DNA of 64,000 nt from an uncultured virus (IMG/VR IMGVR_UViG_3300006620_000021). Taxonomy: Duplodnaviria; Heunggongvirae; Uroviricota; Caudoviricetes. The notes below the pieces were generated by a model. That model saw only the letters and a list, made by a program, of their open reading frames with translations, ran no database searches and had not been told where the DNA came from. This document shows positions 1 through 64,000 of this stretch, in pieces. The stretch's first letter is position 1. The number at the start of each line of letters is the position of its first letter. The stretch lies in the IMG/VR virus record IMGVR_UViG_3300006620_000021. The stretch is one strand, 5' to 3'. The position numbers and the translations under genes were made by a program.

Positions 1-1
1 G

Positions 2-3000
2 TAGTGAATCATCATTTGCAAATGTAACTGCAAATCCAACAGTAACTTTTTTGGTTATATTGTTAAATGTAACTGTTTCAATTCTAATACCATTAGGGTT
101 ATTTACTGGTAAGATTTTTGGAGTTACGTTGTATAGACCAGTAGTGTTTCTAACGATAGTTACATCAGTATCACCAATATCATATGTTAGTTTAACCTCA
201 CTATTCAATCTTCCAGTAAAACCATCAAGAACAACTAACTGTGGAGGAATAAAGTAATTTGTACCTGGATTGATAATTTTGATAACTTCTAACTTAGACA
301 GAGGTTCAATTTTGTAAGTATATGGGAATTGTGCAGATGGACGTAAAGTTTTATCTGATGGATAATCAAATCCAATATCAGTTAAAACTACATCATCAAC
401 TCGCCCAATAGTTCTACTTTCAGGCAAGAAAATTGCATTCGTTCCAGCAATACTAACAACTTCTTTTACATATGGCAGCTTTCTATATCCTCTACCTATA
501 GAGTCGATGCTAACCTCTTCTACTGGACCAATAGCGTTAGAAGAACTTGATTTATATGCTAATAATGCCTCAGTGTTACTATATCCTTCTCTCTCTGGAG
601 TTTCATCAAGAGTGTAATTATACGTGTTTGTAGTTACGCCAGTAATACTAGCTGTAATGGTATACTTACTCTTAACAATTGATAACTTGTTACTATTAAC
701 AATATTAAACTTATCCGATAATATTTCAAGTTTAGACTGAGCAGCACCATTATATCTAATTGGAACTAAGTTGTAATATAATTCATCGGGCATGTTATCA
801 TCGATGATCAACTCAAGGTTTGCATCTGGTTGTAAACCGATATCGCCAAATGTTGATACGTTAAAATTATTATTTTCAATTTTGTCATCCGTAATATAAA
901 ATTCCGTTGTCAGATCGGCATCAGTGTATATACGGAATTGGAATGCTGGTAGTGAATTTGCAGATAAGGAAGGATCAGACAGATCGAATCTAATTGTAGA
1001 ATTTCTAGTACCTAACAACTCTGGATTAATTGGAGAGAGTGTACCAGAAGACTGTGTTTGAATGTCAATTATTTGTACTTCATCACTAGATGATATAACA
1101 TCATAGTAGAAGTTGGAGAGTTGAATAGTATTATCATCAAGAACAATCACATAGTACAATGTACCATTAGACAATCCTTGAGGAGCAGCAGGACCAGATA
1201 ATACAACCTTTTGTCCATTGACAAATCCATGCTGAGTTATCTTAATAGTATTCTCTTCTACAGATACATCAGCATCGACAAAGTTTTTTGGATTTGCAAT
1301 CATCCTACGATTAATATCATCGTAAGCAATTACAACCGAAGTTTGAACACCTGATACTACTTCAAAAGTAATGTCATCATTATCTTGTAGACCATGGTCA
1401 ACCTTTGTTGTTACAGTGGCAACTTTCTTTTGAACATCAGCTTTGATAATAGACGTTTGATTAGTCTCAAAACTATTAGTTTCTGCATTACCATAATCAA
1501 TTAGATCAAATAGTGCTATAGGTGCTGATCCAATACCAGTAAATCCACCTGTGCTACCCACTCCAACAGGAGCTGTTGAAATACCAATAATGTCTGATGA
1601 GAACCTAGCAACATATACATTATCACCATCTTCTAATCTATAATCTGTTACTCCCGTTGATACCTTAATACCATCCTTTCCACTTTCTACTCTGTAAGTT
1701 ATCAAATCATTAGTGTCAAGAGCATGATTTGGTATGTAAAGTCTATGTGTACCTGGAGAAACTATTTTTCTTTCACTTGGTGCAGCATTATCAATAAATC
1801 TAAGTCCAGATTCGCCTACACCCTTAACAATAGCAGATCCTTGAGTGGAATAGTATGTGCTTCTAACAGATCCCAACTCTATCTGTGCTCCCCAAACGTA
1901 AATTGTTGGAGTAGTGAACATTGGCGCTGATTGTGGTCCAAAAGAACCAATTCTCAGTGTGTGAGCTCCTGCACTGGTAGTTGGAGAGAAAGAATATCTC
2001 TGCCAATCTTTGGATAGAGTAACTTGTGTTTTATGATATGTTAAACCGTCCTCAAGGATAATAAAAGTAGTTTCTCCACCAAGTTCTCCTCTTAAAAATA
2101 CTGATACAGTATAGATATCGGCGGACAATCCTGTGGAGGCAAACCGAATACCAAATCCATCAGTCACTGCTGTAGTTGATGCAAAAGATACTTTTGCTGC
2201 TTCTAAAGCACCATCTGGAGATTTGGTAGCGAAGTATTCAACAAGTCCTGTTCCAACACCAACTGTATAATAATCCCATGCAGTTTGAAGTGATGGTGGA
2301 ATTGGATCTGACCAAGTAATTAAGTTTTCTGATGGTGGAGTAACCGCTTGTCTTGGATCAAAGTGAACTTCACGATCTAAACGATATTGTGTTGCTGTTG
2401 TGAATCCACTGTTAATTACAAGTCTTCTTGGATTTTCTTGTAAAGCAGATCCAGCGATATGTGCGGAAGATACATTATTGATACTTCTTCTTATTGTTAC
2501 TTGAGCATCGTCTGGATTTAATCTGAGAAGTTTTACAACTTCATCATTAACCAAATACAAATCATTTACGTCCGCTGTTGGGAAACTTAAGTTACCTATG
2601 ACAGAAATATTTGTAATAATGCCAGTTTGGGATACGTCACCAATATCCTCACTCAAAGTTAAAATATTAGTAGATACACCAATTGTATACTTTCCAGCAA
2701 GTTCTGTAGAAAGAATATTGACATTTTCTACAGTAACTACGTTACCTGAAGAGAATCCATGAGATGTACTGCCAAATCCAACAAATCTACCCTCAACACC
2801 AAAGGGTAAAAACTGAACATCCTTTAAATTTTCTCTACTAAATCCAATACTTTCTACTTCCTTACCTTTGATAGCAGATATTCTAGCAAATGCTCCAGAA
2901 CCACCTGTACCAGCACTTTCAAAGAATACACTATCACTGATAGTATAATTATCTCCAGGGTTGACGATAAACAATCCAGTTACTCCACCTGGAGTAGCAG

Positions 3001-6000
3001 TATCTACTTCGGTAAATCCTTCTGAGAAAGAGTCTGGTTGAATAAACCCAGTGTATGAAGTCTTATCGTTAAGAAGTCCGAGGTTACCAGTATATCTTAT
3101 CCAATCTTGATCATTGATATTAACAAATTCTAAAGTATTTCTTTGATCAAAATTCCAATCAATAATTCTATTTTTAAATGTGGGTCCAACTACATATGGG
3201 AATACTGGTTTTAAGAAACTGTTAAATGGACCACTAGAATCTGGAATAGAGTTAACAGTGCAGAAATATGCATATGTTCCTTGAGGAAAATCTGGGGTTT
3301 TACAGAATCTACCATTATGGAAATCTAAATCTCCATCACCAACAAACTTATAATCTTCAATAAAGATACCAGGAGCAAAATTTGTCGTAGATGGTCTAAC
3401 TGGATCAATATCCAATACCCAACTACTTTTTAGTCTTCTTACCACACCACCTTCTTGAGTTGCATATCCGTATGGTCCATAAATTGGATTACCGTCATAT
3501 GCCCACCCTATAATTGGAGAGTGATACTTCAATCCGTTACTAGCAAGATCATTATCAATATCATCTCTGTAAATAATATTTCCATCAGCATCGATAGATG
3601 TTGACAGTAACTTTCTTCTTAACTCTCTTCCTGCATACGAATGTGTGTATTGTAAACCACCATCAACTGTCAATGCTGGAATTAAAATACCATCATCAAC
3701 ATTGATTTTTTCGGATTGGAATGTTCTTTCTAAATTGTTGATTGTAAAGGTTTTTATACGCGCATCAAATTTTGCTCCAGATCCAGTAGGAACAACCTCA
3801 ACGAACGTATTTGTGCTATTGTATCCAGAACCATTATCAAGAATGATGGTGTCTATAATTTTACCATCTTTGATAACAGGTACGACAAGAGCTCCTGATC
3901 CATCACCAAGTACTCTAATTTCTGGAGGAGAATTATAACCAGATCCACTGTTATTGATAATAATATCGAGCAACCCACCATTGATAGTGACAATGGGGGT
4001 CATCTGTGCATCGACACCAGATTGTAATCTAAATTCTGGTTGACGATTGTAATTTAAAATTTCCTCAGATCCATAGTTACTTCCATTAGCACTCAAAGAT
4101 ACTGAGAAAATTTCTCCAGTAAATACTGGTTGTATTTTTGCATCAAAATCTTGAGATGATGTTGTGGTAATACCAAGAGGAGCTTCTAATTTTACAATAA
4201 TCGGTTTATACTTAATAGTATGTTGTCCAGTGCCTCCATCACTAAAATCAATAAATCTATTATTGATATAATTAAAATCTTCTTCTATGCTAGATCCAAC
4301 GCTAACCAAAACTCGTTCAGATAATCTAAACTCGTCTTTATTAATTACTTTTACATAATATTCTTTATCTGAAGATATACCTGCTGGTAATACTGTATCA
4401 GTATCTAAGATAACTATTTCCCTATCAGCATATCCATGATCTAGTGATTCAATTTTATTATCAAATATGTTAACTTGAGTTGGACGGATGAAGATCGTCT
4501 TATTGGTGTATCCACTACCACCTTCAGTAACCTCAACTGATCCAACTACACTCTTTTTATCAAAAGATACTATTCTTTGAAGTCCGTCGCCATAAGAAGA
4601 AAATCCTACAGTATTAATGCCAATAATAGCATCTTCAAAAGTGTTGTGTAATTTTACAGTTTCATCATCAATTTTTTGTATGAAGTAAATTGAATTATTA
4701 ACAAGACCTTCAATACCTAACTGATCATCAGTTTTATAAACTACTTTTTCAAAATCTCTGAACTTGTGGAATGTACCAAATCCAATAGAATCATTATCTA
4801 CGCTAACATTTTGATATAAACTACCTGCGTTAAATGTTCTTTGGTGAGTTATTTTTGTCAACTTACATTTTGCTACCGCACCCGTTCCATTACCACCAGA
4901 AATAGTAATTTTAGGTTCTTCAATATAATCAAATCCTTTGTCAATGACATTTATTCTTGCCAAAGATCCCTTGACATTACAAACGCCTGCCGCACCTGTT
5001 CCAATTCCACTAGTCGTTGCTGTAGAATCTTCATTGTCCACAATCTCTAAAATTGGTGGATTGATAACATCATAATTACTATCACCAGGAGATGATACAA
5101 TAACCGATTCTATGGGTCCATTGTATAAAATATCTGATGATTTGTAAGAACTTACTTCTACACCATTCAAGAACATTCCAATTCCACCTGGAGAGATTGG
5201 AATATCCTTTTCATCCAAAGACTTGGGAACTGGTGATTTAAACTTCCTTATAAGACCTTGGGAACGTAACTGCAATCCTTTGTTACGTAAAAGTTCTAAT
5301 TTGTTATTAGTGACTGTTCCGAATACACTAATAAAAAGACCACTTCTAATATTTGCTCTACTGGTTGCAAGTCTAATCGTAGATGCATTGAGTTTGTATA
5401 TAAAATATTGACCTTCTGCAATATTCAATCCAAAATTATTATTATAACTGTAAAAAACAGAATCTCCAGTTATAAATGCGTTTGTTCCAATACTAATATC
5501 CTTCCCAGCAAACTGTCCACTAAAAGTTACAGAGAGGTCTTCTGAGTTTATTGGAGTATTATAGTAATCAGGTATTGATGGTGATACTACATAAGCACAC
5601 TCTTCATTATTTTCATTAGAAATATATACATTTTGAACATTGGCAGATACAGATGCTAAGTAGGGGTTTGATGTTGAACTTGCTTTTGCAATACCCTTCC
5701 GCACACTATACTTTACAGTTGTAGTGTTGATCTGCGTAGTTAAGTTAATATCAAATACATTTTTATCAGAAACCGCAATTACAAAAATATCATATTGAGT
5801 TCCATCGGATCCTGATACTGTTCCAATATCACCAAGAGTGAAGATATTATCATCAAAAGTTGTTACTCTATATTGTGCCGCACCATTCAGTTTTAATGCT
5901 ACCTGAACAATCGATTTAATTTCATATGATGGTGTACCATTAACGATCCAACTTGTGGTTCTTTTTAGTGAGCTATTTGCACCAAGAGAGATGATTTGAA

Positions 6001-7231
6001 TCTCATCCTTGTCTTCATAATAATATGAATCTTCTTTAGCGAAGTTTAATTGACCTAAAACTCCAGTAATTTTTACTCTAATCTGACTTCCAAAATCATC
6101 AATTGCATATGCAAAGTCTGGAGTTGTAATATCAGTGTTTAGATTGAGGGGAACTGGAGATTCTAGACCAAAGAATTGAGTTGAACTCTTGTATTCATAT
6201 GGAATCTCATATCTAACTCCATTATCAAAAACAACTAAATCTCCAGATGGTTGAAAACTTAAAGTCGAGTCAACATCAAGATATGTCTGTCCAGCACCAA
6301 CTGGATTGGTGATTTTTGTTTTTGGATGGACGGAAAATTCAAAAGTTTCTATTTCTGGGTTATAATCTAAACTTAATTTGAAATATTCTTTACCATCTCT
6401 AAATAAACTCTCAACATCTGTAATAGTTCCAGCTGCCTTTCTGATAACATCCGTCTCATCTTGGAAAAGAGTTCTATTTACCAAGTCTCCTGGATCACCA
6501 ACTAAAGATTCAATCACCAAATCTCTAGTAATCCTGTAATCAGCATCAGATGCTTGAATTACAAAATCTCTAGGTTTAACAACAGATACACCACTACCCC
6601 AAAGCAACTTAAATAGAACATCAAATGAACTATTGGCTCCTTTTGAGTTATAAAAATCTTTTAACTTAGAAACAACAATTTTTTCGTTAATTTCTTCGTA
6701 AAAATCTAGATTATCGAATCCTGGGGCATATTGACGTTTATACTTTTTATATAATTCCGCTAAAAACAGAGCATTTAGGTTGAAAACAGTAGTTCCAGTG
6801 TTATGAAACTTCTTTGGAGACTTCTCGAATCCAACTGCTCTTGAATCATTGTCAAAATATGACGTAATTCCTGAAAATCCTCTTACACAATTGAGGAATT
6901 CATTTTCAGTAGTTCCTCTATAGTAAATTATCTCGCCATTAATTTGAATTAACGAATTTAACTTAGGAAATCCTTCAGTAGACTTAACTTGTACGGAATT
7001 TGTGGTAAATCCAATAGGTCCACTAGTTTCTGTACTAAAAGTGAGTTCAGATAAATTATTTAACTTTACATATTCATCAATATTGTTAATAATATCTAAA
7101 CTTCCACCAGGACTCTCTAGACCCCTGTAGTAGTCTTCCAAAAAGTTAACAAACTCTGGATAAGAATCTCTTACGTACTCAGGAAGTTGATCTGAGACTA
7201 AGTTGTAGATATTTACTCTTTCGTTGTTCAT
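2..7231 (-). CDS. Giant baseplate wedge protein (gp7-like), 3' end runs off the window
   Basis: ATG at 7231 (MNNERVNIYNLVSDQLPEYVRDSYPEFVNFLEDYY); the same frame is still open at the left edge; lies directly downstream of gp6; contains the HSPIIGWAYDGNPIYGPYGY and G-rich repeats typical of cyanomyovirus wedge proteins. Confidence 0.8.
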   Translation of the reverse strand, partial: MNNERVNIYNLVSDQLPEYVRDSYPEFVNFLEDYYRGLESPGGSLDIINNIDEYVKLNNLSELTFSTETSGPIGFTTNSVQVKSTEGFPKLNSLIQINGEIIYYRGTTENEFLNCVRGFSGITSYFDNDSRAVGFEKSPKKFHNTGTTVFNLNALFLAELYKKYKRQYAPGFDNLDFYEEINEKIVVSKLKDFYNSKGANSSFDVLFKLLWGSGVSVVKPRDFVIQASDADYRITRDLVIESLVGDPGDLVNRTLFQDETDVIRKAAGTITDVESLFRDGKEYFKLSLDYNPEIETFEFSVHPKTKITNPVGAGQTYLDVDSTLSFQPSGDLVVFDNGVRYEIPYEYKSSTQFFGLESPVPLNLNTDITTPDFAYAIDDFGSQIRVKITGVLGQLNFAKEDSYYYEDKDEIQIISLGANSSLKRTTSWIVNGTPSYEIKSIVQVALKLNGAAQYRVTTFDDNIFTLGDIGTVSGSDGTQYDIFVIAVSDKNVFDINLTTQINTTTVKYSVRKGIAKASSTSNPYLASVSANVQNVYISNENNEECAYVVSPSIPDYYNTPINSEDLSVTFSGQFAGKDISIGTNAFITGDSVFYSYNNNFGLNIAEGQYFIYKLNASTIRLATSRANIRSGLFISVFGTVTNNKLELLRNKGLQLRSQGLIRKFKSPVPKSLDEKDIPISPGGIGMFLNGVEVSSYKSSDILYNGPIESVIVSSPGDSNYDVINPPILEIVDNEDSTATTSGIGTGAAGVCNVKGSLARINVIDKGFDYIEEPKITISGGNGTGAVAKCKLTKITHQRTFNAGSLYQNVSVDNDSIGFGTFHKFRDFEKVVYKTDDQLGIEGLVNNSIYFIQKIDDETVKLHNTFEDAIIGINTVGFSSYGDGLQRIVSFDKKSVVGSVEVTEGGSGYTNKTIFIRPTQVNIFDNKIESLDHGYADREIVILDTDTVLPAGISSDKEYYVKVINKDEFRLSERVLVSVGSSIEEDFNYINNRFIDFSDGGTGQHTIKYKPIIVKLEAPLGITTTSSQDFDAKIQPVFTGEIFSVSLSANGSNYGSEEILNYNRQPEFRLQSGVDAQMTPIVTINGGLLDIIINNSGSGYNSPPEIRVLGDGSGALVVPVIKDGKIIDTIILDNGSGYNSTNTFVEVVPTGSGAKFDARIKTFTINNLERTFQSEKINVDDGILIPALTVDGGLQYTHSYAGRELRRKLLSTSIDADGNIIYRDDIDNDLASNGLKYHSPIIGWAYDGNPIYGPYGYATQEGGVVRRLKSSWVLDIDPVRPSTTNFAPGIFIEDYKFVGDGDLDFHNGRFCKTPDFPQGTYAYFCTVNSIPDSSGPFNSFLKPVFPYVVGPTFKNRIIDWNFDQRNTLEFVNINDQDWIRYTGNLGLLNDKTSYTGFIQPDSFSEGFTEVDTATPGGVTGLFIVNPGDNYTISDSVFFESAGTGGSGAFARISAIKGKEVESIGFSRENLKDVQFLPFGVEGRFVGFGSTSHGFSSGNVVTVENVNILSTELAGKYTIGVSTNILTLSEDIGDVSQTGIITNISVIGNLSFPTADVNDLYLVNDEVVKLLRLNPDDAQVTIRRSINNVSSAHIAGSALQENPRRLVINSGFTTATQYRLDREVHFDPRQAVTPPSENLITWSDPIPPSLQTAWDYYTVGVGTGLVEYFATKSPDGALEAAKVSFASTTAVTDGFGIRFASTGLSADIYTVSVFLRGELGGETTFIILEDGLTYHKTQVTLSKDWQRYSFSPTTSAGAHTLRIGSFGPQSAPMFTTPTIYVWGAQIELGSVRSTYYSTQGSAIVKGVGESGLRFIDNAAPSERKIVSPGTHRLYIPNHALDTNDLITYRVESGKDGIKVSTGVTDYRLEDGDNVYVARFSSDIIGISTAPVGVGSTGGFTGIGSAPIALFDLIDYGNAETNSFETNQTSIIKADVQKKVATVTTKVDHGLQDNDDITFEVVSGVQTSVVIAYDDINRRMIANPKNFVDADVSVEENTIKITQHGFVNGQKVVLSGPAAPQGLSNGTLYYVIVLDDNTIQLSNFYYDVISSSDEVQIIDIQTQSSGTLSPINPELLGTRNSTIRFDLSDPSLSANSLPAFQFRIYTDADLTTEFYITDDKIENNNFNVSTFGDIGLQPDANLELIIDDNMPDELYYNLVPIRYNGAAQSKLEILSDKFNIVNSNKLSIVKSKYTITASITGVTTNTYNYTLDETPEREGYSNTEALLAYKSSSSNAIGPVEEVSIDSIGRGYRKLPYVKEVVSIAGTNAIFLPESRTIGRVDDVVLTDIGFDYPSDKTLRPSAQFPYTYKIEPLSKLEVIKIINPGTNYFIPPQLVVLDGFTGRLNSEVKLTYDIGDTDVTIVRNTTGLYNVTPKILPVNNPNGIRIETVTFNNITKKVTVGFAVTFANDDSL

Positions 7232-7235
7232 ATTC

Positions 7236-9140
7236 CTAGAGTCTTATGTATTGTCCGTTAAGGTAGCTGGAAGAAGAGATGTATTGTGATCCAGATAGAT
7301 CGATTCCTGATTCAATTGTGTCAGATACCATCTGTATACTTGAAGATGATGTATCTAGTTGAAGGTAAAGATCCTGTAATCCAATAATGTCATTAGATTG
7401 TGATAAAGAAGATACTTCTATAACAGCATCTCCAAACTTTGTTTTAGCAGTTGCGACTATTTGTACAGCATTTATCTTTATTTCTCCTTTTTTGTAGTCG
7501 ATGGTTCCAATACTGTCACGAACAACAACTGGTTCTCCTGTAGAATCAAGTTTGAACAAGAACACTACACCAGTCTCAGTTGTAAGAGGTTCATCTGCCA
7601 TGTAAACAGTTCCTGTAACACCAGAAACTGAGAATCCACTAGTCTTTATGTTGTAACCACCAGCATTTTTGATATAGAATCTATTACCAAAACAAACTTC
7701 ATACTCCGAAGAATCATTTAAGGTAACTTTAAAGTCTCTCCTTATTGCAACGTTCGTAATATTGGAAGTGATTGCATTTGAAGAATCATCAATTAACTTC
7801 AAGAATTTACTGTATTTAAATCTAGAACCATATCTATTTAACTCATCAGATTTGGCGAAGGATTCCACATTTCTTTGAACTGCTGCCTTGACCTTTGAAC
7901 TATCCCCAAGGTTCTGGTTGTAGTATACGTTTGCTTGGTACTCAATATACAGATACTTTAGATCAATGAATTCTGGAATAATTCCAGCAACTGCATAATT
8001 CCTTAAGGTGGTTCTGATATTATCTTTTACAATATTTGGTAAGTAAGAACCATTTTTTGGTTTTACTGTAATAAAAACTTTTCCATATTTTGGTGGATCA
8101 AGTTCCTCTCCACCAAATACAGATACTGAATCTGTTTCTGGATATATTTGTGGAATCAATGCCTCATAATCTGATGCTGTAACCGCCCTGTTTTGTGACG
8201 CATAGACCCTAGGAGCGAGTTTTTTGATTGACTCTATAGATTCTATAGCAGCACCTTGTCCAGACGCTTCTAGGGTCGATACGAGGGGTGCTGTGACCTT
8301 TACTGGACTACCATTATTGTCGAAGAATCTTCCAGAAAATCTGAATGCATCAATGCCGTTTGCCTTCTCACCATTTGTAACGACATAATTGACAATGATA
8401 AAATTACCAGTCTTCAGTTTGCTTCCAAATGACCCATCACCAAATATTAACTCATATCTCTGATCTTCAATCTCATTGATAAAGAATACATCATCGGATG
8501 CTTTAACTGATGTTAAATTATTGGCAAATTTATATACTCTTGTTATATTACTATTCTTACTTTCTCTTACCTCTACCCTAATCAGATTTGTATCTATATT
8601 TGGATTTTGTAAGATAAATTTTTGGTTTTTATTATTGCTATCTACAGTAAATGTGTTTTGAACATAAGCACCCTCATATATCTCAACATTATCAAATGAT
8701 GCAAGACTTCCAGACACTGGAACTGTTACATCTTGAGGAATGGAGTACACATAACTACGACCACCAAAGCTAACCGTAGAGGTCGCTACAATGCCCCTAC
8801 GAAGCGTTACAGAGACTGGGTTGGTGGCAAAGGATGATAGATCAATATAGAAGGATATAGCGGCACTAGACGCTGTTACAGACCTGGGGAGATATCCAAG
8901 ATTTCTTGCTAGAGAGACTACATTCTCTCTTAAAGTTGCACCATCAAGGAACACCTCATTACTGAGCATGTTAGCATTGTAAGAACTAATATAAGTGTTA
9001 TATGCTAACGTGTCCAAAAGGACTGTAAAGTTAGATCCTTCAAAATCATAGTCAGTAAATTTGCCATCTGCCCGCAGATAACTCTTTATTGACTCCTTGA
9101 TTTCATTAAAATCTAGAGATGCTACGTTGACTAGTGACAT
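7236..9140 (-). CDS. gp6: Baseplate wedge subunit gp6
   Basis: LDFNEIKESIKSYL, DYDFEGSN, LAYNTY, QNRAVTASDY and PPKYGKVFITVKP motifs of T4 gp6. Confidence 0.95.
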   Translation of the reverse strand: MSLVNVASLDFNEIKESIKSYLRADGKFTDYDFEGSNFTVLLDTLAYNTYISSYNANMLSNEVFLDGATLRENVVSLARNLGYLPRSVTASSAAISFYIDLSSFATNPVSVTLRRGIVATSTVSFGGRSYVYSIPQDVTVPVSGSLASFDNVEIYEGAYVQNTFTVDSNNKNQKFILQNPNIDTNLIRVEVRESKNSNITRVYKFANNLTSVKASDDVFFINEIEDQRYELIFGDGSFGSKLKTGNFIIVNYVVTNGEKANGIDAFRFSGRFFDNNGSPVKVTAPLVSTLEASGQGAAIESIESIKKLAPRVYASQNRAVTASDYEALIPQIYPETDSVSVFGGEELDPPKYGKVFITVKPKNGSYLPNIVKDNIRTTLRNYAVAGIIPEFIDLKYLYIEYQANVYYNQNLGDSSKVKAAVQRNVESFAKSDELNRYGSRFKYSKFLKLIDDSSNAITSNITNVAIRRDFKVTLNDSSEYEVCFGNRFYIKNAGGYNIKTSGFSVSGVTGTVYMADEPLTTETGVVFLFKLDSTGEPVVVRDSIGTIDYKKGEIKINAVQIVATAKTKFGDAVIEVSSLSQSNDIIGLQDLYLQLDTSSSSIQMVSDTIESGIDLSGSQYISSSSYLNGQYIRL

Positions 9141-9542
9141 TTATCGTGACGGTAGTAATACAAATTGTAATTGTTGGGGTTGAACATCAATTCCAACTAT
9201 AAAATACTTAATCGTCACATCCATTTGCCCTTCGTCGTAATTTGGGATCACATTTATTTGATCTAATTCGACTCTAGGTTCATTTTCTCTAATTACAACT
9301 TCAATTTCATCCTTTAAACTCTTTGCAGTGAAGAAACTTATGTTCTCAAATAAGAGTCTATTGACAGCACAACCAAAATCGGGGTCAAAAGGTTTCTCAC
9401 CTTGGATAGTTAGAACTAAATTCTGAACTGACCTTGCGATAGCGTACTCATTCTTTAATACAATCAAGTCCCGCGTCAAAGGATTTCTCTTTAACGTGAG
9501 ACTTATGTCTTTAAAACCCCTACTTGTCCGATCAAGCGGCAT
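9141..9542 (-). CDS. gp25: Baseplate protein gp25
   Basis: FKDISL, SVQNLVLT..GEKPFDPDFGC and EPRV motifs; adjacent to gp6. Confidence 0.93.
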   Translation of the reverse strand: MPLDRTSRGFKDISLTLKRNPLTRDLIVLKNEYAIARSVQNLVLTIQGEKPFDPDFGCAVNRLLFENISFFTAKSLKDEIEVVIRENEPRVELDQINVIPNYDEGQMDVTIKYFIVGIDVQPQQLQFVLLPSR

Positions 9543-9572
9543 GATATTTATGAAAAAGTTTGCCTTATCACT

Positions 9573-9579
9573 TATTTAT
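9573..9579 (-). promoter_or_regulatory. T4-type late promoter (ATAAATA) upstream of gp25
   Basis: ATAAATA on the minus strand about 30 nt before the gp25 start. Confidence 0.6.
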
Positions 9580-9595
9580 CATACTTTTATCAAGA

Positions 9596-9772
9596 TTAGT
9601 CTTCTAGACGCTCAAGGTAGTTGTCTTGATTTGGATAAAGTCCATCTTTTCTCTTTGCACGACGCTGACGTGATGCCATATCAAGGTATTTGTCACTGTC
9701 AACTTCGGTAATTAGCGTCATTCCTTCTTGGATGAAGAGTTCTCCCTTATCGACTTTGTGATAATTGCCCAT
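9596..9772 (-). CDS. Hypothetical protein
   Basis: MGNYHKVDKG start preceded by AGGAG SD. Confidence 0.6.
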   Translation of the reverse strand: MGNYHKVDKGELFIQEGMTLITEVDSDKYLDMASRQRRAKRKDGLYPNQDNYLERLED

Positions 9773-9815
9773 TGTCTGCTCCTGATTCGTTAAATCAGAA
9801 CTTTTAGAGGGGTTG

Positions 9816-10505
9816 CTATCCCTGTTCGGCATTGAATTCATCATCATTTTCGAGTTTTTCTCTTTCTTTTGCGGTTTTCCAGAAATATTCGTCCTCACGA
9901 CCCATACCAAGTCGATCAAAACCGTTCTCAACACTGTAATATTCAGTTGAAACCTTGAAATCTGGCATTTTAGGGTCAACTGGAGTCAAACTGTTGTCAT
10001 AGATACGCATTCTATTGTTTGGATAGAGTGCATATTGACCATTATTCAACTCAATTAGGTTGTGAGACTTATGTTCGGCAGGATTTTCACTTGTTGCATA
10101 GTCAATCATATCACAATCTTGGTGATAGTTGTCTATTGTACAGATATATGTGCCTTTTTGTATCCCATGGTCTCTAGTATATAGTTCAAAGTCCATAGAA
10201 CCAATGAATTGTTTCTGAATTGATACAACTCCATAGTCCATACAGTTCCAAAACTGTAGATTGGGAAGATTCATATCAGGGTCTGGAGTTTTTGGTTCCG
10301 ATAGAAACGCGCTGATTGGCAATTTGTCATACATTGCGGCATATTCTGGAAGATATGTCTCAAAATAAAAAGCACGTCCAGGCATCGACTTACACGATAC
10401 CCAGACGCCCTTAACAAATTCGCCATGACCAAATTTATGGTCGGTAAGGTATTCTTTACGTACCCATACCTCAACAGCAGGAAGATTACAAATTAATGCT
10501 GCCAT
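9816..10505 (-). CDS. Conserved cyanophage hypothetical protein
   Basis: 229-aa ORF (LICNLP..VWVRKEYL, YDKLPISAF, YPNNR). Confidence 0.8.
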   Translation of the reverse strand: MAALICNLPAVEVWVRKEYLTDHKFGHGEFVKGVWVSCKSMPGRAFYFETYLPEYAAMYDKLPISAFLSEPKTPDPDMNLPNLQFWNCMDYGVVSIQKQFIGSMDFELYTRDHGIQKGTYICTIDNYHQDCDMIDYATSENPAEHKSHNLIELNNGQYALYPNNRMRIYDNSLTPVDPKMPDFKVSTEYYSVENGFDRLGMGREDEYFWKTAKEREKLENDDEFNAEQG

Positions 10506-10530
10506 AGCAATAGTTCTTAACTAATGCTAT

Positions 10531-10680
10531 TTACCCTCTTCCTTGTCCACGGTAACGCTTTTTAGCCGAGTTACGCGAGGTAGAGGCATATTTTGTGTGC
10601 TGTCCATTCCCCTGACGAGTTTTTTTCGGGGTGGACTCAACGAAAGCGGTGCCAAGCAGTGATTTTTTAATTTTTGCCAT
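10531..10680 (-). CDS. Small basic protein
   Basis: Translated by hand: MAKIKKSLLG...PKKTRQGNGQHTKY...KKRYRGQGRG. Confidence 0.7.
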   Translation of the reverse strand: MAKIKKSLLGTAFVESTPKKTRQGNGQHTKYASTSRNSAKKRYRGQGRG

Positions 10681-10682
10681 GA

Positions 10683-10835
10683 TTAATCAACGGGTTCTAG
10701 TTCTAGGTCAGAGGGGTTGAAGTCAGCACCTTCATAGTATTGCTGAGCAATATCTTGAAGGATTTCTGCTGCTTCTTCAAGGGGGACTTCAGAGTAAATC
10801 TTCCGTCCCTTACAAATAATGTTAACCTTTTGCAT
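10683..10835 (-). CDS. Small hypothetical protein
   Basis: MQKVNIICKGRKIYSEVPLEEAAEILQDIAQQYYEG; tightly packed between its neighbours. Confidence 0.65.
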   Translation of the reverse strand: MQKVNIICKGRKIYSEVPLEEAAEILQDIAQQYYEGADFNPSDLELEPVD

Positions 10836-10840
10836 AGGTC

Positions 10841-11626
10841 TCAGATAACGCGGGTCTTCTCGTGACCGACACGGATACGAGGGTCACACCAGGTCTCAAC
10901 ACCTGCTTCTTTGGCATCCAAACAGAAGGAGACATCTTCTCCGCACATATCTTGAACCGCTCCAGATTCAAAGACTTGCATCTTAGGAGCAAACCAAGGA
11001 TACTCAAGACGCTCAAAGACGCCTTTACGGATCATAACCCATCCAAAGCCAGTATAGTCAACTGTAAAGGGTTTGCGACGTTTTGCCATGGACTCTACAG
11101 TCTCATGGTTCATGACACCACCGTTCTTACGGAAGTCATCCTCTTCAAGCCAGTGAGCAACAGAGGTAGTCATCCCATCTTCGGTAGCATACCAACCAGC
11201 TGCGATCTCTCGCTCAGCTTGAGGAACACCGTCTTTGTCTGGACCAGGAACTGCGAGATCACAGAGTTGCCAGAATTTTTCAGTGTTGAATACAATGTCA
11301 TTATCAATCCAAAGTTGATAATCATAAGGGAGTTTACCATCCCAGGGTACTTGCTTAGGACCACGCAGAACATTCGCTCCGAGAACCTTGCAACGTGCAA
11401 AGTTAACCATCGAGGAGTAGTCCTGAGAGATCTGAATAGTCATTCCATTTTGCACCAGATCAAAGCACAATTGGACAAAGGCTTTAAGGAAGGTATAAGA
11501 ACAATTCCTACCAGGAAGGCAGAATACAATTGCTTTACCCTTCATTCTCTCCTTAATTGCCTGATAGTCCCAATCTTCTTTTGGTTTCGTTGGTGCTGCT
11601 GCTTTTACCGTAAATCCTTTTGCCAT
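10841..11626 (-). CDS. GT-A fold glycosyltransferase-like conserved cyanophage protein
   Basis: VNFARC, LWIDNDIVF (DxD), TGFGWVMI, GEDVSFC and RVGH motifs. Confidence 0.8.
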   Translation of the reverse strand: MAKGFTVKAAAPTKPKEDWDYQAIKERMKGKAIVFCLPGRNCSYTFLKAFVQLCFDLVQNGMTIQISQDYSSMVNFARCKVLGANVLRGPKQVPWDGKLPYDYQLWIDNDIVFNTEKFWQLCDLAVPGPDKDGVPQAEREIAAGWYATEDGMTTSVAHWLEEDDFRKNGGVMNHETVESMAKRRKPFTVDYTGFGWVMIRKGVFERLEYPWFAPKMQVFESGAVQDMCGEDVSFCLDAKEAGVETWCDPRIRVGHEKTRVI

Positions 11627-11674
11627 GAGTTTAGAGTTTTTTCAGTTCAATTCTAACAGGGTATGTATGTAATG

Positions 11675-11845
11675 TCAATATGATGCATCCTGTATGTCTG
11701 CATTATCGACGGTACATTTTACGTATTCGTATCGTGTTTTATCAAGAGAATCCCATACCGTTGAGAATTCATCTTCTGACAAAACAGCATACTCACATTT
11801 ACCGTTGTTTTCACAATCGTAGATGTGGTAGATTTTATAGGTCAT
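11675..11845 (-). CDS. Hypothetical protein
   Basis: Translated by hand: MTYKIYHIYDCENNGKCEYAVLSEDEF...QDASY. Confidence 0.6.
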   Translation of the reverse strand: MTYKIYHIYDCENNGKCEYAVLSEDEFSTVWDSLDKTRYEYVKCTVDNADIQDASY

Positions 11846-11850
11846 TTTGT

Positions 11851-11979
11851 CTAATTCACTACAAGATTATATATCATTGCTAATGTAATCCCGAGGGGTA
11901 CGAGCAGTACCTTTGGGTTACGGATAACCAGACCAACAAAGAGTACTCGCCATATATTCCAGTAAGGTTTTTGTGACAT
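11851..11979 (-). CDS. Small membrane protein
   Basis: MSQKPYWNIWRVLFVGLVIRNPKVLLVPLGITLAMIY; hydrophobic. Confidence 0.55.
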   Translation of the reverse strand: MSQKPYWNIWRVLFVGLVIRNPKVLLVPLGITLAMIYNLVVN

Positions 11980-12018
11980 AACTAGTTGTTCAGTTACCCA
12001 ACTATAGTATAGCACATA

Positions 12019-12879
12019 ATGGATATTATCAATGGACGGTACGCGAAGTGTCGTGAGGTCTTCAAAAAGACGGATATCAATGAACTTCGTAAAGAGGTTG
12101 ACTGGCATTTTGAACATAACCTACATCCACACTGTGTGATTGAGAAGACCTATGATACAAAATATAAGAAGTCTCCTTTAACCACAGATAGTATTATTGA
12201 TGAGCATGGGTTAAGACCTAGTAAGAATACTCCTCAGGAATATCCGTATAACAAAGAGATCTGGAATACCTTCACTGTTACCATCGCATCTAAGGTTAGA
12301 AGATACTTAGAGAAAACGAATCCAGATCTATTAGAAAAAAAGTGGGAGTTTAAAGAACCATGTAGGAATGGTCATCAAGTCTATCCACATGCCATCTATG
12401 CAATGAAGTGGGATTCCTCAGAAAGATACCGAATGAATCGAAGTCTTGAATTTAATGAGTGTCCTCTCCATTGGTCTACTGGTTATAGACTTAAAAATAC
12501 TACCGATCTCAAATACAAAAAAGATAAGTTTATAAACGTTGTATATTACCTAGACAAAGGTTTGAAGTATCTCACAAACACTCAAAGGGAAGATCTTAAT
12601 ATCTTTGATGGGGGGACTGTCGTAGAGAAGGATAAGAAAATTTTTAAAGATGAAAGTGAGGATAACTCCGCATTTATCTTCACAGATCATCGATGGTCCT
12701 TAGCAGGTGAGAATCTTACCGCAATTGTCTTCTCATTCTCAATCTTCTCCGAGAATCGTTATGCAACCTGGATGTACCCTAGAGTCGCAGATTATGAGAA
12801 CCGCATGAAGCGCCGTTGTAAAAACTCCGTGGCAGTCTCCGAATACGTCATGTCGGAAACTGGTAAGATCTATAAGTGA
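12019..12879 (+). CDS. Hypothetical protein, possibly a degenerate 2OG-Fe(II) oxygenase fold
   Basis: 286-aa ORF; FINVVYYLD...GGTVV...FIF resembles DSBH strands; one of only two credible plus-strand genes. Confidence 0.6.
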   Translation: MDIINGRYAKCREVFKKTDINELRKEVDWHFEHNLHPHCVIEKTYDTKYKKSPLTTDSIIDEHGLRPSKNTPQEYPYNKEIWNTFTVTIASKVRRYLEKTNPDLLEKKWEFKEPCRNGHQVYPHAIYAMKWDSSERYRMNRSLEFNECPLHWSTGYRLKNTTDLKYKKDKFINVVYYLDKGLKYLTNTQREDLNIFDGGTVVEKDKKIFKDESEDNSAFIFTDHRWSLAGENLTAIVFSFSIFSENRYATWMYPRVADYENRMKRRCKNSVAVSEYVMSETGKIYK

Positions 12880-13305
12880 TGGGTGTGAACTATTAATCAA
12901 TCGTTGTTCAGACGAGAGCGCCCAGACACCCTTTTTATATATCAACCTATTCGTCCGAAAAATTTTGGGCGAATTTTTTTATATGCAATCGAAATCACTC
13001 ACTCGATCTGTCACCTCTGTAGGTTAGGGTAGTTAACCCATTTTAATCGGGGGGGGGGTCAGGGGCACACATTAGTATACCTTATCAATCGCATAGACTG
13101 CCATAACGACTGCTAATCAGTGCCTATGGACACTCACGAATGTGTCCACCACTGCCCAAACCCACTGCGCCGCAAGGGATCTCAGCGACGTGTGCCAGTC
13201 AACGAACTGTCTTTTTAGCGTTACAATTCAGTTATATCCACTTTTATTTCTGTCCACTCTGAAATGCACACACAAACTGTAGCTAACTGTCACATAACAG
13301 GGCAC

Positions 13306-13332
13306 AAAAAAAGCGCCCCATAAGGGACGCTT
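13306..13332 (-). terminator. Rho-independent terminator
   Basis: AAGCGTCCC-TTAT-GGGGCGCTT followed by a T tract on the minus strand, downstream of the 13398 ORF. Confidence 0.75.
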
Positions 13333-13397
13333 ATCAGTCGCTGATTGTGTCAATCTGCCCTTAAACGGTTGCGCTATGGGCGATCGGTGCTAGTGGA

Positions 13398-14009
13398 TCA
13401 GACCAAACCCTTATGGATGCGGCGATAGCAAACCCAGGTAATCGCTTGGATCTGGGTCGCTGTGATTCTCTCGCCCGTAACGTCTGAGGCGATCCTAGCG
13501 GCGTCCCTGTAGGCGTCCTGAATCTCGCGGAACGCTTTAGGCGTCATCGACGGAACGTCCTTGAGACCGCTCACAGACCCGTTGTAGATGTTGTAGGCGT
13601 GCCCATCAATCACAGGGGCGTCGATGATACCGTTGCAAGCGATGTTTTCAAAAAACGCTGTTACTTTCTGCCCTTTCAAAATAACTTTAATTTCCTCGTA
13701 ATTAGCGCCATTAAGTATCTCGATCGCCTTCTTTTTGTTCTTGCCGAAGGTGCAAACTTTAATCTCGTTTGGATCGAGTCCGATACTAATCGCCCGCGCT
13801 AATTGTTCTGCATCATGTATATTTCGTTCCCACTTATTGTTTGGAGATAGCGCAGCGATTGCACCCGCTATTTGTTCAATCGTGAATCCGTATTTTGCAG
13901 CAAAAGTAACACTTATGGAGTGAGCATTGTTGTACCAACTCATGCCAATCTGGCGGTCCAAAATGTTACTTTGGAAGAATGTTGCGATGATGCTGTCAGT
14001 GTGTGCCAT
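13398..14009 (-). CDS. Early phage protein with HhH DNA-glycosylase-like signature
   Basis: WY..A, IAALSPNNKWERN, KVTAFF, VIDGHAY, YRDAA and QAITW motifs; start placed at MAHTDS. Confidence 0.6.
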   Translation of the reverse strand: MAHTDSIIATFFQSNILDRQIGMSWYNNAHSISVTFAAKYGFTIEQIAGAIAALSPNNKWERNIHDAEQLARAISIGLDPNEIKVCTFGKNKKKAIEILNGANYEEIKVILKGQKVTAFFENIACNGIIDAPVIDGHAYNIYNGSVSGLKDVPSMTPKAFREIQDAYRDAARIASDVTGERITATQIQAITWVCYRRIHKGLV

Positions 14010-14298
14010 GGGGGGAAGCGTTGCGGGGGAAGGGATCAGGCGGGGCGTTGTGTTTAGTTTGCCGTCGCTTGTGTTCACAAGGTAGCGCCGCTGATCACGG
14101 TTGGCAACGGGTCAAAACCGAAGAGAATCTGAGTCTTCCTATGCTGACAATCACGCAACAAAGTGTTAATTAAAGGTTGCGTTAAGTGTTGTTAACGGTG
14201 GGTTGACGTTTGGCGATCCACTGATAAGGGATCAAAATGTGAGAATGAGAATCAGTTGCATTACACCCACCACAGACTCTTGCAACTGATTCTCAATA

Positions 14299-14535
14299 TC
14301 AAGGTGTGACAATCTCAGACTGGCACTTATGACAATCTACAATCTGGACCAACCAATCGGCATCGCCCATCAGATCCACCCAGAAGTGATTGCCACCGTT
14401 AGCAGACGTGAGGAACAAACGATCCCCATGGTCTTGCTCAACGTTACACACGGGATTCCGTGACATTAAGTTACAGAACCGATTCTTCGCTTTAGAAGAC
14501 AGTGGTTTAACTGAAGCAAACTTAATCGCGCACAT
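14299..14535 (-). CDS. Conserved cyanophage hypothetical protein (paralog of 46275-46466)
   Basis: VKPLSSKAKNRF...VEQ...LFLTS...FWV...DW. Confidence 0.65.
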   Translation of the reverse strand: MCAIKFASVKPLSSKAKNRFCNLMSRNPVCNVEQDHGDRLFLTSANGGNHFWVDLMGDADWLVQIVDCHKCQSEIVTP

Positions 14536-14732
14536 GTGTAAAAACCCTGTAAAAAAACGAGAGATAAACCGTGTGGTTCACCGTTCCCGTATTGTACATG
14601 ATCCTGTGTGAGAGGGAAGGATTGATTAGCGAACTAAAACAATCTTGATACAATACGAGAACTGTGATAGTGATATGCGCGTAAGTGCCCGCATCTAGTC
14701 GAGATTCTCACGCGCACATCTAGTCGAGATTA

Positions 14733-14957
14733 TCAGGCGTTCTGAACCAGTGCCTCAGTCTTGATGGCAGAGGTGATAAAACGACCGACACTTTCGCCCT
14801 TAGCATTCACGTTCACAAAAGAGGACTCGAATGCAGTAGGATTCACGGCACGGTAGGTGTATGCCTTGTCAGTGTTGCTAGTGAAGGTGATGGTCACCTG
14901 GTCGCCTTCCATGGAAGCGGAAGCGATGGCAGAGGAACCAGTAACGTTGAAGTTCAT
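14733..14957 (-). CDS. KTSC-domain-like protein
   Basis: SSAIAS...TITF...YTY...F...SVGRFI pattern; start placed at MNFNV. Confidence 0.65.
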   Translation of the reverse strand: MNFNVTGSSAIASASMEGDQVTITFTSNTDKAYTYRAVNPTAFESSFVNVNAKGESVGRFITSAIKTEALVQNA

Positions 14958-15225
14958 AATCAAAAAAAGCGATTGAATGTTGATGTTGTTTTGAGCGGGA
15001 TGCATCACCCCCGCTTGTTGAACACAATATAGGACAAATTAGACACCCTGCCTAGGGGGGTTGTGCCACTTAGCAAACTGGTTTTTTTGCTTGACGCTCA
15101 ATAAAAAAAGCTCTATGATTGGGGTAGAGCCTATTGTTAGTAACATTATATTTCAATGTGTTGACAGGTGCTTTCCCCCATGTGCTAGGATGGAGGTAGA
15201 ACCTATTGTGGGTTACAAATAATTA

Positions 15226-15256
15226 CAAAAAAATCCACCGCTTCCCCAAGCAGTGG
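15226..15256 (-). terminator. Rho-independent terminator
   Basis: CCACTGCTT-GGGG-AAGCGGTGG followed by ATTTTTTT on the minus strand. Confidence 0.7.
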
Positions 15257-15309
15257 ATCAGGTGGTGTGAGAATGGGTCTTACGTGTCCCCCGACACTGC
15301 CCCAGTGGA

Positions 15310-15567
15310 TCAGATCCCGTCGTGCCAAGCAGTGCCGAACGCCTGCTGCATGTCCAGGTCGGAGGGTTCCCACTCCTCCTGCATGATCTCATTGATGCGC
15401 TCTTCCATGTCGCCGTTGCACTGGATGCCGTAGACCTGCTCTACCCAGTCGGCATAGTCGTCCCATTCCATACCAGGGTTCTCCTGGATGAACTCACGGG
15501 CACCTGCCTCCCAGTTGATGTCGTAGATCTCTCCAGGCATGTCTTGGATCTCAAGAAGGATGGACAT
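15310..15567 (-). CDS. Highly acidic early protein
   Basis: 85 aa, about 22 D/E, no Lys, 2 Arg; own upstream promoter. Confidence 0.7.
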   Translation of the reverse strand: MSILLEIQDMPGEIYDINWEAGAREFIQENPGMEWDDYADWVEQVYGIQCNGDMEERINEIMQEEWEPSDLDMQQAFGTAWHDGI

Positions 15568-15635
15568 TGTTCTGTGGTGTGAACTGATTTAATTGTAGCA
15601 GTTCAGGGGGCGTTGCCACCCCCCAAACCTTAAGA

Positions 15636-15893
15636 TCACATAAAGCATGCAGCGAGGCGGTCACGCTTGCGGATCATGCCGCTGGCGATGTGCCACTTGC
15701 TACGCTTGAGGGTCTTGTGGTGCAGTTCTGCCCAAAGGACTCCATCGGATTCCATGTCACACATGACGGCGTGGATGGTGCCTTTGTGGCGTCGTGGGTC
15801 CAGACCAAGAGACTTGACCAGTTCACTGCATGTTGCAGGTCCATGGTTGATGAGGTGGGAGCGGACTTGAGTGCGGATGATTGAAGCGAGCAT
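15636..15893 (-). CDS. Winged-helix-like DNA-binding protein
   Basis: HGPATCSELVKSLGL...IHAVMCDMESDGVL...KW resembles a wHTH. Confidence 0.55.
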   Translation of the reverse strand: MLASIIRTQVRSHLINHGPATCSELVKSLGLDPRRHKGTIHAVMCDMESDGVLWAELHHKTLKRSKWHIASGMIRKRDRLAACFM

Positions 15894-15959
15894 GTCATTG
15901 GGTGGGTGGTTGACTTCTAAAGAATACCACGGCGGCGACCCCTGGCAACGGGTCAAACC

Positions 15960-16157
15960 TTAAGATAAAATGAACTTATATTCTAAAGATTTAATACACC
16001 ACCCTGTGCAGGCAGTGATCTCTTCTATAAGATCATCTTCATCATCTGCCTCCCAATCACCTAAAACATCTTCTAATATCTCTTTTTTATGCTCTTCACT
16101 GATAGGATCAAGAGCATCATCGTAATCAAATTCTACATCAGTGACAAGGTACATCAC
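15960..16157 (-). CDS. Acidic hypothetical protein
   Basis: WEADDEDDLIEEITACTGWCIKS. Confidence 0.7.
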   Translation of the reverse strand: MMYLVTDVEFDYDDALDPISEEHKKEILEDVLGDWEADDEDDLIEEITACTGWCIKSLEYKFILS

Positions 16158-16294
16158 AATAAGTCCTCAGCGAGTGCGTAGTCTACAGTAACACCTAGGT
16201 GTTCACACTGTTTCTCAATTAGTCCCCACACTTCGGTGGAATCTAATCCCAGTGCATTGATCCAGAATTCAATTCTTTCTTCTGGTGTCAACAT
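16154..16294 (-). CDS. Hypothetical protein
   Basis: Translated by hand: MLTPEERIEFWINALGLD...; overlaps both neighbours. Confidence 0.55.
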   Translation of the reverse strand: MLTPEERIEFWINALGLDSTEVWGLIEKQCEHLGVTVDYALAEDLL

Positions 16295-16563
16295 GTTGCT
16301 GCCTCCTTGAGTCGTTCTTCTACACATTCATCCACACATTCTTGAATGACTTGATAGATGTAGTCAATGTTTCCTACATCGTCAAAAATACATTCAAGAG
16401 TGGTAGGATCTTCCACATGATTGTCATAATCAAACTCACCATCATCACCTGTTAAGTGACAATCTTCTTTGGTGTAAATCCATGCCGCACAATGTGCGTC
16501 TGGACCCTGTTGTGCCACCATCTCGGTGACACGTTCCTGGAGTTGTTTGAGTGTGTAGTTCAC
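16288..16563 (-). CDS. Hypothetical protein
   Basis: 91-aa ORF coupled to the upstream gene. Confidence 0.7.
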   Translation of the reverse strand: MNYTLKQLQERVTEMVAQQGPDAHCAAWIYTKEDCHLTGDDGEFDYDNHVEDPTTLECIFDDVGNIDYIYQVIQECVDECVEERLKEAATC

Positions 16564-17072
16564 GCGGGGATCTCCGTGCGTACTGGATAAGTGTACCAGT
16601 TCCTGATCACACTATCGTGTCCCTCTGTCACCTTGTCATTTTTCTTCACTTCCTTGTAGTCAAACTTCCAACACTTCCACTCACCCTTAAGACTGTAAAG
16701 GTAGGCGTACTCCTCACCCACGATGTCCTTGCAGAACTCATCGAAGGTAGAGTGCAGCACCTCCACTTCCTCGCCGCGTTCTGAATGGTACTGTGGTTGT
16801 GGGTCGCGGTCTCCTTCGGACATGATGTACCCATCCTCGTCGCGGATGTACTCCCCGTCTGCATCTTTTAACATAGCACCACAATCCCAGGTGTTCCTGG
16901 TACGTAGTGACGACATGCTGCCGCCATCAATCAATGCTTTGACTGCTTCGCGGTCCTGGTAGTGCTTGACAAGAATCCGCCCGTTGCCCTCAGGATATCC
17001 ATCCCAGTGGCAATAAGCACTCACGACGCTATGGTCTGCGAGTTCGATTCCGATTCGTGATCTGGTGCCCAT
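16560..17072 (-). CDS. Conserved phage protein (YCHWDGYP family)
   Basis: MGTRSRIG...YCHWDGYP...EEYAYLY. Confidence 0.8.
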   Translation of the reverse strand: MGTRSRIGIELADHSVVSAYCHWDGYPEGNGRILVKHYQDREAVKALIDGGSMSSLRTRNTWDCGAMLKDADGEYIRDEDGYIMSEGDRDPQPQYHSERGEEVEVLHSTFDEFCKDIVGEEYAYLYSLKGEWKCWKFDYKEVKKNDKVTEGHDSVIRNWYTYPVRTEIPA

Positions 17073-17354
17073 GAGTCCGTGGTGGTGAACTGAACCCATC
17101 ATGCCCCCTGGAACCCAGCAGGTCAACCACCAAAAACCACTTCGCGAACTGGCACAACACTCTCCAATTGCACAGAGTACTCGCTATAATTTAAAGACAA
17201 TCAGCAACAACAGCAGTGGGGTAACTGCTTGATCAACACATCGTCACTGAACCTGCAATATTTTTTTAATAAAAAAACATTATAAAAAAATCCTTACAGA
17301 TTGCTATCAGCAACCCATAAGGATCTATAATGCACTGTGAGTACTAATGGTGTG

Positions 17355-17528
17355 TCACCAGGCAATGTCGTCATCAAAGTCTTCTACGTATGCAGTCACG
17401 GATTCACCTGCCTGCAAATCACACTTCTTCTCCCAGTCGATTTGCTTTGCCTCAAAGTCTGGCATAACCTCAAACTCTAGGGTGACGCGGACTTTACGTG
17501 TTTTGGTTTCGTAGTAGACTGATGCCAT
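17355..17528 (-). CDS. Hypothetical protein
   Basis: Translated by hand: MASVYYETKTRKVRVTLEFEV...ESVTAYVEDF. Confidence 0.65.
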   Translation of the reverse strand: MASVYYETKTRKVRVTLEFEVMPDFEAKQIDWEKKCDLQAGESVTAYVEDFDDDIAW

Positions 17529-17636
17529 GAGGACCCCCGTGCAGACTTTGTTATTCTAACAGATGATCAATCAAGTGTCAATGATCTCATGAGGATTATT
17601 TATAAGGTGATTGTGTGATATTATGATACGCACACA

Positions 17637-17773
17637 CTCGTCGAGATCCTATGATAATGATACCATGTATCGTCGAGATTTGCATGTGATATCCTCGTCG
17701 AGATTTTATGACGTAACTATGAGTATGATAGCATATCTCGTCGAGATCGTCAAGTGATACCCTCGTCGAGATT
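17637..17773. repeat. Five copies of (C)TCGTCGAGAT in non-coding DNA
   Basis: TCGTCGAGAT at 17638, 17670, 17695, 17738 and 17763. Confidence 0.9.
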
Positions 17774-17807
17774 TGTGAGAACCCTCATAGTTTTTATTCC
17801 GCGCCCC

Positions 17808-17836
17808 TTGACATTTTTTGGTGCTCGTGCTATCAT
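17808..17836 (+). promoter_or_regulatory. Near-consensus sigma70 promoter with no downstream plus-strand ORF
   Basis: TTGACA-17 nt-TATCAT with an extended TG. Confidence 0.7.
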
Positions 17837-18061
17837 ACGCGGTCCAAGATCACTAGGATCTGAGGTACAAAAAGACACATAAAAGGACTAAAAAGAGGTC
17901 TTATTTATTAGGGCAGAAAAACAATGTATCCAACGAAACAAAACACACAAATACATTTAAAATAACATTTATAATATAAAAAAACATATATTTGGTATAA
18001 ACCGATACAATATACTGTGGAGTTACTCCCTGGTTACTTGGTAGCAACTCCGTGGTATATT

Positions 18062-19255
18062 CTAGGGATAGAACCATGATACTTCGATGACCTGTGAGGC
18101 ACATTTACCACCGAATCCAAAACTATTATTCAGTGTTCGTAATGTCTCAATCCGCCCTGGTAATGGTACTGATGCTCTTACCAAACTGTTCGTCTTATCA
18201 TATGATGCCTTATGTAAATTAAAACATCTTGGGATAATTCTTCTCTTCATACTCTCAATACCGTAGATACATTCTAGGATACCTGCTGCTCCTAATGTAT
18301 GTCCTATCTTAGACTTTGGTGCATAGATTGGAATACTTCCGAATCGTTCAGTAATAGTATCATATTCAATAATATCTCCTACGGGTGTACTGGTAGCATG
18401 TGCAGATACCATATCAATCTTATCATTATATAATTTTGATAATGCCTTATTCATTGCAATCTTTGCACCCCTACCATCTGTTGCAGGACTTGTTAAATCA
18501 AATGCATCAGTTGCTGCTCCTACAGGATATAACTTTGCATGAATCTTTGATCCATACTCTTGTACCTTCTCCATTGATTGTAAGATTAAAACACCTGCAC
18601 CCTCACCCATCACAAACCCTTCGCGATCTTCATCAAAAGGCATGTTACGATTACCCAGTGCCCCAATACTTGCAAAATACTTTAATGCAATCTCAAATAC
18701 TCCTGCGTCTGCTCCTCCGACAATTACATAGTCATACTCATCCAGTATCCTCATTGCATAATCAATACTATACATTCCAGTTGCACAACTTGCTTGTAAT
18801 GCTACTGATGCACCATGGAATTGATACTTAGTGCATATATGTCCCACAATCATATCTGGAATACGATTGACAATAGTAAACGGATTTACACGCTTATTAT
18901 CTTTGAGGCGTTGATAGTTTGCATCAAGTGACTCAACGTCATTAGAGCATGATGAGATGATTACTGCGACATTAGAACTGTGTGGTAGATTACTATGCTT
19001 CAATGCCTGGTCTACAGCATGGATCGCTAGTTCTTGTGCCCGTGTCATGGTCTTTAATTTTTTCGGCGCGAACCCCTCGGGAAGAAGAGCGTCATGCAAA
19101 CATGGTATGCCATACTGAATCTTATGATCACCCATGAAGTCTAACTCCATTGCATAATCTTTATGATCAATCATTCCTTCAAAACACTGGGAGGGATATC
19201 TACCCAGTGCATCAATCATTCCGTAACCAACAACATACGCATTACTGACTGACAC
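18062..19255 (-). CDS. fabF: Beta-ketoacyl-ACP synthase (FabF/FabB family)
   Basis: Cys-His-His triad motifs ASCATG, HATST and KSKIGHT; GFVMGEGAG; NNSFGFGG; GTG start after GGAGG. Confidence 0.88.
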   Translation of the reverse strand: MSVSNAYVVGYGMIDALGRYPSQCFEGMIDHKDYAMELDFMGDHKIQYGIPCLHDALLPEGFAPKKLKTMTRAQELAIHAVDQALKHSNLPHSSNVAVIISSCSNDVESLDANYQRLKDNKRVNPFTIVNRIPDMIVGHICTKYQFHGASVALQASCATGMYSIDYAMRILDEYDYVIVGGADAGVFEIALKYFASIGALGNRNMPFDEDREGFVMGEGAGVLILQSMEKVQEYGSKIHAKLYPVGAATDAFDLTSPATDGRGAKIAMNKALSKLYNDKIDMVSAHATSTPVGDIIEYDTITERFGSIPIYAPKSKIGHTLGAAGILECIYGIESMKRRIIPRCFNLHKASYDKTNSLVRASVPLPGRIETLRTLNNSFGFGGKCASQVIEVSWFYP

Positions 19256-19297
19256 TGTACTATCCTCCAAAGATCATGATAATGTTCTTTAACTCTA

Positions 19298-20353
19298 TTA
19301 TAACTCAACTTCATATATTGTGCTAGGTACATTCCGTAAGAGTTTTGCAGTCTCTGCGAATGAACTTAATACCTCATATTTTGTTGATGCTACAATGTGT
19401 AGATGACCTGCAAATACTACTGCAAAATAATCTACTAATCGATCTACTAGTCCCTGATGTGAATAACCATGCTGCTTCATCCAGTCATGTGAATAATAAT
19501 CGGCAAACATATTCTTTATGTCCCTATCAATCACATCCTGATAATACAATCGCTCACCATATTCTTCATACCATGCATCCATATAATACTTGCATGGTAG
19601 ATCTGTTGCAAGATAAATTGGTCCCTCTACATCCTTCAATGCATTAAAATAATGACTATCCTTAAAATACATCCACGGAACTGGTTGTTCATCACGACCA
19701 ATACGTTCTAGGTCTGGTGCATTCTCCATATATGTCTTCTTCTTCTCTTCTCCTAATTCATCAAAGTCACATTCATCATAATATCGTATGCCCGTCCAGC
19801 GACGAACATGAACAACATTAAATTGACTAAAATACTCGGATAAACGTTGTTCTAATTCAGGATGTACAAATTCAATCTTTGCATAATCCTCATCAACATA
19901 ACCTGTGCCCTCAAGTTGTATATGATGTGCAGGTAATATACTATTGCATGGTGGTTCTGATGGTGCCCATTTTAATTCTACAGGGAACTTGGGAAGATAT
20001 CGACTCCTTACAATATCATGATGTACTTCATCACTTATATACTTGAAGTCATTAATTCCATCAAAAAACTCATCACGACTTACAATCTCAGTATTTGGGA
20101 ACCTGAGGATCTCACACTCTGGTAGATCCTGATAACAGAATTGCAACCTACAATTGAAGTCATAATACTTTGCTACATTATATCCAACATTCCACCATAT
20201 CAATCGATCACCAAATGCGGCATCAAGTTTTGCACCCACTGGACACAACGATGGATCAATATGCTGTGCAAAGTCAATGAAGTCTGGATCCTTCCATGGG
20301 TACTTGAGAGTAACCCACATATCATTCATTTTTGGGCAGCGTATAATCTTCAT
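19298..20353 (-). CDS. GT-B fucosyltransferase-like protein
   Basis: FGDRL, VHVRRWTG, IYLATD, VDYF..V and SSF motifs. Confidence 0.6.
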   Translation of the reverse strand: MKIIRCPKMNDMWVTLKYPWKDPDFIDFAQHIDPSLCPVGAKLDAAFGDRLIWWNVGYNVAKYYDFNCRLQFCYQDLPECEILRFPNTEIVSRDEFFDGINDFKYISDEVHHDIVRSRYLPKFPVELKWAPSEPPCNSILPAHHIQLEGTGYVDEDYAKIEFVHPELEQRLSEYFSQFNVVHVRRWTGIRYYDECDFDELGEEKKKTYMENAPDLERIGRDEQPVPWMYFKDSHYFNALKDVEGPIYLATDLPCKYYMDAWYEEYGERLYYQDVIDRDIKNMFADYYSHDWMKQHGYSHQGLVDRLVDYFAVVFAGHLHIVASTKYEVLSSFAETAKLLRNVPSTIYEVEL

Positions 20354-20586
20354 TTGAATCCCTTACTAGTCTTTTGGTCATACTGACATGCATCAATGAC
20401 TTCAACATGACTTAATAATTTAGACTCATACTCAAACCAAAATGCCCTGACCTGTTCATAATCTTCTAGCATCACGCTACGACCATCCGTGAGCACAACA
20501 CGATAAAAGTGACGATCATATAGACCATCACTCGTCTGTGTGAAGTATTGGGGATCATTTGGTTGAATCAGAGTTGTGTTTGACAC
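20350..20586 (-). CDS. Conserved hypothetical protein
   Basis: PQYFTQTSDGLYDRHFY...SKGF. Confidence 0.7.
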   Translation of the reverse strand: MSNTTLIQPNDPQYFTQTSDGLYDRHFYRVVLTDGRSVMLEDYEQVRAFWFEYESKLLSHVEVIDACQYDQKTSKGFK

Positions 20587-20779
20587 CTGTGTAATGCTGC
20601 AATTTGTACTTACAATTATAGCGTCTTATGTACTTCTCCGCGTGTTCCTCGCACTCAAACCAACACACCTTCTTGTCAGTCAGATCATCCAGTCGCCATA
20701 GGAATGCTGACCATGGGAATAATTCAAACTTCTTTGAACCAGTGTGCTTAATAGCAACTTGCTTCTTCTTCATACTCAA
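20555..20779 (-). CDS. Hypothetical protein
   Basis: KVCWFECEEHAEKYIRRY. Confidence 0.65.
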   Translation of the reverse strand: MSMKKKQVAIKHTGSKKFELFPWSAFLWRLDDLTDKKVCWFECEEHAEKYIRRYNCKYKLQHYTGVKHNSDSTK

Positions 20780-20918
20780 TAATGAATTTGTCCTTTAAGT
20801 GCCAATGGATGTCATCATGCACCTGTTGCATTGCATTGTGTTTGATTGCCCAGAAGTCATCATCATCGTTGATAATGACATTGACCTGGGTTCTTACATT
20901 GACTCTAAGTGCCTTCAT
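20748..20918 (-). CDS. Hypothetical protein
   Basis: Translated by hand: MKALRVNVRTQVNVIINDDDDFWAIKHNAMQQ. Confidence 0.55.
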   Translation of the reverse strand: MKALRVNVRTQVNVIINDDDDFWAIKHNAMQQVHDDIHWHLKDKFIIEYEEEASCY

Positions 20919-21057
20919 TCTTACTCAGAGTAAAAGAACCATCATCATTCTCAACCCATTCTAGTTCATCGCCTTCGTGCCATCCTAGTTCTTCTAACAT
21001 AGCATCAGGGATTGTTAGAATACCATCATCACTGATCTGTAGCGATGTACTAATCAT
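20905..21057 (-). CDS. AbrB/MazE-like DNA-binding protein
   Basis: Translated by hand: DDGILTIPDAMLEELGWHEGDELEWVENDDGSFTL. Confidence 0.7.
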   Translation of the reverse strand: MISTSLQISDDGILTIPDAMLEELGWHEGDELEWVENDDGSFTLSKNEGT

Positions 21058-21292
21058 TGGGCATCTCCTTTTTTGTTTTGAAGTACAGTTTATAATACTT
21101 CTTCTTCATCTCATTGATCGTGTCCATGTCCTCCTTAAATCCCATATACTTGAGATGTTGGTATGTTCCTTCCATCTCACTGAGTAACAGCAATAGGTAT
21201 GTGGGAGTAACAGGGCGACCACCAAACTCATACAGTGATAAAGAATTCATTTGCAAAGAACTCCTCCTTGCTAGCATATTCCCTATAGGCAT
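21050..21292 (-). CDS. Hypothetical protein
   Basis: ORF track; true start may be internal. Confidence 0.6.
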   Translation of the reverse strand: MPIGNMLARRSSLQMNSLSLYEFGGRPVTPTYLLLLLSEMEGTYQHLKYMGFKEDMDTINEMKKKYYKLYFKTKKEMPND

Positions 21293-21488
21293 GTGGGAGG
21301 TTCATGGCATCACTAATGCCAAGATATTCTTCCCATGCAACTTCTGCCTCTGCTCTCTTCATTGCAAGACGAAGTTTATATCCCTCATCTGCAAATGCAT
21401 TGGAGAACATAGGCAGTCCATCATCAGAACATACAATACCCTTGAAGTATTCGTATGTCTTCTCATCCAGTTCTATGACATAATTCAC
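21228..21488 (-). CDS. Hypothetical protein
   Basis: 86-aa ORF in a packed minus-strand run. Confidence 0.6.
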   Translation of the reverse strand: MNYVIELDEKTYEYFKGIVCSDDGLPMFSNAFADEGYKLRLAMKRAEAEVAWEEYLGISDAMNLPHAYREYASKEEFFANEFFITV

Positions 21489-21832
21489 AAATATGCCTCC
21501 AACCTATTTGAGATGCTCCTCATTGCCATGCCAGCAAATCCAGCAGCATATGGGTAACTGTTGCGATAGTCATCATCACAACCACCATGATTCGCTGCTT
21601 CACATGCATCAACAGCATCATGCAACTGGTCGATCATGTCCTCCAGTTCGCCAACACTGATCTGACGCCAACGTGAACCATCACCAATCTCAACATCTTC
21701 GATGTTAGGAACAGTGCTTAGTAGGATCTCACGCAGTTCTTCAATGCTGCAACCGTAGTCCAGGGTTTTATCCTGTGTGCTACCGTCTTGGAAGATGAGT
21801 TTGACTTTGGACGTGTTCATGTTAAAAATCAA
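21485..21832 (-). CDS. Hypothetical protein
   Basis: 115-aa ORF, YPYAAGF motif. Confidence 0.65.
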   Translation of the reverse strand: MIFNMNTSKVKLIFQDGSTQDKTLDYGCSIEELREILLSTVPNIEDVEIGDGSRWRQISVGELEDMIDQLHDAVDACEAANHGGCDDDYRNSYPYAAGFAGMAMRSISNRLEAYL

Positions 21833-21838
21833 TAGCGT

Positions 21839-22069
21839 TTACGAGACTGACCAGTGCTTAACTGCAACATCCTGTGGTACACGGGACACAGTGAGACGGC
21901 GGAATTGATAGTCACGCCATTGATCGCAGGACTCATTCACCATACGATTGTGCTGGCGATCCATACCCTTCGCAGTCGTACACTTGCGGCACTTGCGGAA
22001 GTAGATGATCGGGTGCTGAGGTGACTCAGAGAAGTCAACTTCCACTTTGTAGTAGGAATGAGCGGTCAT
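21839..22069 (-). CDS. Hypothetical protein
   Basis: 76-aa ORF. Confidence 0.65.
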   Translation of the reverse strand: MTAHSYYKVEVDFSESPQHPIIYFRKCRKCTTAKGMDRQHNRMVNESCDQWRDYQFRRLTVSRVPQDVAVKHWSVS

Positions 22070-22314
22070 CAGACTGCGATCGGTACATCAGTATAATACC
22101 ATCCCAGTGCTTGATTTGCAACAATCAATTGCTGATGCACTTCATTGATGGTGTCCTGGATCTGCTTCTCCTCACCAAGCATTGCCAGATGATCGACTTC
22201 AGTCCAGTCTTCGGTCTCAAGTCCACCACCAACCATGAGTGGAGAATAGAACAGTGTACCCTCAGCATCGATGCTGTAAGCACAACCGTGCTCTTCACAA
22301 GTGATGATAATCAT
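22069..22314 (-). CDS. Hypothetical protein
   Basis: 81-aa ORF. Confidence 0.65.
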   Translation of the reverse strand: MIIITCEEHGCAYSIDAEGTLFYSPLMVGGGLETEDWTEVDHLAMLGEEKQIQDTINEVHQQLIVANQALGWYYTDVPIAV

Positions 22315-22510
22315 TGGTCGTCCTCGTCAGTGATGGTGTTGAAGAACTCCTCCATCATGTCATAGAGGTCAGTGTAGTAGTCCTGCATTTTTGAGAACCG
22401 TGATGAGGTGCATGTCATTATGATAGTACCCAAGCACGATAATGCCTACCCCGAATAATAAAGATAATCCGAAGGGTATCAGACCAGCACCGTTCTTCGG
22501 TTCAGGTAGT

Positions 22511-22738
22511 CTAATTCCCATAATATGCCTTGTAGTATGCCACAATGCCATCTGTCCTCTTGTTACCCTGAGATACCCAATCATGAATACATTCATAAAT
22601 GCTCTGACTGCTGTAACGTGGAGAACCATCAGAACACAGTTCACTACCAAACTTCTTTAATAGAATGTTCAGACCCTGAGTCCTCACATCCATGCGCTCT
22701 TCACTGTAGCGCCAATCCTCATTCTTCGCAGGTGACAT
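22511..22738 (-). CDS. Hypothetical protein
   Basis: DWRYSEERM...IYECIHDWVSQG. Confidence 0.65.
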   Translation of the reverse strand: MSPAKNEDWRYSEERMDVRTQGLNILLKKFGSELCSDGSPRYSSQSIYECIHDWVSQGNKRTDGIVAYYKAYYGN

Positions 22739-23798
22739 AGGTTAGGTTACGATTTCTGAACTTTGATGCAGAATAAGCAGTCATACATGCTCTTCCACCC
22801 ACATAATCTTTAAGATTTGCCTTACCATAACTATGGTATTTGTTACGTGGTCCAACAATTCTATCACAGAATGACAGACACAACCACTCAATGAGATTAT
22901 TGATCACTGCATCAGTTGCTTCAGGACAATCGTCCTTCACTATTTTGAATGCCTTCTTCCTGATAGTATCAATGGTGATGACATCATCAAATCTCTTCTT
23001 CCATTTATTATACCAAAACTTCTTTGGAAGATCGGATACCACAAATAGTTGTGATGACTTGTCAATCTCTTCAAAATATGCATCATCATGAATAAATTGC
23101 AATTTATCCCTATTATTCTCATATGAATGCTTCTTATCGTAACACCAGTTGGTCAATTGCTTATATTCTTCCAGCAATTTACCATCCCATCCAGTTTTGT
23201 CTAAAACTTCTTTATTATACCAAATACCCCGCTTCCTATGTAAACTAACACCCACATATCCCTTCATCAACTTCTCTAGCATCTGTTCTATCTTACCAGG
23301 CAACACAATCTTTGACATATCCTTCATCTCTGTGCTGTCACACTCCCAATAATAATCAAAGTTCTGAATATAGTCATTACAAACTAAATCATCTTCAACA
23401 ACGAATGACTTTTCACCATATCGTTCTTGTAACTTATCTAATGGCAGGATAGATCTTAATGTGGAACCAATATCATTAAACGGAAGGTCTTTAGAATCCT
23501 TCACTTTACTCATGAAGTTGATCTTTGTATCAAAAGATGTATTAGGGAATCTCAATACCTCAGATTCTGGATACTGATACTTCAAAAAGATATACTTGTA
23601 CTTATCACCATAAAACGCCCCAATATATCTGGATTGTTGCCAAAACAATACTCTTTCTTCCCAACGACTGTCATCAATCAATGTTGGAATGTATGGATGA
23701 TGTGATGGGTTCTCCCATGATTTCTTTACACCATTAAAATTTGGTTGTTCAAAGATGAACCTAATTGTCTTCACTCTATGCTGATATGGTATCGTCAC
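22719..23798 (-). CDS. Divergent fucosyltransferase-like protein (paralog of 19298-20353)
   Basis: YPESEVLRFPNT, VGVSLHRKRG, FVVSDLP and EWLCLSFCDRIVG. Confidence 0.55.
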   Translation of the reverse strand: MTIPYQHRVKTIRFIFEQPNFNGVKKSWENPSHHPYIPTLIDDSRWEERVLFWQQSRYIGAFYGDKYKYIFLKYQYPESEVLRFPNTSFDTKINFMSKVKDSKDLPFNDIGSTLRSILPLDKLQERYGEKSFVVEDDLVCNDYIQNFDYYWECDSTEMKDMSKIVLPGKIEQMLEKLMKGYVGVSLHRKRGIWYNKEVLDKTGWDGKLLEEYKQLTNWCYDKKHSYENNRDKLQFIHDDAYFEEIDKSSQLFVVSDLPKKFWYNKWKKRFDDVITIDTIRKKAFKIVKDDCPEATDAVINNLIEWLCLSFCDRIVGPRNKYHSYGKANLKDYVGGRACMTAYSASKFRNRNLTYVTCEE

Positions 23799-23840
23799 GT
23801 CAGACCCCTCTAGAATCGCCTACAATAGTCTTTAAACACA

Positions 23841-24050
23841 TCATTTGTGTAGATCATCCAACTCATCTGCAATTGCATATAATTCCTTTGCAACCTTCAA
23901 TGACATAGTTGGTGACTCATCTACAATAGCGCGTGTAAATGCTGCTAATGATTTAGATCCAATCGTCATCTTTTTATCTGTTGTGGTTTTACCCAACAAA
24001 TAAAGAGTCTTTAAATACTCTCCTTCAAGTCTCTCTGCTCTTGTAGACAT
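23841..24050 (-). CDS. Hypothetical protein
   Basis: 69-aa ORF. Confidence 0.55.
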   Translation of the reverse strand: MSTRAERLEGEYLKTLYLLGKTTTDKKMTIGSKSLAAFTRAIVDESPTMSLKVAKELYAIADELDDLHK

Positions 24051-24051
24051 C

Positions 24052-25197
24052 TTAAATTACCTCAAATGCTCGTGGGTCTGGGTTTGCTATAGGTTGATAG
24101 TGTGAACGACCTACAAGTGATCTTGCAAGATATTCTGTTTGATTAAATTCACCAAGATCTGATTTAATTACTTGTAGAGTTGCCTCAGTGCCAACATGTC
24201 CCTGTAACCAGTACATAGGATAGACTACACTTGTCTGACTAGTATCAGGTGCTGCCAATTCAGATGCCCATACACTGTATATGCTATTTGCCATAATAAA
24301 GTATTTGCACATCGTCATCAAACAAAAATCAAATGAATGATTGTAAGAATTTGTCCTAATCTTATTCTTATATGTTGGATGCAACTCCTTCAACTTCTTA
24401 GACATTGCAACAACTAGTTGTTCCTTATCTAATGGTGCGACGGATTCTTCCTTGACGATCTTAGATAATGCTGTCTTATAATTAAACAGATTTGCGCCAC
24501 TGTAATCAACTCTACGATCTAATTCTTGCCCCAAATCACAATCAATTAGTTCGTTATCATTATATAGATCTGTAATAAATGTGAATCGACCAGGATTACT
24601 AGCAATCAATGATGAATCTTGAATTACACTATCCTTATCATTAGTGAAGATCAGAACTGGTAGATCTTTTGGCAGTAATCGTAACGCATTCTCATAATAA
24701 TCAGTTCCACAAACAAACATGCCATTCTCAGGGTTCTTAAAGTCACCACGACGAACATGCATGGATATTATATCACCATCAAATTGTTTGATAAACTGTT
24801 GACACTTGTCTTTGATATGATCTCGGAATACCAATTCTCTTTTACATGCTAAGAATAGGTCACCATCATCACCAACTGGCATAAAATTGTATGGTGTTGG
24901 ATAGGTATCAATTATAGTGTCATCTGTAATTCTCTCTGCCATGTACTCAAATCCATCTTCATCACCAATCGTTAAGATGTTGTATTCTTTATTGTTGTCG
25001 ATGAGTTGATCATCATAATTATCAATTACATTCAACTTAAGATCTTTGAATGTATTCCTCAATGCCAAGAACTGACTATTATCTACTGCCCACTTCAGTC
25101 CAGTTCTCTCTTCTAATGCTCTCATCATCACATAACAAGAGATCTGATATCCTAAACCAGATCCACTATCAGTATGTGCTTGCTTTATTTTAATCAT
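24052..25197 (-). CDS. Alpha-1,2-fucosyltransferase-like protein (GT11)
   Basis: GLGYQ, MHVRRGDF, YYENAL, IFTND and DFCLMTMCKYFIMANSIYSVWA. Confidence 0.85.
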   Translation of the reverse strand: MIKIKQAHTDSGSGLGYQISCYVMMRALEERTGLKWAVDNSQFLALRNTFKDLKLNVIDNYDDQLIDNNKEYNILTIGDEDGFEYMAERITDDTIIDTYPTPYNFMPVGDDGDLFLACKRELVFRDHIKDKCQQFIKQFDGDIISMHVRRGDFKNPENGMFVCGTDYYENALRLLPKDLPVLIFTNDKDSVIQDSSLIASNPGRFTFITDLYNDNELIDCDLGQELDRRVDYSGANLFNYKTALSKIVKEESVAPLDKEQLVVAMSKKLKELHPTYKNKIRTNSYNHSFDFCLMTMCKYFIMANSIYSVWASELAAPDTSQTSVVYPMYWLQGHVGTEATLQVIKSDLGEFNQTEYLARSLVGRSHYQPIANPDPRAFEVI

Positions 25198-26000
25198 CAG
25201 AAATACAATTCCCAAACATCATCAACCTTCACACCATGCCCTTGAAGTGTGATCCTTGCATCATCAACACCAATATCCATACCAGGAGACATTTGATGTT
25301 GAAGTGGACCAATAAAGTAGAACATCTTACCAGGACTGTACGGAACCACTACATCTGGTGGACCATAACGATCATATCCACTTTTGGACTTCACATATTT
25401 AGTATATTCATTATCATTCTCATAGCATTTGAGAGACTCTTCACCCCATGTGCTCAGACCACATCCATTCTTTGGTGCAGCAATACACAGAGTAAATGAT
25501 AAGCAGTTCTCAAGATCAACTGTCATATCTTCAGCACCTTGCAGTTCTGCCCAATATCCTTTATGTGCATATTGCTGTTCATCAAAATGAATAGTTGCAC
25601 TCAAGTCCTCAAGATAGTCCTTAGTTTTATTCTTTGGTTTTTCTCCTGGTGGAACAGCAAAGACATGGAATCCAGGACGTGCAAGACTGTCTGTAATCTT
25701 ACAACGAAGACCTTCTTTATAGAATGAATACACCACACATCCATATAACCATTCAAACCATTCATCCATCATGTCTACGTTATCTTCGCAGAGCATGTTA
25801 TAGATCATGCCATCATCAATATATGATGCAGCACCAATAGTATAGAAGTCCACAGGATTATCTTGACTGGGTGCAAAACCTTTGCTACTACCAGCATAGA
25901 TTCCCCTGGGGATCCACCATTCACTAAGAAGGTTTACACGTTCTAGTGTATTATCAATACCTTCGTGATCGAGAACGTCAATAAGTCCAGATGTAATCAT
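25197..26000 (-). CDS. 2OG-Fe(II) oxygenase-like protein
   Basis: HFD...SFTLCI...YSPG...H...RITLQGH. Confidence 0.65.
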   Translation of the reverse strand: MITSGLIDVLDHEGIDNTLERVNLLSEWWIPRGIYAGSSKGFAPSQDNPVDFYTIGAASYIDDGMIYNMLCEDNVDMMDEWFEWLYGCVVYSFYKEGLRCKITDSLARPGFHVFAVPPGEKPKNKTKDYLEDLSATIHFDEQQYAHKGYWAELQGAEDMTVDLENCLSFTLCIAAPKNGCGLSTWGEESLKCYENDNEYTKYVKSKSGYDRYGPPDVVVPYSPGKMFYFIGPLQHQMSPGMDIGVDDARITLQGHGVKVDDVWELYF

Positions 26001-26005
26001 GTCTC

Positions 26006-26266
26006 TTATTCTATAGGTCTTGTATATATCTCCATACCACCATCAGTATATCTTCTACTGTGGCAGTATGTCAATTCATCCCAATGCTGAGTATGAACCA
26101 CAACACAGCAATGAATCTTTTTATGCCTCTCACTCTTTGAGTATTGGCAATGTGGTTTAGGTTTGACACCAATCTCTAACGTAAGATAGTAAGAAGGGTC
26201 TACAAAGTAGACCCAACCCTCAACATTACGCCACTTACAGTAGTCGTTTAATTGAGGTTCATACAT
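26006..26266 (-). CDS. Hypothetical protein
   Basis: EGWVYFVD..Y.TLEIG. Confidence 0.65.
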   Translation of the reverse strand: MYEPQLNDYCKWRNVEGWVYFVDPSYYLTLEIGVKPKPHCQYSKSERHKKIHCCVVVHTQHWDELTYCHSRRYTDGGMEIYTRPIE

Positions 26267-26447
26267 TGGTTAGATCAGAGACAAACAACCAATCTTCAGG
26301 TTCTGCACCATCGACAACGAATTCATCATGAAGTGCATCTGCATCATCGATGTTACATTCACCAACAAGGTCAGTCACTCGGTCCATGAAGTATTCTTCA
26401 ACGTTCCGAACGCACAGTTCATGAACGACTTCTTGTTTCATACCCAT
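26259..26447 (-). CDS. Acidic hypothetical protein
   Basis: 62-aa ORF. Confidence 0.6.
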   Translation of the reverse strand: MGMKQEVVHELCVRNVEEYFMDRVTDLVGECNIDDADALHDEFVVDGAEPEDWLFVSDLTNV

Positions 26448-26561
26448 TTAAAAACTCCTGAATAGTGTTCATTTCAGTCACAATTTTAGCAAGTTCATCC
26501 TGAAGATGCAGCATGCGCTTCTTCTGTGCATTGATGAACTGCTGGTCTTGAATCATGACAC

Positions 26562-26801
26562 TCATGTGGTAAACTCCTCAACGATTTGGGGTTTGATCTC
26601 TTCAGATGCTAGTTCAAATACCTGTGCTTTGGTGATGTTCTCACGAAGATTCCCATAAAACGTCTCATTGAAGTGTTGTGGATCCTCTTCGGTAATGAGG
26701 TCAAAACATTCCTCATCATCACGAGCAATTACATTCCACAGTCCACCATACTCTGACTGAGGGAAGGGAACATAGTGCTCAACAACATACAGATACTTCA
26801 T
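26562..26801 (-). CDS. Conserved hypothetical protein
   Basis: VPFPQSEYGGLWNVIA. Confidence 0.7.
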   Translation of the reverse strand: MKYLYVVEHYVPFPQSEYGGLWNVIARDDEECFDLITEEDPQHFNETFYGNLRENITKAQVFELASEEIKPQIVEEFTT

Positions 26802-27173
26802 TACTCTCCGTGGTAGTCCTTTTGAAGTTTACAATAGAAGGGAACCCCTGTCAATAATCAGACAGGGCACTCCCAGTGCGGTTAGGACCATAATCAAAGT
26901 TAGGTCCTTCAAGTGCCAACTTGAGCATGTAGTCATGATAATCTTGATATGCACCAAGATCTTGATCTTCATCACATTGCTCTTTGTCAATCATTTCATC
27001 AACGAATTGATCAAACTGCTGGTCTTCCATGATAATAAAAAGAAGTTGAATGTGAGAGGCGGTTCCGCGTGAGGGAACACATTTGATTTACCTCTCGTGA
27101 GTGTTGTGTCAGGTCTCCCCTCCACACATCAAATATACATGGATTAGTCGCCGCGGCCAAGTACAGTGGACAC

Positions 27174-27608
27174 TTATAGACCTGTCCATATCCTGCCACT
27201 GTCGCACAGGAACTGTAGGAGATAATCTCTCTCACCTTCATATGCCTCCAATTCATGTGGTGCAGTATCAAACTGTGGTGCTTCTATACCCTTGTAGTAT
27301 CTGACACCACGTCGGTACTTCATGTCACCATCAATCCATTGCTTCACATGAATCAACTCATGCACCAATGTCTCAGCGTACATACGCTTCGGCATGTGAG
27401 ATTGCATCTCAATCAAAAAACTACGAGGTCTGTGTGTATTGTCTGATGAGATATCACACCAACCATAAACACCTTCACGCTTTAATCCACGATGATTGAC
27501 AGTAATATCAATCGTGTGCCTTGGATAGAATGACTTGTAGAACCAACAGAGAATGTCCTCACAGAGATACTTGTGAGCACCGTACCCTGATATTTCCCAA
27601 TAGAACAT
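27174..27608 (-). CDS. Zincin-like metallopeptidase
   Basis: TLVHELIHVKQW (HEXXH) and a downstream PHELEAY. Confidence 0.7.
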   Translation of the reverse strand: MFYWEISGYGAHKYLCEDILCWFYKSFYPRHTIDITVNHRGLKREGVYGWCDISSDNTHRPRSFLIEMQSHMPKRMYAETLVHELIHVKQWIDGDMKYRRGVRYYKGIEAPQFDTAPHELEAYEGERDYLLQFLCDSGRIWTGL

Positions 27609-27631
27609 GATTCAAAGGCGACAAACACATT

Positions 27632-28651
27632 CTAATGCTTTTGACCATCTTTTGTCAAGAGATCCAACACAATGTATCTCAATTGATCCATATCCTGGTA
27701 TCCAATTCGGTAACATTCACAACCTCCCAGTCTTGCAGCAGTGTCAGTAAACTGTGAGTTATATGATGATAGTATTAGTTTTGATTTTGAACACACAAAC
27801 CAATCAAGCAGATCTATCAGTGCATGACCATATCGCACTTGACGCTGCATTAAATCTCTATGCGTTAATCCACCCAGTTGCGTCATCTTTTTTAGATCAT
27901 AATGCTTACTCAGTAGTTGCAACCATTCAGACACATCCTCTTCTTTTGAATTAAAATTATACTTACCCAGATAATAATCATATAACTCTGGTGGCATATC
28001 TGACATGAGATACCAATCATAGTCTGGTAATTCCTTCATGACATATTCAATAACCTCATAGTATTGCTTATCAGGTATAAATGGGGGATATTCTGTATTG
28101 GGTGTAATGTCAGCATAATCATTGACTATCATGTTATTCTTATACATCCAACTAAAATACTTATTCCTGACGTGTCTAGGTAGTGCAGCATGTACTGTTT
28201 TTAGATCTTTTTTGAGTATAGGAACTCCAGACCATCTCCTCAAATGGAATGTGATATCAAAACCAATTCGTTCAATGAATTGGTTTAACTCTGGTATTTT
28301 GAACTTTATGTGCTTTATTGGATCATCATACTTAATATCAAACTCATAGGTATTCCAGATATATGAACTAATTGATCTATTGATCCTCCAATTATCAGTG
28401 ACACTCCAATCTTCTTGTCCATTATCTTTATCAATATCAGTCCACTCCAATTTGTTTATATCATGCCGACTCATTACCTGAGTGTTTGGAAGTTCTAGAA
28501 AAATGTGTTCTATCCACTCATCTTCAGGGATAACAACAACTCCTCCAAAGTTCCTTGTAATAATTTGCGCTTCTGCCCAAGCAATAACCCTACTACCATA
28601 TCCAAGATCACAGGATAGGTAAGTAGGGTTGGCATCGCAAAGTATTTGCAT
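27632..28651 (-). CDS. GT-B fucosyltransferase-like protein (NodZ/POFUT-like)
   Basis: GYGSR, FHLRRWSG, YLMSD and DWFVCSKSKLILSSYNSQF. Confidence 0.65.
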   Translation of the reverse strand: MQILCDANPTYLSCDLGYGSRVIAWAEAQIITRNFGGVVVIPEDEWIEHIFLELPNTQVMSRHDINKLEWTDIDKDNGQEDWSVTDNWRINRSISSYIWNTYEFDIKYDDPIKHIKFKIPELNQFIERIGFDITFHLRRWSGVPILKKDLKTVHAALPRHVRNKYFSWMYKNNMIVNDYADITPNTEYPPFIPDKQYYEVIEYVMKELPDYDWYLMSDMPPELYDYYLGKYNFNSKEEDVSEWLQLLSKHYDLKKMTQLGGLTHRDLMQRQVRYGHALIDLLDWFVCSKSKLILSSYNSQFTDTAARLGGCECYRIGYQDMDQLRYIVLDLLTKDGQKH

Positions 28652-28744
28652 ATTATATTTGATTGATTAGGGTATATATTACCCTAGTTCCCCAATGCAT
28701 GAACCACATAAATGATCCAACGAAGATTAGTTTATGTGTAGTAG

Positions 28745-28945
28745 TCATCCATGACACTCCATAAACTCATCAAGTGTGTAACCTTCACCAGTTGATGTTT
28801 CTTCAATCAGTTCTTCAATAGTGAGAAGATCCATCTTCAAACGATATTCTTCTGGTGTGTCATCTTCTGGGTCATAGTCATCATGACACAGATATTCCCA
28901 CTCATGAACAAGTGCATCCACAAGTTGTTCTTTGGTGTAATCCAT
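28745..28945 (-). CDS. Acidic hypothetical protein
   Basis: MDYTKEQLVDALVHEWEYLCHDD. Confidence 0.65.
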   Translation of the reverse strand: MDYTKEQLVDALVHEWEYLCHDDYDPEDDTPEEYRLKMDLLTIEELIEETSTGEGYTLDEFMECHG

Positions 28946-28947
28946 AA

Positions 28948-29421
28948 TCAGCGAATGTAGAGATAACCACCTGCCCAGTCGCAGTTGTTGAAGCATGCCT
29001 TACGGGACTCAATCAACAGCAGGTTGAACCTTGCAATCTTAGCAGGTGCTTTGTAAGATGCAGGTTTGAAGACCTCACCAGTCTTCTTATTGATGAAGGC
29101 ATGACATGAACGGGACTCACCTCCAAGACGACCTGGAGTGTCTTTAATTACTTCCCAGATCTTATGGTACTTACGACCAGAAGAGTCCAATTCAAACTCA
29201 TAGTCAGACTCACCACGCTCTAGTCGCTCCAACTTTGCCTGATGATAAGGACTGATCTCAGAACCCTCAACAGCAGCGCACTTGTGGATCAACTTCTTAG
29301 AATACTCAATGTAGTTCTCTTGAAGTTTGTCGCACAGTGTCCAGCAATGCTTGGTGATGTTCAGTTCGATCTCATTGCGAGCATCTTGTGAAGCAACGAA
29401 GTCTGCGAATTCAGTGGTCAT
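28948..29421 (-). CDS. Conserved T4-like phage hypothetical protein
   Basis: RKYHKI...HAFINKKTGEVFKPASYKAPAK...CDWAGGYLY. Confidence 0.8.
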   Translation of the reverse strand: MTTEFADFVASQDARNEIELNITKHCWTLCDKLQENYIEYSKKLIHKCAAVEGSEISPYHQAKLERLERGESDYEFELDSSGRKYHKIWEVIKDTPGRLGGESRSCHAFINKKTGEVFKPASYKAPAKIARFNLLLIESRKACFNNCDWAGGYLYIR

Positions 29422-29441
29422 GGTGGATGTCTGAACTGATT

Positions 29442-29501
29442 TAATAATAAGGGGTCACCAGTCTCCTGGCAACCCCATTGTGACAGTTATTCAGTTGTAA
29501 C
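29442..29501 (-). promoter_or_regulatory. Bipartite-palindrome early promoter
   Basis: GTTACAACTGAATAACTGTCACA, then GGGGTTGCCAG-GAGA-CTGGTGACCCC, then a TATTAT -10 box. Confidence 0.7.
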
Positions 29502-29667
29502 CCATCCCGTTCAGGATGGCACGGCGAGCACCCGTTGCTTGAGTCTCACAGGAGAAGGTGCCAATCTTGATCCAGTCTTCCTTCCAGTAGAGTGCCCAGT
29601 TGGTGCTGCCGCGCAGTTGCTTGACGGCGATGGGATTATCAATACCAAGGGGATACTTGCGGCGCAT
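29491..29667 (-). CDS. Hypothetical protein
   Basis: Translated by hand: MRRKYPLGIDNPIAVKQLRGSTNWALYW. Confidence 0.55.
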   Translation of the reverse strand: MRRKYPLGIDNPIAVKQLRGSTNWALYWKEDWIKIGTFSCETQATGARRAILNGMGYN

Positions 29668-29701
29668 GGTGTTGTGTGCGTTACCCCCATATCATAGCAG
29701 A

Positions 29702-30028
29702 TCAGACGGTGGGTCGTGTGGGTGGTGTGACTAACTTAAGAAGTCCTTCATCTGCTGCCTCACTATATGCAATGCCATCCTTTACAGTGACATCTTCATC
29801 AACAGAACCATAGTATCCCATCTTGAAGAGGAGATCCCTACACTTATCGTAATGCTTCTTGTAGTATGCTGCATCACTCTTGACACTACTGATCAAGTCA
29901 TCATATGTCTGTTGTGCATCAACATCTCTATCAGACAGATAGTCAAAGATAGCATCATTAAGACGCTCTTTACGTTGAGCGGAGTATGATGGTACACTCA
30001 TTTGCTCGATAGACGAATCATAATTCAT
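29702..30028 (-). CDS. Hypothetical protein
   Basis: 108-aa ORF. Confidence 0.65.
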   Translation of the reverse strand: MNYDSSIEQMSVPSYSAQRKERLNDAIFDYLSDRDVDAQQTYDDLISSVKSDAAYYKKHYDKCRDLLFKMGYYGSVDEDVTVKDGIAYSEAADEGLLKLVTPPTRPTV

Positions 30029-30097
30029 GGTTTTTTATAACAATAGGGACAAATTCTACCACCACACTTGTTGCAAGTCTTATAATTGTTTTTATGT

Positions 30098-31142
30098 TTA
30101 TCGGACATCATGCCCTCCAAACATCGCTCGCATACCATTCAGAACCTTGGCAGTGAAAGCACCAAGACGGCGCGACTCAAAACGTGCAAACAACGCACTG
30201 CTGATGACAGGAGCGGGTACGCCAAGATCCACAGCAGCGTGAACAGTCCAACGCCCTTCACCAGAGTCTGATACTCCCCCATCGAACTTGCTAAGTTCTC
30301 TATCACTGCGTAGTACAGTAGCGGTAAGGTCAAGTAACCAAGNNNNNNNNNNNNNNNNNNNNNCCACGACGCCATAACTCAGCCACCTCAGCAACATTAA
30401 CGTCGTACTGATAATCGGCAGGGTTGTCCATTGGGGCGACTTCAGCGTCTCCTGCTTTGACATACTGGGCACCAGCATTTGCTTCATGTAGAATGTTAAA
30501 TCCTTCGGCATATGCTTGCATTATACCATATTCTATGCCATTGTGAACCATCTTCACAAAGTGACCTGCTCCTGGTGGTCCACAATGCAACCATCCATAC
30601 TCTGCTGATGTAGAATGACTCAGAGGATCGGTACGTTCGGCAGCGGCAATACCTGGTGCGAGTGCCCTAAAGATTGGAGCGCAGGCGGATACTGCAAAAT
30701 TTGCACCACCAACCATAAGACAGTATCCACGGTCCAAACCGTAAACACCGCCACTAGTGCCACAGTCAAGATATGAGATGCCAAGTTTAGCAAGCCTGTC
30801 CGCCCTCCTGCGAGAGTCTTTAAAATTACTATTGCCATGATCAATAATAATATCTCCCTCCATACAAAACTGTAATAGCTCATTGATAGTATCCTCTACG
30901 GTCTCTGCTGGCACAACCATCATAAAGACACCAGGGGTCTTTCCAGTGGTCTTATTTGAATGTACTATTTGAACAAGATTTTGAATAGAAGTGGCACATC
31001 CACTGATATAACCCTTCTCAAATTGCTCTTCTGCTTTTTTATAATTGTTGCGATATCCATGAACCTCATGTTCTCCTGTTGCGATAAGACGGCGAGACAT
31101 ACCTTCTCCCATCCGTCCAAGACCAATCATTCCTACTTTCAT
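30098..31142 (-). CDS. gnd: 6-phosphogluconate dehydrogenase (spans an N gap)
   Basis: GMIGLGRMG, DCGTSGG, GHFVKMVHNGIEYG, DSGEGRW and MRAMFGGH; the frame break coincides with the Ns at 30343-30363. Confidence 0.95.
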
Positions 31143-31208
31143 AAGTGCCAATTTAAGTCAATGTATGTATTATAGCAGATTTAATATAATTAAGTATTTG
31201 TCACCATA

Positions 31209-31436
31209 TCAATACATGTTGTTTGAGGTAAGTTCTCGCGAATCATTTGACCAGAAGTCATTCCAATCATCTTCAGAATCGGTAACATCCTTTACATTAA
31301 TCATGTTATTCTCAATTGAAGTAACGATATCACCGTACTCTTGGTGCCATTTACTACCACACATCTCATGCCCACGCCGCTCACGAACAGCACGAAGAAT
31401 GAGTTGCCACTGATGTCTGTTGAACATTGGATTCAT
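31209..31436 (-). CDS. Hypothetical protein
   Basis: MNPMFNRHQWQLI. Confidence 0.5.
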   Translation of the reverse strand: MNPMFNRHQWQLILRAVRERRGHEMCGSKWHQEYGDIVTSIENNMINVKDVTDSEDDWNDFWSNDSRELTSNNMY

Positions 31437-31478
31437 TTGAACTTCCGTTAATTCTATCATATGTATCATAATGAGCAA

Positions 31479-31667
31479 CTACATCTCATCAATATTCATC
31501 TTTGCTATAGATCCTATCGTCTCCTTCTGCTTTAAGAACAATTTTACATATGACTTTGCTACATTACGTAGAGTCTTTAAGTCATCGACACCATCAATCT
31601 CACGAGCAAGTTTCTCATACTCAAAAGATCTACTCATTGTATCCAGTGTTATGTCGTCAGGATTCAT
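31479..31667 (-). CDS. NblA-like small helical protein
   Basis: LDTMSRSFEYEKLAREID...YVKLFLKQKE resembles the NblA-type helix hairpin. Confidence 0.45.
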   Translation of the reverse strand: MNPDDITLDTMSRSFEYEKLAREIDGVDDLKTLRNVAKSYVKLFLKQKETIGSIAKMNIDEM

Positions 31668-31902
31668 TTCTTCCCTTCCTTATTAATTTTACCAAATGGA
31701 TCATTTTCGTAGTATGATTCCCATTCAGCAGGTTTCCAAGAGTTTACGTCCTTGCGAATGTCTTCAATCTTATCCTCAATGTCCTTAAGTTTTTTTTCAA
31801 TTCGGTCCCAAGGTTGCATATTCCCATGCCCAGTGTTTTCCTATTATAAAACCCCCTTGACAAATCGTCAAGAGGGTGAGAAGACTAAAGATTGTTTTTA
31901 GA

Positions 31903-32100
31903 TCATATTAGTTTAGTGTCTAGCGTCTTATCAGACAGAATCTGTTTGCAGATTCTTTTGCAAGTCGGTTGATCGTTATCACATTCGATCAGACATTCAA
32001 AGTAGTCATTGATTGCATCCTCCACTGCATTGGCACGTTCAACGGTCTCTTCAAATTGCTTCCATCCTGCTAGTTGATTGTAAGAAATTAAATTATGCAT
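31903..32100 (-). CDS. Conserved picocyanobacterial/cyanophage Cys-rich small protein
   Basis: MHNLISYNQLAGW...DYFECLIECD..QPTCKRIC. Confidence 0.75.
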   Translation of the reverse strand: MHNLISYNQLAGWKQFEETVERANAVEDAINDYFECLIECDNDQPTCKRICKQILSDKTLDTKLI

Positions 32101-32242
32101 GGTAACTCCATCCTTCACGTTTTAAAAGTCATTATGTATTAATCTGATCTCACATGGTGACCTCCTAGTCGCTATTCTGTATTATATAGCACAGTTTATG
32201 TTAATTCACTAACATTTGTTATAAATCAATATAAATCAAAGT

Positions 32243-32614
32243 TTATACACGTTTGTTTACATGAGTTACCACTTCTAGGATACCTTTACGAAATAAAAGT
32301 CTACATTCTGGGTATGGTGCATAGTAACAATCCCACTTACTTGGATATACTGTTACTCTACCAGAGAAGTAAAATGGTCTACATTTACCATGTTTACCAT
32401 TCCTTACCCATTTATATTCATCCTCATGGAAGTCATGAGTATCCTCACTGTCAATCAACCACAATTTTGCGGCAGGATCTAAGAAGAACACTCTAATAAA
32501 AGGTGACCCAGTGATTGCTTTAGTCTCTAATTCTCTCCTATACCACCCAGCACCGAGGTCATAGTAGTTTAGGATGGTGTCATGTAATTGAGATTGTTGA
32601 TCAAATCGTCCCAT
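32243..32614 (-). CDS. Hypothetical protein
   Basis: 123-aa ORF. Confidence 0.65.
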   Translation of the reverse strand: MGRFDQQSQLHDTILNYYDLGAGWYRRELETKAITGSPFIRVFFLDPAAKLWLIDSEDTHDFHEDEYKWVRNGKHGKCRPFYFSGRVTVYPSKWDCYYAPYPECRLLFRKGILEVVTHVNKRV

Positions 32615-32620
32615 TGTCGC

Positions 32621-33010
32621 TCATTTAGGATCTTTATTAAGGTAGAATCCTCTCCAATCACACACTCGTATGCATAGATCAAGATCCCAACCAAGTTTTC
32701 TATTTGCAGAGTGATCATTCCTTGGTTTATATACCACTCCGTCCTCAAATCCAACAAAGGCATGGACCTTGTATTCATCTTCATCAAGAACTTGCACAAT
32801 TTTAAAGTACTTTCTATTGTCGCAGTCAACAATAAAAGAACCAATATCAAAGTTAGACTCTAACTCTTTTTTCTTTAATGCAATATCTCTAGAAGGTTCA
32901 CCAGTTTGCTCTATGATCCTGGTAAGTTTCCAAAGAGTCTCTCTTCTATAATCAGAAGTCAATTTAATGCATAAGAGTCCAACTTTGCTCAGCAATTTGT
33001 TTTTATCCAT
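32621..33010 (-). CDS. Paralog of 28948-29421
   Basis: RKYFKI...VHAFV...GVVYKP...CDWRGFYL. Confidence 0.7.
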   Translation of the reverse strand: MDKNKLLSKVGLLCIKLTSDYRRETLWKLTRIIEQTGEPSRDIALKKKELESNFDIGSFIVDCDNRKYFKIVQVLDEDEYKVHAFVGFEDGVVYKPRNDHSANRKLGWDLDLCIRVCDWRGFYLNKDPK

Positions 33011-33034
33011 TGCATAGTAAGTCGTATATACTAT

Positions 33035-33244
33035 CTATGCTACCTCATCCCAAACCTCTTTGCGGACATATTGGTCCTTAAGGTCAAAATATAAGCGATG
33101 ATTTTCAGTATGAACGTAGTAACCCGTGAGATCCTTACCATCATCAGTCCAACCATATCCAAGAACTCTCTCGTCAATGTTCTGGATGTCCAGCCTCCTA
33201 TTAGTGTGTAGATAATGGTTGTATTTTTGATGGAGGTTGATCAT
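33035..33244 (-). CDS. Hypothetical protein
   Basis: MINLHQKYNHYL...GYGWTDDG..LTGYYV. Confidence 0.65.
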   Translation of the reverse strand: MINLHQKYNHYLHTNRRLDIQNIDERVLGYGWTDDGKDLTGYYVHTENHRLYFDLKDQYVRKEVWDEVA

Positions 33245-33344
33245 AGGTGCCTCGTTTTCTGATGTCTTCAAATTCTAACATTATCTATGCTATTTTCAAA
33301 GTCCCTTTGGGATCGCTTAATATTTGGAATAGGTTTTGTTAAGA

Positions 33345-33575
33345 TTATTCTCCCAAGTCGGTCAATGGACCCCACCTTCCAGAGTCACCGTCTTTACGGT
33401 TGTCCAACTTATCAAAGATGTCATCAATAGTCTGCATTGTTTCAATGCTAGAAATCATCTCAGCAATAGTTTTACATACATGTGGTTTTTCACCACGAGC
33501 AGCAAACGCTAGAGCATTGCGAAGATTAGCTTCTGCATCTCTCAAGGAATCTTTAACCGAATCTGATAGTGCCAT
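33345..33575 (-). CDS. Conserved hypothetical protein
   Basis: MALSDSVKDSL..AEANLRNALAFAAR. Confidence 0.7.
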   Translation of the reverse strand: MALSDSVKDSLRDAEANLRNALAFAARGEKPHVCKTIAEMISSIETMQTIDDIFDKLDNRKDGDSGRWGPLTDLGE

Positions 33576-33605
33576 AATTACTCCAGTTTGTATTATTATA
33601 CTATA

Positions 33606-34757
33606 TTATTTTAACCATGTCACCATGGAATATCTAGTACCCTCTAGAACTGGTAGAACTTGATGAGGGTACATAAAGTTTGATGGGAAGACAATTGCAC
33701 TACCTGCAGGTATTGCGATCTCAATCTCACCATTAAAGAATGCAACGTTGCCACCCTTATAGTTATCATTTAAAGCATAGATTACTGAGACTGATCTCAT
33801 CATCTCTTTAAAACTGTCACAATGCTCAGAATAAAACCCTCCAGTCTCATATCTAAGTAAATCATATCCAGTGTCTTCTTTTACTACACAGTGTGGGAAG
33901 TCACTCATATACTTTTGAGCGACTGAACAACAAGATTTGAAGAATATTCTATCAATAGTACGTCTAGTCTCTGTTGTCAGTAACTCTGGTAATGATACAC
34001 CAATGGTGTCACAATTCCTAACTTGACGATTTTCGACACTATCCGCACTCACTGATGCAGGTTTCCAAAGATCACACTCTGCATATTCCTGCATTATAAT
34101 CTCACAATCTGCAGGAGTGAGTACATTATCATAGACCTTGATGTACTCTGCTAAAGCATTATTAGAGACAACAGGTGGTTTGGGTTCTTCTTTTACCTTC
34201 ACAGGATCATTAACATAACGATGGTTTTTATTGAAGTAACTCTCAAAATGTACTCCATTACTTCTAACATAGTGTAAGAACACTTGAGTGCAGTAATTAC
34301 CTACAAATGCTTCTCTACCATGAGGAGCACTACATCCAAGGTATATCATAGCATCACCAGGTTCTAGTGACACATTTTTTATTGTGCCATCTGGTCTGGC
34401 TATATGAATATCCCAGATCTCATCACAATCAAGATTGATAGTTAATGATATCTCACACTCTGGTTTATCCGTATGATCTTTTAATACATCACCATGACCA
34501 TATATCCTTGCATAAGAATAAGTTGGTAGGACTGTCTCTCCTACCAACTGCGTAACAGTCATTGATTTTTCAATAAGTAACTCCAAAAATGGTATATAAT
34601 CCATCTTTGCAGTAAAACAACCAGAGACCTGTGGGTCTTCACCCATCTCATGAGTTGTTACATACTCATTGTAACTCTGTGATAGTTCTTTTGATCTAGA
34701 TGATGATATAAAGTTAGGAACAACCAAATAGTTGTCCTTGATCAATTTTTCATTCAT
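33606..34757 (-). CDS. Tandem two-domain 2OG-Fe(II) oxygenase (prolyl-hydroxylase-like)
   Basis: HTD..CEISLT...H.R in domain 1; HCD...FPSNFMYPH.V..V..GTRYS in domain 2. Confidence 0.85.
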   Translation of the reverse strand: MNEKLIKDNYLVVPNFISSSRSKELSQSYNEYVTTHEMGEDPQVSGCFTAKMDYIPFLELLIEKSMTVTQLVGETVLPTYSYARIYGHGDVLKDHTDKPECEISLTINLDCDEIWDIHIARPDGTIKNVSLEPGDAMIYLGCSAPHGREAFVGNYCTQVFLHYVRSNGVHFESYFNKNHRYVNDPVKVKEEPKPPVVSNNALAEYIKVYDNVLTPADCEIIMQEYAECDLWKPASVSADSVENRQVRNCDTIGVSLPELLTTETRRTIDRIFFKSCCSVAQKYMSDFPHCVVKEDTGYDLLRYETGGFYSEHCDSFKEMMRSVSVIYALNDNYKGGNVAFFNGEIEIAIPAGSAIVFPSNFMYPHQVLPVLEGTRYSMVTWLK

Positions 34758-35803
34758 TTGTCAGGCACGTCAGCGTCGGGTACATCTGGACTGTCCTCAG
34801 TGTCATCAATTAACTTCTCAATTTCGTCCACAATTTGCTCATCTGGTGTATCATCAAACATCATCTCCAGATTAAACTCATTATCCAAAATAGACAAGTC
34901 TACTTCTAATTGACTCTTGGCAAAGTCTTCAGGATCTTCGGGAACATCTTCAGAGAGGATTTTATCAACGTCGCCTTCAAGAGCAGCACCAATAGACTCT
35001 ATATTCTCACCCTCTACTTCTTCAATGACAGCATCATCAAACAAACTACCATCAAGATTGGAGTCAAATACTGTTACATTCTCAAATTCTTGTTGATCAA
35101 ATACTCCCTCTTTGGACATTTGACCAAGAGAATTCTCTACAGAGTCTTGAGCATAGAAGAACTGGTTATGCGTCTCTTCAATTGTTTTCTGTACGTTCTC
35201 CATCTGAACTTCATGATCTTCTGCCATGTCTGCTAGATCTTTTTGATAGTCAGATTCAACTTCAGATAGATTTACATCATGAAGCATCCTCATCTCATCA
35301 ACTTCTGCCATTGTAATCTCACGATCACGCTCCAATTCAGCAAGATTCTCTTCATGTCTTTGCTGCATCTCATCCATCTGATCTTGCAGTCTCTTTTGTA
35401 CTTGCTGATCTTCCCAATTTACTGCATCTAAAGTCTCTTGGTGACGCTTCTGCATCTCCTCCATTTGAGTCTCTAATTCTTGCATCGCTTCTGCCCAGGA
35501 GAATGCATCCTTCTCCAATTGCTTCTCTTGAGCAACTCTCTCTGCTTCAACAGTCTCAAATTTATCCTGCCAATGCTTCACATACTTATCAATGTGGTTC
35601 CTACAAGCAGTATCATTTTGTCTGTCTGATGAGTCATATTCAATCTCACCTGCTCCTTCAGGAGTTCCATCATCCTTCCATTGTATTGCCCAAAGATGCT
35701 CAATATCAGCAAATGGCCAATCTTCATCTGTAAACCAGATACCCTGATCATTTACTGAGATATACTTATCTGCTTCAATAAGAGTAAATTTAGTTACGTT
35801 CAT
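34754..35803 (-). CDS. Tail-fibre-associated protein with acidic coiled-coil extension
   Basis: WAIQW...GEIEY N-terminal domain, then heptad-like and very acidic C-terminus. Confidence 0.6.
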   Translation of the reverse strand: MNVTKFTLIEADKYISVNDQGIWFTDEDWPFADIEHLWAIQWKDDGTPEGAGEIEYDSSDRQNDTACRNHIDKYVKHWQDKFETVEAERVAQEKQLEKDAFSWAEAMQELETQMEEMQKRHQETLDAVNWEDQQVQKRLQDQMDEMQQRHEENLAELERDREITMAEVDEMRMLHDVNLSEVESDYQKDLADMAEDHEVQMENVQKTIEETHNQFFYAQDSVENSLGQMSKEGVFDQQEFENVTVFDSNLDGSLFDDAVIEEVEGENIESIGAALEGDVDKILSEDVPEDPEDFAKSQLEVDLSILDNEFNLEMMFDDTPDEQIVDEIEKLIDDTEDSPDVPDADVPDK

Positions 35804-36132
35804 TCGTCCACCTCTTCTATTTGTGCTGGAATTACTTTAGGAGTTCTTGCTTCATGGAGCATTTGTGCTGCAGAGGATAACACACTAATGTTAGTCTCAT
35901 TTGCCTTCACCATCTCATTTCTAAAAGATTCTACACCAGCACTTGTAGACCGTTGCTGATTTGAATTCTCAATCAATAACATTGGCATCCAGGTAACTGC
36001 ACATCCCCATTCATCAACAGGTTCTCCTGTCTGAGGATTCATGCCCCGAATTTGAGTATACCAAGAACACTCAAGACCAATACAATCTTTACCAATCAAA
36101 GGACAAAATTTACCAACCTCAAGTTTTGCCAT
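35800..36132 (-). CDS. Cys-rich tail-fibre-associated protein
   Basis: CPLIGKDCIGLECSWY...WGCA...VESFRNEMV. Confidence 0.7.
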   Translation of the reverse strand: MAKLEVGKFCPLIGKDCIGLECSWYTQIRGMNPQTGEPVDEWGCAVTWMPMLLIENSNQQRSTSAGVESFRNEMVKANETNISVLSSAAQMLHEARTPKVIPAQIEEVDE

Positions 36133-36164
36133 AATCTCTCCAATGTAAAATAATTATACCATAT

Positions 36165-36713
36165 TTAGTTCAAAGAGCACAGTATAACGTCAACATATTG
36201 AACTTCCATACTTACACTCATGGATGCAATCTCGTTAATTGTTGCAGTTCCTGAGAATGGGTGTGAGTGCGCTCCTCCACCACCTGCGCCACCTGTTGCA
36301 ACAGATCCATTTGTAGCAAATGTTGTTCCAGAATTACTAAAAGGTGTAGCAACTTGTCCTGCTGCTGGTCCAACAAGTAAACTGTGTGTATGGTTTGCTA
36401 ATTGTGTTAATGACAGAGTATGACCACCAAGTGATGCCGTAATGGGAAATGATCCTTGAATACCAACACTCAGACCATTAGATCCTTGCAATACTGATGT
36501 CCAGTTTGTTGTGTTACCAGTTCCACCACCAGTTCCATTAACAACTCTCAGTGCTTTATTGCCCTGCGAAGCATCTTGAGTCCAACCAGTCGGTGCTGTT
36601 GCCTGATAAAATAGTTTTTTAGTTCCTGCTGGATAAATCCAATAAAAACTATTGATGGAATCATTAGAGTTTAAAAGATTAAACTGGATTCCATTAGCGG
36701 TTAATCTTGCCAT
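36165..36713 (-). CDS. Short tail fibre / collar-domain protein
   Basis: APTGWTQ, GGHTLSLTQLANHTH and HSH motifs. Confidence 0.75.
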   Translation of the reverse strand: MARLTANGIQFNLLNSNDSINSFYWIYPAGTKKLFYQATAPTGWTQDASQGNKALRVVNGTGGGTGNTTNWTSVLQGSNGLSVGIQGSFPITASLGGHTLSLTQLANHTHSLLVGPAAGQVATPFSNSGTTFATNGSVATGGAGGGGAHSHPFSGTATINEIASMSVSMEVQYVDVILCSLN

Positions 36714-36714
36714 A

Positions 36715-37278
36715 TCAACTAAAGCTGCAGATGATTACATCAATATACTGAAGTCTCATGTCAAGAGAACCCGATCCACTTACATTAAATGATATACTAC
36801 CACTCCAAGGGTGTGAGTGAGCTTGACCAATACCCTGTGGAGAGTTTACACCACCAGATTGGTTAGTACCAGGAACTCTAAATGTGCTACCACCACTTGC
36901 AGCAACAGCTCCTCCACCAACACCAGAACTGTGAGTGTGGTTTGGGATCTCAGATACTGATAGAGAGTGACCACCAACAGTTCCTGATACGGGAACTGTT
37001 GAATTATAATTTACACTCAAACTTGACGTGCTTGATGGAAATGTCTGGGTAAATGTATTACCACCTGCTCCTGCTGTCCCACCATAACCAAATCCACCAC
37101 CAGTTCCATTAACTAAGCGTAGTGCTTTATCGTTATGTGCAGTAACCTGCGTCCATCCAGTAGGAGCGGAAGATTGATAAAATACCGCAACTGAATTTTG
37201 CGCCAAAACAGAATACTTTGACGTTAAAGATGTACCATCATTAAATTCAATCCCATTGGCGGTTAATATTGCTGCCAT
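36715..37278 (-). CDS. Short tail fibre / collar-domain protein (tandem paralog)
   Basis: APTGWTQ, GGHSLSVSEIPNHTH; late promoter ATAAATA at 37306-37312. Confidence 0.75.
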   Translation of the reverse strand: MAAILTANGIEFNDGTSLTSKYSVLAQNSVAVFYQSSAPTGWTQVTAHNDKALRLVNGTGGGFGYGGTAGAGGNTFTQTFPSSTSSLSVNYNSTVPVSGTVGGHSLSVSEIPNHTHSSGVGGGAVAASGGSTFRVPGTNQSGGVNSPQGIGQAHSHPWSGSISFNVSGSGSLDMRLQYIDVIICSFS

Positions 37279-37311
37279 TTTACAAACATACTTCCTTTAT
37301 TTACTTATTTA

Positions 37312-37587
37312 TCAACTACATTTAATCCAGAATCCATCACCAGTAAACTCCCAACCATCATCAAGAACTGCTTGGTAGTTCTCATATTTATCTTTGAACC
37401 CTTCAGGAACATATGGAGGCCACTGTTCTCTATAAAATTGTTGCGTCCATCCATCATTATATGGGGATGTTGCTTGAATCTCATTCATAATATCAGGGTA
37501 GATCTGACGCCTTGGTTCATCACTACCCATTTCACGTTCGTAAACTGTCTTGCCACCATCAGGTGACTCATAGATTTTTGCAGTCAT
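37312..37587 (-). CDS. Hypothetical protein
   Basis: IYESPDGGKTVY and SPYNDGWT. Confidence 0.7.
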   Translation of the reverse strand: MTAKIYESPDGGKTVYEREMGSDEPRRQIYPDIMNEIQATSPYNDGWTQQFYREQWPPYVPEGFKDKYENYQAVLDDGWEFTGDGFWIKCS

Positions 37588-37762
37588 TGTCTGTTTTAAA
37601 ACTCTTACGACACTTTTTTACTTCCTTCAGCTCATCTTTAATCATCTGATAAGCATCCTCAGCAGAGATTTTCCTTGCCATTTCCATGGCAGAGATCATC
37701 TCAACACGAGTACCAAAATGTTTGAGTGCTTCCTCAAAACAATTTAATGCCTCATACATCAT
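37568..37762 (-). CDS. Conserved hypothetical protein
   Basis: FEEALKHFGTRVE. Confidence 0.7.
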   Translation of the reverse strand: MMYEALNCFEEALKHFGTRVEMISAMEMARKISAEDAYQMIKDELKEVKKCRKSFKTDNDCKNL

Positions 37763-38411
37763 TCAGTGCCTCCAGAGATGCCTCATAATCACGTTGGAAG
37801 ATAGCAAGTCCCTCACGAGTCAACACACTGTCATACATTGCATTGAATACTTTGGTTGGCATGGTAACAATGTCAGAACCATACATGAAGCAGCGAGAGA
37901 CATGATGTGCGTCACGCAGAGATGCAGCAAGCACTTCAGTCTTCATGCCATGGACGGAACGACAGGTTGCAATAGCACGAACCAATTCAACACCACTGAA
38001 GGAGTTGTCATTACAACGTCCAACAAAAGGAGACAGATAAGTTGCACCTGCCTTCATTGCCATCACTGCCTGTGCGACAGAGAATACAAGAGTCACATTG
38101 GTTTTGATACCCAGTTTGGTCAAATCTTTGCAGACCATAAGACCATCAGGAGTGCAGGGGAGTTTGATAGTGGCAGCAGTGCCAAACTTCTCAGCAAGGC
38201 GAACACCATCATCATACATCTCACCCACGGTGCCAACAACTTCCATGCTGACATCAGGTACACCAATATCAATCATCTCCTGATATACTTCCTCAGGATC
38301 ACGACCCGCCTTGCGAATCAAGGAAGGGTTAGTGGTAACACCATCAACAAGTCCAGTCGCAAAATATTTACGGACTTCTTCAGTATCTGCAGTGTCAAGG
38401 AAGATCTTCAT
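37752..38411 (-). CDS. talC: Transaldolase (TalC/MipB family)
   Basis: IFLDTAD, GVTTNPSL, TNVTLVFS, YLSPFVGR and LAASLR. Confidence 0.96.
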   Translation of the reverse strand: MKIFLDTADTEEVRKYFATGLVDGVTTNPSLIRKAGRDPEEVYQEMIDIGVPDVSMEVVGTVGEMYDDGVRLAEKFGTAATIKLPCTPDGLMVCKDLTKLGIKTNVTLVFSVAQAVMAMKAGATYLSPFVGRCNDNSFSGVELVRAIATCRSVHGMKTEVLAASLRDAHHVSRCFMYGSDIVTMPTKVFNAMYDSVLTREGLAIFQRDYEASLEALNDV

Positions 38412-38624
38412 TTGTCTCCGAGGGAATAGTTATCAAGATTATATTTTGTATCTGATTGTTTGTCAATCAATTTTTCGAGTTGTCGCACACGGGACTCCAA
38501 CTCAGCAATACGCTCATCAAGCGTGGTAAATTCAAAACTATACTGTGTCATTTGTAAATAAATGGGTCACGTTTTTTACTTTTGATTCTTTGTATATAGT
38601 CTCTAATCTTATTGATTAGTTTCC

Positions 38625-38930
38625 TCATAACTTTACTCCAGCGGTTGCATTTACGCTGCGAGTATAATTTTGAAGTGTGCCTTCCTGCAAACACTTGAGA
38701 TGCCAACGTGTCATCTGTAGGATACCATCTTCTGTGCCACCTGTAAGGAAGTGAGCACCCAAAGGATCTTTTAAGATGCTAGTGTAGAGACCAAAACGAG
38801 TCTTTTTGATGTAAAAAGCATCATCAATCCACACTACATCTTCAGGAATATCCTGTTCGATAGTATTATTAGGACCAAGAGAATCCTGTAATGTTGGGAT
38901 TCTCTCAACCTTCGTCTGTTGTTCCGTCAT
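38625..38930 (-). CDS. Hypothetical protein
   Basis: WIDDAFYIKKTRFGL. Confidence 0.65.
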   Translation of the reverse strand: MTEQQTKVERIPTLQDSLGPNNTIEQDIPEDVVWIDDAFYIKKTRFGLYTSILKDPLGAHFLTGGTEDGILQMTRWHLKCLQEGTLQNYTRSVNATAGVKL

Positions 38931-39126
38931 CTTTTTTATTAAAACCGAATGGACCTGCTGCTTTTTCTTCTAGTGCTACTTTTAGTGCAACACTACCAAC
39001 TGCTTCCATACATTTAAGAATGTCTTCTGTCTTGGCACCTTCACCAAGTTCTTTAGCAACATACCAATACTTAGGCCAAAATGTTTCGCCTGCTCTTTGA
39101 TAATCATCAAGAGTTAAGAGCTTCAT
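38905..39126 (-). CDS. Conserved hypothetical protein
   Basis: AGETFWPKYWYVAKELG. Confidence 0.7.
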   Translation of the reverse strand: MKLLTLDDYQRAGETFWPKYWYVAKELGEGAKTEDILKCMEAVGSVALKVALEEKAAGPFGFNKKDDGTTDEG

Positions 39127-39275
39127 TATTCCTCCTCACAGTTTCATGTAATTGTTTAAGTGCTTCTACAACCTCGGGAGTCTCATCCCAAGACCACACT
39201 TCTTCACGACCTTTGCTGTCAATCTTAGTGTGTGTTCGTTCAGTCATATATCTCAGATAGACTGATCATATTGTA

Positions 39276-39986
39276 TCATAGGTTTAGTTGTTCTGCAATG
39301 GCATATGCAGATTGTTTGTTAGTCTCCATACCAGGATGACAACAATCTCTACCATAATCAATTTGTTTTATGTAAGGACAATCAGTCATAAATCGATTTG
39401 ATGGGAATAATGTAAGATCTGCATATGGAATATCATCCCACATTTGCTGAGCACATTGTCTTGTAAAATTTAAATGAGTATATGCATTACTATCAAATCT
39501 TCTCCACGCTTTTCCTAAACCACCAACATCTTCCATCCAGGATCCACAATGCACTGTAGTATCATCTGGCAAAAACAATGTACATCTTGCAGCAGATGTC
39601 CAGGCAAAAACTATACCTGCTGGTTTAGGATATTTCTTTCTTAATATCGAAGAATTATATAAAGAGAACGTAGCACTTGATCCAGGTGCTCCCATATTTA
39701 CTACTGGTCTCTTTATTATAGAACTTAATTGTGCTGCTATAGTCTCATCAAGAGCAGCACCGATCCCAAACACGTATGAACAACCAAATATAACCACAGA
39801 CTCTGCCCAAGGTATGGTATTAAACTCTCTGGTCCTATAATTATGAGAATTGAGTTTATATTGTACTATTTTTTCCCTATACTTCCAATCAGGTGGTTGT
39901 GTCTTTAAATTCTTTTGGTACAACTGCTTCGTATCTTGGTCCATAAATGAACCCGAAGGTTTATCTTCTAATTCTAAAAAGTTCAT
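39276..39986 (-). CDS. SGNH/GDSL-like hydrolase or O-acyltransferase
   Basis: FGCSYVFG (block I), NMGAPGSS (block II) and DCCHPG (DxxH). Confidence 0.7.
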   Translation of the reverse strand: MNFLELEDKPSGSFMDQDTKQLYQKNLKTQPPDWKYREKIVQYKLNSHNYRTREFNTIPWAESVVIFGCSYVFGIGAALDETIAAQLSSIIKRPVVNMGAPGSSATFSLYNSSILRKKYPKPAGIVFAWTSAARCTLFLPDDTTVHCGSWMEDVGGLGKAWRRFDSNAYTHLNFTRQCAQQMWDDIPYADLTLFPSNRFMTDCPYIKQIDYGRDCCHPGMETNKQSAYAIAEQLNL

Positions 39987-41407
39987 GAGAATACCTTTAT
40001 TCCATGTTTCTGTGACCACAGTTCAACATCATATTCATCATTAACAATTGGTTGTCCTTTGATATTTAAACTTGTATTCAAGAGAACAGGATGACCACTA
40101 ACATGCTTCCATCTCATTAACAAATCGTGCAGTTTAGGTGCATCACATTTTCTCACAGTTTGAACTCTACTTGTGTTATCCACATGCACAACACCATGCA
40201 ACAACTCTGGTTGTTTACATTTAATAGCGTATTGCATAAATGGACTTTCTACTAAGTCTTCATGCATATCAAAATACCTAGAAGCATACTCTATAGGAAC
40301 CACTGGGGAGAATGGTCTGTAAGATTGTCGTTCCTTTATATTATTAACTATGTCTTTAATTCCAGGATGCATTGGATCAGCAATCAAACTCCGAGCACCA
40401 AGTGCTCTTGGTCCAAATTCTGCTCTACCTCTTGCTAAACCACATACATGATGATTTTTTAAATGATCGACAATAGTCCTATTCTTCTCCTCATGTGGAA
40501 TCCTATATCCCAAGTATGGAGAGAACTTTATTCTCTTCTGTGTATGTGCCAATACAGCACCAATAGCAGATCCAGCATCTCCTGGAGCAGGCATTATCCA
40601 AACATCATTAAAATAATCGTATGCTTTGATATTTGCTGCACAATTCAAAGCACATCCACCAGTTAATACCAATTTATTACTACCAACCAACTCCCTTGCT
40701 TTTCTCAACGCATTAGAAAACAAAACTCCATATACATGTTGAGTTGCTGCAGCAATATCCTCATCAGACTCTCCTGGTGCCCAATCCATACAACCTTTAT
40801 GAAGATTACGTTTTGCTTGGAAGTCAACACCAATCAGATCAGTCAATATTTTAGATGTAAGTTTACTCCTATCACCATAGGAAGATAATGCCATGAGAAT
40901 ATATTCATCCTCATTTGGTTTTAATCCTATTCTTTGAGTCATGGCAGAGTACCATAGACCAATGCTATTAGGATACTCCAATTTGTATCTTAGATTCAAT
41001 CTATTACCACCAGCTTCCCAAATACTCATGGTGGTAGTCTCACCAATCGCATCAACAACTAAAACAGCACAATTTCTATATGTGCTTGTAAAGTATCCAG
41101 CACAAGCATGAGAGTAATGATGATCAAAAAACTTATGCTTACAATCATAATACTTGGTAAAGTTTTTTATACCCAATCCTTGACCAGAACGTAACTGCCG
41201 TAACTTCTTCTTCCACGGTTTCTCATACCAACAGATAAGATCAGGATGTCCATATTGTAGAGCATGGAATAACAAATAATCGTCAATATTAGGATCATTC
41301 TTTATCCTACTAAATCGTTCACTCTCACTAGCAAACACCAAAGAATCGTTACAAAATACTGCAAGAGCAGCATTGTGACTATTCGATGATATTCCCCATG
41401 TGATCAT
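39983..41407 (-). CDS. Carbamoyltransferase (NodU/CmcH family)
   Basis: HNAA, SERFSR.KND, HHYSHA, GGCALNC, GDAGSAIG, EFGPRALG.RS and LLNTSLN. Confidence 0.93.
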   Translation of the reverse strand: MITWGISSNSHNAALAVFCNDSLVFASESERFSRIKNDPNIDDYLLFHALQYGHPDLICWYEKPWKKKLRQLRSGQGLGIKNFTKYYDCKHKFFDHHYSHACAGYFTSTYRNCAVLVVDAIGETTTMSIWEAGGNRLNLRYKLEYPNSIGLWYSAMTQRIGLKPNEDEYILMALSSYGDRSKLTSKILTDLIGVDFQAKRNLHKGCMDWAPGESDEDIAAATQHVYGVLFSNALRKARELVGSNKLVLTGGCALNCAANIKAYDYFNDVWIMPAPGDAGSAIGAVLAHTQKRIKFSPYLGYRIPHEEKNRTIVDHLKNHHVCGLARGRAEFGPRALGARSLIADPMHPGIKDIVNNIKERQSYRPFSPVVPIEYASRYFDMHEDLVESPFMQYAIKCKQPELLHGVVHVDNTSRVQTVRKCDAPKLHDLLMRWKHVSGHPVLLNTSLNIKGQPIVNDEYDVELWSQKHGIKVFS

Positions 41408-42224
41408 ACTTTTTCTCCCAATAACTAACTGGTAATGTAGGGTCTTCCTTTACGATTGGTGTTTGGTTTGCAGGACACATTGAACAATATGATTCATCCT
41501 CTCTAGACAAAAATTCTTCAAGTTCTGCATCAGTACAGTCAGGTTCTAATGGTTTATATTCTAGATATGGATCCCATTTAGAACTCAAATCATACTTTTT
41601 CTTTTGCATTGGAAGGTACGCTAAAGGTGGACACTTCCAGATTTTATTCTCATGTAGTTGTAAGGCATGCTTTGATATGCATTTATTCCAACTCTCTCTA
41701 GGATTATTATCATCAAAGGGTAGTATATTGCTACCAAATCCCTTATATTGTGGAATCCAGTGCTGATTCGTAAAGTCCCAAAACTCTACCGCAACACCAA
41801 GATCATGTCTCCATGATTTTGCTAATTGATACCCTCTTTTAAACTTCCTAGCGTAATCTTTGTGTTTTGTGCTATGTATCGATATTGCTAAGGTTGTACT
41901 TGTTGCCTTTAAAGCTGTAGGAAGTTGTGGATGATTGTGCAAAAAACTTGCATTTGATACCAAATCAATGCTGGTGTAGGGATCAGGATACATCAACCTA
42001 ATCATGTACACCATATCAACCAAATCTTTATGTAATGTTGGTTCTCCACCAAGTATTACAAATTTTTTTGGTTTAATTCTTCTGCTCCAATTATATAGCC
42101 ACTCTCTAGCATCATCTACCGATATTGTTCCAGAATGACCATGATTAGAATAGTGAGAGCAACCCTGACAACTAAAGTTGCATGTATGAGTCACATGGAA
42201 CTCTAGTTGTTTTGTTGTAAACAT
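41379..42224 (-). CDS. Radical SAM protein
   Basis: CNFSCQGC, GGEPTLH and a C-terminal CSMC. Confidence 0.9.
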   Translation of the reverse strand: MFTTKQLEFHVTHTCNFSCQGCSHYSNHGHSGTISVDDAREWLYNWSRRIKPKKFVILGGEPTLHKDLVDMVYMIRLMYPDPYTSIDLVSNASFLHNHPQLPTALKATSTTLAISIHSTKHKDYARKFKRGYQLAKSWRHDLGVAVEFWDFTNQHWIPQYKGFGSNILPFDDNNPRESWNKCISKHALQLHENKIWKCPPLAYLPMQKKKYDLSSKWDPYLEYKPLEPDCTDAELEEFLSREDESYCSMCPANQTPIVKEDPTLPVSYWEKKYDHMGNIIE

Positions 42225-42745
42225 CTCTCGGTGAAGTAGTTAAAATTGATCAAAATTCTACGATCAGCATCACTACATGTAGATCCAGTATGCTTCAAGT
42301 TTGATGGAAATCTTACCAACCGATTAGTTACACTCTCAACTTTTGTCCCATCTTCAAACAAAGTAAATCCATTGTTAGTATTGATGTAGTAGATTGCAGT
42401 ATTCATGTGTGACATTGAACAGTCAAAATCACAATGAAAACAGTCATCAAAAACTTCCACTTCAGGTGTCCTAACAAGCATGTTTGCCTTTACTCTAGCA
42501 ATAGCAAGTGCTTCTTCCTTCTCAATAATTGGTTGTACTAATGACCATGCAGGACTAATGATTTGATGGCATGAGAACAACTGATGAATATGTTGAAAGT
42601 GACCATCACCTGGTTGACTAACTCCACCATTAAATATCCAACAACACGAATTAGCAATATCTCCTTTGTCATAGTTACCCATGAAGTAACTACACAAACG
42701 GTCATGTTCTACTGGACCCAAATAATCGTCAAATACTTCAATCAA
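42203..42745 (-). CDS. 2OG-Fe(II) oxygenase
   Basis: HCD, TAIYYINTNNG, NRLVRFP...H and RILINFN. Confidence 0.85.
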   Translation of the reverse strand: MIEVFDDYLGPVEHDRLCSYFMGNYDKGDIANSCCWIFNGGVSQPGDGHFQHIHQLFSCHQIISPAWSLVQPIIEKEEALAIARVKANMLVRTPEVEVFDDCFHCDFDCSMSHMNTAIYYINTNNGFTLFEDGTKVESVTNRLVRFPSNLKHTGSTCSDADRRILINFNYFTERCLQQNN

Positions 42746-43292
42746 GATACCCTGTCTCCTCTAACATCTCTACTGCTTCATCAAATGATTTATATAGAAG
42801 TTGCATACAAATGCAACGACGATCAGTTAGTCCAGGTTCTGTAGGAATAACCGAATGTGGTTTTGATACATCAAGCAAATATGCATCACCAGGATGTGCC
42901 ATGAATCTAACAGCCTTCTTTAAATATCCTTCATGAAACACTGCACCATCTGTTTGAGTATCTACACCTTCAGCAACTGCTTCAGGATTAGTGTTTGGAT
43001 AATAAAACTGAGTGATACATCTGTCAGTCCTAATATAAAAATTGATGATTGCTTCAATATCACTATCAGTATGTGGAGGAATTTTATAATTCAACTCCAT
43101 AACGGATAGTGTGCAATTATCACGATCTTTAGCAGGAACCACACGATATAATTCCTCATCATTAGGAGTCATGATATATGAATATTTGATTCCCATAAAA
43201 CCCATGGGTGTATCAATTCCATACTCAATCTTACTACCAGTTTTTTGATAATGATTGATGGTGAATTGCTTATTTAATTTACGATAAAACAT
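42738..43292 (-). CDS. Cupin/2OG-type oxygenase-like protein
   Basis: IPPHTD...YLLDVSKPHSV...R. Confidence 0.65.
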   Translation of the reverse strand: MFYRKLNKQFTINHYQKTGSKIEYGIDTPMGFMGIKYSYIMTPNDEELYRVVPAKDRDNCTLSVMELNYKIPPHTDSDIEAIINFYIRTDRCITQFYYPNTNPEAVAEGVDTQTDGAVFHEGYLKKAVRFMAHPGDAYLLDVSKPHSVIPTEPGLTDRRCICMQLLYKSFDEAVEMLEETGYLD

Positions 43293-43300
43293 AATAACTC

Positions 43301-43777
43301 CTAGATGTAACTATACTCTCTCCACTCATCAACACTTGATTCTGCTAAGTCAATAGCAACTGTGCTATATGGTGCTCTGGGCATCTTCCTCAATTTAAGA
43401 TTCGTTTGTTCAAGCATTTTATCACTCTTCTTGACATTGCAAGAAGAACATGCAACTACTAGGTTATCCCATGAATCTTCTCCACCTTTACTGCGGGGAA
43501 TTACATGATCTATAGTAAGTCTACTTGTCGCTCCACAATACTGACAAGAATTTTTATCTCTCTTGTATATCATACTACGTGTCGGACGATTTGCCATAAA
43601 ACTCCTAATAGGGACCTTTATGTAATTAAGAAGTCTTACTACTCTACCTGACAAAACTTGAACTTTCTCTTTCAGAACAAGAACCACCGCTCTCTTCCAA
43701 TTAGTAAAGTTAATTGGCTCATAACTTGAATTGAGAACCAGAACCGTTTGGTGTGGTTGAATTTTTAAATGCTCCAT
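43301..43777 (-). CDS. HNH endonuclease
   Basis: VLVLNSSYEP, RD..CQYC, TIDHVIPRSKGG and CSSCNVKK. Confidence 0.92.
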   Translation of the reverse strand: MEHLKIQPHQTVLVLNSSYEPINFTNWKRAVVLVLKEKVQVLSGRVVRLLNYIKVPIRSFMANRPTRSMIYKRDKNSCQYCGATSRLTIDHVIPRSKGGEDSWDNLVVACSSCNVKKSDKMLEQTNLKLRKMPRAPYSTVAIDLAESSVDEWREYSYI

Positions 43778-43804
43778 ACAAGTTATTTGTTTAAGGTCAT
43801 TTTA

Positions 43805-44038
43805 TCACTTATACAGGGTCTTTGACAAGTCAAGTTCAAATAGTATCTCTTCAATAGTGCCATGATGTTGAGTGCTTTTACGAAGTATATCCTTCTTTTC
43901 CCTAGACTTTTTCATAGTCGTCAAGAATAAAGGTTCTCTTTGTAAGAGCAACATCTCATCCGCTGTGAGTTTATCAAACTCACCCCTGTTGATCTTATTT
44001 ACTATACTAAAGTATTTAATACGTTCGCTAGAGTTCAT
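43805..44038 (-). CDS. Hypothetical protein
   Basis: 77-aa ORF. Confidence 0.55.
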   Translation of the reverse strand: MNSSERIKYFSIVNKINRGEFDKLTADEMLLLQREPLFLTTMKKSREKKDILRKSTQHHGTIEEILFELDLSKTLYK

Positions 44039-44808
44039 AATTTAGACCCGTGTTTAAAATCAATTACAATGACACATCTATGTGCCTTATTAGCAACAAT
44101 TGGTTGTGGCATGACAGGAGAATGATTGATGTGAGAATGATGTATCAATAGAGAATTAGTATCTCCAGGTAGAATGATCTCTTTGTTATCATTCTCAATT
44201 AAAGTTCCATATATCCTAGAGGGATTGTTGAGATAGAATATCATCCCAAGATCAAAATCCTCATGCTTATGTGTATTTCTATAATTTATATACAATTCTT
44301 TCTCATAATCTTCTTCAGTATTTCCCTTCATCCTCTTCGCCCAGTAAGATGCAATCTTATACTCAAGAATCTTTTTATTATTTGTTAATTTGGCATATCT
44401 GTGAAGATGCTTTTTTATCTCACTAAAGAATATAAACCAACTAACTCTATACTTTAACTTCCTAGCAGACAATCCTTGAGTGACCTCAACACTCCTATCC
44501 CATTTATTCGGAGATCTAAGTTCATCATCAATCTCCTCTTCCAATTCATTTAGAACATGAGGTGTGAATATATTGTAAGCTCTGTAAATTGTATTCCCCA
44601 TAAAAGAGAACGTTTCATAATCTCTTTTATCCTTATAATAATCATCCTCAATATGATCTACAGTCGGACATTCTGTTCCAGTCTCTGCTGGTCGGAATGT
44701 CCTCATGTATTCATCACTAATTATCTCATCAAGACGGGTTTCTGGATCAACACCAAGACGATCTGCAAGTCTTTTAATATAATCTTCTTGTTGTTTAGTA
44801 AGATTCAT
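44035..44808 (-). CDS. 2OG-Fe(II) oxygenase-like protein
   Basis: HKH...MIFYL...NSLLI...H...RCVIVIDF. Confidence 0.65.
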   Translation of the reverse strand: MNLTKQQEDYIKRLADRLGVDPETRLDEIISDEYMRTFRPAETGTECPTVDHIEDDYYKDKRDYETFSFMGNTIYRAYNIFTPHVLNELEEEIDDELRSPNKWDRSVEVTQGLSARKLKYRVSWFIFFSEIKKHLHRYAKLTNNKKILEYKIASYWAKRMKGNTEEDYEKELYINYRNTHKHEDFDLGMIFYLNNPSRIYGTLIENDNKEIILPGDTNSLLIHHSHINHSPVMPQPIVANKAHRCVIVIDFKHGSKL

Positions 44809-45404
44809 AGTCTGATATTACCTGCAAGGACTATTCTGTCCTGGTCATTCTGATTTGTTGGAGCGTAATGCATGAGAGCAGAGGGGAATAAAATCATTGA
44901 TCCCTCTTGCACACCTTCTGGTTCATACTCAAGAACGTTCCCATCCTTCATGCTAGTGAATGGTGCCACAAAAGTTGTAGGTAGATGTTTTTCAGCATCA
45001 TATTCTACAAAGACAACAAAACTTATACCGCCAAATCCATGATTATGAACCGCATGATGTTGACCTTGATTATAGATCTGATACCATGCAGTATCAACTC
45101 TGGGTGTTTTACCTTCAAATCCCAATTCTTTTATTGCCAGATCAATATCTTCAAATAAGATATTTTCAATCAAGTAATGGTATCGAGAATCTTTGTGGTA
45201 GTCAGTCCATTGCTCACCAATATTTTCTATTCTCTTCTCACAATGTTGATCAAAAACATCCAACAGTTGCTCTCTCTTATCTTCCCAATTAGTTATGGAT
45301 AGATGCAAAAAAGGTACAACCCAATCCTTAATAAAGTGATTAGTATCATAGGGAACATACCCTTCTTCAGGATGAGCGTGTTTATTTGGAATAAAATTCT
45401 TCAT
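44805..45404 (-). CDS. Putative 2OG-Fe(II) oxygenase
   Basis: HAVHNH, EGSMILFPSALMH and RIVLAGN. Confidence 0.8.
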   Translation of the reverse strand: MKNFIPNKHAHPEEGYVPYDTNHFIKDWVVPFLHLSITNWEDKREQLLDVFDQHCEKRIENIGEQWTDYHKDSRYHYLIENILFEDIDLAIKELGFEGKTPRVDTAWYQIYNQGQHHAVHNHGFGGISFVVFVEYDAEKHLPTTFVAPFTSMKDGNVLEYEPEGVQEGSMILFPSALMHYAPTNQNDQDRIVLAGNIRL

Positions 45405-45567
45405 TACGACGGCGATCAAGGTATTCGATAATTTCAGCTCTCCATTCTAACAGTTCATGATAACAGTGCTGATCATGTGCGTCTTGGCGCAATTCATGGT
45501 CTGGTTTTAATACACTCTCGTAGAAGATGTAGAATGCATCCTTACGTTTTTCATGTTTAGTGTCCAT
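45382..45567 (-). CDS. Conserved hypothetical protein
   Basis: FYESVLKPDHELRQDAH. Confidence 0.7.
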   Translation of the reverse strand: MDTKHEKRKDAFYIFYESVLKPDHELRQDAHDQHCYHELLEWRAEIIEYLDRRRNEEFYSK

Positions 45568-46057
45568 GTTGCTCCTGCATACGTTTTAATCCACCAACCA
45601 AAACTCTTTTTGATCGTGAATACTCTGATTGATGAATAATGTCCGAAGAAAATAATAACACTTTACCTTTGTCTGGTTTTACCCTACAAGGTTCAGATAA
45701 CTTTAAGATGGTGTGCCCATCATTGCAGTCATTCAAATAAAGAATAAAACTAAAATCTTCGTTATGATCATGTTTATGTGGCGTCATAACCCCACCATTA
45801 GAATAATCTACCATATGTAAGTAATAATATTCTAACTTACATTCAGTACATAATTCAACATTTTCTTTAAGTTTGCCAATATAGTTATAAAACTTATCAC
45901 TATGATGTAAATCGAGAAGATTTAATGTGGCAAAACATGATTCACTTAAAGAACTGTTTTTATAGTCCTTGCATATTTCTGGTCTTGCTAAAGAGACCTT
46001 TAAAAGTAAGGTCATATATTCAACAAGATCATCAGTTGTAAAAAACTCTTCTACCAT
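45557..46057 (-). CDS. 2OG-Fe(II) oxygenase
   Basis: HKHD, SFILYLN, FSS.I.H and KRVLVG. Confidence 0.75.
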   Translation of the reverse strand: MVEEFFTTDDLVEYMTLLLKVSLARPEICKDYKNSSLSESCFATLNLLDLHHSDKFYNYIGKLKENVELCTECKLEYYYLHMVDYSNGGVMTPHKHDHNEDFSFILYLNDCNDGHTILKLSEPCRVKPDKGKVLLFSSDIIHQSEYSRSKRVLVGGLKRMQEQHGH

Positions 46058-46278
46058 TACACAAGAAATTGATCGTCCCCATACACTGATCTATACTTCT
46101 CAATTAGAGAGTCTCGCATATCATGATATGGTGTGATATCAATATCATACTCATCACCATAATTCCACTGATCAGTACTTCTGATTGCGGCAATCGCTGC
46201 CTGAATCATAGTCTTCAATCCTTCCTTATCACAAGTGATACTTACCAGAGTATCAGGATGTGGATCGGCGTTCATCAT
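46057..46278 (-). CDS. Hypothetical protein
   Basis: 73-aa ORF. Confidence 0.55.
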   Translation of the reverse strand: MMNADPHPDTLVSITCDKEGLKTMIQAAIAAIRSTDQWNYGDEYDIDITPYHDMRDSLIEKYRSVYGDDQFLV

Positions 46279-46466
46279 TTTTCAATCCTCCAATTAGAAT
46301 CATTATGTTTATTAACACTAAACTTATGTTTAGTGATGGATTCGACATGATACTGACTAGTATCTTCACCATGAATTCTGCAAGAATGAAGATGGTTCAT
46401 GTCCAGTTCAAAAAAGATACGGGCGTTAGGACTAATAGGCGAAACGTAGATAAACTTTGATTTCAT
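46275..46466 (-). CDS. Hypothetical protein (paralog of 14299-14535)
   Basis: YVSPISPNARIFF...ND.NW. Confidence 0.6.
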   Translation of the reverse strand: MKSKFIYVSPISPNARIFFELDMNHLHSCRIHGEDTSQYHVESITKHKFSVNKHNDSNWRIEK

Positions 46467-46685
46467 TGTACGAAAACAGTACCCCTCCTTGATTGTGTGC
46501 TGTGTTTTTTAATGAAGTTACGTGCAGACTTCTCATTCTGACACGTCTTCAGTATCTGACCATTATAGCAGATAACTAAAGATTTGCGACCTGCAAGTGG
46601 AATAGCAGCATAACCATCCTTAGTTACAAATCCATCTTTAGTATGTTTGTAGAAGTTGTAAACTTCCCTCAATTCTTTTTCCATA
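46463..46685 (-). CDS. Hypothetical protein
   Basis: GFVTKDGYAAIP...SARNFI; start approximate. Confidence 0.6.
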
Positions 46686-47123
46686 CTAGTCCTCACAAAA
46701 ACTACAAGTGATTCTAGGTTCAAGGTGAACCGCACTATGAGGAGTTCCTTTATCGATATAAAGGGCATCCCCTGGTAAAAGAATAACCTCTTCTATTGTA
46801 CCATCATTGTCAAGCAAATACTTAATTCTACCCATTGATGCAACAATTAAAACATCATCAGCATCTTCATGCCACCCACCAGTCTCTCCATCATTTACTC
46901 TACTGTAATATATGTGGAACACACCATAACCAATCCTCTTCATTTGAATAAGAATGTTTTGTAGAAGACCTGGTTCAGAATATCCACAATTCACAAGTAA
47001 ACTTGTGTCTCCCCTATCTTCATAAGTTCCTTCCGCGTCTTCTATTTCTTTTTGCCTATCAACATGATCCCATCGAATTCCCTTCAAAAATGGATATGCT
47101 TTACGCTCAACCGAATAACTCAT
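46686..47123 (-). CDS. JmjC/cupin-like protein
   Basis: WHEDADDV...LLPGDALYI.KG.PH...RIT. Confidence 0.75.
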   Translation of the reverse strand: MSYSVERKAYPFLKGIRWDHVDRQKEIEDAEGTYEDRGDTSLLVNCGYSEPGLLQNILIQMKRIGYGVFHIYYSRVNDGETGGWHEDADDVLIVASMGRIKYLLDNDGTIEEVILLPGDALYIDKGTPHSAVHLEPRITCSFCED

Positions 47124-48367
47124 CGTTTTACCGTACTAATTGCTGGTTGTCCCTCTACGAACACTGTATTTACTACATCCTGCAGACGCTTGACTGTAGA
47201 GATTCCAACATTGCTGTAGACAGGAACATGGACAAGTCCAAAGGACTTCTTGTAATCTTCAAGTTTACCTGGTGTAAGTTGTCCTTGCTGTATTCTCTTT
47301 ACATCATCAAGATGTAAACGGAGAACGCGACCGACAGACTGACACATCTCAATAACATTCATCTGACGCATCAGAACCAATGAGGTGAGACCAGGAACAG
47401 AGATACCCTCACTCAAAATAGAATAATGAATAACAATAAACTTTTTGTCAGGTTGATCACCATACTCACGAACAAGGGAGAAGAACTTCTCACGACTAAT
47501 TTTGTTATAGTTGTGGAATGCACCCTGCCTACTAGTTATCCATAAAATATCATATCCCATCTCCCTTGCCTCTTGAAGGAAGGTGGTTTTGATAATCATG
47601 TTGCCCAACACCGTAGTGTTAGGAGCAGCAATCAGGACCTTCTGCATATGATCTTCATTCCGAAGAGTCCTCAATAGAGTCATACAATCACGTTGTGCTG
47701 CTTCCTCAACACTCTTCTCACGAACAGCAGCAATAGGAATAGCGTTGATCTTAGGAGGAAGGATAGAACCGTTCTTAATCAAGCGTGGTGCAGGAACATT
47801 GTAGATGATCCCACCAAACACACTGTCATTCATCCCATGTTTTTTAGTAGTGGCAGAATACTTAGGAGTAGCAGTGAAGAAATAGCAGCGGCGAGAAGCA
47901 GCAGCGTAATGCCTGGTAGCACCAAAGAAATTCTTTTTAACCGAATTGTGCGCTTCATCGAAATAGATGCAGTCCACAACTATTTTAGATTCTTGGATAC
48001 GATGAAGCGAATGATACGTAGTAAAAATTAGCTTATGGCAGGTTGTGTGATAATCCCACTTACTAATCATGCTGGGATCAGTGGTGCAATGGTATGGAAG
48101 ATCATGACCACCAGAATGGACGTGAAGGACAGCAGCATTCTTAATGTGCTGAGTAAACTCTTTAGACAGTTGACGAGCAAGCAAGAGGCGAGGAGCAACC
48201 ACAACAATAGTCTTGCAACCCTCCATCTTGTTCATCTCACGCATTGCATCAGCAATCGCAATAAAGGTCTTACCACCACCAGTAGGAACCACCACAGTAC
48301 CTTTGGACTTCATGTCCATGACATCAAGTGCTTCTGCCTGGTGCGGACGAAGTTGCATTGAACTCAT
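47120..48367 (-). CDS. SF2 DEAH helicase (type III Res-like)
   Basis: LRPHQ, PTGGGKT, DEAH, TATP, ILSEGI and QSVGRVLR. Confidence 0.9.
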   Translation of the reverse strand: MSSMQLRPHQAEALDVMDMKSKGTVVVPTGGGKTFIAIADAMREMNKMEGCKTIVVVAPRLLLARQLSKEFTQHIKNAAVLHVHSGGHDLPYHCTTDPSMISKWDYHTTCHKLIFTTYHSLHRIQESKIVVDCIYFDEAHNSVKKNFFGATRHYAAASRRCYFFTATPKYSATTKKHGMNDSVFGGIIYNVPAPRLIKNGSILPPKINAIPIAAVREKSVEEAAQRDCMTLLRTLRNEDHMQKVLIAAPNTTVLGNMIIKTTFLQEAREMGYDILWITSRQGAFHNYNKISREKFFSLVREYGDQPDKKFIVIHYSILSEGISVPGLTSLVLMRQMNVIEMCQSVGRVLRLHLDDVKRIQQGQLTPGKLEDYKKSFGLVHVPVYSNVGISTVKRLQDVVNTVFVEGQPAISTVKR

Positions 48368-48380
48368 GTGAATACGAATA

Positions 48381-48797
48381 TTATACCAGGAATTGATCTA
48401 CCGTGACGGGTCCTGTAGTTCCATCAAATCTGTAATGATACTGAAGTGCATCTGCACAGACAAAATGTGGGTGATCTGCAGGGATGTCAAGTCTCCTACA
48501 CATCTCTTTGTGATTGTCTTCCATCAACTCCACAGCATACAGCATATTGTTGATGATGTGATCTTTGCTGTGATATTCCTGCAGTGCCTCACATAAACAA
48601 ACAATGAAGTTACCACTGCCAGCACAATTATCCATGAACTTAGAGTCAGGATCCTTCAGTTGTGATGCAGGTATCTCCCGAATCATCTGTTCAATTAAAG
48701 CAATAGGAGTAAAGACCTCCTGTGTTTGCTTAATCCTCTCATCAGAGCGTTCAATGGTAGACCCATGCTGCTGATTGTGACGATTCTTAGATGACAT
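48381..48797 (-). CDS. Methyltransferase SAM-binding half (no catalytic motif IV)
   Basis: EVFTP (motif X), FMDNCAGSGNF (motif I), YAVEL and CADAL; no NPPY/DPPY. Confidence 0.8.
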   Translation of the reverse strand: MSSKNRHNQQHGSTIERSDERIKQTQEVFTPIALIEQMIREIPASQLKDPDSKFMDNCAGSGNFIVCLCEALQEYHSKDHIINNMLYAVELMEDNHKEMCRRLDIPADHPHFVCADALQYHYRFDGTTGPVTVDQFLV

Positions 48798-50160
48798 TAG
48801 ATCTCTCCAAGTAGTTCAGTTCTTCGGATGTAAAACCAAATTGCTGAGGTAGATCCTTGTAGACTGTGATGTCAGGTACTTCCGCATTCTTAATAGCAGG
48901 AGTAAATCCCGAAGTCCTTTTATAATTCTCCACAAAAAATTGAATGATCGGATTGTCAAAGATCTCGCTAAGACGCGAACCTTCTTCTTCCGAAGCAACA
49001 GGACACCACACGTTAAGCATACCCACAAATCCATTAGAGACGAACCTCTTCTTATATGTGCTGGAGAACGGGACGATGAACTTCAAAACATCACCAGTAG
49101 TTGGAAGTACATTTGTGCGAGCAACCTTATTGCCAGTTTTAAACACCTCATACTTACCATCAGGAATATAATCATCATTGGCAATCTCCTGACCAATCTT
49201 CAGAGGGATGCGAGGATGATTAGAATTAGCAATCTTCTCAAGAATAGAATACTTGAGAGCAGCATCACCAAAAACAGGCAGACCATCACGAAGGTCCCAA
49301 GTAAAGATCCCATCATGAGTAATCACAGTAGTCTTACCCTGATATGGTTCATTCACTAGATGCCAACGACAAATGTCCACACCTTCCGTAAAGTAATCAT
49401 CAGCAGTGTAATCAATCAGTTTAAGATTGTAGATAGTAGAGAACAACTGCATGAACTTCTTACCCTTGCCAGTGTTACCCAACACTGATGCAGGAGTAAC
49501 CTCACACATGTCACCACCAGGAGCAAGCAACTCAAGATGTTGCTCTACAATCTTTGTCCACAACTTATTGTTCCTTGCCTTCTTGGTAGGATCGTTGTAT
49601 GGAGGATTGGCAAGAATGGCGGTGAACTTCATGTCTGGGTTGGTGGATACTACTTCAATCTGCTTGTCAATATATCCTACACGATTACGATGACTATCGC
49701 AACTTTCCCATACAGTGAGACTGTCGGGATTGATTCCTCGTTCTAGAAGGCGAGCAGAGTGTGATCCACTAGGATCTCCAAACATGTATGTCTTGCTCAT
49801 ATCTTGACAGTCATTGATCATTGTATCAAGGAGCGAAGTGGGGATCGATTGCTGAATAGCAGATGAGACAGATAGACCGTTAATAGTCTCAGAGACCGAT
49901 TGTCTGATGCTCTTCTGAATGCTGTTGGAGACCAGACCGATGCGACGAGTCAGAAGTTCCATACTGTGAGGATTCTTAGAGATAACCTCAGAGAGGATTC
50001 CTTCTTTGTCACCAGTTACAGAAGAATAAACATCGGATCCAATCACATCGTTGATGGAGTACACATTCCGACCACTACGAATGATGTAGAACATGGTCAG
50101 AGGGATGGATTCCAGGAGTGCCTTGACAGTCTGCTTCTTCAGAGTGTCAAGGTCATCGAC
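48787..50160 (-). CDS. Eco57I-like N6-adenine methyltransferase catalytic/TRD region, probably translated as a -1 frameshift extension of the upstream helicase
   Basis: ILANPPY, LLAPGG...VTP; the frame is open upstream of the annotated ATG (50094) as far as the slippery site. Confidence 0.8.
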   Translation of the reverse strand, partial: VDDLDTLKKQTVKALLESIPLTMFYIIRSGRNVYSINDVIGSDVYSSVTGDKEGILSEVISKNPHSMELLTRRIGLVSNSIQKSIRQSVSETINGLSVSSAIQQSIPTSLLDTMINDCQDMSKTYMFGDPSGSHSARLLERGINPDSLTVWESCDSHRNRVGYIDKQIEVVSTNPDMKFTAILANPPYNDPTKKARNNKLWTKIVEQHLELLAPGGDMCEVTPASVLGNTGKGKKFMQLFSTIYNLKLIDYTADDYFTEGVDICRWHLVNEPYQGKTTVITHDGIFTWDLRDGLPVFGDAALKYSILEKIANSNHPRIPLKIGQEIANDDYIPDGKYEVFKTGNKVARTNVLPTTGDVLKFIVPFSSTYKKRFVSNGFVGMLNVWCPVASEEEGSRLSEIFDNPIIQFFVENYKRTSGFTPAIKNAEVPDITVYKDLPQQFGFTSEELNYLERSNVI

Positions 50161-50181
50161 TTTTTTACGCGATCAGTCTCC
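50121..50181 (-). promoter_or_regulatory. Programmed -1 ribosomal frameshift signal
   Basis: GGAG, 11 nt, in-frame A_AAA_AAG, 7 nt, then hairpin CCTTGACA-C-TCTG-AAGAAG-CAGA-C-TGTCAAGG. Confidence 0.8.
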
Positions 50182-51932
50182 ATCACGACACAACTTTGAT
50201 TGTTAGCACCATTGTCATTTAACTGCGTCTCCTTCAAGACTGTCGTAAGAGCAGACTTGAGGTTGAAGTTGAAGTCACTCAGACCACTGAGATCAAGAGA
50301 CTCAACAATGCTGGTCACAGTAGAGATGCTGCTCTCAACATCTGCTGCTAGAGCATCTTCAAATGCTTCCTTACTCAGTTCCTGGAACCCATCGTTCCAT
50401 TCATGGATGTTGGTGAAGTCTACGACGCTGAATTGAGACAATGAAGGGTTGCTATCACATGCGAGTTGGAACGCTGTATGAAGAGCACGTAGGCACCTCT
50501 GAGCGTCAAAATCAATGACCCACCAGTCATGATCACCAGATCCACCACGGAATGCGAACTGTGTCCAGAACTCAATCGATTCTCCACCACGGCAATTGAT
50601 AACAGTATCAATCTTCTCAGCAGTCACACCCAGAACATTTGCAGACTGAGTGATGATCAATGCCTTGGGATGCTCATCCAAGAATAGAGTGATATCTTCC
50701 TGATCTTTCTTAGCATCAGAGGTAACTACCAGTGCAGGATAGTAACACTCAACCAACTTTTGGAATGCATGACATGCCTTGACGCTAGGCAGTGCCATCA
50801 TGTGATATGTACCCTTCAACAAACGATCACCGATACGGATATTGCGTTGTGGTCCAAAGTAATTGCGAACAAACTCTCTGACCAGATCCTCATGCAAGAA
50901 CTCATTTCCTTTCATGGTGAAGATGTTCTTCATTGCATCAGGATCGTTACCAAAGATCTCTTGATATGCAGAAGTTTGATACTTAGCAAAGGCAACATTC
51001 ATCTTAGGACGTTGGAACACCCCATTCTGAACATCCAGTTGCTCATCAAAGTAGGTATAGACAAACTTCTGGTTGTCTTCGGGGAACATCCAACAAAGTT
51101 TATGAGCAGTTCCAGAGATGTAGCAAATACGAGTATCAAGTTCTTCGCGCAGTTTGACGAACTGATCAGCAGTGCCGCCAATATGTGCCTCATCAAAAGC
51201 AACAAAGTCAACGTTCTTGATCTTGTCCAGACGCTTCAAGCAAGTCTGAACCGTACCCCAAAGAACAACATTTACATCACGTTGACTCCAGTATTCAAGG
51301 AAGGTCTCCCAACCAGGATCTTTGAGAGAGACGTACTTGACTGAAGGGAAATACTTGTTTGAGTCCTTCTTCCAAGATGCCTCAGGAGACTTCTGACGGG
51401 AGCAAACAAGAGATACCTTATATTCGCTATCAACAATGTGCTTAAGAACCATTGCAGACTTACCTGCACGGCACTTAGCGAACAGCAGGAACTCGTTACT
51501 AGTACACCATGCAATCTTATTGAGGAACTTCTGCTGATATGGACGTGGTTTGAATTCTTCATACACCTTCTCCTTACCAGAGAAGAACTTCTCATGGATC
51601 ATCTCACCGATGATATCCAAGTTGTATCGCTTTGGATCATACTCAAAAGTCTCAGAGTTCTTAGCACCAAGCCTCTTAATACCAACTTGTTTGTCCAACC
51701 ATGCATGAATAATCTTATCGTGACCAGCATCATGACCATCATCACGAGTAGATACATCCTCCCACCAACGGCAGCGAATATACTTGGATTCAAATTGAGC
51801 TCCACGCTGATTTGCCTTACCATAATCGCTTCCACGATGCCGATGCTCCCAAGCGAAGCGAGTCTGACCAACATTGAAGGATGGTACAGTGATATTTTCG
51901 GCAGTGTCGAAGTAGATGTTGACGAGGGACAC
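50139..51932 (-). CDS. Nuclease (GIY-YIG/T5orf172-like)-SF2 helicase protein
   Basis: N-terminal NVGQT.R...HD..IH..L...ETF; PRPYQ, AKCRAGKS, FDEAH, SGTA and QFAFR. Confidence 0.8.
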   Translation of the reverse strand: MSLVNIYFDTAENITVPSFNVGQTRFAWEHRHRGSDYGKANQRGAQFESKYIRCRWWEDVSTRDDGHDAGHDKIIHAWLDKQVGIKRLGAKNSETFEYDPKRYNLDIIGEMIHEKFFSGKEKVYEEFKPRPYQQKFLNKIAWCTSNEFLLFAKCRAGKSAMVLKHIVDSEYKVSLVCSRQKSPEASWKKDSNKYFPSVKYVSLKDPGWETFLEYWSQRDVNVVLWGTVQTCLKRLDKIKNVDFVAFDEAHIGGTADQFVKLREELDTRICYISGTAHKLCWMFPEDNQKFVYTYFDEQLDVQNGVFQRPKMNVAFAKYQTSAYQEIFGNDPDAMKNIFTMKGNEFLHEDLVREFVRNYFGPQRNIRIGDRLLKGTYHMMALPSVKACHAFQKLVECYYPALVVTSDAKKDQEDITLFLDEHPKALIITQSANVLGVTAEKIDTVINCRGGESIEFWTQFAFRGGSGDHDWWVIDFDAQRCLRALHTAFQLACDSNPSLSQFSVVDFTNIHEWNDGFQELSKEAFEDALAADVESSISTVTSIVESLDLSGLSDFNFNLKSALTTVLKETQLNDNGANNQSCVVMETDRVKKSMTLTL

Positions 51933-51958
51933 GAATGTAAGAATTGCTGTACCCCGTA

Positions 51959-52010
51959 ATTATAACCCATAAAAAAGGGGGGCAATGCCCCCCTGTGACA
52001 GTTATGTAAC
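51959..52010 (-). promoter_or_regulatory. Early-type promoter with embedded terminator hairpin
   Basis: TAACTGTCACA half-palindrome, GGGGGGC-ATT-GCCCCCC-TTTTTT, then TATAAT at 51959-51964. Confidence 0.7.
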
Positions 52011-52205
52011 CTACCCCTCTATGGAGTGCGATATGCATTCTTTACTGTTGTCATCCCAGTGTCTTACTGCATTGGCAACGATAGCAACATTAGTAACCAT
52101 GTAAGCGACAAGAATAAAGGTGCGTATGCCAGCAATAGTATCTGCCTCTCTATCTGTTCGTCCATCTTTTTCTCCTAATGCCTTCGCCCAAATCCGCCAC
52201 ATCAA
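52011..52205 (-). CDS. Conserved small membrane protein
   Basis: WRIWAKALGEK...IVANAVRHW. Confidence 0.7.
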   Translation of the reverse strand: MMWRIWAKALGEKDGRTDREADTIAGIRTFILVAYMVTNVAIVANAVRHWDDNSKECISHSIEG

Positions 52206-55200
52206 AGATTATCCAACCTCTCCGCTATACAGACCCTCCTAATAAGATCTTTTAAATCTTCATTATCCATACATTGACACTTAACTGTCTCCTTCAATTC
52301 ATTGATCTGTTCTTGCTGCTCTTTAATTGCTTCAATCAAGAGAGCAACCATGTTCTGATATGCAACAGATTTAACTCCATCACCTGCCTCAAGAACCAAT
52401 TCGGGGATAACCTTCTCAACTTCTTGTGCGATTACACCAATTGAACGTTCTGGATCACCTATTCTATTGAAGTACACACCACGCAAGTCGAGAACTTTAT
52501 CGAGTGCGTTAGTGATACCAACAACATTCTCCTTAAGTCTTTCGTCAGAGTTTGCAGTAACGGTTCCTGAGAAGGTTGCATTACCATCTTTGTTGATTCT
52601 CAGTCTTTCCAGAGGATTGGATGGACCAGAATCCTGAGTACCAAAACTCAATCCAAACTGACCAGAGGTTCCTTCAGATACACCTTTGATGAATCCACGC
52701 TCACCATCATTACTAATATCTCTACCCTCAAACTTAATTCCACCATAGAAGTAAGAACTATTAAGTGCTTGGTCAGTTTGACTAAACCTGACATAGTTAC
52801 CTTGAGTGTCACCTGTGGTGTTTTTATCCGTTGTGACAATAACATCATTTACGAATGTGGAGACACCAACTGCATTGAAGGTATTAACATTAACCTGCTG
52901 ATTAAAGGTAGTAATACCAGTCTCAACAATGAATCCATTAGTAACGTTCCAAATCAAGGAACCCATTCTAAATTCAACGTTGTTCTCGAAGAGAACTGGA
53001 CCAGCAGCATACAGTGAGTATCCTGCCTTTGCCTGACTAGTTTCAATACCAACTTGTGCTGTTGTTGAGACACCAACACCATCAAACACCCAAACGTCAG
53101 ATACGTTTGTTAACTGACTACCATCACCCTTGAATGTACCACTCCAAAGACCAACATAATAATTGTCTGGATTTGCTTGGATAGGAGCAAACTTCTTCCA
53201 GTTATTATCATTAGTATAGACCCATCCAAGTTCACCACCAGATCTTGGTTCAGCATCATATACAACGTTACCAACGTTTCCAGCAACTTGTGGTGTCGAG
53301 ATACCAACAGTATACTCTCTAGCAATAGTCTGATCACCCTGAATCAGAACACTATTACCTTCAATCGGAGCATTTGCAGTAACTTTCTTATTGAATACCG
53401 CAGGTCCGTTGAACTCAGAGATGATAACATTATCCTTACCACCATCAACAATCAGTCCCCTATTAATTGTAAGTTGTTCACTAGAGGTTACATCAAATCC
53501 GATCTCACCACTATCACTAGTGATGTCTTCACCCCTTACAGTAGGAACTGGTGCATTAGTAACTAAGTCTTTACCAGTTGTACCACTAGTGAATTTGTTA
53601 ACTGTGTAAGCGTTACCTCTATCATCAAGTCCATTATAGAATGGTGTACCACCATCAATAGATACAGACTGAGATAACAATCTCTCGACCTGCTTAAACT
53701 GTCTATCCTGTCTCTCTGGGAGTGCGGTAGAGTAGTTACCAGGACCGAATCCAAGATATTCAAAAGTATGTCCAGATGCACGTTGAATAGAGTTTCTTCT
53801 AAATTCAACTGGTTTAAAACTAACTTTCTTAAGTACAGATCCAATTGGGTGCTGCTGTTTTTGTGATCCAAACAATCCACGGAAGACATCAATAGCAGTC
53901 TCACTACTAACAGACTGACTAATACGCATGATCTCATTATTCATAACGAGATAATCACCAACATCCCAACCAGTATGACTTGCATTTTGTACAGTCAAAG
54001 TGTTAAGAGTAGTGTCAGTTAGAGCAGCAACAATATTCGTTTGAATACCAGCGTACTGAGGAACCAATCTAGCAGATACTGCTTCATCGTTAAAATCAAT
54101 ACTATCTGCCTGTGATGTAATACCCTTAGGATAAATTATTCCACCACCAGTTGGTGATACTACCGTAGTACCGACACCAACTTTAACTGCAAGACTATCG
54201 ACAGTGTAAACAGTATCAACAGTGAAGTCACCGTTTAATATATCCTCAGAAAATCCACCAAACTTAATGTTGTTACCAACCAGCATTCCGTGAGAGTTGT
54301 CACAAGTAACACTAGCAATACCAGTCAGGTTATTGTAAGTAATTGAGGTAATACCTACAGTCTTACCTGTCATGTAGGCAGTAACATCCGAAAGAATCGC
54401 TGCAGATATATTACTCAATCCATTAGTATTGATACCAGCGACTGCTTGTGCTCCCGTGAATGGGAACTTAGCAAAGATCGTAGATGCAGAAGATACATTT
54501 ACATTGACATCATCTCCTACAGTGACGCCTGTAATTGTATAGATGTTATTGTAATCTACAAAACGATCATCTCTAATACCATCAAGTCTGATGGCATCAC
54601 CAACACTGTTATGAATTTCTTGAACAGTAACATAACCTTGAACAAATCCTCCAGTAGAACCAATACCAGTAACAGCAAGAGTATTACCAATACCATATGC
54701 AGATCCACCATCAACAATCTTGACAGCAGTAATTGCACCATCAACATCAATTTGAACGTTTGCTGTAGCAAACTTACCTGTTACAGAGTTACCAAAACCA
54801 ACTAAGTTAGCATTATAAAGAGTCTGAATACTTCCAGAACCATTACCATAATTTAAACCAGTACTAGTAACACCAACTTTAGTGATTGCATTGAATCCAT
54901 GGTCACCTAAAGTTTGAATGGTGTGAGCAATACCACTCTGAGATAAAACATCTGCAACATCAAATCCAATCTTGATATCTCTAATATTCTTATTAATTAC
55001 CTCTTTAGTCAGGTTTTTCTGAGGATCGTTAACCTCAGTAAGTCCAAGAGGAGTTGGAAGAGCAAATGTTCTCGTTTGCTCTGGGTCAGAGACTGGATTG
55101 TCTCTATCAAGTTGTGGGAAGAGATTCTTAAGTGGTTGCTGATATCTTAAACCCTGGAATGGAGTTACAACAGGTTTAGAAGATGCATCAATTAAAGTTA

Positions 55201-58096
55201 AGTGATAAACACCATCTTTTGCATTTGGAATATACTCCTGAACTTCTTCCTTCTTGTATACAAATAATGTGTTATTGAGATTCTTTCTCTCATACCTAGG
55301 AAGATCCGTGGTTCTTATATCAGTATTATTATCAAACTGTCCAGGGTTAGTATTAAGACCAACAGTAAACGCCTTTCTATCTGGTCTTCCAGTTACCTGG
55401 AATACACCGTTAAATCCAGTGTTTGCAATACCAGTAGTGTTTGCTGTAGATACAACATTGAAGATCTGAACCTGAGAACCAGCAGACAACTGGTGCGGTA
55501 CTTCTGTGTGTATAGTAGCAATACCACTAGTAGCATCCCAGACAGCATTTGAGAGCATTCTGGGGTTTCTTAATTCAGAGCTGTTAGACAGAATAATAGG
55601 ACTTACACTCTTAAACTTAGAGATTTCATTATCAGTAAGTCCAACTGTTTGTCCAGATTCCTGAAGAACAAAAGAATCTTCTGGTGGTCTACCAAGAACA
55701 GCAGAATCTCTCGGAACAACATATCTAACTTTGTAGATTTTATCTTCAAGAGATCTATTATCTGGAGTTCTAGAGATGAAGGTCTTTGGAGATGCTTCTC
55801 CAAGAGACAATGTTCCTAATCCAACAATGGTGCTGTAAATACTATTTTTTGCACTATCTCCACTTACTTGAACATACCATTGCTGTTGAGTTTGATCATA
55901 TTGTACTGGGTGAGCAATATCTCCAGACTTCTTATCAGATACTCTAGATTCAATTTGAAGAATACCACCTTTACTGTTTACAGTTACAGCAGAAGCACTG
56001 ATTGTATCGTTAAGTGTTTGTCCTAACTTAATTTGGTCAGTGTTAATACCAGCGGTGATTGCATAATAGAGTCTATTATGATCCAAACCATCAGGAAGTT
56101 CTCCATCATCACTCAAAATTCTGAGAGATTCTCCACTACTAAATGAATGTGGTTGTGTAAGAGTGAATATATTAGAGGTAATACTATTGATACCAATAGC
56201 AGTTCTACCAACAGTATGTACTTTGGTAGCAGTTGTCTCAAAGACACCAGTGCCCTGTGTTTCGGGCATAATAATATCTGCTTCTTTAGTCTCAGGTTGA
56301 CCATTAATGTTGATGATGACTTTCAATCTGTCATCATTTTTTGCACCAATTCTATATCCCTGAATTACAGACTGTGGTGCAACGTTTGCATTGAACTGAT
56401 TATACAAGTACAGTCTGCTGGTTTGTCCAACAGAAATTGTTCTTGCAACGTCGATTGCTTCCCACTCAAGGTTTACTTCATCTGTAGTAATTTCTTGTGG
56501 TGGGAGGATGTGGGTGATAAATCCAGTATCATCTCTAGGGAAGGCATTATTTCTAAATCCAACACAAATTAATGCTTTTGCACCAAAGTTGGAGTTAGAG
56601 TTGGTGATGGACATGTCACCACCAGTATCCGACAGGAAGTGGTTAGCATATCCAATAGCAAATACAGAGACCAACTGCAAGAAGGCATCATTAGATCCCT
56701 TAATGTGGAAGTTCTCATAATCTGGCTTGTAAACGGCAGATGTATCTGTGTGTAAGTTTTCTACAGCGGTAGAATCTTCATATACACCTGATATTGCATT
56801 ATATTTTACAAATGCTTCATCATCTTTCTGAAGTCCGATACCCGTGAACTGTGCCACAACCATCGACTTAAATCCAGTCGCCTTGCTACCATCAGCATGG
56901 AGACCACACATACCAAATACTGATCTCAATGAACAGTTAAAGATGTATGGAGATGCAGAGGTTACAGAGTCAACGACGATGTTAAGTGTGGCAGATCCAG
57001 CAACAATAGAAGGTAGTGGATTTGCTGGAGCATTAGATACCTCGTAATTAATTCTTGTTTTACTCTCAACAGAATTAATTACAAATGAACCATTATATCC
57101 ACCAGTAGGAACACCCTCAATTCTGATAGGAGTATCAACGTCCAGTCCATCAAGTTCTTCTACAAGATCAACAGTAATGGTGGTGTTTGCAGTTACACCA
57201 TTACCCGCCTTAATACTACTAATACCAATATTCTCACCTTTAGAACCAACAATTCTAAATTCATCAACCTTGGTCTGAATATCAACCCCAGTATCTGGAG
57301 TGTCAGGACTAATCTCTCTTCCACTGGAAGCACCAAATGCTAGACCGATTCTTTGATAGTAAAGATCTAAGTCAGTCCTTGTGGTATTATAGTTGAGGAA
57401 TGTATCGTTAAAAGCAACAGGGTTTACACCATCAGCATACTCAAAACAAGTTAACTTGTGGTGAGAGAAGTTGGGTACAAAAATAGAAGTGCTATAGTCT
57501 TTGAATACCCTAGAACTTGGGTCAGCATCAAAGAAAGTAAACTGATAGAAGTAACAAGTACCTGTTACACGGAACAGACAAGTTCTATCAATAGTATTAT
57601 CAGAAGGATCTGGTACAAACTTTGGTCTAATTTTAGTTTTACGAAGATCCAATCCAACGATGGATGTACCACGGGGAATAATCACACCCCCGTATACAGA
57701 GTTCATCTTGTAGAGATCGTTGTCTGGATCATCAATATCAAAATTAGTATCCAAAGTAAATTCGGATAGCGCATTGGATGCAGATCCACTGCGAGTCAAA
57801 TAATTATTTCCACCCTGTGGATTATCATGTATAGGTATCCAACCTGGCCTGTTATCAATCAGGTGCTCGCCAGGATATACAATGATAGTTGTTCTACTGA
57901 ACCTATCATTATCAAATCCCTTCTGGTAAGAGAATCTTGCTGCTTCAATTAATGCTCTTTGGATAGTTTTGAAGGGTCTAACCAAAGAGTTACCTTGGTT
58001 TTCAATACTATCTGTAGAGTCAATACTTGAAGGATCAACGTAAAGGATGTCTCCTCTACTATTTTTCAGAAAATTATCTAAGCGACTAAGACCCAT
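52202..58096 (-). CDS. Large virion/tail-fibre protein with C-terminal Peptidase_S74 chaperone
   Basis: MGLSRLDNFLKN, PFKTIQRALIEAARFSY; SDERLKEN..GVIAQEVE..LLIEAIKEQQ; late promoter at 58127-58133. Confidence 0.85.
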   Translation of the reverse strand: MGLSRLDNFLKNSRGDILYVDPSSIDSTDSIENQGNSLVRPFKTIQRALIEAARFSYQKGFDNDRFSRTTIIVYPGEHLIDNRPGWIPIHDNPQGGNNYLTRSGSASNALSEFTLDTNFDIDDPDNDLYKMNSVYGGVIIPRGTSIVGLDLRKTKIRPKFVPDPSDNTIDRTCLFRVTGTCYFYQFTFFDADPSSRVFKDYSTSIFVPNFSHHKLTCFEYADGVNPVAFNDTFLNYNTTRTDLDLYYQRIGLAFGASSGREISPDTPDTGVDIQTKVDEFRIVGSKGENIGISSIKAGNGVTANTTITVDLVEELDGLDVDTPIRIEGVPTGGYNGSFVINSVESKTRINYEVSNAPANPLPSIVAGSATLNIVVDSVTSASPYIFNCSLRSVFGMCGLHADGSKATGFKSMVVAQFTGIGLQKDDEAFVKYNAISGVYEDSTAVENLHTDTSAVYKPDYENFHIKGSNDAFLQLVSVFAIGYANHFLSDTGGDMSITNSNSNFGAKALICVGFRNNAFPRDDTGFITHILPPQEITTDEVNLEWEAIDVARTISVGQTSRLYLYNQFNANVAPQSVIQGYRIGAKNDDRLKVIININGQPETKEADIIMPETQGTGVFETTATKVHTVGRTAIGINSITSNIFTLTQPHSFSSGESLRILSDDGELPDGLDHNRLYYAITAGINTDQIKLGQTLNDTISASAVTVNSKGGILQIESRVSDKKSGDIAHPVQYDQTQQQWYVQVSGDSAKNSIYSTIVGLGTLSLGEASPKTFISRTPDNRSLEDKIYKVRYVVPRDSAVLGRPPEDSFVLQESGQTVGLTDNEISKFKSVSPIILSNSSELRNPRMLSNAVWDATSGIATIHTEVPHQLSAGSQVQIFNVVSTANTTGIANTGFNGVFQVTGRPDRKAFTVGLNTNPGQFDNNTDIRTTDLPRYERKNLNNTLFVYKKEEVQEYIPNAKDGVYHLTLIDASSKPVVTPFQGLRYQQPLKNLFPQLDRDNPVSDPEQTRTFALPTPLGLTEVNDPQKNLTKEVINKNIRDIKIGFDVADVLSQSGIAHTIQTLGDHGFNAITKVGVTSTGLNYGNGSGSIQTLYNANLVGFGNSVTGKFATANVQIDVDGAITAVKIVDGGSAYGIGNTLAVTGIGSTGGFVQGYVTVQEIHNSVGDAIRLDGIRDDRFVDYNNIYTITGVTVGDDVNVNVSSASTIFAKFPFTGAQAVAGINTNGLSNISAAILSDVTAYMTGKTVGITSITYNNLTGIASVTCDNSHGMLVGNNIKFGGFSEDILNGDFTVDTVYTVDSLAVKVGVGTTVVSPTGGGIIYPKGITSQADSIDFNDEAVSARLVPQYAGIQTNIVAALTDTTLNTLTVQNASHTGWDVGDYLVMNNEIMRISQSVSSETAIDVFRGLFGSQKQQHPIGSVLKKVSFKPVEFRRNSIQRASGHTFEYLGFGPGNYSTALPERQDRQFKQVERLLSQSVSIDGGTPFYNGLDDRGNAYTVNKFTSGTTGKDLVTNAPVPTVRGEDITSDSGEIGFDVTSSEQLTINRGLIVDGGKDNVIISEFNGPAVFNKKVTANAPIEGNSVLIQGDQTIAREYTVGISTPQVAGNVGNVVYDAEPRSGGELGWVYTNDNNWKKFAPIQANPDNYYVGLWSGTFKGDGSQLTNVSDVWVFDGVGVSTTAQVGIETSQAKAGYSLYAAGPVLFENNVEFRMGSLIWNVTNGFIVETGITTFNQQVNVNTFNAVGVSTFVNDVIVTTDKNTTGDTQGNYVRFSQTDQALNSSYFYGGIKFEGRDISNDGERGFIKGVSEGTSGQFGLSFGTQDSGPSNPLERLRINKDGNATFSGTVTANSDERLKENVVGITNALDKVLDLRGVYFNRIGDPERSIGVIAQEVEKVIPELVLEAGDGVKSVAYQNMVALLIEAIKEQQEQINELKETVKCQCMDNEDLKDLIRRVCIAERLDNL

Positions 58097-58129
58097 TTTA
58101 TTCCACTAGATGCTATTGCTATGTTTTAT

Positions 58130-58300
58130 TTATTCAGATTGATTACACTCTAAAACGTACTCAACCGTGGCAGTTATATCTGCCATTGCATCTGAAAGAT
58201 ACTTCTGTTGACCAGATTCTTGCAGATAGTTATCGTCATCATGTGTGAGAATCCAACGCCATTGACGCATCTCATCACTATACCAAATTTTTATTTGCAT
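58130..58300 (-). CDS. Conserved hypothetical protein
   Basis: IKIWYSDEMRQWRW...QESG. Confidence 0.65.
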   Translation of the reverse strand: MQIKIWYSDEMRQWRWILTHDDDNYLQESGQQKYLSDAMADITATVEYVLECNQSE

Positions 58301-59388
58301 ACAGGACTGCTCCAATCTGCAGTAAAACTGCGTAAATATTCTATTTTATGTAGCATATCTTCACTGTCTAAGACAAATTCTTCGTTAGCGAAGTGTAACT
58401 TACAACCATACTGTAAAGACAGATCCATTAAATAATTTCTTCTATCTATATCATCTGGAAGAGAGAATATACTGAACATCAGTATATGATCAACATTACC
58501 CTGTTTAATTAAATATTCCAAGTACACATGATTTCTCCCCTCATTATCACCAGTTTGATGTGGGAAGACATATCCCATCCTATTACAATATTCTTTAACA
58601 GATAAAGTTTGAAAATGTAAGTCTATGTGATTAGTTTTAAATCCTTCATATTCTGCATACATGACCACATTCTCATGATCAAGAATGGGAACCCTCCTTG
58701 ACTGAATATCTGTGTCGCCAAGGATTCTAAAGTATGCTCCTGGCCATTTTCTATGAGGTTGTCCATCCCTCAACAGAACTCTAACATCAATACTTATCCT
58801 AGTCTTACCAGTTCTATTAGGAACTGCACCATGAATATTCTCTTGAGTGAACAGCAAAAACTGATTCTGAGTTATGTTGACAGGTTTAGAATGATTCAAA
58901 CAAAAATGTTGAAATCTCTGATAATCCCAATTCTCCTTAAGACAACCTTCAGTAATCCACCTACTCTTCTCTAGGTCAAGTATCTGTAGAGAATTAGATT
59001 CATATGCATCAGTAAATGGCAACCATATTGTCCTCAACCCCAAACCATTACCAACCCATTTACCCTGGTGAAATGGAAGAACTGTACCAACTTTATCTTG
59101 ATTTGGAACTGTTATTCTAATATTGCCAAATCTCTGCACCAAGACATCAGTGGGTAATAGTGGAAGAACTTCCTCAGCAATTAGTCCATCAAATCTTTGA
59201 TAAAAATCAGTGTCTGCAATATCTTTACCAATTTTTTTGACAAGATCCCCAACTAACTTGTATGGAACAACTTCATGAAGGTACTCCAGATCAACTACAT
59301 CTGGATAATATTTTTGAATAGATTCTAATATAATATCACGGAAGCGATATTTATCGTAATCATAATCGTATATTTGTGCATCAAACAT
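58291..59388 (-). CDS. StrG-like 2OG-Fe(II) oxygenase fused to a carbohydrate-cluster (LIC12192-like) domain
   Basis: PFHQG..IWLPFT..HG..NRTGKTRISID; C-terminal MFSIFSLP...LHFANE. Confidence 0.65.
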   Translation of the reverse strand: MFDAQIYDYDYDKYRFRDIILESIQKYYPDVVDLEYLHEVVPYKLVGDLVKKIGKDIADTDFYQRFDGLIAEEVLPLLPTDVLVQRFGNIRITVPNQDKVGTVLPFHQGKWVGNGLGLRTIWLPFTDAYESNSLQILDLEKSRWITEGCLKENWDYQRFQHFCLNHSKPVNITQNQFLLFTQENIHGAVPNRTGKTRISIDVRVLLRDGQPHRKWPGAYFRILGDTDIQSRRVPILDHENVVMYAEYEGFKTNHIDLHFQTLSVKEYCNRMGYVFPHQTGDNEGRNHVYLEYLIKQGNVDHILMFSIFSLPDDIDRRNYLMDLSLQYGCKLHFANEEFVLDSEDMLHKIEYLRSFTADWSSPVCK

Positions 59389-59678
59389 TAGTCTTCTAAT
59401 TCTGATAATAATTCAGGATTTTCTAAATCCAATTCAAAAAAGCAAGGATGACACTCTTCCATAATTAAATACCCCGAAGAGCGAAATAAATCTTCTGGTG
59501 TATATCTATATCCTTTTCTATGGGCATCTGCAGCGATCTTACAAGAGGCATCTGCTTCTTGATCCTCTGTCAACTCATCCCAAGTAAAAGGAAGACCATT
59601 TATGAAGTACATAGTAACTATTCGTTCAGTTGATTCAGCAATAGACCAACAAAATGACTTAGTTAACTTTAACTTCAT
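59388..59678 (-). CDS. Conserved hypothetical protein
   Basis: MYFINGLPFTWDEL...YLIMEECHP. Confidence 0.7.
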   Translation of the reverse strand: MKLKLTKSFCWSIAESTERIVTMYFINGLPFTWDELTEDQEADASCKIAADAHRKGYRYTPEDLFRSSGYLIMEECHPCFFELDLENPELLSELED

Positions 59679-59709
59679 TATGTCACCATTTCTTAATATT
59701 TAGATTAAG

Positions 59710-59803
59710 TAGGAGTGGGGGGACTTGAACCCCCACGGGATTAACCCCAACAGATTTTAAGTCTGGTGCGNNNNNNNNNNNNTACCGATTCCGCCACACT
59801 CCC
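59710..59803 (-). tRNA. tRNA-Leu(TAA), contains an N gap
   Basis: GGGAGTG/CACTCCT acceptor stem, CTTAAAA anticodon loop, long variable arm, GTTCAAGTC T-loop. Confidence 0.9.
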
Positions 59804-59857
59804 AATTTAACTTTCAACGATTGCAACCGTTTTTTAGCAGCACGAAGTGCTTGAGGT

Positions 59858-60061
59858 TTAAGAGTTCTCTTTTTCTCCTTTTTGGAGTGATGTTGCCAAT
59901 TCGGTACTTTCGAGGACATAGGTTGGTGGGTGGAAATTACAATACTCGTTAAAAGTAATCTTCATTTCTTTGTCAGTTAAGTTAGCATGTTTTGCTGCAG
60001 CAGGCAAATTCCACTTTGCTGACCATAACATTTCCATTGATTTACGTGTTTCTGGACGCAT
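59858..60061 (-). CDS. Conserved hypothetical protein
   Basis: MEMLWSAKWNLP.AA...EMKITFNEYC. Confidence 0.7.
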   Translation of the reverse strand: MRPETRKSMEMLWSAKWNLPAAAKHANLTDKEMKITFNEYCNFHPPTYVLESTELATSLQKGEKENS

Positions 60062-60094
60062 AGACTTTTTGTAATGATTGCCCCTTTAGGGGGA

Positions 60095-60166
60095 AGCGGA
60101 GTATCGGAATCGAACCGACGACATCTAACTTGGAAGGATAGCGTTCTACCGCTGAACTAACTCCGC
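60095..60166 (-). tRNA. tRNA-Gly(TCC)
   Basis: GCGGAGT acceptor, CTTCCAA anticodon loop, GGTTCGATTCC T arm. Confidence 0.93.
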
Positions 60167-60259
60167 GAGTGTAATCTGTAAGAGATCTAGACTGAGACTT
60201 GGGCGACCCCTCAACCGATTACCTTTGTAATATAGCATGTGCTCTAATTCTGGTCAACC

Positions 60260-61012
60260 TTACCAAGGACCACCGTACTGTGGATTTGAGACGCTAGTAA
60301 TCGAACTCTCAATCTCTGCAAGACGATCATTTTTGATTTGTTCTTCACGCCCATAACTCCATACCACAAATTCTTGCTCACTTTTTGCTTGTTGAGCTTC
60401 AGTTGCAACAAGACACTGATCAGTGACAGAAGTTAATCCAACAGAGTATTGAGATTTTAGATTGGTAATATCACTCTCAACTGAAGATATATGGAATACA
60501 ATACCCATTTGTGATCCACCACTTCTGAAGAACTGTGTGCTTTTACCCAGTCCTAAATTAGAATTAGTAACTTCAAAGTATCCCTCACCCGACCAAGGAT
60601 ATTCTGCACTATAATTCTCACCAGATATAACAGGATAATCATACCCCTTAATAATATCTTCGTAGACATACCCCACAGCAATTATTGCCGAACCCAATCC
60701 AACAATACCCACAGATGATCCTGTCGCAGTAGTGGCAAGACCGACAACATTACCATATACAGATGTCAATGAGGATACATTAGTGCCATAAAGAGTGGTG
60801 CTAATTCCAGTATTACCACCAAGAGCAATAATTTGTTGCTTTATTTCATTCGCACTATCACAACTATTCTTTGCCAACTTTTGTGTCTCTGCAGCTGGTG
60901 CTTTAAACTTGTCACGCGCAGCCTCTGCATCAGCCTTCTTTTGAGGAATAATTTCTAATGCTTTATTAAGTTGATCCTTCTCTTTGTTTAAATCCTCTAA
61001 AACTACTGCCAT
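60260..61012 (-). CDS. Putative virion structural protein
   Basis: Late promoter ATAAATA at 61033-61039; G/S/T-rich core with coiled ends. Confidence 0.6.
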   Translation of the reverse strand: MAVVLEDLNKEKDQLNKALEIIPQKKADAEAARDKFKAPAAETQKLAKNSCDSANEIKQQIIALGGNTGISTTLYGTNVSSLTSVYGNVVGLATTATGSSVGIVGLGSAIIAVGYVYEDIIKGYDYPVISGENYSAEYPWSGEGYFEVTNSNLGLGKSTQFFRSGGSQMGIVFHISSVESDITNLKSQYSVGLTSVTDQCLVATEAQQAKSEQEFVVWSYGREEQIKNDRLAEIESSITSVSNPQYGGPW

Positions 61013-61013
61013 A

Positions 61014-61724
61014 TCATTCTATATCTTTTTTGTATTTATCTCTTGGTTCATTGAATAGCACATTATCAATGTACTTGTCCGCCCATCTATCATTAAAACA
61101 CTTTGCCAGTATTCTTCTGGTCTTATCATTCTTTTTTTGTTGTTTGCAATAATTTACTTGACCATAATGCCGCATCTTTACAGACGAAAAAGTTTCACTT
61201 TGAGGTTCAGCAGTATTGACATATTTGCATAATGCCTTCAAGTAATTCTCCACCAAATCTAAAAATAGTTCCTTCTCCTCAGGTTCCTCAAGACTCATAA
61301 ATTTACAATATGGTGAGAATATAGATCCCCATTGAGGAATCTTCCTATCTTTACTAAATTTATATTTCGTAGATAATTGTGCAATATCTGCATATACTGG
61401 TGACCACCCATCTACTGGTGACAAGTCCACAATTGCAGCACTGACTATTGATTTGTTTGCAACAATATCTGCACCAAATATAGGTAAATTATATGCTGGG
61501 TCTGGAAACCAAACACAGTGCAAAATATCTAGAGCACCAAGATGTGCTACTTCCAAATGTATTTTACGCAATCCTTTGCATTTATACATTTCATTTTGAA
61601 TCACTAAAGATTCACCTTCAACCTCTTTGTAAATACTTTGATATTTTTTACTTACTTTGAGAGGTTTTAGTCCTGGCAATTCTTTCCAAGACTCGCGAAC
61701 AATGTTCGCCATACGATCAAGCAT
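61014..61724 (-). CDS. pcyA: Phycocyanobilin:ferredoxin oxidoreductase
   Basis: LRKIHLE, ILHCVWFPDP.YNLPIFGADIV, PQWGSIFS and YC.QQ.KNDKTRRIL. Confidence 0.9.
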   Translation of the reverse strand: MLDRMANIVRESWKELPGLKPLKVSKKYQSIYKEVEGESLVIQNEMYKCKGLRKIHLEVAHLGALDILHCVWFPDPAYNLPIFGADIVANKSIVSAAIVDLSPVDGWSPVYADIAQLSTKYKFSKDRKIPQWGSIFSPYCKFMSLEEPEEKELFLDLVENYLKALCKYVNTAEPQSETFSSVKMRHYGQVNYCKQQKKNDKTRRILAKCFNDRWADKYIDNVLFNEPRDKYKKDIE

Positions 61725-61753
61725 AATTATATAAGATGTGTAGTTTATTTATT

Positions 61754-62533
61754 ATGAGAGTAGCTCTTTTAATGACGGGATATATGAGGAATTGGGAGAA
61801 GCATCTTCCAAACATAAAATCCAACATAATTGATAAGTATTCTGCTGATGTCTATATTACATCATACAGTTATTCAGAACTATACATGGGTTCTGGAATC
61901 ATAGATGTTGATGTAGATCAACTAATAGATAAGTATAAACCCAAAAATTATTTGTTCCGAGATAAAGAAACTCTTCCCGATTTTGGTTTTAAAGAGGATG
62001 GGTTAGAAATGAATGAGAGACATTGGTCTTACAGAATTTTAAAACAGTGGTATTGCATATACCTAGGTCTGTCATTATTCGATCCTGAAGACTATGATGT
62101 TGTAATTAAATGCAGAAGTGACTTCTCAACAAAGAACTTCAATATAAAAGATGGTGACATAGTTATCCCTGCATGGAAGGTTCATCCAGGTCCATGTGAA
62201 CCAGAAGATTCATACATAGACTACTTCGCCCATGGCAAAGGATATTGGATGAAGCAATATTTCAAATGCTATGAGAAGATAAAAGAAATACATGACAATA
62301 ATTGGGGTGATGTCTCTCTAGGAGAGACTCTAATCAAATCATACATCGATAGGTATATTGGCAAAGACCATATCAAGTTTGACTATGATATGGATTGGAT
62401 GCTCAGGAATGAGATGTGGGCATCAGATTACAGAAGATTGTTTGAGATTGGAGATCCAGACAAACTACTCAAAGTTCCAGCCACTGAGAAGGATGCGTTG
62501 ATCCTTGGTGGTAATCTGGGTTCTCAGGTTTGA
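61754..62533 (+). CDS. Glycosyltransferase-like protein
   Basis: MRVALLMTGYMR, YDVVIKCRSD, DYFAHG and GE.L motifs. Confidence 0.65.
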   Translation: MRVALLMTGYMRNWEKHLPNIKSNIIDKYSADVYITSYSYSELYMGSGIIDVDVDQLIDKYKPKNYLFRDKETLPDFGFKEDGLEMNERHWSYRILKQWYCIYLGLSLFDPEDYDVVIKCRSDFSTKNFNIKDGDIVIPAWKVHPGPCEPEDSYIDYFAHGKGYWMKQYFKCYEKIKEIHDNNWGDVSLGETLIKSYIDRYIGKDHIKFDYDMDWMLRNEMWASDYRRLFEIGDPDKLLKVPATEKDALILGGNLGSQV

Positions 62534-63146
62534 GAGTAACCCTAACATCACCAGGAATAACAATCCTCTCACCTTTACGATCGGCAAACTGTTGGGTAAA
62601 GTGTCCGACTTTACTAGGAAAAATAACTACTGTACCCTCTTTAGGGGTAATAGTATAAACATCACAGTTATATTTGTTATAACCACCGATCAGATTTCTC
62701 TGAATCGCTGTAGTAAATAAATCTCCAACACACTCATTGGCATTATTCTCCTGAGCAACACAGAATTTATCTGAGGTCTCATCAGTATTCAAATAATATA
62801 CAAAACTCAAATCAGAAGCATTATGATTGTGAGGTTTGACTGAGGGTGTCTCATTATCCTTATGATATCCAACCCATGACTTAATGATGTGATAATCCAA
62901 CTTTGAATGATCAACAATCAGACAATCAAAGTAATTATCAATATGAGTTCTTAGTTCATTAAAGAAGGGTTTGCAACATTCTTTTTGATGAGCAAAGATT
63001 CTACCAGAATATTCTGGACTCTCATTCTCATACCCATTAAACCAATAGTCACGAAGTTCGTCAAGATGCTCTTTGATCATGTCGTGACACTCGACTTCCC
63101 CCTGATAAACCATCAGAGGGAATGCTTCATGTACCTTATAGGTCAT
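62469..63146 (-). CDS. Putative 2OG-Fe(II) oxygenase
   Basis: PHNH..SDLSFVYY, PKEGTVVIFPS..H and ER. Confidence 0.8.
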   Translation of the reverse strand: MTYKVHEAFPLMVYQGEVECHDMIKEHLDELRDYWFNGYENESPEYSGRIFAHQKECCKPFFNELRTHIDNYFDCLIVDHSKLDYHIIKSWVGYHKDNETPSVKPHNHNASDLSFVYYLNTDETSDKFCVAQENNANECVGDLFTTAIQRNLIGGYNKYNCDVYTITPKEGTVVIFPSKVGHFTQQFADRKGERIVIPGDVRVTLKPENPDYHQGSTHPSQWLEL

Positions 63147-63754
63147 TTGCCATTGATATTGTATTCCCTATTATCGCCTGGATAGTCCATTGCTGTCAAC
63201 CCCTGATATTCAGGAATATTTTTTGTAACATCCTTACGAACACCATGAACCATGAAGTCACAGTTAATTGCTGTGCCTGCGTTATTTTTAATTACAACTC
63301 TAGATCCCCATTCAATCTTTTCAACAAACAGTTCTTGCCAATGACCATTGGGAGTTAAAGTGATACCTAAACTCTCCATATCAACAAGATCTTTCCAGTA
63401 ATCTGGAAGTTGAATGTAAGATTCGTTTACGAGTTTACCTCTAAAATATACCTCTGCATCTGGTCCTTCCAGACAAATATATCTAAGTCTATGACCTTCT
63501 TTAGTTGGATGTGAGATATCAAAAGACTTCTTTGCATCCCAAATAGGTGCTTTTACGGATAAGATACCACCTGCCCATTTTAAATCTGTACATTGTACAA
63601 AGTCATGTCTCCTAAGTGGACATGCATCTGGTGGATATTCATTATCTCCTGTCCATGGATAGATGGGGAATCTCCAGTCACTAGTGGGAGCACCACTCCA
63701 TTTACCATCACAAGCAGGACTACCGTTCTGTTCTACTACAAATTCGTCAGACAT
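63143..63754 (-). CDS. Conserved cyanophage virion-associated protein
   Basis: KSFDISHPTKEGHRLRYICLEGP...YPGDN. Confidence 0.75.
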   Translation of the reverse strand: MSDEFVVEQNGSPACDGKWSGAPTSDWRFPIYPWTGDNEYPPDACPLRRHDFVQCTDLKWAGGILSVKAPIWDAKKSFDISHPTKEGHRLRYICLEGPDAEVYFRGKLVNESYIQLPDYWKDLVDMESLGITLTPNGHWQELFVEKIEWGSRVVIKNNAGTAINCDFMVHGVRKDVTKNIPEYQGLTAMDYPGDNREYNINGK

Positions 63755-63756
63755 AA

Positions 63757-63999
63757 TTACCTCTTCATATCATAGTGATATCCAGACACCGAATACTCAT
63801 CATTATTACCAGGATAATCTGCAGGTGTTGAACCCTCATACTCTGGAATAAGTCTCTCCCCGTCCATACGTTCACCAAAAATAAGGTAATGGCAGTTTAT
63901 TGGTCTTGTGGAGTGAAGTATTACTTTATTATCTTCGATAGACTGAATCATAATACTATTATTATTCCCTACTGGAGTTATTGATACCGTAATAGATTC
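63757..63999 (-). CDS. Paralog of the adjacent gene, 5' end outside the window
   Basis: Frame open to the window edge (ESITVSITPVG...GER...YPGNN). Confidence 0.7.
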   Translation of the reverse strand, partial: ESITVSITPVGNNNSIMIQSIEDNKVILHSTRPINCHYLIFGERMDGERLIPEYEGSTPADYPGNNDEYSVSGYHYDMKR

Positions 64000-64000
64000 G

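Follow-up and report, generated by a model that had tools for sequence, protein, structure and literature searches.

A putative Type ISP-like accessory cassette in a marine T4-like cyanophage, with a candidate -1 recoding site and a separately encoded, predicted SAM-binding half

The closest described counterparts of the locus analysed here are the Type ISP restriction enzymes LlaGI and LlaBIII, in which an Mrr-family PD-(D/E)xK nuclease, an SF2 motor, a gamma-class N6-adenine methylase and a TRD follow one another; LlaGI is about 1570 aa in size. Monomeric gamma-class N6-adenine methylases such as CamA, M.BseCI and M.TaqI carry all of their motifs on one chain, and M.AquI and M.EcoHK31I are two-subunit C5 methyltransferases with the methylase fold distributed over two polypeptides. 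The -1 frameshift that gives rise to tau and gamma from Escherichia coli dnaX occurs at the heptamer A_AAA_AAG, with a Shine-Dalgarno (SD)-like element about 10 nt upstream and a hairpin 6-7 nt downstream. Circularly permuted DNA methyltransferases have been explained by a permutation-by-duplication model (Jeltsch 1999; Bujnicki 2002), which we follow in the form cited in PMC3320104.

The window, i.e., the whole 64-kb stretch of DNA that was analysed, derives from a marine T4-like, Kyanoviridae-like cyanophage. A sequence-only reading had proposed a phage-encoded restriction-modification-like island, and our analysis supports an accessory cassette of this kind. As for the gene order given there, the four ORFs, the frameshift and the 11-nt overlap stand, while the early-type promoter and the nuclease label are weak. 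The four genes all lie on the minus strand:

50139 to 51932, minus strand: P1, 597 aa with a GTG start, nuclease-like domain and motor
48787 to 50172, minus strand: P2, NPPY methylase, 461 codons open, of which ATG 50094 opens 435 aa (48787 to 50094)
48381 to 48797, minus strand: P3, 138 aa with motifs X, I, II and III and three strands only
47120 to 48367, minus strand: P4, 415 aa, ResIII/DEAD helicase, a core cyanomyovirus gene outside the cassette

We think it likely that the cassette encodes a phage accessory Type ISP-like enzyme, in which P1 and P2 are joined by -1 programmed frameshifting, together with P3 as a cofactor subunit. The joined protein would consist of a GIY-YIG-like nuclease domain, an SF2 DEAH motor, a gamma N6-adenine methylase and a C-terminal TRD; normal decoding would yield the 597-aa nuclease-motor protein, and -1 slippage the complete enzyme, about 1048 aa long. 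This is the Type ISP domain order, which occurs on a single chain in in-frame relatives, but in the window only if the -1 shift operates. Compared with LlaGI and LlaBIII (PDB 5ffj, 4xqk), the nuclease is GIY-YIG/T5orf172-like, the window protein of about 1048 aa is phage-encoded and would be completed only via the -1 shift, and the window adds a stand-alone SAM-binding half. Judging from its family, the enzyme would probably perform strand-specific adenine methylation coupled to translocation-dependent cutting of unmodified DNA of the host or a competitor phage, or it may instead protect from host restriction.

The N-terminal ~110 aa of P1 are GIY-YIG/T5orf172-like, with NIY and FNVG separated by 11 aa, a conserved R, H76 and E94, and the remainder is an SF2 DEAH motor carrying CRAGKS and FDEAH. 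P1 matches phrog_22930 (3.7e-185) and, over residues 114-482, phrog_16 (8e-17), as expected of an SF2 helicase-like ATPase; no sequence match was found in Pfam, PADLOC, NCBIfam or PDB. The earlier label of the N-terminus as a nuclease is transitive and weak: two of ten homologous N-termini match the GIY-YIG superfamily (T5orf172, 1.4e-5; MUG113, 4.2e-5), whereas the window's own N-terminus matches neither. An Mrr-family PD-(D/E)xK nuclease is not indicated for P1, since those homologous N-termini that have matches point to the GIY-YIG superfamily.

P2 is built of a linker, a motif X-like segment (IPTSLLDTMI, residues 84-93), a non-canonical motif I (FGDPSGSHS, residues 105-113; 49756-49782), LTVWES, the catalytic motif IV NPPY (residues 163-166; 49597-49608) and a TRD. 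The N, P and P of NPPY are invariant across 27 P2 homologues, and the Pfam Eco57I match (9e-7) starts at HMM position 53. Motif I is indeed degenerate, as had been noticed: GDPSGSHSA lacks the GxG and the F of the canonical DPxxGxGxF, and in lacking GxG it differs from CamA, M.BseCI and M.TaqI, although the loop DPSGSHS resembles EPACAHG of TaqI. The AF2 model (pLDDT 85.8 overall) has beta1-beta4 in order, and its N-half forms its own beta1-alphaA-beta2-alphaB-beta3 at pLDDT 88-91. The best fold matches are the monomeric enzymes, with superpositions of about 290-320 residues each: model residues 1-327 on CamA 43-577 (VIA Z 13.5), M.BseCI (Z 12.5) and TaqI 35-409 (Z 12.2); the LlaGI MTase-TRD follows at Z 10.2 with 293 residues aligned. 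In the model, P2 is thus a CamA/TaqI-like gamma N6-adenine methylase of complete structure, has X-I-II-III-IV..VIII-TRD on one chain, and shows no evident gap that P3 could fill. As the N-half is predicted to fold in place and is also under purifying selection (dN/dS 0.10-0.13), P2 may bind SAM alone. Among the outcomes that the sequence-only reading had named as speaking against it was a complete SAM pocket in the model of the NPPY domain; at the level of the fold, this one is therefore half realized.

The 138-aa ORF said to overlap the methylase gene by 11 nt is confirmed (48381-48797 versus 48787-50094). The P2 stop and the P3 ATG share ATGTCATCTAA, GGAGAG lies a few bases upstream, and the overlap, kept in all close relatives, indicates that P3 is translationally coupled to P2. 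P3 contains EVFTP (27-31), FMDNCAGSGNF (54-64), YAVEL (87-91) and CADAL (114-118) and, again as claimed, no motif IV; its DNCAGSGNF is a canonical SAM-binding motif I. Residues 21-95 match Pfam N6_Mtase (4.3e-5), P3 also matches phrog_4376 (8e-62), and the P3 profile matches CamA residues 25-165 (9e-7), CamA being the best match by sequence as well as by fold. The model is a half-Rossmann fold (helix X plus beta1-beta3). There are 1359 homologues, nearly all of 133-139 aa, and 14 columns of a 31-sequence alignment are invariant, motifs I and II among them. Its sequence and model make P3 the SAM-binding half of a methylase, strongly conserved and encoded on its own. Unlike in CamA, M.BseCI and M.TaqI, a second canonical X-I-II-III module is here a separate protein; the subunits of M.AquI and M.EcoHK31I, by comparison, are of the C5 class, are divided at another point and have no helicase or nuclease in their context.

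A decayed P3 fragment that does not co-occur with a methylase is ruled out by this conservation and by its neighbourhood, since a motif-IV methylase gene lies within two genes of P3 in all 54 assessable copies (48 directly upstream, five one gene further and one downstream). N-half-less orthologues of P2 also exist, and all of them (P0138, P0156, P0157, P-SSM2 gp036, L017 and ACG-2014f gp191) adjoin P3 or share its genome; in the two-piece forms, P-SSM2 gp036 and L017, the protein starts at M(K/R)FTLAIGNPPY. Elsewhere the two halves occur as single-chain permuted fusions (P0167, P0201 and phrog_11371, which spans both halves), with P0167 matching P2 157-261 at 7e-10 and P3 16-124 at 1e-27. The fusions P0167 and P0201, as Rosetta stones, and gene adjacency would be indirect signs that P2 and P3 may associate. 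The N-half-less NPPY proteins before P3 and the permuted fusions mean that the P3 family includes two-piece methylases, and sister-phage pairs and fusions alike mark the P3 family as a trans-acting, or permuted, cofactor subunit: it would be the only cofactor half for an NPPY/TRD protein in sister phages and fused behind one elsewhere. The split methyltransferase that had been proposed is therefore found in relatives (P-SSM2 gp036, L017), whereas P2 of the window is not a bare catalytic half. Because P2 models complete with its own beta1-beta3, the models do not support a strict split in the window, where the arrangement is N-C + N.

The family matches the permutation-by-duplication series as laid out in the source cited above: normal order in L058, L059 and P0204, a doubled N-half in P0169, N-C + N in the window studied here, C + N encoded by separate genes in P-SSM2 and L017, and C-N fused in P0167 and P0201. 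A difference from the model in that form is that intermediates here are separate, translationally coupled genes rather than one chain. The methylase part provides a rare natural series for this model of DNA methyltransferase evolution. With its conserved, non-canonical N-half retained in P2, the P2-P3 pair would represent a partial-duplication stage, in which P3 is most likely still a binding partner of P2 that provides the SAM site or duplicates it. The methylase part also yields a candidate adenine methylase of two subunits that is widespread among cyanophages of the ocean, with possible roles in self-protection, attack on host DNA or phage-phage exclusion.

It is possible, but in our view unlikely, that the window nevertheless holds a strictly split enzyme, in which motif I of P2 is dead, P3 is the sole SAM site in trans and both chains are needed. 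The P2 loop without GxG and F, set beside the invariant motifs I and II in 31 P3 sequences, would fit, as would the fact that no N-half column reaches 90% identity among 25 P2 homologues. So would the N-half-less orthologues, all of them beside P3 or in a P3-bearing genome, and S-CAM7, in which one P3 copy sits by an N-half-bearing methylase and the second by an N-half-less one. Against it stand the complete Rossmann fold of the P2 model, which aligns on TaqI from residue 35, the N-half dN/dS of about 0.1, and the recurrence of GDPxGxHS...VWE in distant paralogues, which argues for function and not decay. Doubtful to a greater degree is a self-sufficient P2, with P3 serving N-half-less NPPY proteins encoded in other parts of the phage genome, outside the 64-kb window, or acting as a regulator or SAM sensor. 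P2 folding in the model as a complete enzyme would allow this, and ACG-2014f gp191, an NPPY protein starting at motif IV about 104 kb from P3, offers a precedent. However, the window contains no other NPPY ORF, all close relatives retain the 11-nt coupling, and the two distinct P3 copies of S-CAM7 each lie beside their own methylase gene, which suggests cognate pairs.

The frameshift reported between the helicase and the NPPY region is real: the P1 frame stops at 50141-50139 and the P2 frame is open from 50172, so that passing from P1 to P2 requires a -1 shift within the overlap of the two frames, 50142-50172. The following signals surround it:

50178 to 50181, minus strand: GGAG, Shine-Dalgarno-like, 11 nt 5' of the slippery heptamer
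50160 to 50166, minus strand: slippery heptamer A_AAA_AAG, the proposed -1 shift site
50121 to 50152, minus strand: hairpin with an 8-bp outer stem (CCUUGACA/UGUCAAGG) and a 4-bp inner stem

We consider it probable that the P1/P2 junction is a conserved -1 recoding site (GGAG, 11 nt, A_AAA_AAG, 7 nt, hairpin), first described here; a literature search found no paper describing the recoding site or the methylase feature. The heptamer is in register with the P1 0 frame (GTA AAA AAG, 50168-50160) and has the form X_XXY_YYZ. GGAG is invariant although the overlapping codon varies (ATG/CGG/CAG/CTG). The hairpin, whose structure was derived from the window sequence itself, begins 7 nt 3' of the heptamer and encloses the UGA of P1. 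Its outer stem is kept in all 21 distinct sequences, and with L015 included compensatory changes occur in four pairs, a result matched by one of 500 shuffles; folding of the single sequence gives only a modest z-score (-1.95). A heptamer with an SD-like element upstream and a predicted structure downstream is the dnaX-type arrangement, but the polarity would be reversed in the window, where the long product needs the shift.

The -1 arrangement is common to the window and all eight of the closest IMG/VR loci found via P3, in each case with a 1-nt deletion directly after GTAAAAAAG. A pattern scan added further loci and, once 10 chance matches had been removed, brought the unique environmental sequences to 15 with the frameshift and 10 in frame; the pattern demanded AAAAAAG and part of the hairpin 5' arm, so the conservation of heptamer and hairpin in the scanned set is partly built in, and only the P3-derived loci are unbiased. 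Contigs of four runs from four studies had no indel at the frameshift site; of the runs listed as containing the stretch, none is recorded as RNA. The signals are also retained in the 10 in-frame alleles, whose -1 frame meets a stop codon two codons in, after one further codon as for dnaX gamma. As the in-frame alleles keep both the signals and the early stop, either allele could yield one and the same pair of products, but with the opposite default. Single-chain in-frame homologues include MA01 (1074 aa), L005, L012, L013 and L015, and the heptamer is absent in the more distant in-frame relatives MA01, L013, L045, L047 and L055.

If the recoding is real, programmed frameshifting would set the ratio of motor-only to motor-methylase forms of a restriction-like enzyme, and the natural pair of in-frame and -1 alleles would offer a direct test of indel buffering by an efficient slippery site. 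Tentatively, and short of an even chance, we suggest that a highly efficient dnaX-like site makes the downstream frame effectively ambiguous, hence the existence of both natural alleles with the same two proteins, and that the locus also preserves an N-C + N permutation stage with the canonical cofactor half as a separate subunit.

Improbable by comparison is a tolerated gene split, with translation of P1 finishing at its UGA and re-initiation at ATG 50094 producing P2 as a protein of its own. That ATG does sit 45 nt past the P1 stop, and helicase and methylase are separate genes in S-CAM7 and ACG-2014f, but the natural split of S-CAM7 is at a different place. Moreover, homology to in-frame fused homologues extends 5' of the P2 ATG. 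The 22 codons from the heptamer to this ATG are coding-like in the P2 frame of frameshift alleles (dN/dS 0.026; nine of 11 variable sites synonymous). They are without any reachable start codon, the P2 frame 5' of them has no ATG, GTG or TTG, and in-frame alleles, in which this Met is internal, conserve it just as well. Transcriptional rather than ribosomal slippage is just as improbable, for although A-runs are known slippage sites and an extra A in the mRNA would give the same protein, the run has six A's only, and the site has conserved elements that act as stimulators of ribosomal slippage, the SD-like GGAG at 11 nt and a hairpin at 7 nt.

Beyond the recoded unit, two SF2 helicases had been assigned to the island, and both P1 and P4 do carry a DEAH motif (FDEAH in each), with a Pfam ResIII match of 3.1e-19 for P4. 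P4 does not hold up as a component of the system: it is present in 419 phage records, all with at least 80% coverage, versus 46 for P3, and is therefore a core cyanomyovirus gene and not part of the island. In S-CAM7, ACG-2014f and S-SKS1 it lies far from P3. Two signals precede P1:

51959 to 51964, minus strand: TATAAT -10-like box, 27 nt 5' of the P1 start, candidate cassette promoter
51976 to 51994, minus strand: intrinsic terminator, GGGGGGCATTGCCCCCC plus a T-run

A consensus scan listed no full sigma-70 site at 51959-51964, and what stands of the proposed early-type promoter is a TATAAT just past the intrinsic terminator, which, according to the terminator scan, ends the upstream tail-fibre unit.

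The sequence-only reading had placed in this region a methyltransferase split between P2 and P3, the two complementing each other in trans, within a restriction-modification-like island with two SF2 helicases. The region's genes are all on the minus strand; the P2 stop overlaps the P3 start by 11 nt, GGAGAG lies a short way upstream, and 13 nt lie between P3 and the P4 start.

Features of the region in the window
51976-51994: intrinsic terminator upstream of P1
51959-51964: TATAAT, after the terminator and upstream of P1
50139..51932, minus strand: P1, SF2 DEAH motor protein with putative nuclease-like N-terminus, 597 aa
50181-50178, minus strand: GGAG, 11 nt upstream of the heptamer
50166-50160, minus strand: heptamer A_AAA_AAG
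50152-50121, minus strand: predicted hairpin, starting 7 nt downstream of the heptamer
48787..50094, minus strand: P2, NPPY methylase with TRD, 435 aa; frame open up to 50172
48381..48797, minus strand: P3, SAM-binding half, 138 aa
47120..48367, minus strand: P4, ResIII/DEAD helicase, 415 aa

In its AF2 model, which covers residues 95-435 (pLDDT 85.8, pTM 0.70), P2 has the whole fold of a gamma-class methylase plus a TRD. The model contains beta1 (102-105), alphaA, beta2 (126-129), alphaB, beta3 (147-149) and beta4 (157-162), a block with pLDDT 88-91, and it superposes on CamA 43-577 (Z 13.5, rmsd 5.2, 321 residues), M.BseCI (Z 12.5), TaqI 35-409 (Z 12.2), BrxX/PglX, DrdV, and the MTase-TRD portions of LlaGI (Z 10.2) and LlaBIII (Z 9.8). 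The modelled beta1-beta3 and the TaqI superposition argue against taking the NPPY region for a bare catalytic half. In sequence searches, the Pfam Eco57I match (9e-7) starts only at HMM position 53, a profile of 27 homologues has its matches (type I M proteins, TaqI, BsaXI) in the vicinity of motifs IV-V, and a single-sequence PDB search gave nothing useful. A motif X-like helix (IPTSLLDTMI) precedes the methylase fold, and motif I (GDPSGSHSA, without GxG and F) is degenerate, as first noticed. The N-half (motifs X, I, II and III) has 0 columns at 90% identity among 25 homologues and is constrained (dN/dS 0.10-0.13); the GDPxGxHS...VWE pattern recurs in distant paralogues.

P3 possesses SAM motifs and lacks motif IV, as had been proposed: its profile matches CamA 25-165 (9e-7), a stretch that runs up to 'FDYIVG', directly ahead of the NPPY of CamA, and its AF2 model (pLDDT 81; core 85-98) comprises helix X and beta1-alphaA-beta2-alphaB-beta3, and no more. 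The best fold matches of this model are N-terminal parts of CamA (E about 2e-3), a single-sequence PDB search of P3 returned nothing useful, and full-length methylases of 464-466 aa encoded in two homologous loci (L058, L059) have N-termini 33% identical to P3. A profile-profile comparison of P3 with the P2 N-half aligned motifs X and I as expected, at a strength (probability 3%, E 0.014) not counted as homology. The 1359 P3 homologues span 75-242 aa, nearly all being 133-139 aa, and in an alignment of 31 sequences at 34-90% identity 14 columns are invariant and 43 nearly so, including EVxT, AGxGxF and YxVE.

Homologous loci L001-L062 hold 63 P3 copies, of which 54 were assessable after removal of 2 distant full-length enzymes and 7 copies without upstream sequence. 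A motif-IV ORF (NPPY/F or N-x-P-Y/F) ends within about 40 nt of the P3 start in 48 of the 54, counting L047 and L054, which a motif pattern search missed but other parts of the analysis showed. The methylase lies one gene further upstream in 5/54 (MA01, Bellamy, L041, L043, L050), and in the remaining copy (ACG-2014f) helicase and methylase genes are just downstream. The anticipated co-occurrence of P3 with an NPPY gene across phage genomes is thus borne out and, along with a dN/dS of 0.08 and the invariant columns, speaks against P3 being a decayed fragment. In Bellamy, L041, L043 and L050, the gene between methylase and P3 encodes a 187-aa phrog_7683 protein (5e-58; L041 2981-3544; Bellamy gp87 = L062 3445-4008), in which a GIDGRG...VHQHKF pattern is, by eye, reminiscent of PD-(D/E)xK nucleases; it had no match in PADLOC or NCBIfam.

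On gene content, the P3 family includes genuine two-piece methylases, because some partners start at motif IV and permuted fusions occur. P-SSM2 gp036 (193 aa) and the L017 protein (189 aa) start at M(K/R)FTLAIGNPPY, with frames closed 14-20 codons upstream, and their orthologues in L019 and L031 have the N-half; database proteins P0138, P0156 and P0157 and ACG-2014f gp191 likewise start at motif IV. An exhaustive profile search (4110 matches at E <= 0.001) recovered fusions that a word-index search had missed (0/59 candidates, a false negative). In P0167 (399 aa), a permuted single chain, residues 2-99 match P2 157-261 (7e-10) and residues 267-376 match P3 16-124 (1e-27, 41% identity); P0201 is a single chain of similar permuted order, and phrog_11371 joins a catalytic half (positions 2-248) to P3 (positions 272-362). 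P0169 (444 aa) and P0182 (302 aa) carry two tandem X-I-II modules, followed in P0169 by FDVIVGNPPY, so that P0169 is a member of this methylase family with its N-half doubled, and the nuclease-helicase-methylase chains P0204 and P0212 have a P3-like N-half in normal order. The tandem, normal-order and permuted forms correspond to stages expected under permutation by duplication of methyltransferases, as outlined in PMC3320104.

The split methyltransferase first proposed is therefore seen in relatives such as P-SSM2 and L017, although in the window P2 models with its own N-half. The window has the 'N-C + N' stage, in which P2 retains its N-half beside P3, and the role of P3 in P2 activity is putative. 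Complex prediction for P2 66-435 with P3 and SAM, run without controls, gave ipSAE values of 0.00 and 0.01 (mark 0.32), which count neither for nor against pairing. In ACG-2014f, gp191 (L110 1501-2406; MKFDVVIGNPPY) is ~104 kb from the sole P3 gene (gp051, L109 3498-3902), and for this reason the cofactor half may act on unlinked partners. S-CAM7 (L003 1-3483, 9384-10399) has two P3 copies, one after a helicase (705 aa) and a methylase (348 aa) split at a point other than the window's, the other after an NPPY protein of 205 aa in which just 29 residues precede motif IV.

The frameshift noted between P1 and the NPPY region is confirmed. P1 and P2 form one 1074-aa protein in MA01 and are also in frame in L005, L012, L013 and L015; in the window their frames overlap only within 50142-50172, and a -1 shift is needed to pass from P1 (GTA AAA AAG at the overlap) to P2. 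Compared with in-frame relatives (GTAAAAAAGTCTGATGACC), one base is missing right after the heptamer in the window and in 8/8 closest IMG/VR relatives, a set unbiased for the slippery site because it was retrieved via P3. A -1 slip would give ..DRVKK-VDDLDTLKKQ.., collinear with ..ERVKKSDDLDTLKKQ.. of in-frame alleles. No indels at the site were found in contigs of 4 runs from 4 studies, 2 of them possibly the window's source.

A pattern scan of IMG/VR and metagenomes found 13 + 33 loci; with duplicates and 10 chance matches without homologous flanks removed, the unique sequences number 15 with the frameshift and 10 in frame. Since the scan demanded AAAAAAG and part of the hairpin 5' arm, it says nothing about how conserved these elements are. 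Across the 22 codons from heptamer to P2 ATG, frameshift alleles have dN 0.012, dS 0.49 and dN/dS 0.026 (25/28 pairs usable), and variable columns (n=11) comprise 7 third positions, 2 Leu-synonymous first positions and 2 giving V/A at the junction codon. As there is also no ATG, GTG or TTG upstream in the P2 frame, this stretch appears to be translated in P2's frame and reachable only by a shift from P1.

Candidate stimulators flank the heptamer. GGAG is invariant in 25/25 sequences, its first G being the third base of ATG, CGG, CAG or CTG. The predicted hairpin (-16.8 kcal/mol centroid; z -1.95 for an 80-nt piece) has an 8-bp outer stem that pairs in 21/21 distinct sequences. With L015 added (protein 59% identical; stem CCCUAAC/GUUAGGG), 4 pairs are changed on both sides versus 0.8 expected, a number reached by 1/500 shuffles; the slide control favours the hairpin because the window itself supplied the structure. 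In 10/10 in-frame alleles and L015 the -1 frame reads AAA AAA GUC UGA/UAA, so the shared signals would yield a truncated motor-only protein, much as the dnaX -1 frameshift yields a truncated product. The heptamer is absent at the equivalent position in MA01, L013, L045, L047 and L055, and the putative recoding device is thus clade-specific.

For P1, the helicase part of the proposed nuclease-helicase stands, with matches in PHROGs to phrog_22930 (3.7e-185, function unknown) and helicase phrog_16 (8e-17, residues 114-482) and with Walker A CRAGKS and FDEAH motifs; searches of Pfam, PADLOC, NCBIfam and PDB (single-sequence) gave no match. Over its first ~110 residues P1 aligns with homologues that have in common 'IY', a spacing of ~11 residues, 'F/L-x-h-G', an Arg that is conserved, and the invariant residues H76 and E94. 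Two of 10 homologous N-termini match the GIY-YIG superfamily domains T5orf172 (1.4e-5) and MUG113 (4.2e-5), whereas the window's own had no match in the same search, so 'nuclease-like' is a weak, transitive label; a profile of the P1 N-terminus found nothing in PDB.

The relatives are T4-like cyanophages (S-CAM7, MA01, P-SSM2, S-SKS1, Bellamy, ACG-2014f). The sole megablast match of the region to phages is 150 nt to S-CAM7, and the exact stretch is present in marine metagenomes of several studies, 2017 to 2025, with none of the listed datasets containing it recorded as RNA. By tblastn against 50,697 phage records, P4 matched 419 (all at >=80% coverage), P3 46, P2 35 and P1 8, and P4 is 9-20 kb from P3 in S-CAM7, ACG-2014f and S-SKS1. 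P4 was accordingly rejected as a component: judged by this distribution, it is a core cyanomyovirus helicase adjoining a variable insert, and not the system's second helicase. No further motif-IV ORFs or partner-class homologues were found within the 64-kb window, and the literature searched described neither the cassette nor any frameshifting in it.

Type ISP enzymes have the same domain order as P1-P2. By analogy, the system would methylate phage DNA and couple translocation to cutting of unmodified DNA, or protect from host restriction. TRDs and architectures differ strongly between phages, which fits a specificity arms race.

Directly downstream of P4, a run of small cupin, JmjC-like and 2OG-Fe(II) oxygenase genes (44035-47123, minus) encodes proteins of 145 aa (JmjC_2/Cupin_2), 166 aa (2OG-FeII_Oxy_3), 204 aa (2OG-FeII_Oxy_5) and 257 aa (weak phrog_81 match). 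At 52202-58096 (minus) lies a gene for a 1964-aa protein, probably a tail fibre given its C-terminal Peptidase_S74 intramolecular chaperone domain (8.5e-15), with a 64-aa ORF (52011-52205) between it and the terminator. Elsewhere in the window are a 402-aa ORF (18062-19270, minus) with both beta-ketoacyl synthase domains (PF00109 6.6e-28, PF02801 8.8e-22), encoding a condensing enzyme of fatty-acid or polyketide synthesis; a GC-rich patch at 14001-16000 (0.49 versus about 0.35-0.44 elsewhere); a DUF7178 protein at 13398-14078 (6e-42); and a tRNA-Gly(TCC) gene at 60095-60166.

Follow-up and report, generated by a model that had tools for sequence, protein, structure and literature searches.

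The window analyzed here, the whole 64,000-nucleotide stretch of viral DNA, carries on its minus strand two overlapping frames, the first a 597-aa ORF with an SF2 translocase core, whose tail reads GTA AAA AAG TCG ATG ACC TTG ACA CTC TGA, and the second a -1-frame continuation that contains a 435-aa ORF with a methyltransferase motif. The features of the locus are as follows.

50139..51932, minus strand: 0-frame ORF of 597 codons, coding for the predicted short product (an N-terminal domain and an SF2 translocase core)
50178..50181, minus strand: SD-like GGAG, 11 nt 5' of A_AAA_AAG
50173..50175, minus strand: -1-frame stop TGA, which closes the -1 frame 2 codons ahead of the slip site
50160..50166, minus strand: slippery heptamer A_AAA_AAG of the X_XXY_YYZ type in the 0 frame, read from the sequence
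50153..50159, minus strand: 7-nt spacer, site of a 1-nt indel between layouts (GTC-GAT versus GTCTGAT, alignment A2 column 37)
50121..50152, minus strand: hairpin, a putative stimulator, with 8 bp CCTTGACA/TGTCAAGG, a C-C mismatch, 4 bp TCTG/CAGA, and a 6-nt loop AAGAAG (12 bp total)
50139..50141, minus strand: 0-frame stop TGA, 6 codons past the heptamer and within the hairpin
48787..50160, minus strand: -1-frame continuation of 457 codons plus a stop, beginning KKVDDLDTLKKQTVKALLESIPLTMFYII, with a predicted helical linker (~95 aa), gamma-class N6-adenine methyltransferase, and C-terminal recognition domain
50095..50160, minus strand: 22 codons readable solely via a -1 shift, VDDLDTLKKQTVKALLESIPLT
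50092..50094, minus strand: ATG, the listed start of the 435-aa ORF and most likely an internal Met
49597..49608, minus strand: methyltransferase motif IV NPPY, seen in the translation, with coordinates computed from residue numbers

There is no ATG, GTG, or TTG between the TGA at 50175-50173 and the ATG at 50094, and the predicted shifted product is 591 + 457 = 1048 aa long. An earlier sequence-only reading of this DNA had proposed the coordinates, the three-part layout, and the open -1 frame, and all are correct to the base; the layout that it likened to those of dnaX and IS911 is also complete, with the heptamer, the upstream SD-like GGAG, and the downstream hairpin all present. SD-like stimulators have a spacing optimum of ~10 to 14 nt upstream of the heptamer.

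Judged from its sequence, this locus in a single gene of a T4-like cyanomyovirus is very probably a site of dnaX-type programmed -1 frameshifting. On reaching A_AAA_AAG, ribosomes engaged on the SF2-translocase part would be held by two elements, the hairpin that lies 7 nt downstream and the upstream GGAG, which would pair with 16S rRNA, and both Lys-tRNAs would slip back by one base. Non-slipping ribosomes would terminate six codons on to give a 597-aa translocase, and those that slip would continue for 457 codons, so that the translocase is followed in one 1048-aa chain by the linker, the N6-adenine DNA methyltransferase, and the recognition domain. About half of the relatives have one extra nucleotide in the spacer, which unites the two frames; in these, a shift at the same signal would bring the protein to an end after one further codon.

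The heptamer itself is unremarkable in the window, with five in-frame copies of A_AAA_AAG against 4.6 expected (62 ORFs), but the full combination of features is found within the window only at the 50121-50181 site. The 52-nt stretch of the site folds at -18.2 kcal/mol (z -4.22; reached by 0 of 200 shuffles), with a core of -15.7 kcal/mol. None of the other four in-frame heptamers of the window has an SD-like motif or a strong fold (z -1.65 to +0.82), and the -1 frames at these four close in 1 to 10 codons. As in-frame A_AAA_AAG is not avoided in the window, a bare heptamer may be just mildly shifty in the host. An Rfam cmscan of 49900-50400 with E values up to 10 returned three chance-level matches to unrelated families and no frameshift-element family.

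Fifty loci span the junction, including the window, with 38 to 100% identity to the window over the flanking 120 aa, and 49 of them have AAAAAAG in the A_AAA_AAG phase, the conservation for which the sequence-only reading had asked. These 49 fall into two layouts. In 24 loci a -1 shift is required for the ~1048-aa fusion, and the -1 phase is kept in all of them; from AAG to the 0-frame stop the distance is 0 or 6 codons, and the -1 frame has 457 open codons in contigs that extend far enough. In the other 25 the two parts are in frame, and the -1 frame hits TGA after one codon in every case. The one locus lacking the heptamer (L065) is also in frame. The layouts are separated by a 1-nt indel that lies in the spacer and outside the A-run, the spacer being 7 nt long in 13 distinct shift-needed junctions and 8 nt long in 12 distinct in-frame junctions. 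Among these 25 distinct junctions, GGAG is in the matching columns of 24, and the remaining one has GAGG one base on. The codon ahead of GAG encodes M, R, Q, L, or A, yet its third base is G in 24 of the 25; the codon ahead of AAA AAG is GTA, GCA, ACA, or ATA (V, A, T, or I), its third base always A.

In-frame fusion homologs had been named as a finding that would count against frameshifting. Such homologs do exist, yet 25 of the 26 within the signal-bearing clade still carry the signal, with a -1 stop one codon past it, and they strengthen the case for frameshifting. The signal is absent in distant relatives only: cyanophages MA01, S-CAM7, and ACG-2014f and 7 of the 10 examined loci of L057-L067. 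Trees, which were made by quick search only, have at least three switches between the shift-needed and in-frame layouts; the window's clade (11 distinct full-length sequences) is nested within in-frame relatives, and the shift-needed layout arose or persisted in at least two deep lineages.

Compensatory changes in the hairpin, a further check suggested by the sequence-only reading, are seen in the stem. Cells in the stem columns are paired in 91.7% of cases versus 30 to 42% with the partner slid, and six stem pairs have compensatory change; double-change cells number 16 versus 4.2 ± 1.6 in shuffles, a value reached by 0 of 500, although the sequences are related and these shuffle statistics, as well as a Mann-Whitney p of 1e-4, thus overstate independence. 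RNAalifold independently predicts the identical stem. The core stem is strong in all 13 distinct shift-needed junctions (-15.7 to -11.6 kcal/mol) and ranges from -14.0 to -0.6 kcal/mol in the 12 distinct in-frame junctions, being weak in five of these. The uniform strength of the stem where the shift is needed points to selection for efficient shifting. Four outer base pairs added by the minimum free energy fold (GAUG with CA.UC) were rejected, as they are 77% paired and have zero compensatory change.

Alternatives to programmed frameshifting start from the same two frames. One is gene fission without recoding, in which a 1-nt deletion split an ancestral fusion into a separately translated 597-aa translocase and a 435-aa linker-methyltransferase that starts at ATG 50094, either on its own or through ribosomes that re-initiate past the stop lying 44 nt upstream; the heptamer and hairpin would then be remnants. 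Distant relatives do have separate genes (704 + 348 aa in S-CAM7 and 691 + 337 aa in ACG-2014f), bare heptamers are common in the window, and most shift-needed loci keep the ATG, such that some independent initiation there, 22 codons downstream of the slip site, may occur. However, the S-CAM7 and ACG-2014f split falls ~95 aa further on, past the linker, and the 22 codons between slip site and ATG are themselves under purifying selection in the -1 frame: they occur in seven distinct versions within the window's clade, with 2, 1, and 8 variable sites at codon positions 1, 2, and 3, respectively, and a pN/pS of 0.043. A start codon preceding them is absent from the window and from L007, L020, L044, L048, and L050. 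The ATG is itself replaced by GTT in L050, a shift-needed locus, and by ATT in L014, and the residue at this position is Ile in L039, L052, and L053; the Met at 50094 is thus most likely internal. Together with the presence of the heptamer, SD-like motif, and strong stem in 13 of 13 distinct shift-needed junctions, the stem decaying in in-frame lineages only, this makes fission quite improbable. An artifact or a dead gene, whether from an assembly or sequencing indel in a homopolymer, from a mutation that recently inactivated the gene, or from slippage of RNA polymerase along the A-run, is extremely unlikely. Sequencing errors and transcriptional slippage do typically occur at homopolymer runs, but A6 is shorter than the runs known for efficient transcriptional slippage, and contigs of four runs from four studies cover 49700-50600 with zero indels; three of these runs are possible sources of this DNA, so that clear independence applies to the fourth alone, where a few substitutions are seen. 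In total, 20 runs from nine studies contain the stretch, all analyzed as contigs, and the single RNA run contains 0.05 of its sampled words. The A6 run that the sequence-only reading wished to see confirmed is identical in the contigs of the four runs and in each of the 49 loci that carry the heptamer, which also rules out phase variation through A-run length; the indel that separates the frames lies outside the run. Moreover, wherever the contig of a shift-needed locus extends to the stop, all 457 downstream codons are intact, at identities down to 56 to 58% (first 120 downstream residues), and pN is well below pS in the downstream codons.

Corrective frameshifting is another alternative, according to which the signal evolved in in-frame ancestors for a truncated translocase, and the window's lineage tolerates its 1-nt deletion, which is rescued by shifting at the old signal, leaving the 597-aa product and any ratio without adaptive meaning. 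Compensatory frameshifting on indels is a recognized class in the part of the review by Atkins et al. (2016, PMC5009743) available to us, and the nesting of the window's clade among in-frame relatives that already bear the full signal speaks for this explanation. Against it are the occurrence of the shift-needed layout in at least two deep lineages, its diversification to the 11 full-length sequences of the window's clade, and the uniformly strong stem, and we give this explanation very little credence; even so, it too requires real -1 frameshifting.

The protein parts support an SF2 translocase joined to an N6-adenine methyltransferase with a recognition domain, as seen in predicted folds. 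The 597-aa ORF matches phrog_22930 (E 3.7e-185), and the profile of this family runs across the junction, with residues 8-93 of the 435-aa ORF matching its positions 604-689 and residues 100-415 matching the methyltransferase family phrog_3689. The Walker A GKS (residues 157-159) and the DEAH-box residues D247, E248, and H250 are invariant, with Pfam ResIII matching the upstream part at only E 0.062. The upstream model matches XPB (Foldseek E 1.2e-8), EcoP15I (VIA-align Z 10.8), and LlaBIII (4xqk_A; VIA-align Z 12.5, rmsd 3.1, 168 aligned), the last ranking second and within 1 Z unit of many unrelated SF2 helicases. In the downstream part, Pfam Eco57I matches at 9e-07, and N185, P186, P187, and Y188 of the NPPY motif are invariant in alignment A3. 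Its fold matches 7eew (6.9e-10), CamA, M.TaqI, BpuSI, and type I HsdM (E 1e-6 to 7e-10), the model having a pLDDT of 69 and TM-scores to these matches of 0.32 to 0.43; a PADLOC match to REase_MTase_IIG is weak (E 0.006).

The sequence-only reading had described the product as a nuclease-helicase-methyltransferase with a target recognition domain, of which the SF2 translocase, methyltransferase, and recognition domain are supported by the folds and the nuclease is not: no nuclease family or fold was detected for residues 1-125, for which Pfam, NCBIfam, PADLOC, and PDB sequences gave no match at all. Pfam searches of 10 N-terminal domains with E values up to 10 gave two chance matches only, and PDB sequence searches with a 13-sequence upstream profile, the 457-aa downstream part, and an N-terminal profile gave nothing usable. 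The ESM Atlas provides a weak lead from residues 1-125 to UvsW_N (score 0.90, 140 shared features). A GIY-YIG or T5orf172-type identity for residues 1-100, suggested by the look of their motifs, is unsupported by any search and is not claimed here.

The tRNA context bears on how readily the heptamer could shift, as tRNA-Lys(CUU) lowers shifting on AAG in E. coli-based work. A full tRNA census of one cyanobacterial genome (G111) found tRNA-Lys(CUU) besides UUU, and BLAST with one query found tRNA-Lys(UUU) only in 11 other cyanobacterial genomes. Genomes matched by the phage 6-phosphogluconate dehydrogenase are all non-cyanobacterial but one, and the phage bilin reductase is just 38 to 46% identical to those of the sampled cyanobacteria and so provides no evidence-based host proxy.

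Because the shift would extend the protein in one layout and truncate it in the other, both layouts would yield a long and a short product, and the repeated layout flips suggest that a substantial fraction of ribosomes shift. The two products may act jointly as a Type ISP-like or Type I-like DNA-tracking methyltransferase. The fixed ratio proposed in the sequence-only reading, with the shift setting subunit stoichiometry, is an inference. A bolder proposal, which we advance tentatively and with some doubt, is that this is a two-way recoding site, at which 1-nt spacer indels have flipped orthologs between shifting to extend and shifting to truncate on at least three occasions, with the heptamer, SD-like motif, and stem retained. 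Flips would be near neutral only with shifting by about half of the ribosomes, and the family would then report naturally on ~50% -1 frameshifting in marine picocyanobacteria. It would also be the first restriction-modification-like enzyme in which recoding determines how much free DNA translocase is made relative to the translocase-methyltransferase fusion. The loss of the heptamer in L065 and the weak stems in 5 of the 12 in-frame junctions suggest that the short form may be dispensable in the in-frame layout.

To our knowledge, almost all cases of programmed frameshifting described in tailed phages are in tail-chaperone genes and a few capsid genes, and little recoding has been documented in cyanobacterial translation. 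If the proposed shift is real, programmed frameshifting would extend to a DNA-enzyme gene of abundant marine cyanophages, with the site a testable case for recoding in cyanobacterial translation and the two layouts among close relatives serving as natural mutants for probing the required long-to-short ratio. For restriction-modification, it suggests a means of fixing the stoichiometry of motor versus recognition and methylase functions without separate genes. Gene callers split the gene or give a short 'hypothetical' protein and a methyltransferase with a false start, and a frameshift join belongs in the annotation. The literature searched, including the available parts of PMC5009743, PMC10885494, and PMC7230728, contained no account of frameshifting in a cyanophage or in a gene for a helicase-methyltransferase. 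The word 'methyltransferases' in the available part of PMC10885494 appears, judging by the title, to derive from its reference 36, on macrolide-induced frameshifting.

Known frameshift sites share several features with this one. E. coli dnaX has an upstream SD-like element and a downstream stem-loop, and the likeness extends to the A_AAA_AAG heptamer and, for the 25 in-frame relatives, to a shift that would meet a stop within one codon and so truncate the product. As described in the available part of Atkins et al. (2016, PMC5009743), dnaX shifts at A_AAA_AAG with a sole tRNA-Lys and a tau:gamma ratio of 1:1. The genes are unrelated, without sequence or structure homology, and the window's predicted shift would lengthen the protein instead of shortening it and is in a phage of a cyanobacterial host. 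IS911 OrfAB also uses A_AAA_AAG with flanking stimulators to join two overlapping frames into a fusion enzyme, and the window's layout likewise joins overlapping frames into a fusion enzyme. Frameshifting is used by the IS3 family in general (PMC5009743, in the part available). Unlike IS911, however, this is a phage gene and not a transposable element, and its in-frame fusion orthologs retain the signal. The alpha-carboxysome gene csoS2 of Halothiobacillus, a different gene, has a ~50% -1 shift that gives a truncated second isoform with a few -1-frame residues, and only the truncating layout is described for it in the available part of that review (PMC5009743). The same part describes the phage tail assembly chaperone G/GT, where a conserved -1 frameshift gives a short and a C-terminally extended protein (PMC5009743). 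G/GT differs in being a structural-assembly gene with other heptamers, the window's site being in a DNA-enzyme gene.

Cyanophage MA01 (a single 1074-aa fusion), S-CAM7, and ACG-2014f (two genes each) code for members of the same family with 39 to 43% identity to the 597-aa part, annotated in their records as type II restriction-modification restriction subunit, Eco57I, or hypothetical protein; they differ in having no A6 run anywhere in the gene and in being plainly fused or split past the linker. In Type IIG (Eco57I-like) enzymes, nuclease and methyltransferase are joined directly and an ATPase is absent, whereas here an SF2 ATPase precedes the methyltransferase. We know of no recoding in Type ISP enzymes, from which the window's product also differs in that an Mrr or PD-(D/E)xK nuclease is not detected here and in its length (~1048 aa versus 1517 residues in the solved LlaBIII chain). 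With the Type ISP enzymes LlaGI and LlaBIII, however, the predicted fusion shares the organization of a single polypeptide consisting of an SF2 translocase, a linker, a gamma-class N6-adenine methyltransferase, and a recognition domain.

The gene under study consists of a 597-aa translocase open reading frame (ORF) in the 0 frame and, in the -1 frame, a 457-codon continuation that includes a 435-aa methyltransferase ORF with an ATG at 50094. A sequence-only reading proposed that the two are joined by -1 ribosomal frameshifting, and both the minus-strand sequence and the ORF listing confirm all of its coordinates, as follows.

50139..51932, minus strand: 597-codon ORF, with the 3' end GTA AAA AAG TCG ATG ACC TTG ACA CTC TGA
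50181-50178, minus strand: GGAG, 11 nt upstream of the heptamer
50175-50173, minus strand: TGA closing the -1 frame upstream of the slip site
Past the TGA at 50175-50173, open to 48787, minus strand: -1 frame, reading SRKKVDDLDTLKKQTVKALLESIPLTMFYII...
50166-50160, minus strand: heptamer A_AAA_AAG, in the 0 frame
50152-50121, minus strand: hairpin, separated from the heptamer by a 7-nt spacer, with 8 bp, a C-C mismatch, 4 bp, and a 6-nt loop

By codon count, a shifted ribosome is predicted to make a product of 591+457 = 1048 aa. The hairpin region (52 nt) folds at -18.2 kcal/mol (z -4.22), a value matched by 0 of 200 shuffles. The 0-frame stop (50139-50141) is at the top of the hairpin (50121-50152), within the inner stem and loop, such that non-shifting ribosomes would have to open the stem to terminate; loci of the type of L020, a relative, instead have a TAG stop directly 3' of the heptamer. 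The heptamer itself is not special in the window, with five in-frame A_AAA_AAG seen in 62 chosen ORFs and 4.6 expected from codon usage. The other four (first A at 27893, 12336, 44416, and 61137) have no SD-like motif, no hairpin or notable fold (z -1.65 to +0.82), and no long ORF in the -1 frame, which closes after 1 to 10 codons (1 codon at 61137, in the bilin reductase gene, and 3 codons at 12336).

Scans of IMG/VR (17 loci) and of metagenome contigs (49 loci) give 66 related loci, with some contigs in both, and the junction was placed by tblastn with two pieces, the 120 residues leading up to the slip site and the 120 that follow it. Forty-nine loci, including the window, match fully across the junction, and L065, which is one residue short, was treated apart, for a total of 50. 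Left out are five loci whose contigs stop before the junction (L043, L049, L051, L054, and L055), two with no match to either tblastn piece (L068 and L069), and ten with ∼38% identity (L057-L064, L066, and L067), of which the seven inspected encode fusions in a single frame (1061-1086 aa) and lack an A-run at the junction. AAAAAAG is in the A_AAA_AAG phase in 49 of the 50 junction-spanning loci, and the run is A6 in the assembled contigs of all 49, in accord with the proposed slip site. The sole exception is L065, a partial metagenome contig that reads GAA AAA ACG (454-462) in frame; its loop has an additional AAG codon, and the stem can still form with two G-U pairs.

The heptamer-bearing loci have two layouts. 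In 24 loci the shift is needed for the longer product, with the 0-frame stop either six codons past AAG or an immediate TAG (L020, L044, L046, and L048), and the -1 frame is open onward for 457 codons where the contig is long enough. The other 25 are in frame, open for 457-459 codons, and a -1 shift would shorten the product, because the -1 frame hits a TGA after one codon (GTC TGA or GAT TGA) in all 25. Removing duplicates leaves 25 junction sequences (13 shift-needed and 12 in-frame), and their alignment shows that the layouts differ by one spacer base (GTC-GAT vs GTCTGAT) outside the A-run.

Across these 25 junctions, the codon 5' of AAA AAG is GTA, GCA, ACA, or ATA, with a varying residue and a third base fixed as A. 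The codon 5' of an invariant GAG is ATG, CGG, AGG, CAG, CTG, or GCG, and GGAG is thus kept in 24 of 25, with L020 having GAGG one base further. The T of the -1 TGA is retained in the in-frame group, where AAG is followed by TCT in 11 junctions and by ATT in the remaining one. Of the cells in the stem (columns 43-55 with 62-74), 91.7% are paired, compared to 30-42% with the partner slid by 1-3 columns, and RNAalifold, run independently, predicts the same stem. The compensatory changes anticipated for the hairpin are present, with six pairs changed on both sides, including 49/68 (C-G to U-G to U-A), 50/67 (A-U to G-C), and 45/72 (U-A to C-G). There are 16 double-change cells versus 4.2±1.6 in shuffles, with 0 of 500 shuffles reaching 16, although the shuffle figures overstate independence because the sequences are related; the slid controls and the double changes carry more weight. 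The core stem has an energy of -15.7 to -11.6 kcal/mol in each of the 13 shift-needed junctions and of -14.0 to -0.6 kcal/mol across the 12 in-frame junctions. It is thus preserved throughout the group whose long product relies on it, and in some of the other lineages it has decayed.

The ATG at 50094 is most likely an internal Met rather than a conserved start, as judged from codon variation, substitutions at its position, and a lack of start codons. There is no ATG, GTG, or TTG in the -1 frame upstream of the slip site in the window, L007, L020, L044, L048, or L050, or between the slip site and the ATG in the window. Among seven distinct versions of the intervening 22 codons in the window's clade, variable sites number 2, 1, and 8 at -1-frame codon positions 1, 2, and 3 (pN/pS 0.043), and the nine codons furthest from the slip site, past the hairpin, show only synonymous changes in the -1 frame when read by eye. 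Conservation of the 22-codon peptide extends to the in-frame relatives, in which its translation is certain. The ATG is replaced by GTT in L050 (shift-needed), by ATT in L014, and by an Ile codon in L039, L052, and L053.

Three sequenced phages lack the A6 run in this gene and fall outside the clade of all signal-bearing loci in trees from a quick maximum-likelihood search; S-CAM7 and ACG-2014f have two genes (704 + 348 aa and 691 + 337 aa, respectively), and MA01 has one fusion of 1074 aa. In the window's clade, 11 distinct shift-needed sequences are nested among in-frame relatives already with the full signal, and the other deep clade has both layouts, shift-needed in L020/L048 and L050 and in-frame in L052/L053, for at least three layout changes with L050 in the tree. 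This placement indicates that the signal arose once and was kept through repeated layout flips, which is hard to explain unless ribosomes truly use both frames.

The probable frameshift site is not an artefact. A 901-base stretch is present in 20 public runs from 9 studies, and contigs of 4 runs (4 studies) extend over its full length with zero indels, although three of these runs are possible sources of the window's DNA and are thus not independent support. One of the four contigs differs at five listed positions (the contig table counts six substitutions), and every change lies 3' of the ATG; these are contig comparisons, a level at which minority read variants are invisible. With a conserved heptamer, GGAG, stem, and coding -1 frame, the core of the sequence-only reading is supported, and this is very probably a functional programmed -1 frameshift site; its efficiency, product ratio, and biological role we only infer.

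According to Atkins et al. 2016 (PMC5009743), A_AAA_AAG is very shifty in Escherichia coli because the only tRNA-Lys there forms weak pairs with AAG, and roughly half of all bacteria have just one tRNA-Lys. A 2.7-Mb cyanobacterial genome (G111) has Lys(UUU) and Lys(CUU) in a census of 43 tRNA matches, and 11 other cyanobacterial genomes queried with the G111 CUU gene yield Lys(UUU) only, with second matches being Asn or Thr. Over these 12 genomes, 11 of them examined with a single query, the balance tips slightly to most cyanobacteria having one tRNA-Lys. The two G111 genes (L157 and L166) are 90% identical, which, with only UUU found in the other 11, suggests a recent duplication and anticodon change.

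The protein family is continuous across the frame break, as phrog_22930 (691 positions) spans both ORFs, with positions 13-572 matching the 597-aa ORF and 604-689 matching residues 8-93 of the 435-aa ORF; methyltransferase family phrog_3689 covers residues 100-415 of the latter. The upstream model (pLDDT 56.6 overall, which is poor, with residues 1-130 and 160-270 good) matches SF2 translocases, including XPB (Foldseek, E 1.2e-8) and, by VIA-align, BRM (Z 12.6), the Type ISP enzyme LlaBIII (12.5), SauUSI (11.7), and EcoP15I (10.8), and the GKS and DEAH-box residues D247, E248, and H250 are invariant in the alignment. Residues 1-125 have no family in Pfam, NCBIfam, PADLOC, or PDB sequences, so the earlier 'nuclease' label is unsupported; the ESM Atlas points, weakly, to the N-terminal domain of UvsW. 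The first ∼95 residues past the slip site are modelled as helical and have their counterpart in the C-terminal part of the translocase proteins that S-CAM7 and ACG-2014f encode separately. The downstream model (pLDDT 69) matches N6-adenine DNA methyltransferases with a recognition domain (7eew, 6.9e-10; CamA; type I HsdM; M.TaqI; and Type IIG BpuSI), with an invariant NPPY in the alignment and a Pfam Eco57I match (9e-07). Two further genes lie directly downstream and may belong to a common module with this one.

48381-48797, minus strand: 138-aa protein
47120-48367, minus strand: second SF2 helicase, 415 aa (ResIII 3.1e-19; PADLOC PbeA 2.1e-14)

The similarity of the 138-aa protein to N6 DNA methyltransferases is confined to their N-terminal SAM-binding part (Pfam N6_Mtase, 21-89 of 311; PADLOC mad2, 4.6e-06), and S-CAM7 has a 133-aa gene at the same position.

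The window comes from a T4-like cyanomyovirus, coding for baseplate gp6 and gp25, a 1964-aa tail fibre, a transaldolase, a bilin reductase, a 6-phosphogluconate-dehydrogenase-like protein, and several 2OG-Fe(II) oxygenases, and at the DNA level it matches phages of Synechococcus and Prochlorococcus. Beside the common transaldolase and oxygenases are unusual auxiliary genes coding for beta-ketoacyl synthase-like, carbamoyltransferase, and radical SAM proteins (18062-19270, 39983-41407, and 41379-42224, all minus strand). The 6-phosphogluconate-dehydrogenase-like protein (30330-31151, minus strand) has its best genome matches (45-52% identity) in Chloroflexota, Actinomycetota, Acidobacteriota, and others, with one cyanobacterium among the matches listed (80 loci). 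The sole tRNA in the window is tRNA-Gly(UCC) (60095-60166, minus strand).

By homology the site belongs to none of the curated RNA families, and no report of frameshifting in a cyanophage or a helicase-methyltransferase gene was found in the literature covered, which lies outside subscription journals. By mechanism, it has every sequence feature of the dnaX/IS911 class, and the -1 TGA after one codon in the in-frame relatives is the dnaX arrangement. The twist is that orthologues would use one signal both ways, to lengthen or to shorten the protein.
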